From: Methanobacteriota archaeon
GTDB lineage: Archaea > Halobacteriota > Syntropharchaeia > Alkanophagales > Methanospirareceae
Assembly: GCA_034660415.1 (NCBI GenBank)
Contig: JAYEJE010000289.1
Coordinates: 1-20,989, forward strand
Reading direction: 5' to 3'
Length of the DNA stretch: 20,989 bases
Shown: positions 1-20,989 of the stretch, piece after piece
How positions within the stretch are numbered: position 1 is the first letter of the stretch
How the letters are laid out: every line of letters begins with the position of its first letter
Notes under the pieces: model-generated
Told to the model about the DNA's origin: nothing
Database searches by the model: none
Seen by the model: the letters and a program-made list of their open reading frames with translations, nothing else
Position numbers and translations under genes: made by a program

Positions 1-557
1 CCGGAAATTATATTTGCTACATCGGAAATAGCATCTATCAACTCGTCTATATGTCCCTTATAGGCTGCAACTCCATCAATATCTATTTGTCCACCAAAAT
101 CGTCCACGATACCAGTTCGGTTATTTATAACTTTAGGTTTTCCTATTATATCACTCGAATTTATTTTTTTTCCAAACTCCCTAATTCTCAATTCGGAAAA
201 GGGCTCGAATGATAACTTCGGTAACTCTGTTACATCCCGAGACACTTTTCCATTTGGTTCAAACAGATAAGTTGCTTCTGTCTTGTATCCGTTAGCCTTT
301 TGTTTTAATTTACGTAACACATTTATCAAATCTTTTTTGTCTTTGAGTTTTTCCTCTGAAGCTCTGAACTCTTTACTTTTTCTTCTCTCCTTATACCATT
401 CGCGTTTTAAGGCAACGGGCCCAGGTAGCTCAACTTCAGCGATGAAGTTTATTAAGTTCCCCTCAATGAAGTCTATAATCCCTTCCGCTAAATCCTCTTT
501 TTCTAATCCAGGATATTGAGCTAGGATTCCAGAAATTGCTGAACTTATTCCATTCAT
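1..557 (-). CDS. hypothetical protein, 3'-partial (continues beyond window start)
   Basis: I translated this by hand. ATG at 557..555 (MNGISSAISGILAQYPGLEKEDLAEGIIDF...AAYKGHIDELIDAISDVANIIS) stays open for 185 codons down to position 1. It is absent from the ORF track only because no stop lies inside the window. Its ATG overlaps the TGA (556..554) of the upstream CDS as ATGA. It has no cysteines and I recognise no family. Confidence 0.55.
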   Translation of the reverse strand, partial: MNGISSAISGILAQYPGLEKEDLAEGIIDFIEGNLINFIAEVELPGPVALKREWYKERRKSKEFRASEEKLKDKKDLINVLRKLKQKANGYKTEATYLFEPNGKVSRDVTELPKLSFEPFSELRIREFGKKINSSDIIGKPKVINNRTGIVDDFGGQIDIDGVAAYKGHIDELIDAISDVANIIS

Positions 558-1444
558 ATTCTCTCCACTTCTTTTTGTAGCCCCTCTATGATTACTTCGC
601 CTATTTTTTTCTTAGCTTCCTGTGGGACCTCTATTCTTGGTTTCTCTGCTCTTCTCTCTGCCCGTAGTAGTAACCTAATTTCCCCGTAGTTTATAAAATA
701 TTTTCTCCATTTATGACCTAACTCTCCAATTATATCAGCCGATTTTTCATAGATGTCATCAAGGTCCGTACCTGAAAAAATCTTGTGTATCTGTTCTACA
801 TACTCCATTATCTCCTTTTCCTTTTCTTTTTTATCGTTCTCATCTCCCTCGATGTAGTCGTAGAGGAAGTAATCAGAATACCCGCTAAAGACCTTCATCA
901 GAAGATAAAACATCAAATCATCGGGATGAAAGCTGTGTGTGTTAATTACCCTTGAAATTTCTCCAACAATACCGTTAATTAAAGCGTTTCTTTCTTTTAA
1001 TAACAATTCTTTGTTTTCGTTTAGGTGCTGAAGTAACATTAATCTTGTTTCTTTTGTGAAATTTGGATTTTCTTTATATGTAGAAGATTCGACGCCAGTA
1101 AGCAGATATTTCCTAATATCGCTCTCGTAATTTAAATATTTCGCCCAGAGTTCCTTCTTTTCTATTTGATCCTTATATAGTAGCGACTGCAACTCTACAA
1201 GGAACTTTCTTCCTATTTCCTTGCATTTTTGTAGATTTCTTTCATCCACCGCCCTAATTCGCTCAAGTTCGGATGACACCTCCTTAAGAATGAAGCCAAC
1301 CATTATCAAATCATTCTTATTCCCTATCATTAAATCCGTTGCAATACGGTTTCCAATTATATTGATCAAATCAAATTCATCTTTTTTCAGTGCCTCGATA
1401 GCCGTTGCCATATCCTGATTTGTTATTTCAATTATCATATCCAT
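554..1444 (-). CDS. hypothetical protein (296 aa, Lys/Glu-rich, predicted helical)
   Basis: This is the longest ORF in an AT-rich stretch and starts with ATG. A TATA-like TTTTTAA lies about 35 nt upstream on the minus strand. Its stop overlaps the start of the next gene. No recognisable domain. There is one weak R-x4-H (RVINTH) motif. Confidence 0.6.
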   Translation of the reverse strand: MDMIIEITNQDMATAIEALKKDEFDLINIIGNRIATDLMIGNKNDLIMVGFILKEVSSELERIRAVDERNLQKCKEIGRKFLVELQSLLYKDQIEKKELWAKYLNYESDIRKYLLTGVESSTYKENPNFTKETRLMLLQHLNENKELLLKERNALINGIVGEISRVINTHSFHPDDLMFYLLMKVFSGYSDYFLYDYIEGDENDKKEKEKEIMEYVEQIHKIFSGTDLDDIYEKSADIIGELGHKWRKYFINYGEIRLLLRAERRAEKPRIEVPQEAKKKIGEVIIEGLQKEVERI

Positions 1445-1818
1445 AATTGTCTATTTTGTCTCGCACCTTAAAAATGTTTCGATATTTAGTATCTTATCTA
1501 CACATTTCTTTTATCTCTTTTTTAAGAAGCTATCTAGCCTGATAATAGAATAGACTCACAAGGTTGGTATTTATTTGGGCTCTTCGCTATTTTGTAGGGG
1601 TAACTCAATAACCCTACTATCCGCGGAAGCGGATTACATGAGGAGGGTGTTGAATACTGAGCATCCGTAGTTATTAAATAGTATCGCGTGATGATTGGTA
1701 AACTTAGTGTGGGGATATCAGGTCTATAAAAACATCTATAACCTGAACAGTATTCGCCTCCCAAGAATATCCCGCCCTGAAGCCGCGTTCACTCGCACCA
1801 TGGTAAACCCCTAAGGGC

Positions 1819-1896
1819 TCAGGCAAAAACCTTTTTCAAAGCCTCTTCAAACCTCTCCATACCCGTATCCGCCTCCTTGGTGATGACGAGCGGCGG
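1819..1896 (-). pseudogene. relic of a class-III aminotransferase 3' end (paralogue of CDS 4252..5541)
   Basis: The minus-strand translation PPLVITKEADTGMERFEEALKKVFA* aligns with the C-terminus of the intact gene (PPLVITKAEADTGLDRFEGAFKKVFA*). The nucleotide match starts at the stop codon (tcaggcaaaaaccttttt at both 1819 and 4252). No similarity continues 5' of 1896. Confidence 0.65.
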
Positions 1897-1952
1897 GCAG
1901 GCACAGTGATCAAGTAAAGTTCGCGGGAAAATGAGGACTGGAGAGCTTTTTG

Positions 1953-1991
1953 AAAAAAAAAAACGAAAACGTCGAAAAACTACCAAAAAAA
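1953..1991 (-). terminator. oligo-T tracts downstream of alba
   Basis: On the minus strand a T7 run (1985..1991) and a T11 run (1953..1963) lie 54-92 nt after the alba stop. Archaeal termination typically uses oligo-T signals. Confidence 0.4.
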
Positions 1992-2044
1992 GAAGAGGCT
2001 GATTATACTCTCATATACCGCCTTGGATAGACATTCTAATAACT

Positions 2045-2311
2045 TTACGCTTTTGCTTTCAATGTTATTTCCAGCGAAGAGACGTTTATCTTATCTTCCT
2101 CTCCCCCTACTAGCTGCTCTGTCCCCCTCTTTATGTCCTTCACGGCTACTCCCTGCATGAACTTAATCCTTACTACCTCTGCTGTATCCACGGCCCGTGA
2201 GATCGCTCTACCTCTCGCTTTGATTAATACCTCATCTCTCAAGCCAGTGTTAAACTGCGTCACTACGGCCAGGACATAACTCATAACTGGCTTATTTCCG
2301 ATATAAATCAC
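2045..2311 (-). CDS. albA: Alba family chromatin/RNA-binding protein
   Basis: [18 protein letters not shown]...[22 protein letters not shown] matches the conserved Alba core (KPVMNYV...[13 protein letters not shown]). The only in-frame start after the upstream TAA is GTG at 2311. Confidence 0.9.
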
Positions 2312-2376
2312 TGGGTTTTTAGACAGTGCCGACCCAAGTAAAAATGATTGCCGGTTTTCAGCTTTTGTGTGGTAAC

Positions 2377-2386
2377 TTATATATAA
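2377..2386. promoter_or_regulatory. palindromic TATA-like element (TTATATATAA) in the alba/TRAM divergent intergenic region
   Basis: A perfect AT palindrome sits about 66 nt upstream of the alba start. It could seed transcription in either direction. Its position relative to the TRAM gene start (about 120 nt) is less convincing. Confidence 0.3.
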
Positions 2387-2504
2387 GAAAAGGCTATAGT
2401 AGTAAGTGAGTGGTAACGAGAAATAAGCGACTTTTTTTCATAAAGAAAGCAATTTTTTTCTTTTGTATCACGAACTAAAAAACGAAAAAGAGGTTTGGAA
2501 AAGT

Positions 2505-2723
2505 ATGGAATATAGTGGAGAAAGAAGGGGATTTGATTCCCCTATAGAGGTTGGTAAGACCTACGACGTAAAGATAGAGGAAGTAGGTAGAGAAGGCGAT
2601 GGAATAGCTCGAGTTGAGGGTTTTGTTGTTTTTGTACCCAACACGAAAAAAGAGGATAGTGTGAAAATACGGGTAAATAAGGTATCGAGAAGAGTTGGAT
2701 TTGCAGATGTAGTTGTGGAATGA
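2505..2723 (+). CDS. TRAM domain protein (small OB-fold RNA-binding/RNA chaperone type)
   Basis: PIEVGKTYDVKIEEVGREGDGIARVEGFVVFVPNTKKEDSVKIRVNKVSRRVGFADVV is a typical stand-alone archaeal TRAM domain. I prefer ATG 2505, which is preceded by AAGAGGT about 10 nt upstream, over the TTG at 2463 used by the ORF track. Confidence 0.8.
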   Translation: MEYSGERRGFDSPIEVGKTYDVKIEEVGREGDGIARVEGFVVFVPNTKKEDSVKIRVNKVSRRVGFADVVVE

Positions 2724-2755
2724 AGGTTCATTACGCTTCTGATATAAACATTTCC

Positions 2756-2795
2756 AAAGCTATAGCGTTCCTATAGCTTTCTCTTTTATTTTTTT
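2756..2795 (+). terminator. hairpin plus T-tract between convergent TRAM and RNase J genes
   Basis: A perfect 10-bp stem, aaagctatag (2756..2765) / ctatagcttt (2771..2780), has a 5-nt loop. It is followed by ctcttttattttttt, including a T7 run at 2789..2795. Confidence 0.5.
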
Positions 2796-2848
2796 GTTGA
2801 GCCACGCCACATAGCCACCTATAGATAGAGTACCCCTAAAACACACGA

Positions 2849-4138
2849 TTAAATTTCCAATACTTTGCTGTTGTGCATCAAATGTACGTTCTTACCCACA
2901 TCATATCCCTCTTCACTCGCGAGTTCAGCATAGGCTGCGAGTTTCTCAATCTCACCGTGACTGGGTATTATGTTTTCCGGCTGCAGCATCCTGATTAAGT
3001 CCCGATGGTCCTCTCTCCGAGCGTGACCGCTAACGTGGGCATCCTTATAGATGCGCACGCCGTGCGTACGTAACCTGCGCTCGAGTATTTCGCGGTGCGC
3101 TATATTTATTGGTGAGGGTATTGTCTCCGAAGCGAATATAACCTTCGTGTTGTTGGTAAGCGGCAGTGGACTATCAATCGCTAATCTTGATAGAACAGCG
3201 TTTGGTTCACCCTGGTTGCCTGTGGCCAGGAAAACGTATTCCCGGCTGGTATCGTTCTCACTCACCTGTGCTAAAAACTTACTGACTTTCGGGTACCGAT
3301 CAATAAACCGGACAGTATCCGGAAGCGTGATGATCCCGAGTTTCGCCGCGGTCGAGACATAAAACTTGAGTGAGCGACCGAGGAATACGGGTTTTCGTCC
3401 CATTTTCTTGGCGAATTCGCAGATACTGTGAATCCGCGCGATATGCGAAGAGAACGAGGCAAGAAAGTACGTTGACTCATCAGGTACCATTAGGTCTTTG
3501 AGCAGCTCGCGAGCCACCGACTCAGAGGCAGACTTCCCCCCTTCTTGAACACGCACGCTCTCGCAAATGAGTAGTTTCACACCTTCCTTACCCAGCTTTT
3601 TTAGCTTCGAGTAATCCGTTTTTGTATCCAGTATTGGATAGTTGTCGAACTTGAAATCATTCGCATACACTATGCTCCCCTCCGGCGTGCGAACCGCAGC
3701 GATTGTCGAATGGGGAATGGAGTGGGTCACGTGGACCAATTCTAAGGCAAAATTGGGTGATATATCGAGTACCTCTCCTGGGTTGAGTGTCACGAGTTCC
3801 TGGTTCTTTGTCATGCCCCTGATAAGTTCGATCGTGTATTGCGTACCAATAATTGGGCACTGATACGTGCTCGCGAGTCGATCGACCGCGCCAATGTGAT
3901 CTAGGTGCCCGTGACTGCAAACTATCGCGACCACATCCTTCTTTGGAATCACGGAGTCATCGGGTATCACACCCATGGCAATGAGTTGCTTCGTAGTGTA
4001 GGACTCTTGCCCTTCTTCGCCATCTTGCAGCTTATCGAGACACAACCCCATATCAAAGATCAAAACTTCGTTACCGACCCGCACCGCGGTCATGTTTCGA
4101 CCAACTTCTTCGTATCCACCAACCGCTATTACTTCCAT
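2849..4138 (-). CDS. rnj: archaeal RNase J (metallo-beta-lactamase / beta-CASP ribonuclease)
   Basis: N-terminal VIAVGGYEEVGRNMTAV and the MBL motif SHGHLDHIGA. Length is about 430 aa. C-terminal HVSGHA...HGE matches the beta-CASP motifs of archaeal RNase J. Confidence 0.85.
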   Translation of the reverse strand: MEVIAVGGYEEVGRNMTAVRVGNEVLIFDMGLCLDKLQDGEEGQESYTTKQLIAMGVIPDDSVIPKKDVVAIVCSHGHLDHIGAVDRLASTYQCPIIGTQYTIELIRGMTKNQELVTLNPGEVLDISPNFALELVHVTHSIPHSTIAAVRTPEGSIVYANDFKFDNYPILDTKTDYSKLKKLGKEGVKLLICESVRVQEGGKSASESVARELLKDLMVPDESTYFLASFSSHIARIHSICEFAKKMGRKPVFLGRSLKFYVSTAAKLGIITLPDTVRFIDRYPKVSKFLAQVSENDTSREYVFLATGNQGEPNAVLSRLAIDSPLPLTNNTKVIFASETIPSPINIAHREILERRLRTHGVRIYKDAHVSGHARREDHRDLIRMLQPENIIPSHGEIEKLAAYAELASEEGYDVGKNVHLMHNSKVLEI

Positions 4139-4251
4139 GTTATTATGTTTACTCTAAGCTTTACTTGAATAAAATACTATAGCAGCAAATGAAATAACTC
4201 AGGTGCAAAGCCCTTAACCACATCGGTGCTATCATGCGAACCTCGAAGAAC

Positions 4252-5541
4252 TCAGGCAAAAACCTTTTTAAAAGCCCCCTCGAACCGGTCTAGACCCGTA
4301 TCCGCCTCCGCCTTTGTTATGACAAGAGGCGGTGAAAAACGTATGGCTGAGTCGCCGCATGGCAGCAGTACGATACCCTCCTTGAACCCTTCAACCACAA
4401 TCCTGTCCCTGGTATCCGGGTCTATGGACCCATCAGGCTTTACAATCTCGACCCCTATCATCAGACCCAATCCCCGCACATCACCGATAGCAGGATACTT
4501 AGATTGCATCTCTCGCAGCCGCAACATTAAATGATCTCCCAGTTGTTTAGCTCGGGCTCCAATATCTTCCCTCTCCATGAAATTCAAAGCAGCAAGTGAC
4601 GCAGCCGAAGCTAACAGGTTTCCGCCGAAAGTGTTGGAATGGGTGCCTGGCGGCCAGTCCATTATAGAACTACTGGAAAGAGTTGCCCCTAAGGGAAGAC
4701 CACCTCCCAAAGCCTTTGCCATACATACAATATCAGCCCTTACGCCGAAGTTTTCCATTGCCATGAACGTACCTGTGCGATAGCAGCCTGCCTGCACCTC
4801 GTCAGCCACCATCAGAATGCCATTGTCGTCACATATCCGCCTGATCTCATGGTGGAATTCCGCAGGCGGAACAATATAGCCGCCCTCGCCCAGTATAGGT
4901 TCCACTACTATGGCGGCAATATCTTTAGGGCTTAATTCTTTCTTAAAAATCAATGTCTCGATCTGCCTAGCACATTCAATACCACAGCCAGGATATTCCA
5001 GGTGTAGTGGACACCGGTAGCAATAGCCGTAATGGGCATGTACTGCCCTGATGGTCGGAAAGTGTTCCTTATGCTTGACCGTTGAACACGTCAGGGAAAG
5101 TGAACCTAATGTCCTGCCATGAAAGGCACCGTAAAAGCCCAACACAGTCTGTCTGTGCAGTTTCCACATTGCCAGTTTGATGGCGGCCTCAACAGACTCG
5201 GTACCGCTGTTACTGAAGAACACGCGGTCATATCCGGTCAACTGCTTGAGTTTTTCCGCAAGTCGGACAGGAGGGTCGGCAAAGAAGTCTGTGAAAGCGC
5301 AGTGTGCCATCTTTTCCATCTGAGCAGTTACGGCAGTCGAAACCTCAGGGTTTGAATGGCCGACGTTCATCACTGCGATGCCAGCGACAAAGTCTATGTA
5401 CGTTTTCCCTTCCACATCTGTAATGGTAGCTCCTCTGGCTCTGTCCATTACCAGCGGATATGGACGCGACATACACGATGACATTATATTACAGTCACGG
5501 TAAATGATCTCCTTTGCTCGTGGGCCAGGCGGTTCTATCAT
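4252..5541 (-). CDS. class-III PLP-dependent aminotransferase (4-aminobutyrate / acetylornithine aminotransferase family)
   Basis: PGPRAKEII...YPLVMDRARGATITDVEGKTYIDF, FFSNSGTESVEAAIKLA, LMVADEVQAGCYRTG and CMAKALGGGLPLGA (PLP lysine region) are class-III aminotransferase signatures. Confidence 0.85.
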   Translation of the reverse strand: MIEPPGPRAKEIIYRDCNIMSSCMSRPYPLVMDRARGATITDVEGKTYIDFVAGIAVMNVGHSNPEVSTAVTAQMEKMAHCAFTDFFADPPVRLAEKLKQLTGYDRVFFSNSGTESVEAAIKLAMWKLHRQTVLGFYGAFHGRTLGSLSLTCSTVKHKEHFPTIRAVHAHYGYCYRCPLHLEYPGCGIECARQIETLIFKKELSPKDIAAIVVEPILGEGGYIVPPAEFHHEIRRICDDNGILMVADEVQAGCYRTGTFMAMENFGVRADIVCMAKALGGGLPLGATLSSSSIMDWPPGTHSNTFGGNLLASAASLAALNFMEREDIGARAKQLGDHLMLRLREMQSKYPAIGDVRGLGLMIGVEIVKPDGSIDPDTRDRIVVEGFKEGIVLLPCGDSAIRFSPPLVITKAEADTGLDRFEGAFKKVFA

Positions 5542-5563
5542 GTTTTTTTTCTTCCTAATTAAT

Positions 5564-5710
5564 CTATCTGCGCTTTCTGGAGCTTACCGCTATAATCGAA
5601 AAGAATACAGGAATCAGGGAAACCACAGGACCGAATATCTCATCCTGGGCTATGCGCATGTCAGGTCCAACGTCTGTGAAGATGGTGGGTTCAAAGAAAT
5701 AATCTTGCAT
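5564..5710 (-). pseudogene. relic of an aldehyde dehydrogenase (ALDH superfamily) core
   Basis: A 48-codon minus-strand ORF reads [36 protein letters not shown].... This matches the ALDH block G-x-F-x-x-PT-x-F-x-DV-x(3)-M-x-I-x-x-EEIFGPV that lies C-terminal to the catalytic Cys. About 375 N-terminal codons and the C-terminal region are missing. An in-frame TGA lies 2 codons upstream of the ATG. Confidence 0.6.
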
Positions 5711-5784
5711 AATGATTCATCAATAAGCATAAAGGAGTATAATAACTTTTCGGATTTTTACATGAACGAATATTTGATGGAGCT

Positions 5785-7458
5785 CTAGTCCGTCCTCTGC
5801 CACAAACCTTTCTCTTTAAGCTTTTCAATCACCTCTCTCTTTCGCACAAACTCCACGGTTCTGAGCTCTTTACGCTTAATTTTACCACTAATAGTTTTTG
5901 GGAGCTCGTTAACAAATTCAATCTCTCTAGGATACTTATATGGTGCAGTTATCCGTTTGACATGCTGCTGAATATCCGTGATAAGTTTTTCTGATGGTTC
6001 GTGTCCCTCCTTTAAGACAACAAAAACCTTAACAATCTCCCCTCTTACGGGGTCAGGGCTTGGAATCATCGCACATTCAAGCACTGCCTCATGCGAATCA
6101 ACTGCACTTTCAACCTCAAATGGACCGATTCTGTATCCTGAACTTATACATACGTCATCAGCCCTTGAGTCAAACCATATGTATCCCGCCTCATCCATCA
6201 CTGCGAGGTCTCCAGTTAAATACCAATTGCCAACGAAGCATTCAGCGGTTTTTTCTGGTTTATTATGATATCCTTTGAACAGCATCGGATGATCCTTAAC
6301 AACAGCAATCATTCCTGTCTCGCCTATTGGCACTCGTTCTCCTGTCTCAGGATCCACAATTGCACCCTCAACCCCTGGTGTAAACCTACCCATCGATCCA
6401 GGCTTTATCTCCATTCCCGGTAGATTGCATGCAACAACACAAGTTTCTGTCTGGCCATAACCTTCTCTAACAGATACACCAAGCTTCTCATCGAAGAATC
6501 TAATAATGCCGGGTGTGCAGGGCTCTCCAGCAGTTAAAATGACCTTCAAGTCATTCAAATCGTATCTTTTGTCTGCATCATCAACTGTTGCCATAGCCCT
6601 GAGTTCCGTTGGCGTCATACATGCCCTGTTTATCCGCCATCTATCAAGCAGCTCAAACCATTTTTCTGGTTCAAATCTGCCGCTGTAATGGAAATTTGTA
6701 GCGCCGGCATTTACAATAGTCCCAAATGGCGACCAATACCATTTAACCCATCCTGGTTCTGTTGTTGCCCAGCAGAGCTCGTCTGATTGCGTATCCCACC
6801 AATAATATCTATTCAGCCTCTCGAAACAGTACATCAATGAATGGGTGTGTAACACCCCTTTTGGTGCGCCTGTAGTCCCTGAAGTGTAGTTGACGGTTAA
6901 GGGATCACTTTTTTTGGTTTTTTCAAGCGTTAGAGTTCTTGATGCCGAATTGACCTCCTGCCGGAAGTCCCGCCATCCCTCTCTCTGACCTGAAAAGAAA
7001 AGGGTTTCAATTGAAATTCTATCTTTTATTGCATCTATCTCATCAGCAACCGTTGAATCACTTGTAATTAAAGCCTTGACCCCTGCATCTAAAATCCTAT
7101 ATTCTATATCTGCTCTCCTGAGCATTATTGTACCAGGAACAACAACGCCGCCTAGTGCCCAAATACCGATGCTTACAGTATAAACATCCGTTCCCCTCGG
7201 TAGTATTACCAAAACCCGATCACTTTTGTGGATGCCGGAATCTCTCAAGACGTTTCCAAATCTCATGGCACTGTTCCATACTTCCCAGTATCCTGCTTTC
7301 TCAACCTTCCCGTCTTGATGCTCAGTAATTGCCATCAACTTTGTTCTATCGTCTGCCCGTCTTCTAATAACATCAACAAAATTGTAGTCTTCAGGAATAT
7401 CCCATTTGAACTTCTTTCTTTCCTCGTCATAATCAAATGCGGCTATTTCTTTCCCCAT
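5785..7458 (-). CDS. AMP-dependent acyl-CoA synthetase/ligase (medium-chain ACS-like)
   Basis: Adenylate-forming motifs YTSGTTGAPKGV, EGYGQTE, YLTGDLAVMDEAGYIWFDSRADDVCISSGYRIGPFEVESA and the C-terminal PKTISGKIKRKELR. Confidence 0.85.
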   Translation of the reverse strand: MGKEIAAFDYDEERKKFKWDIPEDYNFVDVIRRRADDRTKLMAITEHQDGKVEKAGYWEVWNSAMRFGNVLRDSGIHKSDRVLVILPRGTDVYTVSIGIWALGGVVVPGTIMLRRADIEYRILDAGVKALITSDSTVADEIDAIKDRISIETLFFSGQREGWRDFRQEVNSASRTLTLEKTKKSDPLTVNYTSGTTGAPKGVLHTHSLMYCFERLNRYYWWDTQSDELCWATTEPGWVKWYWSPFGTIVNAGATNFHYSGRFEPEKWFELLDRWRINRACMTPTELRAMATVDDADKRYDLNDLKVILTAGEPCTPGIIRFFDEKLGVSVREGYGQTETCVVACNLPGMEIKPGSMGRFTPGVEGAIVDPETGERVPIGETGMIAVVKDHPMLFKGYHNKPEKTAECFVGNWYLTGDLAVMDEAGYIWFDSRADDVCISSGYRIGPFEVESAVDSHEAVLECAMIPSPDPVRGEIVKVFVVLKEGHEPSEKLITDIQQHVKRITAPYKYPREIEFVNELPKTISGKIKRKELRTVEFVRKREVIEKLKEKGLWQRTD

Positions 7459-7476
7459 TTTTCCTGTATCTCAAAA

Positions 7477-8190
7477 TTATGATTTTAATTCCTCTAAAAC
7501 CCTATCAGGATAGTCACTGCTTATTATGTCAACACCTAATTCCTTCATCTTCTCTATATCTTCTATCTCATTCACTGTCCATACATTGACTCCAATGTCA
7601 TTTTTGTGGCATTCCTCTATGACTTCCTCATCTACGAATTTGTGTTTCAGGCAGAGTAATTCTGATTGAGCTGCTTTTACTATCGATACTGTATCCACTG
7701 CTCTGCCAACAAAGATAGTTCCGGTTTTTATTTCAGGTTCTATCTCTTTACTCCTCTTCAATACATTGTGCCAAAAAGAAACTATAATGACTTTATTGTT
7801 CAACCCTTCTTCCTTTACAATCTTTAATATCCCTTCCAAGGTATCTGGTTCCTTTATCTCAATTGCAATCCTTTGCTTTCCTTTCTTCAATAAATCTACT
7901 GCTTCCTCCAGGGATGGAATCTTCTCGCCTTTTCCAGCATCTAGTTTCCTTATCTCCTCAAAGGTAAGGTCCCTTACGTAGCCGTTATCATTTGTTGTTC
8001 TGTCCACCTTATCATCATGTATAACTACCAATTTCTTATCCCTGCTCATCCTCACATCCAGTTCGATAAAATCCACACCTAAATTCATTGCTCTCTTAAA
8101 AGCCCTCATCGTGTTCTCAGGCTCTATGCCTGCACAGCCTCTGTGACCCAAAACTTTTACCATAAATTTATACTCGTTATGATACCACAT
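7477..8190 (-). CDS. glycerophosphodiester phosphodiesterase (GDPD family)
   Basis: VLGHRGCAGIEPENTMRAFKRAMNLGVDFIELDVRMSRDKKLVVIHDDKVDRTT is the GDPD signature. A TATA-like ATATTTAAA (8211..8219, minus strand) lies 21-29 nt upstream of ATG 8190, which is compatible with a leaderless start. ATG 8163 is an alternative start. Confidence 0.8.
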   Translation of the reverse strand: MWYHNEYKFMVKVLGHRGCAGIEPENTMRAFKRAMNLGVDFIELDVRMSRDKKLVVIHDDKVDRTTNDNGYVRDLTFEEIRKLDAGKGEKIPSLEEAVDLLKKGKQRIAIEIKEPDTLEGILKIVKEEGLNNKVIIVSFWHNVLKRSKEIEPEIKTGTIFVGRAVDTVSIVKAAQSELLCLKHKFVDEEVIEECHKNDIGVNVWTVNEIEDIEKMKELGVDIISSDYPDRVLEELKS

Positions 8191-8229
8191 ATAATGCTGG
8201 AGAATAAACCTTTAAATATGTAAAGTCGG

Positions 8230-9408
8230 TTAACTTAATGCTTGTTCCAGATCTGCGATTATGTCTTCCGGCTCTTCTATACCAACAGAGATCCGCACCA
8301 AATCATCGGTTATTCCCGTCTTCAACTTGATCTCTCGGGGTATATTCGCGTGTGTCATAGATGCAGGATGTTGAATTAACGTATCCACGGAACCGAGACT
8401 AACGGCTAAGATACACAGTTCAACGCGGTTCAGGAGTTTACGGCCCGCTTCTATGCCGCCCTTAATACCAAAAGAGATCATGCCACCAAAACCGCTCATC
8501 TGCTTTTTTGCGAGTTCATGTTGGGGGTGGCTTGGCAATCCAGGGTATCGAACCCACTCGATTTTGGGATGCGCCTCCAGGAACTGAGCCACTTTCATTG
8601 CATTGTTAGCGTGTTTCTCCATTCTCAAGTGTAGCGTCTTCAATCCGCGGGTACACAACCAAGCTTCATGCGGGCCCATAGTTGCGCCAGTAGTATTAAC
8701 GAAAGGCGTCATGCTTTTGATAAATTCCTTTCTACTGACAAGAACGCCACCTAACAGATCGGCGTGACCACCTATGTACTTTGTACTGCTATGAACAACA
8801 ACGTCCGCACCCAATTTCAACGCTCTCTGAAACCGAGGCGTTGCAAAGGTGTTGTCGACGACGGAAAGAGCACCGATCTCCACGGCTATCTTGCATATCT
8901 GTTTGATGTCACTGATGATCAGGGTAGGATTTGCGGGCGTCTCCAAGAAGATCATTTTGGTGTTTTTTCTCAGATTGTCCTTCAGTTTTTCGAGATCGGT
9001 GGTATCGACAAAACTGGTCTCTATGCCGAACTTGGGTAGAACAGAAGAGAACAACTCGTGAGTGGAACCGTAAGTAACCTCAGTGGAGATTAGATGATCG
9101 CCCTTTTCTAATTGTGAAAGCGCAACAGCGGTTATGGCGGCCATGCCCGATGAGAATGTTTGACCACTTTCTCCGCCTTCGAGCGCAGCGATTTTATTAA
9201 CAAAAGCGGCGTGTGTAGGTGTGTTTGGCGCTACACGCACATACGTATATCCCTCTTCTTCGCCGGCGAACCTTGCGGCTCCTTGCTCGGCATTGTCATA
9301 TACAAAGGTGGACGTCTGATATATCGGCGTTGTATGCGCTCCGTACAGTCTGTCTGTCCCTTCTCCCGCATGAACACAGAGCGTGCCAAACTTCTTCTCC
9401 TTTTTCAT
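8230..9408 (-). CDS. Cys/Met-metabolism PLP enzyme (cystathionine gamma-synthase / methionine gamma-lyase / O-acetylhomoserine sulfhydrylase family)
   Basis: TLCVHAG, TTPIYQTSTF, FSSGMAAI and HSSTKYIGGHADLLGGV (PLP lysine in S-x-T-K) match. About 390 aa. Subfamily not resolvable by eye. Confidence 0.85.
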   Translation of the reverse strand: MKKEKKFGTLCVHAGEGTDRLYGAHTTPIYQTSTFVYDNAEQGAARFAGEEEGYTYVRVAPNTPTHAAFVNKIAALEGGESGQTFSSGMAAITAVALSQLEKGDHLISTEVTYGSTHELFSSVLPKFGIETSFVDTTDLEKLKDNLRKNTKMIFLETPANPTLIISDIKQICKIAVEIGALSVVDNTFATPRFQRALKLGADVVVHSSTKYIGGHADLLGGVLVSRKEFIKSMTPFVNTTGATMGPHEAWLCTRGLKTLHLRMEKHANNAMKVAQFLEAHPKIEWVRYPGLPSHPQHELAKKQMSGFGGMISFGIKGGIEAGRKLLNRVELCILAVSLGSVDTLIQHPASMTHANIPREIKLKTGITDDLVRISVGIEEPEDIIADLEQALS

Positions 9409-9510
9409 CTCTATCGACCACCTCTCAAACTCATTGTTTCCGGATAATACATTAAAATTTTACCGGGCGTACATTTAAATTACTTTTGATATTTTTATGT
9501 ACGTTCCTTC

Positions 9511-9520
9511 TATATATAAA
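9511..9520 (+). promoter_or_regulatory. TATA-like box (TATATATAAA) upstream of acs
   Basis: An AT-rich element lies 17-38 nt upstream of the two candidate acs starts (GTG 9537, ATG 9549). Confidence 0.35.
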
Positions 9521-9536
9521 TTGAAGTTAAAAGAAG

Positions 9537-11462
9537 GTGGCATTAATTATGGAAAAAGTGAAATTTTATCTAGTAAAAGGGTATATAGACTTTCAAAAGA
9601 ATGCAACTGCAGACATAGAACGTTTCTGGGCGAAAGAAGCGACAAAACTAGAATGGTTTAAACCCTGGGAAAAAGTACTCGAATGGGAAGAGCCATTTGC
9701 AAAATGGTTCGTTGGTGGTAGGCTCAATGCATCTTACCTATGCGCAGATAGACATTTATATTCCTGGCATAAGAATAAAGTGGCTTTATATTGGGAAGAT
9801 GAAGCGGGAAATACAAAAGCTTTCAGTTATTTTCAACTCTATCGAGAAGTGAACCGGTTTGCATCCATGCTGGAGAATCTTGGCGTGAAAAAGGGTGATC
9901 GGGTAGTATTATACTTGCCTATGATTCCTGAACTCACGATCGCCATGCTCGCAACAGCAAGAATAGGTGCTATCCATACCGTTGTATTTTCAGGGTTCAG
10001 TAGCCAGGCACTGGCAGATAGAATCAATGACACATCGGCAGAGGTGTTGATATGCGCGGACGTTGGAAGAAGAAGGGGGAAATACATACCGCTTAAAACG
10101 ATCGTTGACGAGGCCATGAAGACTACTCCGACCATAGAGAATGTAGTTGTGATAAAACGGACGGAAGAAGATATAAATATGGTGGCGGGTAGAGACCACC
10201 TATACCAGGATTTAATAAAAGATGCCGATGAGTATGTAGAACCAAAGCAATTGGACTCTACCCATCCATTGTATATTCTCTACACGTCTGGAACCACGGG
10301 GAAGCCTAAAGGAGTCGTCCACTCAACAGGCGGATATTTGGCCTACATCTATGCCACCTACAAATGGGTCTTTGACATATCTGATGAGTCGGTCTATTGG
10401 TGCACGGCAGATGTAGGCTGGGTGACAGGACATACATCAATAGTTTATGCGCCTTTACTTCATGGTGCAACAGTACTCATGTATGAAGGAGCACCTGATT
10501 TTCCGAATCCTGATAGATGGTGGGAGATTATCGAGAAATATGGCGTCACAATCTTTTATACCTCTCCAACTGCAATCCGGATGTTTATGCGTTATGGAGA
10601 AGAGCGAATAAAAAAATATGATTTGAGCAGTTTAAAAATCCTCGGCTCGGTCGGTGAGGTTATCAATCCTGAAGTATGGGTATGGTATTACAAGAATATA
10701 GGGGACGAGAGATGTCCGATAGTAGATACCTGGTGGCAGACAGAGACAGGGGGGATAATGATTTCTCCCGTACCTGGTATAGAGCTCGTACCTCTTAAAC
10801 CGGGTTCTGCAACTCTGCCTTTACCTGGTATAGACGCAGAGGTAGTAGATGAGGAAGGCAATCTAGTAGACCGGGGTATAAAAGGCCATTTGGTAATACG
10901 AAAACCCTGGCCTGGTATGTTGATGGGGCTTTACAAAGACCCAAAAAGGTACAAAGAGGTCTACTGGTCTAAATTTAAAGGTATGTTTTATACCGGCGAT
11001 TATGCGATAAAGGACGAAGATGGCTACTTCTGGTTGCTTGGAAGGACAGATGAAGTGCTAAAAGTAGCCGGGCATCGATTGGGTACCGCAGAGGTAGAAG
11101 GTGCTGTTGTGGCGACACCATTTGTTGCTGAGGCTGCTGTCATTGGCACGCCAGACCCTATAAAGGGAGAGAATATCATCGTCTTTGCGATATTAAAGGA
11201 AGGATATAAACCATCAGAGAATCTGAAACAAGAAATAATCAAGGAGATTCGTAAGCAAATAGGACCTATTGCTACGCCACAGGAGATTTACTTCGTGGAA
11301 AAACTGCCCAAGACAAGGTCTGGTAAGATAATGAGACGTGTTTTAAAAACTATTATAATGGATAAGCCTATTGGAGACCTTAGCACTTTGGAGGATGAAG
11401 CTTCGGTAGATGAAGTAAAGGCAGTTTACGAAGAGTTCAAACAGATGGTGAAGGGGGTATAG
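9537..11462 (+). CDS. acs: acetyl-CoA synthetase (AMP-forming)
   Basis: FWAKEA...[93 protein letters not shown] and [14 protein letters not shown] are canonical Acs motifs. The start may instead be ATG 9549, which is preceded by GAAGGTGG. Confidence 0.9.
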
Positions 11463-11617
11463 GGGTATTTTGGTTAAAGAAAGGAGGGAACATCTAGCCA
11501 TCCCAACTCTCTTGCTATTAGTACGGCATAGATGTCCCGGAGGCTTATGAGTACTATTTCATCCGTGAAACGGACCTGCCGGACTATGTATCTGTTGGCG
11601 CGACGTCCGTTAATGGG

Positions 11618-12808
11618 GTGGTGAGAACCAGCAACGAGATCGAGTATAACCTTAATAAGCACCCATTGAAGGATCAGACGCTGACCGGCAACAAGTTCTG
11701 GGACCTACGAGAGACAGAACCACTACCGGCTCCAAAGGGGCCGGACTTAGCGATTTTATCCGCGGAGAACTGGGCGTTTGAAGATGATGGACGGGTACTG
11801 CAACTCCTCGTGAAAATCGCGAATCACGGTGACACCAGAGCCAATCAGACAAGAGTTTATGTAGGGGATCCACAGCACGACTGGCCAGGTCGAGAAAGCG
11901 TGGTTCCTACTTTCAATCCCGAAGAGACGGGAACGATAGAAATACGACTTGACATTCCAGAGGAACAGAGGGGAACGACACACGTGTTTATGCTTGAACT
12001 CGATCCCGAGGACATGATCCAAGAGATAGATGAAAGGAACAATGTGGGGTGGACGCCCGGCATATTTATCCCCCCGCTCGAAGTGTCTCCAACACCGACT
12101 GAGCCAACATCATCCCCTACTGCTACACCTGTGCTCCCGGAGCCAGATCCGGTACCGCTTATCTTGATCGTGGTTACGATTGCCTCATTAGCTTGCATAA
12201 CCCTCATCATCCGTCACCATACCATTACCCAGCACCACAAGAAATGGCAGATGGAGGCGAAGGAAGAAGAGCCACCGGAGCACTGTCAGTATTGCACCCA
12301 CCACTGCCGTAAGATCGAACTTGAACTTGAACCGGCTATGCGCAAGATTACATACCTCTACCTCGGCGCCTACGACCCTGTTCATGGCGAGCAAATCAAA
12401 GAGGGGCAGGTAACGGGAGAGATTGTTGAAGGTCTAAACAAGGTAGTCTCGGCTCGTCACAGGCGTGAGAACGCAGAGAAACTGCAGGAGCAGGTGACAC
12501 TTCTGGCCCACGCGCTGTTGCAACAAATTATAGGATCGCTGCGCGACGAACTAGCACCCCGCGACATAACCATCACCGGACATCTGGGAGGTGGCAAGGT
12601 CACCTGCCAGTTCATTCTCTATCACTGCAAACGTAGCGGCACTATGAATATTTGGGAAGAAGAGGCAAAGTGGAAAGCAACGATTGCTGACGAACGTGAT
12701 GAACCCGTGGGCACCTTGCATAGCATTGACCCTGTAGAATCAGGGATTTCAGAACGACTGACACCTGTGCTGACCCGACTGCTGATGCAGTTCATTGAGA
12801 AAGTTTGA
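11618..12808 (+). CDS. CARDB-domain single-pass membrane protein with an uncharacterised cytoplasmic domain (possibly 5'-truncated)
   Basis: - CARDB-like block, aa ~41-145 (nt ~11738..12052): PDLAILSAE...LLVKIANHGDTRANQTRVYVG...FNPEETGTIEIRLDIP...LELDPEDMIQEIDERNN.
- Pro/Thr linker: PTPTEPTSSPTATPVLPEPDP.
- TM helix, aa ~179-198 (nt ~12152..12211), followed by basic RHH..HHKK.
- An unrecognised C-terminal domain of about 195 aa.
- The only possible starts are GTG 11618/11621, with no SD-like motif and no signal peptide. Confidence 0.6.
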   Translation: MVRTSNEIEYNLNKHPLKDQTLTGNKFWDLRETEPLPAPKGPDLAILSAENWAFEDDGRVLQLLVKIANHGDTRANQTRVYVGDPQHDWPGRESVVPTFNPEETGTIEIRLDIPEEQRGTTHVFMLELDPEDMIQEIDERNNVGWTPGIFIPPLEVSPTPTEPTSSPTATPVLPEPDPVPLILIVVTIASLACITLIIRHHTITQHHKKWQMEAKEEEPPEHCQYCTHHCRKIELELEPAMRKITYLYLGAYDPVHGEQIKEGQVTGEIVEGLNKVVSARHRRENAEKLQEQVTLLAHALLQQIIGSLRDELAPRDITITGHLGGGKVTCQFILYHCKRSGTMNIWEEEAKWKATIADERDEPVGTLHSIDPVESGISERLTPVLTRLLMQFIEKV

Positions 12809-12980
12809 GCGCACGATATTCGTTAACGCAACAGCTACTTGTACTGTCCACAAGCATGTTACAGTAACTTTTATATAGCATTCCTATCAGATAAAAAAGT
12901 AAACGTAGGAGAGTTAAGCGATGCTAATATCTATGCGATATATACGGGACCTTGTGGCGATTAAAGCATATAAAAAATAG

Positions 12981-13119
12981 GGTGCTCTCGTAGAGTTAGC
13001 GAAGAAAGTGGGTGATAGGGGGATTTATCTACAGAATGTTATTCCGCTCATCCCGCAGTATAAATTCGCCCATATCACACCGCCGACATTGCCGTGCTGA
13101 TACTATCGGCTGACTGGGA
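12981..13119 (+). pseudogene. relic of a NifB-family radical SAM gene 3' end (paralogue of CDS 15379..16326)
   Basis: GALVELAKKVGDRGIYLQNVIPLIPQYKFAHITPPT aligns with IIEIAKKVGGMGVYLQNIMPLIPQYKFAHITPPT of the intact gene. After an internal deletion of about 23 codons plus a frame change, CRADTIG*LG aligns with CRADAIGRLG, with an in-frame TGA. The 5' ~245 codons are missing. Confidence 0.7.
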
Positions 13120-13169
13120 ATGCCCGAATATATTTTATTTATCTTTAGCCTTTAACCCTCATAATTACC

Positions 13170-13592
13170 TCATTCCCCTTCCACCGCTTCTTTCACTCGG
13201 TCCACTAAAATATCCACTATCCGCTCGTCCACTCCTATTGGCTTCGCGTAAGTTAGTTTCACATCACGTCCTACCTCTGCCCATTCCCCCTCGAAGGCTA
13301 TCTTCAGCGTCTCTGGGATGTCCTCCGTGGTATGTGCACCATCAGCCAAAAAAACAGGCAGAGCCACTATATTCTTCTTCCCCTCCTTAGCCAGCGTTCT
13401 TAACATGTCTTCTATACTCGGCGAGTTCAATTGCATAAATGCTACTTTCACATCTTTAAATGTCCCTCGCATCTCCATTCGCTCCCTCAGCCCCTCTAAC
13501 ACTTCTTTGTTATACGGCAATTTGCTCCCATGTCCTATCAAAACGACAGTGGTCTCTACTCCATTTCCATCTTTATCTTCCGCTTCAGCCAT
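13170..13592 (-). CDS. cbiX: small CbiX-type (CbiX-S / CfbA-like) sirohydrochlorin chelatase
   Basis: VVLIGHGSKLPYNKEV...ALPVFLADGAHTTEDIP...KPIGVDERIVDILVDR matches the class-II chelatase CbiX-S/CfbA pattern (GHGS...P.FL..G.H...DIP). I prefer ATG 13592, preceded by AAGAGGT. The ORF track starts at TTG 13697, and ATG 13637 is also possible. Confidence 0.8.
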   Translation of the reverse strand: MAEAEDKDGNGVETTVVLIGHGSKLPYNKEVLEGLRERMEMRGTFKDVKVAFMQLNSPSIEDMLRTLAKEGKKNIVALPVFLADGAHTTEDIPETLKIAFEGEWAEVGRDVKLTYAKPIGVDERIVDILVDRVKEAVEGE

Positions 13593-13712
13593 TTTCTTTA
13601 CCTCTTTTGTTCTTCTATTTATCAAACTTTCTGCCATTAAATCAATTCCGTACACATTAAATATCTTTCGATTTTTTTCGTGGCAATCTCTACACAAAAA
13701 AGTTATCGAACG

Positions 13713-13721
13713 AAAAAAAAA
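13713..13721 (-). terminator. T9 tract after the DsrE-like gene
   Basis: On the minus strand, ctctttttttttcg lies about 33 nt after the stop at 13754. A TATA-like ATATTTAA follows further downstream, ahead of cbiX. Confidence 0.35.
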
Positions 13722-13753
13722 GAGAAGGGTGGATGGTAGCAGACAGACGCTAA

Positions 13754-14206
13754 TTATAAAGCTATGATTTTGTCCGCAGTAAGTGCCGCTTCCACAGCAT
13801 CCGGAATTTTCACGGGCATTATAAAATCTTCGATATTTGTTGTGTCGTCTACTGAGGTAGCGAATTCACTAACAACGTGGAATGTCGCACACGAGCCAAT
13901 TTTCACGCCCAGAGAGTCCTTTACAAACCTCGCCATCTGTTCCAGGTCGTCTGGCAGGTCCTTGGGATTTAAATCCTCAAACTGTCCAGCAATGAGTTCC
14001 TTCACTTCCGTAGGGAACGCCAATTTCGCCAGATTCCCTTTCTTCGCTACTTCTACTCCCTGTGGTCCGTAATACACCATAACGTCAGGGATATTATGGA
14101 TTTTCTTCGCCGTAAATGCAACAACATAGCTCGCATACTGGCTGAAAGGTCTGTCCATGCCCGAATTCACAAATATGAGCAGTTTTTCTATCTCCTTTAT
14201 TTTCAT
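13754..14206 (-). CDS. DsrE/DsrF-like (COG2210-like) family protein
   Basis: The pattern LLIFVNSGMDRP...ASYVVAFTAKKI...VMVYYGPQGVEV resembles the DsrE-fold N-terminus, and a later conserved Cys (IGSCATF) is present. GGAGGT precedes the ATG. Assigned by resemblance only. Confidence 0.45.
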   Translation of the reverse strand: MKIKEIEKLLIFVNSGMDRPFSQYASYVVAFTAKKIHNIPDVMVYYGPQGVEVAKKGNLAKLAFPTEVKELIAGQFEDLNPKDLPDDLEQMARFVKDSLGVKIGSCATFHVVSEFATSVDDTTNIEDFIMPVKIPDAVEAALTADKIIAL

Positions 14207-14562
14207 TTTTTCTCTTTTTTACCTCCCTGTATTTCATAAACGCAAGGATGTATAAATAATTTTCTCTCGCTATCATCAATCCTTGAAATAATTTCGGTGT
14301 GGCGTATTATAATTCAGTGCCACCCGTTCCACGGATGTCAGGAACATGATCACATTATTGCATTTCCGCCAAGTGCAGCAACTATTAGACTCATGCACTC
14401 ACCTATTCTAAGAACACATCTATTACCTCTTCCAAATTTGCATTTCCAATCTCCATAATACCGTACCGCACCCTTGTTGCAGGTTTATTGATATTAATAA
14501 CCTGACATTACGAGTTTTATAGGCTGCCATAGCTCGTATCTATAATCGTTAAAAATATCAAA

Positions 14563-15321
14563 TTATATTAATGCCTCTTCTACTGCTTCCCTAATCAAGT
14601 AACCCGCTTTATGCAAGACGGTATCTCCAAGTTCTCTATCTCGTTCCATGCTCGCAGTGCAGGGATAGGAATGATGAGATTCGCTGATTCGGTCGTAAAG
14701 TTCTCGTTTGTTATCTACTTCTACGCCTTCTAACTGCTTTGCCACGAACCATGTACTCCCGCAAGGGGCACTTCTCAACACCTCTACATGAGTAATACGC
14801 CCTTTTCTATCCACTTCTACCCTCACTTCGGGTCTGCCAATCCCGAACTCGGCTATAAACCTTCGAATTACGGGCTTGTCGTCCTCTGGCTTTAAATGCA
14901 AATCACAAAACGGCTTGGGAAGGACAATCTCAATCTCTTCTCTGTCGCATATCTCTTCAATCTGCGGTCTTGCAATTATAGCAGCACTCTCTTGTGGTAC
15001 AATCACAGCCTTTATTCCGGAATCCTTTAAAATAGGCATGAGTTCCAGCAGAAGGTCATTGTGTATCTCCGATACAATCGCTATGTCCGCATTTGGAATA
15101 TCATTCGGTAAATAGTCACCCGCGGAATCCTCTATGAATACCGGAAGCAGAGCAGTGTCTACAAGCTTAAAAAAGCCCTCTATACTGTCTGCAAATCCGT
15201 ATTTAGCGTCTTTACAGTGCGTGCATGCATCTGCACAGGATATGCAGAATGTTGAATAGTTTATGAGGTTTCCAATGACTCGTTCACCGAACTCGCCGCT
15301 GTATATTACTATCAAGTCCAT
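14563..15321 (-). CDS. DUF166 / COG1810-like Cys-rich protein
   Basis: N-terminal IVIYSGEFGERVIGNL followed by the Cys cluster CISCADACTHC, plus later conserved Cys residues (PFCD, APCGST, SYPCTAS). About 250 aa, as I recall for the archaeal DUF166 family. Not verified. Confidence 0.5.
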   Translation of the reverse strand: MDLIVIYSGEFGERVIGNLINYSTFCISCADACTHCKDAKYGFADSIEGFFKLVDTALLPVFIEDSAGDYLPNDIPNADIAIVSEIHNDLLLELMPILKDSGIKAVIVPQESAAIIARPQIEEICDREEIEIVLPKPFCDLHLKPEDDKPVIRRFIAEFGIGRPEVRVEVDRKGRITHVEVLRSAPCGSTWFVAKQLEGVEVDNKRELYDRISESHHSYPCTASMERDRELGDTVLHKAGYLIREAVEEALI

Positions 15322-15378
15322 TTTTTTCAGCGGTCTTAGTCTTAGACGCGGATTTTGGTGGATGGTGTGCTTTTTCGT

Positions 15379-16326
15379 TTATTTTGAGAACATACACCCT
15401 TGGATATCTTTTCCCAGTCTCCCAATAGCATCTGCGCGGCACTGCCGGCAGTGTGTCATCTGCATCACATATTCTCCACATTTCTCTTGCATCTCCTTCT
15501 TCTCACGCGGTGTTGGTGGTGTGATATGTGCGAACTTATATTGTGGGATGAGGGGCATGATATTCTGCAGATAAACACCCATTCCCCCTACCTTCTTCGC
15601 TATCTCTATGATGTGCGTATCATTCACCGTGGGAATAAAAACAGTGTTCACTTTTACCACTATCTTCCTTTTTACCGCTTCTTCTATTCCTTTTAACTGA
15701 TTCCTGAGCAATATCTCAGCCGCTTCTCGCCCTATGTATCTTTTACCCTCGTAATTGACAAAAGAATAGATGTTCTTGCCGATGTCTGGGTCTACGGCGT
15801 TCAGCGTAACGGTCACGTTGCCGATTCCCAGCTCTTCAAGTTCGTCAATTCTGTCTGGCAGGAGCAACCCGTTCGTACTCATGCACCTTATGATATGTGG
15901 GAACTCAGCCTTTACGAGCCTGAATGTTTCAAACGTCTCTTCGTTGAACAGCGGCTCGCCTGGTCCTGCAATGGCAACAACTTTGATGTAATGCACCTGT
16001 TCAAGCACTTCCTTTACCCGTTCTAACGATTCCTGTGGTGTTAGCACCTTGCTCGTCACGCCTGGTCGAGACTCATTCACACAATCATATTTGCGCAGGC
16101 AGTAATTACACTGGATGTTACACTTCGGCGCTACCGCGAGATGGATTCTACCAAATAAATGGGCAGCGTTCTTACTGAAACAAGGGTGTTCCTGGACTCT
16201 CCTCAGTTGCGTGGGGTCCCATGGTATTTCCTTGCCTTCTACTTTGGCTGTGGGTAGTGTACACGCCTCTTCACTCTCTGCAAGCGGCTCTACCATTCCA
16301 GTTGTTTTTGCTATGGTTTCGCTCAT
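15379..16326 (-). CDS. nifB: NifB-family radical SAM protein (stand-alone radical-SAM-domain type)
   Basis: HPCF...AAH...GRIHLAVAPKCNIQCNYCLRKYDCVNESRPGVTSKVLTP is the NifB signature around the CX3CX2C radical SAM motif. CMSTNGLLLP and VTVTLNAVDP are also present, as is the C-terminal CX9CX2C followed by RADAIG (KCGEYVMQMTHCRQCRADAIG). There is no NifX-like C-terminal domain. GGAGAAGG precedes the ATG. Confidence 0.85.
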   Translation of the reverse strand: MSETIAKTTGMVEPLAESEEACTLPTAKVEGKEIPWDPTQLRRVQEHPCFSKNAAHLFGRIHLAVAPKCNIQCNYCLRKYDCVNESRPGVTSKVLTPQESLERVKEVLEQVHYIKVVAIAGPGEPLFNEETFETFRLVKAEFPHIIRCMSTNGLLLPDRIDELEELGIGNVTVTLNAVDPDIGKNIYSFVNYEGKRYIGREAAEILLRNQLKGIEEAVKRKIVVKVNTVFIPTVNDTHIIEIAKKVGGMGVYLQNIMPLIPQYKFAHITPPTPREKKEMQEKCGEYVMQMTHCRQCRADAIGRLGKDIQGCMFSK

Positions 16327-16352
16327 GTTTTTCCTTCTCCAGAAATCTGTGA

Positions 16353-17021
16353 TTATAATACCTCTTTTTTAAATTCCTCAAACCCGATTTCTTTAATATA
16401 CCGACCCAATCGCTTTTTGGTATCGCAGTTCTTGTAGTAACTGATAATTTTATCCGCGAGTTCCATAGCATCGTCATCGTTCAAATTCGCCATTAGAACC
16501 TCTGCAATCGCAGGTGCTGCACCTGCAGAACCACCGACTACCACTTTCCAGCCCTTTGGCATACCGATAAAGCCCAGATCCTTTATCCACGATTCCGCGC
16601 AGCTATTGGTACAGCCGGAGACGCCGATTTTGAACTTTGAGGGTAGTTCCATTCCGTGATACTTCCTGTCAAATTCCATACCTAATTTCACCGAATCTTG
16701 CTTCCCCCTCTTACAGAACGTTGTTCCCGGACAGATTTTTACGCTTCTGACACATAACCCGATAGCAGCACCCGGCGGCATATCGAGGTCGTGCCAGGCA
16801 GCATCTATATCGCTCTCCGCTAAACCCACAATGGCTATTCGTTGCGCGGAGGTCAATTTTAACGCCTTTGCACTGTATTTCTCCGCGACATCTGCTATTT
16901 TCCTTAGCGTACAGGGTTCGCAAATTCCACCCGGCATCTGCGGCGCAATTGCATATGTTTCATAATCCCGTTGAACAATTGCACCTTTACCCAACAGATC
17001 ATTCTTCTTTTCTTCTACCAT
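16353..17021 (-). CDS. small siroheme/[4Fe-4S]-type sulfite/nitrite reductase-like protein (low-molecular-weight Dsr-like protein)
   Basis: GAIVQRDYETYAIAPQMPGGI...LRKIADVAEKY resembles the NIR_SIR ferredoxin-like half-domain. The coupled-cluster Cys motif is present: CX5C (CPGTTFC) ... CX3C (CTNSC). At 222 aa it is similar in size to known small assimilatory-type sulfite reductases. Confidence 0.8.
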   Translation of the reverse strand: MVEEKKNDLLGKGAIVQRDYETYAIAPQMPGGICEPCTLRKIADVAEKYSAKALKLTSAQRIAIVGLAESDIDAAWHDLDMPPGAAIGLCVRSVKICPGTTFCKRGKQDSVKLGMEFDRKYHGMELPSKFKIGVSGCTNSCAESWIKDLGFIGMPKGWKVVVGGSAGAAPAIAEVLMANLNDDDAMELADKIISYYKNCDTKKRLGRYIKEIGFEEFKKEVL

Positions 17022-17085
17022 TTTTATTTCTCATCTCTTTTTTGTGTTCGCTATTGCATTTTATTTTATTTTGTTTTATTTCACA

Positions 17086-18279
17086 TTATTCCATGAGTAT
17101 ACCCAGCTCCTTATGCTTATTCACGATTTCATCTGCTAACCGATCCAATGCTTTGAACACCTCTTCGCTTGGTACTCCTTTAGCAACAACAGGATCTAGC
17201 AGTTCTACCTTTAAGTTGGGTATCATATCCGAAATTTGTTCTACCATCCTGCTGCCCCAACCGTAAGACCCGATGATAGATGCGAATCTCAGTTTTGGTC
17301 TTAAAGCGTTTGCGAGATAAGCAGCATAAGCGACTTTCGGATGCGGGCCGACCAGAACGGTTGGAGACCCGATCACAACAGTAGCTGCATCTACCAACGC
17401 CATCGCTAATTTACCTATATCTGGTTCTGACAGATTAAACTGCTTTACTGTTATGCCCCGTTCAATCAAAGCCTCTGCGAAGTAATCCACCATTTTCCTC
17501 GTGCTGCCGTGCATTGAGATATAAGGTATGATTACCTCATTCTTCACATCGTCAGAAGCCCAATCCCTGTAAGCATTGAGTATGAAGTCTGGCTTATTAT
17601 GAACCGGCCCATGACTCGGTGCTATTATATTTAGCTCCAGATCCTTTATCCTGTGTAGATTCGTCCTAATAGCAATCCTAAAAGGCATCATAATCTCTGC
17701 ATAGTATCGCTTGGCTGCCTCATAGACTGTTGCCTCATCGGTTACAAACAGGTCGCTGGTTGCAAGATGCGAGCCGAGGAAATCGCAAGTAAAGAGTATT
17801 TTGTCTTCTCTTAGATACGTCAGCATCGTCTCGGGCCAGTGAACCCAAGATGCATGAATGAACTCCAGTGTTTTGTCGCCCAGAGATATAACCTCTCTAT
17901 CCTCCACGGTTAGGATTTTATCCTGGTGTATCAAAAGCAAATCCATAAGCATATCTTTGCATTTCGGTGTGCAGAGAACCCTAGCGTGGGGATATAACGC
18001 GAGTATTGCAGCTAACGACCCTGAATGGTCCTGCTCGGCGTGATTGGCTATGACATAATCTATATCTTTAATTCCAAGGTCTTCAAGATTTCTTACTAGC
18101 ACATCCGTCATGGTCGGGTCCACAGTATCAATCAACGCAGTTTTTTCGCTTCCTTTTATCAAGTAAGAGTTATAGCTTGTGCCATCGGGTAGCGGGATTA
18201 GTTCGTCAAATAACCTTCTATCCCAGTCAACTGCCCCCACCGAATAAATATGCGGTTTCAGTACTCTTCTAAGACTCAT
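17086..18279 (-). CDS. fprA: flavodiiron protein FprA (O2/NO reductase; F420H2-oxidase-type in methanogens)
   Basis: The metallo-beta-lactamase-like domain carries the diiron motif HAEQDHSG (H-x-E-x-D-H). The C-terminal flavodoxin-like domain contains ISMHGSTRKM...VIGSPT. I prefer ATG 18279 (MSLRRVLKP...) because ATG 18297 lies inside the upstream rubredoxin gene, and GGTGGAG sits just upstream of 18279. Confidence 0.9.
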   Translation of the reverse strand: MSLRRVLKPHIYSVGAVDWDRRLFDELIPLPDGTSYNSYLIKGSEKTALIDTVDPTMTDVLVRNLEDLGIKDIDYVIANHAEQDHSGSLAAILALYPHARVLCTPKCKDMLMDLLLIHQDKILTVEDREVISLGDKTLEFIHASWVHWPETMLTYLREDKILFTCDFLGSHLATSDLFVTDEATVYEAAKRYYAEIMMPFRIAIRTNLHRIKDLELNIIAPSHGPVHNKPDFILNAYRDWASDDVKNEVIIPYISMHGSTRKMVDYFAEALIERGITVKQFNLSEPDIGKLAMALVDAATVVIGSPTVLVGPHPKVAYAAYLANALRPKLRFASIIGSYGWGSRMVEQISDMIPNLKVELLDPVVAKGVPSEEVFKALDRLADEIVNKHKELGILME

Positions 18280-18280
18280 T

Positions 18281-18418
18281 TTACTCCACCTTTTCAAATG
18301 CCTCTTTACCTACACCACAGGCGGGACAGACCCAATCCTCTGGTAAATCTTCAAATGTCGTTCCCTCTTCCACTTCGTCATATATATATTCACATACAGT
18401 ACATTTCCATTTTGCCAT
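18281..18418 (-). CDS. rubredoxin, short form (45 aa)
   Basis: Hand translation: [45 protein letters not shown]. It has both CxxC knuckles (CTVC, CPAC), plus YIYD and the DLPxDWxCPxCG rubredoxin signature. Below the ORF-track length cutoff. Confidence 0.85.
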
Positions 18419-18436
18419 TTTTCATCTACCTCTTTT

Positions 18437-18868
18437 TTATTTTAGCCTATCTGCAATCTTCTTACCGAACTCGCGGCATTCTTTCAGCCCTTTTTCGGTT
18501 GGTCCGCGTTTTATTCTCAGTCCCGGCTCTATCACGTCCATCCCGGCGAGATTCTTCATCGTTTCTGTCAATATCTCAATGGATTCGCCACTCCAGCCGT
18601 AGGACCCGAATGCCGCACCAACCTTGCCTTTCAAGTCTGCTTTATCCATCACGAAAAGAAACGTCTTCATCGCTGCTATCAAGTTACGAACATACGTTGG
18701 AGAACCGAGAACTACGGCATCCACGTCTTTTAGGTCATCTTCATTTGCACGTGCTGCCTTTTTCCGTTCGACTTCAACTCCCGCTTCTTTCAAGCCCGTT
18801 TCTATTGCTTTTGCCATCATTTCCGTATTGCCCGAACGTGTTTCATATATTATTATTGCTTTTACCAT
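18437..18868 (-). CDS. flavodoxin-like FMN protein (143 aa), copy 1
   Basis: KAIIIYETRSGNTEMMAKAI (FMN phosphate-binding loop S/T-x-x-G-x-T), VVLGSPTY and AAFGSYGWSGES follow the short-chain flavodoxin pattern and resemble the FprA C-terminal domain. Confidence 0.75.
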   Translation of the reverse strand: MVKAIIIYETRSGNTEMMAKAIETGLKEAGVEVERKKAARANEDDLKDVDAVVLGSPTYVRNLIAAMKTFLFVMDKADLKGKVGAAFGSYGWSGESIEILTETMKNLAGMDVIEPGLRIKRGPTEKGLKECREFGKKIADRLK

Positions 18869-18955
18869 TTTTTGATAACATCTCCTAACTTCTTACCTAC
18901 TTCTTACCGCCGACCCAGTAGATTTTAGGGTGTATCTCTATCATTCTATTCTATT

Positions 18956-19093
18956 CTAATCCTCCTTCTTGAATGCGCCTTTGTCTGCACCACAGACAGG
19001 ACATACCCAATCATCAGGTAAATCGTTAAATGCCGTCCCGGCTTCTTCTTCGTCGTAGATATAGCCACAGACGGTACATATCCATTTTGCCAT
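18956..19093 (-). CDS. rubredoxin, short form (45 aa)
   Basis: Hand translation: [45 protein letters not shown]. Same architecture as 18281..18418. Below the ORF-track cutoff. Confidence 0.85.
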
Positions 19094-19164
19094 TTTTCAT
19101 CTACCTCCCTTCTGTTATACTTTCCTTCTCATATTTCAAATTTACGGCAGAGAACGTGGAGTTG

Positions 19165-19596
19165 TCAGGTCATCTTAGCCGCAATCTTCTTCCCGAACTC
19201 CTTGCACTCCTTTTCTCCTGTAACTACTTCCGTGCCTTTCATCTTCAGCCCAAGTTCTATCACGTCCATCTCGAAGATATGCTTCATCGTATCGCTCATC
19301 ATCTCAACTGATTCACCACTCCAGCCATAAGCACCAAATGCCGCTCCGACTTTTCCTTTCAAGTCCACTTTCTTCATCTTGAAAAGGAATGTCTTCATCG
19401 TGCCAATCATGTCATGATGAAATGTCGGGCAACCAAGAACCACAACATCCATGTCTTTGAGGTCTTCCACCTCTGTACTCAAAACCTTTTTCAATTCAAC
19501 ATCAACTCCAGCCTCTTTCAGGCCTGCTACTATTGCTTTTGCCATCGTTTCCGTATATCCATAGGTGGTTTCATAAATTACGATTGCTTTTGCCAT
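19165..19596 (-). CDS. flavodoxin-like FMN protein (143 aa), copy 2
   Basis: KAIVIYETTYGYTETMAKAI, VVLGCPTF and AAFGAYGWSGES. Same length as 18437..18868 and roughly 60% identical by eye. Confidence 0.75.
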   Translation of the reverse strand: MAKAIVIYETTYGYTETMAKAIVAGLKEAGVDVELKKVLSTEVEDLKDMDVVVLGCPTFHHDMIGTMKTFLFKMKKVDLKGKVGAAFGAYGWSGESVEMMSDTMKHIFEMDVIELGLKMKGTEVVTGEKECKEFGKKIAAKMT

Positions 19597-19613
19597 TTTG
19601 TGCTCACCGCCTT

Positions 19614-19964
19614 TTAGAATACTATCACTTCGTATCCCGCTTCCATGTATCTGGACAAGCTTGGGTGTCCTGACATCTCACCGCATATCGGTAGCTCTTG
19701 CTCCTCTGCACTCTTTAACGCACCTGTCTGAGTAGAGCATGTTTTGCAGACGCAATCAATTATCCCCGCTTTTTTGACTTCTGCATACAGATTTGCAAAC
19801 GGTTTTTTAGGATCTGCGAGTTCTTCCACCTTCTTCGTGGCCGAGCCCTCTATTATCAATTTCACATCGTATTCCTTATTCTTCAGATCTAAGGTATTCA
19901 AGAGCGTATGTGCAAAACACATTGGTTCTCCGTTGAACGCAAAGATAGCTACCTTCTTGTTCAT
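19614..19964 (-). CDS. small DsrE-like protein (116 aa)
   Basis: MNKKVAIFAFNGEPMCFAHTLLNTLDLKNKEYDVKLIIEGSATK...CKTCS...GHPSLSRYMEAGYEVIVF resembles small DsrE-family proteins that I recall from anaerobe redox-stress loci. I prefer ATG 19964, because the ORF-track start at 20063 would overlap the ferritin gene by about 95 nt. Confidence 0.55.
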   Translation of the reverse strand: MNKKVAIFAFNGEPMCFAHTLLNTLDLKNKEYDVKLIIEGSATKKVEELADPKKPFANLYAEVKKAGIIDCVCKTCSTQTGALKSAEEQELPICGEMSGHPSLSRYMEAGYEVIVF

Positions 19965-19968
19965 CTTT

Positions 19969-20493
19969 TTACGCACCCCCCGCTTCCGCAGTCGTAGGAG
20001 GCGTAAATACCCGCATCGCCAGCTCTTTGTCCACCATGAGCAAGCCATTACCGTCTTCTCCAACGAGCTTCAACATGGCAATGATTTCATTGTCGTTACC
20101 TTCCTCTTCTATCTGTTCCGTAACGTACCATTGCAAGAAAATGTTCGTAGCGTGGTCCTTCTCTGCGATAGCGAGGTCCACGAGCTCGTTGATGCTCCTC
20201 GTAATGAACTGCTCGTGCTCCAGAGTCTTCTCAAACATATCCAGAGGCGACTCAAATTCTGTCGCGGGTTGTTCAATAGCCATGAGCGTCACCTGGCCAC
20301 CCTGGTCATTGATGTAGTCGTAGATTTTCATCGCGTGCACCATCTCCTCCTGGTACTGAACCATGAACCAGTTGGCAAATCCTTTCAATCCGGTGTACGA
20401 GCTGTATGCGGACATTGCCATATACAGATACGCAGAATACATTTCCTTGTTGAGCTGACCATTCAGCGCTTCCTGCATCTTTTCGCTTAGCAT
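19969..20493 (-). CDS. ferritin (non-haem, Ftn-type)
   Basis: MLSEKMQEALNGQLNKEMYSAYLYMAMSAY...QEEMVHAMKIYDYINDQGG...LEHEQFITRSINELVDLA...FLQWYVTEQIEEE matches the ferroxidase-centre helices. I prefer ATG 20493, preceded by GAGGTG. The ORF-track N-terminal extension overlaps the peroxiredoxin gene. Confidence 0.9.
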   Translation of the reverse strand: MLSEKMQEALNGQLNKEMYSAYLYMAMSAYSSYTGLKGFANWFMVQYQEEMVHAMKIYDYINDQGGQVTLMAIEQPATEFESPLDMFEKTLEHEQFITRSINELVDLAIAEKDHATNIFLQWYVTEQIEEEGNDNEIIAMLKLVGEDGNGLLMVDKELAMRVFTPPTTAEAGGA

Positions 20494-20506
20494 ATTATCG
20501 CACCTC

Positions 20507-20989
20507 TTACTGCTTTTTGTGGCAGAACCACCAATCATAGCATTCGTATTGCTTGACCCGTTCCTTCGCGGTTTGCTCATCAGATGCAGGAGGAATTATA
20601 ACTCTGTCGCCGATCAACTCGTTGTTTGGCCAATTTGCAGGTATCGCAACGCCGTGTTCATCGTTCGTTTTAAGCCCACGTACCATTCTCAAGATTTCAT
20701 CCATGTTCCTACCGAGTTCCTGTGGATAATAAATCATAGCTCTCATTATTCCATGCGGGTCAACGGCAAATACAGCCCTAACCGTATTCGTGCCCTTGTT
20801 GGGATGGATGAGTCCCAGCATCTTGGCAACTCGACCGGTGTCGTCCGCGATGATTGGAAACTTTATCTCCTCATCCAGATTCTCCTTTATCCATTCCACC
20901 CATTTTATGTGACTGAATACCTGGTCAATGCTCAATCCGATAAGTTTGCAGTCGAGTTCCTTAAACGCCTCAAATCGTCTTTGAAACGC
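20507..20989 (-). CDS. peroxiredoxin (archaeal Prx6/1-Cys-like type), 5'-partial
   Basis: The frame stays open to the window end ([30 protein letters not shown]...). [20 protein letters not shown] and the C-terminal [12 protein letters not shown] resemble archaeal thioredoxin-peroxidase-type Prx. The peroxidatic Cys region lies outside the window. Confidence 0.9.

Follow-up and report, generated by a model that had tools for sequence, protein, structure and literature searches.

The 20,989-nt stretch of DNA analysed here (the window) harbours, on its forward strand, an open reading frame of 396 aa at positions 11618 to 12808, whose gene-caller product was found in a protein-database search as P0005, with 395 aa. 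Re-reading of the sequence corroborated what a first-pass annotation, prepared from the sequence alone, had reported about this ORF: the frame is open upstream as far as a TAG at 11519-11521, and contains no ATG, GTG or TTG between that TAG and the GTG at 11618. The same annotation had described a CARDB-like domain, a Pro/Thr linker and one transmembrane (TM) helix followed by basic residues, all of which were confirmed. The CARDB beta-sandwich (11741-12046, residues 42-143) matched Pfam PF07705 with 32.5 bits against a gathering cut-off of 22.7 (E=1e-7, profile positions 2-98 of 101), and the equivalent part of an intact relative, P0007, was modelled with a pLDDT above 90. It is preceded, at 11522-11740, by the surviving C-terminal strands of another, N-terminal beta-sandwich, which were recognised by alignment with relatives and from strands 118-179 of the P0007 model; in the relatives this sandwich is weakly SdrD_B or carboxypeptidase-regulatory-like, with sub-threshold Pfam matches in P0009 and P0017. 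Downstream of CARDB, a Pro/Thr-rich linker (12071-12154, residues 152-179), disordered in the P0007 model, leads to the single TM helix (12155-12217, residues 180-200, Kyte-Doolittle 19-mer maximum 2.78). The helix is directly followed by the basic residues RHH..HHKK and, in the P0007 model, continues into the cytoplasmic domain. The last 193 aa (12227-12805, forward strand) run to the stop codon and constitute a domain that had been called unassignable; indeed, no Pfam or NCBIfam family matched it. The motif EHCQYCTHHC reported for its beginning and the later HCKRSG were both confirmed, at residues 221-230 and 336-341 of the 396-aa ORF, respectively.

A search of 5.8 billion proteins retrieved 49 relatives, mostly of 500-690 aa, and none of them started at GTG 11618, a shared start there having been named in the first-pass annotation as the mark of an intact gene. 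In all full-length relatives, this codon corresponds to the first Val of a conserved ...SVNGVVRTSN... stretch, that is, to an internal Val codon. The 32 codons that precede it in frame find their counterparts, position by position, inside the longer homologues. The full-length relatives (P0007, P0008, P0009 and others) start with a canonical signal peptide formed by a basic n-region, a LLLLVMILAVAL core and a PGHAQ/S cleavage site, and in the 500-690-aa relatives the end of the signal peptide reads ...LLLLVMILAVALTPGHAQ/S. P0007, which is 545 aa long and 95% identical, has this signal peptide and an additional N-terminal beta-sandwich. Its model comprises a signal helix (residues 11-24), a disordered stretch (24-66), the beta-sandwich (68-179), CARDB (193-300), a disordered linker between CARDB and the TM helix, the TM helix itself continuing into a cytoplasmic helix (327-362) and the C-terminal domain (377-544, pLDDT above 90).

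When P0007 was compared to the window by tblastn, its residues 1-18 were located at 11470-11523 (frame 1, 72% identity), one frame off the main ORF, and its residues 119-545 at 11522-12805 in the next frame, whilst residues 19-118 were missing from the window. The segment 11470-11523, also aligned with the corresponding sequences of three genomes of the same genus (G036, G037 and G042), represents on the forward strand a remnant of the original 5' end, including the start region and the first part of the signal peptide. DNA alignments with same-genus genomes placed a deletion junction, which rests on one metagenome assembly, between positions 11522 and 11523 (TTAGT/ACGG). Compared to G036, 305 nt are missing at this point, and compared to G042, 401 nt; the comparison with P0007 gives ~302 nt. 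The two deletion edges share GT alone as microhomology. All three lengths equal 2 modulo 3, and therefore the deletion is frame-shifting. The start codon has been lost as well, as G036, G037 and G042 have an ATG where the window has AGG (11482-11484, forward strand). G037, 97.9% identical in the gene, retains both the ATG and the signal-peptide region; in this single-cell genome the gene is split over two contig ends. Since the signal peptide has been deleted and its ~18 first residues are left out of frame and without an ATG, the window copy has to be regarded as a broken member of the family. These alignments indicate that it is a 5'-truncated remnant, which lacks its start codon, the cleavage site, the first N-terminal strands and the greater part of the signal peptide, and that the 395/396-aa gene call is an ORF-finder artefact with its start at an internal Val. 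A 5' truncation had already been suspected, and the homology of the upstream codons, the gap of 305/401 nt and the ATG to AGG change now support it; the lack of a signal peptide, also noticed at that time, proved to be real, the peptide being deleted here and present in intact relatives.

The gene lies in a variable island (11453-12889, forward strand, with the right edge uncertain, from 12889 to 12972). The site was compared in eight genomes of the genus, four of which carry the island while the other four lack it. At the occupied sites (G000, which is the window genome, G036, G037 and G042) the order is acs, the gene, a nifB relic and cbiX; at the empty sites (G038, G039, G040 and G041) acs is followed by the relic and cbiX within ~180 nt. 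Alignment of the empty-site genomes with the window reaches ~11452 and resumes at 12966-12973, and across the genus the size of the island is about 1.4-2.3 kb. Its left edge corresponds to the last codons of acs. With the island present, the acs product ends in KGV or KGL (...QMVKGV or ...QMMKGL before the stop), and with the island absent in KR or IR (...QMMKR or ...QMMIR; window 11444-11462 compared to L021:2240-2275). As the last acs codons differ with the state of the island, the indel edge must lie inside the coding end of acs, supplying its stop codon. At the empty sites acs is followed by a GATAAAATAGTAAA-like motif, whose counterpart in the window sits at 12890. A TTTATATA box at 12870-12877, ~65 nt past the stop codon of the gene, was conserved in all four island carriers (G000, G036, G037 and G042), and could be a terminator-proximal element or an orphan archaeal TATA box.

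Beyond the gene, and independent of its presence, a relic of the 3' part of nifB occupies positions 12988-13119 of the forward strand. This relic had been noted in the first reading of the sequence, and it was verified by the 79% complementarity of 12988-13088 to 15511-15611, inside an intact nifB, with which it forms an inverted repeat. The accompanying proposal, that the gene had inserted into a former nifB paralogue, had to be abandoned: the relic was present in 4/4 gene-less genomes (G038-G041), at their empty sites, which means that no nifB paralogue was split by the gene, and no 5' nifB piece was found upstream. The window contained no tRNA as a possible integration site, and no long direct repeats flanked the island. 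The acs tree was star-like, with occupied and empty genomes intermixed, and G036, the most divergent genome of the genus, carries the gene. In outgroup genera the neighbours of acs differ, with no shared synteny at the site, and the C-termini of their acs products (KEA, KRA, KEV and GGSA) do not decide between gain and loss of the island.

The G+C content of the region had also attracted attention, on the basis of hand counts of 32/60, 17/60 and 25/60 that were exact on recount. The local elevation persisted once it was computed over same-size windows genome-wide: the gene has 51.9% G+C versus 43.3% for the genome (a 2.14-Mb, 357-contig MAG), which places it at the 99.5th percentile of 5,761 windows of its size, and its GC3 (0.56) lies at the 97.8th percentile of 813 long ORFs, whose mean is 0.45. 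The rise coincides with the gene body. Relatives in other genera of ANME-1, a group of methane-oxidising archaea, have 48-54% G+C versus 42-46% in their flanks, and bacterial members are 0-8 points above theirs. It should be considered that the gene has a GC1 of 0.61 and that part of the G+C excess may derive from amino-acid composition. The relatives in other genera sit at unrelated, non-syntenic loci. The dS values of the gene were lower than those of the adjacent acs, both in the comparison with G037 (0.068 vs 0.10) and with G036 (0.11 vs 0.24). Moreover, the tree of the C-terminal domain (C-domain) was incongruent with taxonomy; in it, a second copy in G041 grouped tightly with a genome of another genus, and an ANME-1-family copy with a contig binned as Desulfobacteria. 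Taken together, the G+C and GC3 values, the absence from 4/8 genomes, the non-syntenic loci, the low dS and the discordant tree suggest that the gene is probably of horizontal origin. The horizontal acquisition put forward in the first-pass annotation thus gained support, as a probable origin, from the composition outliers, the four empty sites among eight, the unrelated loci and the tree.

Two near-identical pairs of C-domains cross taxonomic labels (L031 with L033, and L029 with L030). One of them consists of the Desulfobacteria-binned contig and an ANME-1-family genome labelled Bathyarchaeia by NCBI, the other of two different ANME-1 genera, and each pair reflects either a recent transfer or mis-binning. 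Family members in MAGs were very often located 0-2 kb from a contig end (G028:C13, G041:C3, G052:C127, G030:C105 and G037:C18), a placement that would fit strain-variable or hard-to-assemble regions.

Lesions were found in other copies of the gene within the genus. The G042 copy (L014:4951-7047), a version with two CARDB domains, is split over three frames, with two frameshifts relative to P0006, to which it is 96-99% identical, and the G036 copy (L013:9744-11279) has suffered an in-frame 87-nt deletion by which 29 codons of CARDB are gone. The dN/dS of the gene was 0.28-0.49, compared to 0.10-0.15 for the neighbouring acs. From these lesions we infer that the gene is decaying independently in sister genomes of the genus. 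In the window, the 428 codons after the junction are still open which, together with a dN/dS below 1, means either that the lesion is recent or that part of the gene is still in use.

In our view, the locus probably represents a gene copy, inactivated recently, that once coded for a membrane-anchored surface protein of type-I topology (N-out, C-in) in an ANME-1 archaeon. When complete, such a protein would consist, in this order, of a signal peptide, a small beta-sandwich, CARDB, a Pro/Thr stalk, a TM helix and a cytoplasmic domain of ~190 aa. A deletion of ~302-305 nt, no multiple of three, eliminated the signal peptide for the most part, together with its cleavage site and the first N-terminal strands, and the original ATG has additionally mutated to AGG; it is because of the deletion and the loss of the ATG that the annotated 396-aa ORF starts at an internal Val codon. 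The remnant most likely yields no functional or exported surface protein. It forms part of an island of ~1.4-2.3 kb, rich in G+C, present or absent within the genus and probably horizontally derived.

Other explanations of the truncated frame were weighed. The organism could have an intact gene and the junction be a mis-join introduced during assembly, in line with a MAG made of 357 contigs and with the fact that the homologues included no other assembly showing this junction. However, the two sides of the junction have just 2 exact bases (GT) in common, too little for a k-mer assembler to join them, and the change from ATG to AGG constitutes a separate lesion, 38 nt upstream of the junction, in uniquely aligned sequence. 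As the sister-genome copies also bear lesions of their own, we regard an assembly artefact as unlikely. A truncated gene that is still used, from an internal start such as Met134, would give rise to a short outside tail followed by the TM helix and the cytoplasmic domain, an arrangement seen in natural short members of 200-260 aa (such as P0108, P0175 and P0181, with a short N-tail, the TM helix and the domain), and the frame is still open. The C-domain, moreover, had the lowest dN/dS of any part of the gene when compared to G037 (0.19), but this value rests on just 10 substitutions, and against G036 it was 0.71. No start signal was identified for internal initiation, and the short members in the databases may include fragments. 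Continued use seems improbable to us. That the gene is intact as annotated, with 396 aa read from GTG 11618 and without signal peptide, agrees with the 395-aa product (P0005) given by the gene caller. Nevertheless, GTG 11618 and the next codon are a conserved internal V-V, homology extends 32 codons further upstream up to the junction, no homologue starts at this position and the export of ~178 residues would be required with no signal peptide to direct it, all of which makes an intact gene very improbable. Being probably a recently inactivated gene, the window copy itself is an ordinary pseudogene, and what makes the locus interesting is its membership of the unnamed cytoplasmic domain family.

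The 193-aa domain was compared by HMMER phmmer to 1.84 billion cluster representatives, which yielded 206 representatives at E<=1e-3 and 46 at E<=1e-30, in proteins ranging from 52 to 1,571 aa and with residues 1-193 covered. Across 12 genome loci, the identity of the C-domain ranged from 49 to 98%. Architectures were counted in the 171 proteins containing the N-terminal edge of the domain: it was located at the C-terminus in 167 of them, and 150 had a hydrophobic segment no more than 45 residues upstream. Both traits are present in the window copy, with its TM helix at residues 180-200 and a domain reaching up to the stop. The ectodomains varied across the family, including CARDB (one to five copies), PKD, DUF11, NPCBM_assoc, DUF1080-like and Qn_am_d_aIII, and some members were nearly devoid of ectodomain. 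Named genome records with the domain belonged to ANME-1, a Guaymas Basin bacterium, Desulfobacteria, Verrucomicrobiota and WOR-3. Given the N-terminal signal peptide and export-type domains, and the basic residues after the TM helix, the C-domain should be inside; the predicted topology is therefore N-out, C-in, with the conserved domain cytoplasmic. An N-out anchored protein with a novel cytoplasmic domain had been offered as one reading of the locus; this description suits the intact family well, but not the window copy, whose 5' end is deleted.

According to its confident AlphaFold2 model (pLDDT 92.4, pTM 0.77), the C-domain adopts a globular alpha/beta fold, in which a helix is followed by three strands, two helices, a long beta-hairpin of ~55 residues (112-167) and a C-terminal helix. 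In domain numbering, a Cys/His set is formed by C20, C23, C27, H119, C127, H133 and C134, with C20, C27 and C134 as the core and C23, H119, C127 and H133 as subfamily positions. Conservation reached 96% for C20, 80% for C27 and 99% for C134, as well as 97% for W143, 99% for W149, 94% for F129 and 71% for H119. C23 and H133 co-occurred, being both present in 83 members and both missing in 76, with 12 discordant cases, and the pattern of the window copy, CCCHCHC, was the commonest (51/171 members). The Cys/His set may be a metal site, predicted to hold Zn or an Fe-S cluster, and in those members that keep only C20 and C134 the putative site may be shared between subunits.

No family match to the C-domain was obtained in Pfam, NCBIfam, PHROGs or PADLOC. 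VWA_N2 was considered and rejected, its Pfam match (E=0.015) not reaching the cut-off. Searches against the PDB by sequence and by profile gave no match, and Foldseek against the PDB returned nothing at E<=1e-3, with a TM of at most 0.17. BFVD and the wide structure search of VIA-align gave no match either, and in two runs against the ESM Atlas all scores were below 0.8, with a best TM of 0.51 to an unnamed cluster; each of these family, sequence and structure searches is to be read as a weak negative. The domain did not show a zinc-ribbon or C2H2 pattern. No gene neighbour was conserved across the loci inspected, where MutS/IlvD, UDG/HSDR_N/methyltransferase, acyl-CoA dehydrogenase, LeuA-like, radical SAM and BPL_N genes were found, so no partner was indicated. 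By sequence and model, the C-domain defines an unnamed family, for which no match to a described family, and apparently none to a solved fold, emerged from the databases searched.

In the intact family, the variable, adhesin-like outside would bind a partner or the matrix, and the conserved inside domain, which probably holds a metal through its Cys/His residues, would dock or signal to a putative cytoplasmic partner. More tentatively, and with the balance leaning against it, the C-domain might be a new metal-binding (Zn or Fe-S) fold through which a variable, adhesin-like ectodomain is linked to a partner inside the cell. It would then give an undescribed class of single-pass surface receptors or anchors, horizontally exchanged among anaerobic sediment archaea (ANME-1) and bacteria, with at least one bacterium having enlisted the protein for a contractile injection system. 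For annotation, the consequence is that surface proteins of ANME-1 should be tallied without the 395/396-aa gene call, which is a pseudogene remnant. The locus further exposes a strain-variable, G+C-rich island beside acs that is decaying independently in sister genomes. It also singles out a CARDB subfamily whose best-conserved part is an undescribed, confidently modelled Cys/His cytoplasmic domain, common to archaea and bacteria, which is a concrete candidate for a new domain family.

A possible link to contractile injection systems arose at one of the loci inspected, L036, the only one with an eCIS context. In this Verrucomicrobiota MAG contig (CAYZXL010000033.1, L036:369-11205), a 600-aa family member (L036:4780-6582) is encoded inside an eCIS operon, with a Pvc16_N+TIG gene upstream. 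The family gene has a 4-nt overlap with the stop of a Pvc15-like WHD+AAA ATPase gene, and is followed by two effector-like genes with eCIS_core (PF13699), one of them with an M35 peptidase. With the queries used, no Pvc16_N or sheath gene was detected in the window genome, the Pvc16_N query having matched no control genome either. CisA, the membrane adaptor of the cytoplasmic contractile injection system of Streptomyces, has its N-terminus inside and its C-terminal domain outside (PMC12237407). The present family resembles CisA in being composed of single-pass membrane proteins and in having one member inside an eCIS operon, but its topology, as predicted from the signal peptide and the basic residues, is the opposite, with the conserved C-domain inside. 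This opposite predicted topology argues against a CisA-type adaptor identity.

CARDB surface proteins of ANME archaea and of their sulfate-reducing partners have been discussed as adhesins (PMC5244752, PMC10553843). The family described here is similar to them in its CARDB domain above the cut-off, in the signal peptide of its intact members, in its adhesin-like modular ectodomain and in its occurrence in ANME-1. What sets it apart is that the conserved cytoplasmic domain (~190 aa) behind the TM helix, rather than CARDB, defines it; within the family, CARDB is swapped for PKD, DUF11, a DUF1080-like domain or almost no ectodomain.

Follow-up and report, generated by a model that had tools for sequence, protein, structure and literature searches.

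The window, which is the entire 20,989-nucleotide stretch analysed here, carries five co-oriented minus-strand open reading frames (ORFs) encoding an alSir-type siroheme reductase, NifB, a DUF166 protein, a DsrE-fold protein (orf150) and CfbA, and the co-oriented run extends upstream of alSir to the window end:

12987..13119, plus strand: relic of a second nifB, C-terminal fragment (tblastn, 76% identity)
13170..13637, minus strand: CfbA, a small CbiX sirohydrochlorin chelatase (NF033198, F430_CfbA, 137 bits against a cutoff of 120; PF01903)
13754..14206, minus strand: orf150, DsrE/YchN-fold protein (83 homologues; AlphaFold and Foldseek)
14207..14562, minus strand: DUF166/orf150 intergenic region (T-run, TATA-like box)
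14563..15321, minus strand: DUF166 protein, Cys/His-rich (PF02593, E 1.5e-66)
15379..16326, minus strand: NifB, minimal archaeal form (TIGR01290, 378 bits against a cutoff of 343.65)
16353..17021, minus strand: alSir, 222 aa (PF03460 and PF01077)
17086..18279, minus strand: FprA-type flavodiiron protein, O2/NO reductase (PF19583, PF00753 and a flavodoxin domain)
18281..19596, minus strand: duplicated flavodoxin-rubredoxin pairs (flavodoxins, Flavodoxin_1, at 19165-19596 and 18437-18868; rubredoxins, PF00301, at 18956-19093 and 18281-18418)
19614..19964, minus strand: small DsrE-family protein, 116 aa (PF02635, 23.5 bits)
19969..20493, minus strand: non-haem ferritin (PF00210, E 7e-43)
20507..20989, minus strand: peroxiredoxin, 1-Cys Prx type (PF00578 and PF10417), cut by the window end

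An earlier, sequence-only reading had held that the organism could not be placed in ANME-1 from the sequence. The closest matches to the window NifB come from ANME-1 and GoM-Arc1, and two loci in our comparison set of about 170 related loci, L114 and L013 (the latter labelled Methanophagales), are approximately 95% identical to the window DNA across more than 10 kb; on these matches the organism is assigned to ANME-1 (Methanophagales), as a methane-oxidising archaeon.

Domain searches of the window's large ORFs found no nifH, nifD, nifK, nifE or nifN domain. NifB itself has the radical SAM domain without a NifX domain, conserves the HPC, CX3CX2C, NESRPG and C-terminal HCRQCR motifs, matches PDB 6Y1X (E 1.8e-139, approximately 70% identity over 287 residues) and is approximately 70% identical to NifB of Methanothrix thermoacetophila. 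The latter enzyme, from a non-diazotroph, makes an [8Fe-9S-C] cluster; it rescues an M. acetivorans nifB deletion and sustains diazotrophy, and NifB occurs in all methanogens (bioRxiv 10.1101/2023.10.20.563283). NifB is also essential to them. [8Fe-9S-C] clusters are carried by the complex that activates methyl-coenzyme M reductase (MCR) (PMC12176620), which NifB probably feeds, and a stand-alone nifB is therefore to be expected in methane-metabolising archaea (PMC12176620; bioRxiv 10.1101/2023.10.20.563283). By these comparisons the window NifB is an ordinary housekeeping orthologue of such archaea, and the earlier view that this is not a nif locus stands. The relic of a second nifB, convergent with the CfbA gene, covers NifB residues 239-272 (the 76% match) plus 290-305 and is also present in L013, L114 and L092.

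The five ORFs of the sequence-only reading were confirmed at the coordinates it gave, and profile searches, together with AlphaFold and Foldseek for orf150, upheld all five of its family or fold calls. alSir is an assimilatory-type low-molecular-weight siroheme sulfite/nitrite reductase of Group I Dsr-LP, whose C97-X5-C103 and C137-X3-C141 align with the siroheme-[4Fe-4S] cysteines of Fsr (structures 7NP8/7NPA). The DUF166 protein has invariant cysteines (C29, C33, C36, C139, C187 and C221) and histidines (H87, H216, H217 and H237), and structure comparison found no significant solved-fold match to it. Searches of Pfam and NCBIfam likewise returned no match to orf150; its 83 homologues indicate a real conserved protein, its AlphaFold model (pLDDT 92.3) matches only DsrE/YchN/DsrEFH folds (top Foldseek matches 1JX7, 3MC3, 3PNX, 2HY5 and 2QS7), and its alignment holds a single invariant cysteine, Cys106, in S-C-A-T-F-H. 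Named archaeal matches to orf150 are confined to Methanophagales, while bacterial homologues lie amid unrelated genes, with redox genes nearby in the sole annotated locus, L091. CfbA, whose orthologue in L013 has 155 aa, probably starts at 13637 or 13592 rather than at the ORF start, 13697; it would insert Ni for F430 and possibly Fe or Co for siroheme and B12.

Upstream of alSir lies a cluster of oxygen/reactive oxygen species (ROS)-defence genes, overlooked in the sequence-only reading, of which the peroxiredoxin is the first visible; its frame stays open as far as the end of the window, collinear with the 218-aa Prx in L001. The 174-aa form of ferritin agrees with relatives, its ribosome-binding site and ATG having been identified by reading the sequence. 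The small DsrE-family gene occupies an equivalent position in L001, L003, L011, L012 and L014 and belongs to the ROS cluster; direct comparison found no sequence similarity between its product and orf150. The fprA ATG overlaps the stop codon of the preceding rubredoxin gene.

Promoters and terminators were called from TATA-like and oligo-T motifs and are putative. The gaps of 26 nt (alSir/NifB), 57 nt (NifB/DUF166) and 356 nt (DUF166/orf150) are as first reported, and no T-runs were read in the first two or in the FprA/alSir gap; with this tight spacing alSir, NifB and DUF166 look cotranscribed, as had been thought plausible. A T5 run follows the DUF166 stop codon, and the 356-nt region, rearranged in L114 and L013, shows a T-run resembling a terminator behind DUF166 and, approximately 50 nt before orf150, a TATA-like box, TTATTTATAC; an Rfam search of this region matched no family. 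T9 and T6 runs follow the orf150 stop codon. The T-runs and TATA-like boxes preceding orf150 and CfbA are conserved across 20 loci, with the promoter-like motif AAAAAAATCG.AAA.TATTTAA upstream of CfbA in 20 loci. Read from these signals, which the sequence-only reading had missed, orf150 would form its own transcription unit with a putative promoter and terminator, and CfbA another with a conserved putative promoter.

Synteny among relatives follows similar lines. The cluster end FprA-[NifU]-[alSir]-NifB is a conserved arrangement in ANME-1 and GoM-Arc1 and in a few further metagenome-assembled genomes (MAGs) of uncertain placement, FprA lying upstream of NifB in most ANME-1/GoM-Arc1 loci either directly or with only NifU_N or alSir intervening. 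Of the 22 closest loci from species-level genomes (L006-L027, with NifB 71-91% identical in the best segment), 18 carry same-strand ROS or iron genes directly upstream of NifB, as do L114 and L174; among these close loci, L020 and L022 are without them and L009 and L021 are too short to judge. Where NifB is 61-71% identical in the best segment (L028-L085), only 1 of 58 loci has a ROS or iron gene nearby, on the opposite strand, and no oxygen-defence cluster was found around NifB of other methanogens. This linkage may be the inherited gene order of one clade, without functional meaning. A NifU_N scaffold gene lies just upstream in L003, L013 (where it is extra relative to the window) and L020; in L009, L018 and L019 it immediately precedes NifB. 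Conserved NifB partners, by this gene order, are the oxygen-defence genes and the small sulfite reductase, not the neighbouring chelatase and sulfur-carrier genes.

The region is an insertion/deletion hotspot, involving CARDB, NifU_N, DUF166, orf150 and the nifB relic. alSir-NifB adjacency recurs in relatives; DUF166 is variable, absent from L114 and joining the ROS-NifB cluster at either end depending on the genome, which makes it, on gene content, a variable last gene or add-on of the operon. Of two close relatives, L013 has no orf150 and L114 only a 5'-truncated copy; orf150-CfbA is paired in 20 of 29 ANME-1-type loci and recurs in two other genomic contexts without NifB. alSir has decayed in several lineages: GoM-Arc1 and numerous other loci lack it, in many relatives it is either missing or a 44-codon relic that retains its junction with an intact nifB, and in three MAGs it shares the same in-frame deletion, again with NifB intact.

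We consider it about 65% probable that a housekeeping NifB is embedded with alSir in a ROS operon, orf150 and CfbA being two further, independent units. These two accompany each other in ANME-1 genomes, irrespective of NifB. The first unit would be the 3' part of a long operon serving oxygen/ROS defence and iron homeostasis (peroxiredoxin, ferritin, the small DsrE-like protein, flavodoxin/rubredoxin pairs and FprA), with alSir and NifB its last conserved genes. NifB would make the cluster that the MCR activation complex requires, as does nitrogenase where present, and alSir would reduce sulfite (or nitrite) at its siroheme-[4Fe-4S] site. From spacing and signals we infer co-transcription and oxygen-responsiveness, such that, with nifB behind O2-scavenging genes, resynthesis of the oxygen-labile L-cluster would be co-expressed with removal of O2, ROS and sulfite, and MCR reactivation could follow an oxidative episode. 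The placement of NifB thus suggests cluster resynthesis after oxidative damage. Circumstantially, stressed Methanobrevibacter ruminantium shows a joint rise of nifB, fprA and rbr (PMC5816558), and the ninth sulfur of the cluster is labile in oxidising conditions (PMC13474568).

That every neighbourhood here, ROS genes included, is inherited order without function is unlikely. Confinement of the linkage to one clade and the indel hotspot favour it, but the linkage persists in ANME-1, GoM-Arc1 and other lineages with NifB only 70-80% identical despite heavy rearrangement, its gaps are tight or overlapping without terminator signals, and DUF166 attaches at either end in different genomes. Somewhat less likely still is a dedicated alSir-NifB pair, in which alSir would bind sulfite, generate it or reduce it part of the way, handing sulfur on to the NifB-bound [Fe8S8C] intermediate. 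The ninth sulfur does derive from sulfite, not sulfide, in vitro (PMC10622910; PMC13474568), the two genes overlap stop to start in several genomes, the relic keeps the junction, and alSir is described as having no known physiological function in ANME (PMC6286981). However, many NifB-keeping relatives have alSir missing or internally deleted, no alSir linkage is seen in methanogens whose NifB is functional, NifB performs the sulfite step alone in vitro, and the retained junction may reflect translational coupling only.

The self-contained Fe-S/tetrapyrrole/sulfur module of the sequence-only reading, with CfbA providing siroheme, the Sir-like protein sulfide for NifB clusters, and DUF166 and the DsrE-fold protein acting as carriers of sulfur or clusters, we regard as improbable. 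Iron insertion by a small CbiX is plausible, alSir-NifB adjacency is conserved and often overlapping, and NifU_N lies upstream in the six loci named above. Against it stand the three inferred transcription units, the coming and going of DUF166 and orf150 among ~95%-identical strains, and orf150-CfbA pairs in unrelated contexts without NifB. Sulfide supply by Sir is weakened by the loss or deletion of alSir beside intact NifB; ANME-1 inhabit sulfidic sediment, where sulfide production is unnecessary, and the sulfite origin of the ninth sulfur counts against it too. Recruitment of NifB-type sulfide methylation, or of orf150, for 17(2)-methylthio-F430 is very improbable, and no finding here speaks for a part of NifB in it. 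The organism is ANME-1, orf150 (archaeal matches as above) usually lies beside CfbA and offers one invariant cysteine in a DsrE fold, and the responsible enzyme was still unassigned in 2023, an ANME-1 methylthiotransferase candidate having proved to be a tRNA enzyme (PMC10702137). Yet NifB carries no additional domain and is closely orthologous to an enzyme proven to make L-clusters, its context is shared by ethane oxidisers, the signals separate NifB from CfbA transcription, and orf150 has its own terminator, is lost or truncated in close strains and has bacterial homologues in unrelated settings.

The novelty is modest: a NifB probably embedded in an oxidative-stress operon, often with a 4-nt alSir overlap. 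In the window the two genes are spaced by 26 nt, whereas L003, L005, L008 and L024 have a 4-nt overlap between the alSir stop and the nifB start, and in L022 the genes almost touch; two flavodoxin-rubredoxin pairs precede FprA, compared with one in relatives; and the GoM-Arc1 ethane oxidisers show the same NifB context as this ANME-1.

The closest relatives of the window's NifB, at 72–93% identity, come from Methanophagales (ANME-1), 'Methanospirareceae' and Candidatus Argoarchaeum (GoM-Arc1), and two contigs among the related loci (denoted here by L numbers), L114 (AHKK01013027) and L013 (a record labelled Methanophagales CSMAG_2415), share about 94–96% DNA identity with the window over more than 10 kb. 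On the strength of these nearest NifB sequences and of the DNA identity to L114 and the Methanophagales-labelled L013, the source of the window is, by sequence, an ANME-1 archaeon. Its minus-strand genes run uninterrupted from the right end of the window to position 13170. The last five of them, picked out by an initial sequence-only reading that had been unable to place the organism in ANME-1, were all found where that reading had put them, and the intergenic gaps of 26, 57 and 356 nt, the first two free of T-runs, were correct:

16353–17021, minus strand: alSir, small siroheme sulfite reductase, 222 aa; PF03460 at residues 16–80 and PF01077 at residues 90–221 (NIR_SIR_ferr and NIR_SIR)
15379–16326, minus strand: NifB; TIGR01290 at 378.2 bits against a cutoff of 343.65 (NCBIfam equivalog)
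14563–15321, minus strand: DUF166 protein (PF02593); 224.6 bits over profile positions 1–219 of 221
13754–14206, minus strand: orf150; no Pfam or NCBIfam match at E 0.01; 83 homologues, none with a precomputed Pfam domain
13170–13697, minus strand: CfbA; NF033198 at 137 bits against a cutoff of 120; PF01903 at E 6.5e-26

Profile searches and alignments bear out the family assignments originally proposed for the Sir-like, NifB, DUF166 and CbiX/CfbA proteins. The view that this is not a nif locus also held, as a domain search of the large open reading frames (ORFs) of the window placed none of nifH, D, K, E, N, I1 or I2 within 21 kb. Rfam and transfer RNA scans of the window, including the 356-nt gap, returned no match. 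Elsewhere in the window, a 296-aa ORF at 554–1444 (minus strand) belongs to no Pfam family, and a gene at 11618–12808 (plus strand) encodes a CARDB-domain protein of 396 aa that probably has a membrane segment. The segment carrying it, 11455–12968, is wholly missing from L114 and L013, which are about 95% identical to the window, and on this comparison is a strain-specific insertion or deletion.

NifB is approximately 70% identical to PDB 6Y1X over 287 residues, its HPC, CX3CX2C, NESRPG and C-terminal HCRQCR motifs are intact, and the residues of the radical SAM motif and the auxiliary [4Fe-4S] ligands (C69/C73/C76, H47-P-C49 and H292-C293-x2-C296) align identically to that structure. A query for sequences identical to the window NifB returned none. 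We take the 6Y1X protein to be the Methanothrix thermoacetophila NifB used in complementation experiments. Although it comes from a species without nitrogenase, that NifB complements a nifB deletion in Methanosarcina acetivorans and supports diazotrophy (bioRxiv 10.1101/2023.10.20.563283), and therefore makes the same [8Fe-9S-C] cluster; at about 70% identity, the window NifB probably makes this L-cluster as well. NifB is encoded in all methanogen genomes, including those of non-diazotrophs, and is essential in M. acetivorans (bioRxiv 10.1101/2023.10.20.563283), while the 2025 structure of the methyl-coenzyme M reductase (MCR) activation complex contains [8Fe-9S-C] clusters for which its authors propose NifB as the source (PMC12176620). 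Given this universality in methanogens and this proposed role, a nifB without nearby nifHDK is what one would expect of a methane-metabolising archaeon and no anomaly.

Two side observations concern the history of the gene. NifB of L013 (1943–2890) is only 77.8% identical to that of the window (15379–16326) in a setting where flanking genes are 90–98% identical and NifB of L114 is 92% identical, which points to allele replacement or recombination limited to nifB. In addition, a relic of the nifB C terminus lies at 12987–13119 (plus strand), convergent with CfbA and 76% identical to residues 239–272 of the window NifB; its presence in three close relatives (L013:5011–5148, L114:~5260–5646 and L092:1582–1713) suggests that nifB was long ago duplicated or rearranged here.

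The neighbourhood of NifB was compared across 80 genome loci with NifB relatives and several metagenomic contexts, onto which the window and reference genes for defence against oxygen and reactive oxygen species (ROS) were mapped. Oxygen or iron genes lie immediately upstream of NifB on the same strand in 18 of the 22 closest species-level loci (L006–L027; NifB 71–91% identical over the best segment). The pattern at its fullest is EncFtn/rubrerythrin-like, desulfoferrodoxin, (catalase), peroxiredoxin, ferritin, small DsrE-like, flavodoxin, rubredoxin, FprA, (NifU_N), (alSir), NifB. L174 and L114 match this pattern too, and the window has the same series but with the flavodoxin–rubredoxin pair doubled. 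Among 58 more distant loci (Methanoregula, Methanothrix, Methanoculleus and others; NifB 61–71% identical over the best segment), a ROS or iron gene occurs near NifB in one, on the opposite strand. On the downstream side of NifB, the relatives have shikimate dehydrogenase, DUF166 or genes of other kinds. The literature searched yielded no description of nifB (and alSir) within an oxidative-stress cluster, and we regard this embedding as a modest, testable novelty built on known systems.

Several details of the cluster deserve mention. The doubled flavodoxin–rubredoxin pair is a tandem duplication at 18281–19596 (minus strand), in which both 45-aa rubredoxin ORFs fall below usual ORF length filters and the stop codon of the second overlaps the FprA ATG. 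The small DsrE-family ORF (19614–19964, minus strand; 116 aa, five Cys) is a conserved member of the cluster in both ANME-1 and GoM-Arc1, with ferritin on one side and flavodoxin on the other; compared with orf150 as a possible paralogue, it showed no detectable sequence similarity. In L174, a ROS/NifB cluster headed by DUF166 (991–6765, minus strand) diverges from a second stress cluster (7001–13649, plus strand) comprising ferritin, HSP20, peroxiredoxin, SufC, SufBD, rubrerythrin, FMN reductase and flavoprotein genes, so that Fe-S assembly genes adjoin the same ROS/NifB island.

In alignment with the F420-dependent sulfite reductases (Fsr) 7NP8 and 7NPA, C97-X5-C103 and C137-X3-C141 of alSir fall on the siroheme-[4Fe-4S] cysteines; the Fsr insert of approximately 58 residues is absent, as are an F420H2-oxidase domain and an inserted ferredoxin domain. 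Small Dsr-like proteins make Methanococcus resistant to sulfite. Because the best NCBIfam match of alSir is the NirB siroheme module, with a score well under the cutoff, nitrite is also a possible substrate. The reading frames of alSir and nifB share 4 nt in L003, L005, L008 and L024 and all but touch in L022, where FMN reductase and flavoprotein genes extend the operon; the GoM-Arc1 loci, like many more, have no alSir. Three metagenome-assembled genomes (L006, L014 and L027) have in common one in-frame alSir deletion that fuses residues 1–23 to 202–222, leaving a well-conserved 44-codon ORF that abuts an intact nifB (L006:421–552, L014:6738–6869 and L027:1575–1706), a remnant that may be retained for translational coupling. 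We found no description of alSir directly before nifB inside a ROS cluster in the literature searched.

In alignment, the DUF166 protein has a conserved Cys/His set, its seven Cys and four His predicting a metal or Fe-S site, and it scores 54.8 bits against the DfsP selenoprotein subfamily (NF041372), far under the cutoff of 200. Its predicted structure has no significant match among solved folds (best, biliverdin reductase at E 1.8e-3 and TM 0.29), and we therefore draw no function from the fold. A Methanococcus maripaludis member, MMP_RS05055, is required for autotrophy dependent on CODH/ACS and is co-fit with CooC2 (bioRxiv 10.1101/2024.03.05.583561), whereas here DUF166 occupies one or other end of the ROS/NifB cluster: it follows NifB in the window, L013 and L020 and heads the cluster in L023, L025 and L174. 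DUF166 also occurs elsewhere in genomes (for example, L172), and L114 is devoid of it, window positions 14419–15302 being missing there. What the comparison shows is a ROS–NifB synteny specific to the clade and a tight alSir–nifB junction, with the other members varying from strain to strain.

The description of orf150 as DsrE-like stands at the level of fold and fails at that of sequence profiles, with no PF02635 match: its AlphaFold model (pLDDT 92.3) has DsrE/YchN/DsrEFH proteins as all of its top seven Foldseek PDB matches (E 4.7e-7 to 2.3e-4, probability 1.0), with 1JX7, 3MC3, 3PNX, 2HY5 and 2QS7 among them. Cys106 is its single invariant cysteine in alignment. The actual start of CfbA is probably at 13637 or 13592, and the conserved His pair is present (H36 in G-H36-G-S and H102 in G-A-H102, numbered in the 155-aa form); domain searches found none of cfbB–E in the window. 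CfbA follows ANME-1-type orf150 homologues (at least 68% identical) in 20 of the 29 loci with enough downstream sequence, including two genomic contexts unconnected with NifB, and is never adjacent to the bacterial homologues (at most 63% identity), of which the one in the sole annotated locus lies downstream of hybrid-cluster-protein and ferredoxin genes. As for the closest relatives, L114 is missing 144 nt including the orf150 start codon, and L013 is without orf150 and has an extra NifU_N.

A sigma-70 promoter and intrinsic-terminator scan returned fewer sites than shuffled controls and is unsuited to archaea, for which reason TATA-like and oligo-T signals were read by eye, a procedure distinct from a validated archaeal prediction. 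In the window, a T5 run directly follows DUF166 and a TATA-like box precedes orf150. Every paired orf150–CfbA locus has several oligo-T runs after the orf150 stop codon, always ahead of a promoter-like motif, AAAAAAATCG.AAA.TATTTAA, that is strongly conserved 40–60 nt upstream of CfbA in ANME-1 contigs (window ~13655–13685, minus strand, and 20 related loci, L086–L114 and L163). On account of these T-runs and of the TATA-like and conserved motifs before orf150 and before CfbA, we read the stretch as three putative transcription units, [...FprA–alSir–NifB–DUF166], [orf150] and [CfbA]. In one ANME-1 contig (L100:1196–3692, minus strand), the orf150–CfbA pair stands beside divergent ORFs that by eye resemble corrin methyltransferases (CbiT/CbiL/CbiH-type); if they are such enzymes, the small CbiX may have a further role in cobamide synthesis. 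The same contig has, some 800 nt downstream of CfbA, a radical SAM gene that was considered as a candidate for F430 modification and dropped, since it occurs only in L094 and L100.

The gene arrangement first noticed is thus confirmed, and the self-contained Fe-S/tetrapyrrole/sulfur cofactor module proposed for it is not: the predicted three-unit structure speaks against it, and so does the fact that relatives have lost alSir, DUF166 or orf150. The same two observations weaken the suggested chain in which CfbA would supply siroheme to the Sir-like protein and this in turn sulfide to NifB, as does the source of the ninth sulfur of the L-cluster, which in vitro is sulfite and not sulfide. A dedicated alSir–NifB pair for the ninth sulfur is possible but cannot be obligatory. 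The recruitment of NifB or orf150 for methylthio-F430 in ANME-1 gains only two points, namely the placement of the organism in ANME-1 and an enzyme still without assignment in 2023 (PMC10702137), and these are set against an ordinary NifB orthologue in a context common to ethane oxidisers, signals that read as separate transcription of NifB and CfbA, and the absence or truncation of the better candidate, orf150, in the closest relatives. On this reading, the locus comprises the end of a predicted ANME-1 oxygen-defence operon with a housekeeping nifB, beside an independent orf150/CfbA pair, and the grouping of NifB, CfbA, DsrE and DUF166 is a strain-specific juxtaposition, neither a cofactor module nor a methylthio-F430 pathway.

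MCR is the enzyme of nearly all biological methane formation and of anaerobic methane oxidation, and NifB has been linked to its activation since 2025 (PMC12176620). The L-cluster contains a SAM-derived carbide and a ninth sulfur that comes from sulfite (PMC10622910, PMC13474568) and is labile in oxidising conditions (PMC13474568). Probably, nifB is co-expressed with scavengers of O2, ROS and sulfite, which would allow the oxygen-labile L-clusters for MCR activation to be rebuilt after oxidative episodes. A weak hint by analogy comes from stressed Methanobrevibacter, where nifB rises together with fprA and rbr (PMC5816558). A bolder reading, to which we give roughly one chance in five, is that in ANME-1 and related alkane oxidisers nifB has been brought into the oxygen-stress regulon, often with translational coupling to alSir, and serves in repair: after an oxidative episode, O2, ROS and sulfite would be removed while these clusters are rebuilt, and the sulfite that alSir handles may supply or control the insertion of the labile ninth sulfur. 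The clade-wide link between nifB, O2/ROS scavengers and sulfite reductase offers a testable lead on L-cluster supply, protection and renewal in uncultured ANME-1 and on the ninth-sulfur source in vivo, and our analysis removes NifB–CfbA–DsrE–DUF166 as a false lead.

Compared with known systems, the window shares a bona fide nifB with the canonical nif cluster (nifHDK(EN)B) and differs in its lack of nitrogenase structural and scaffold genes. Its NifB has the same lone radical SAM domain, without NifX, as the minimal archaeal enzymes (M. thermoacetophila 6Y1X; Methanothermobacter 7BI7, 7JMA and 7JMB) and is unlinked from nifHDK, as is usual for methanogen NifB. The gene context is unlike that of these minimal NifBs, with nifB at the end of an oxygen-defence operon and, in relatives, often preceded by alSir. 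In Methanothermobacter marburgensis, nifB is preceded by methanogenesis-marker genes (PMC12176620), and one annotated Methanoregula locus, checked for marker or ROS neighbours, has genes unrelated to either (transposase, OGG and AdoHcy hydrolase). The alSir protein has the size (~220 aa), domains and CX5C...CX3C motif of the alSir/Group I Dsr-LP proteins of Desulfovibrio, Methanosarcina barkeri (P590) and ANME, in which alSir is present and expressed (PMC6286981). orf150 shares the predicted fold of the DsrE/TusD/YchN sulfur relay and differs in lacking the Pfam DsrE match and nearby DsrF/H or TusBC partners; CfbA, by its sequence, passes the equivalog cutoff for the nickelochelatase of F430 biosynthesis (small CbiX) and keeps the catalytic His, and is not clustered with cfbBCDE in the window. 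To our knowledge, NifB, NifU_N, alSir and DUF166 form no part of the classical description of the methanogen oxidative-stress cluster. With such clusters (FprA/F420H2 oxidase, rubredoxin, rubrerythrin, desulfoferrodoxin and peroxiredoxin), the window has in common the same families in a co-oriented, tightly spaced arrangement; unlike them, its cluster has a gene for a metallocofactor synthase, NifB, at the 3′ end, which may be accompanied by NifU_N, alSir and DUF166.
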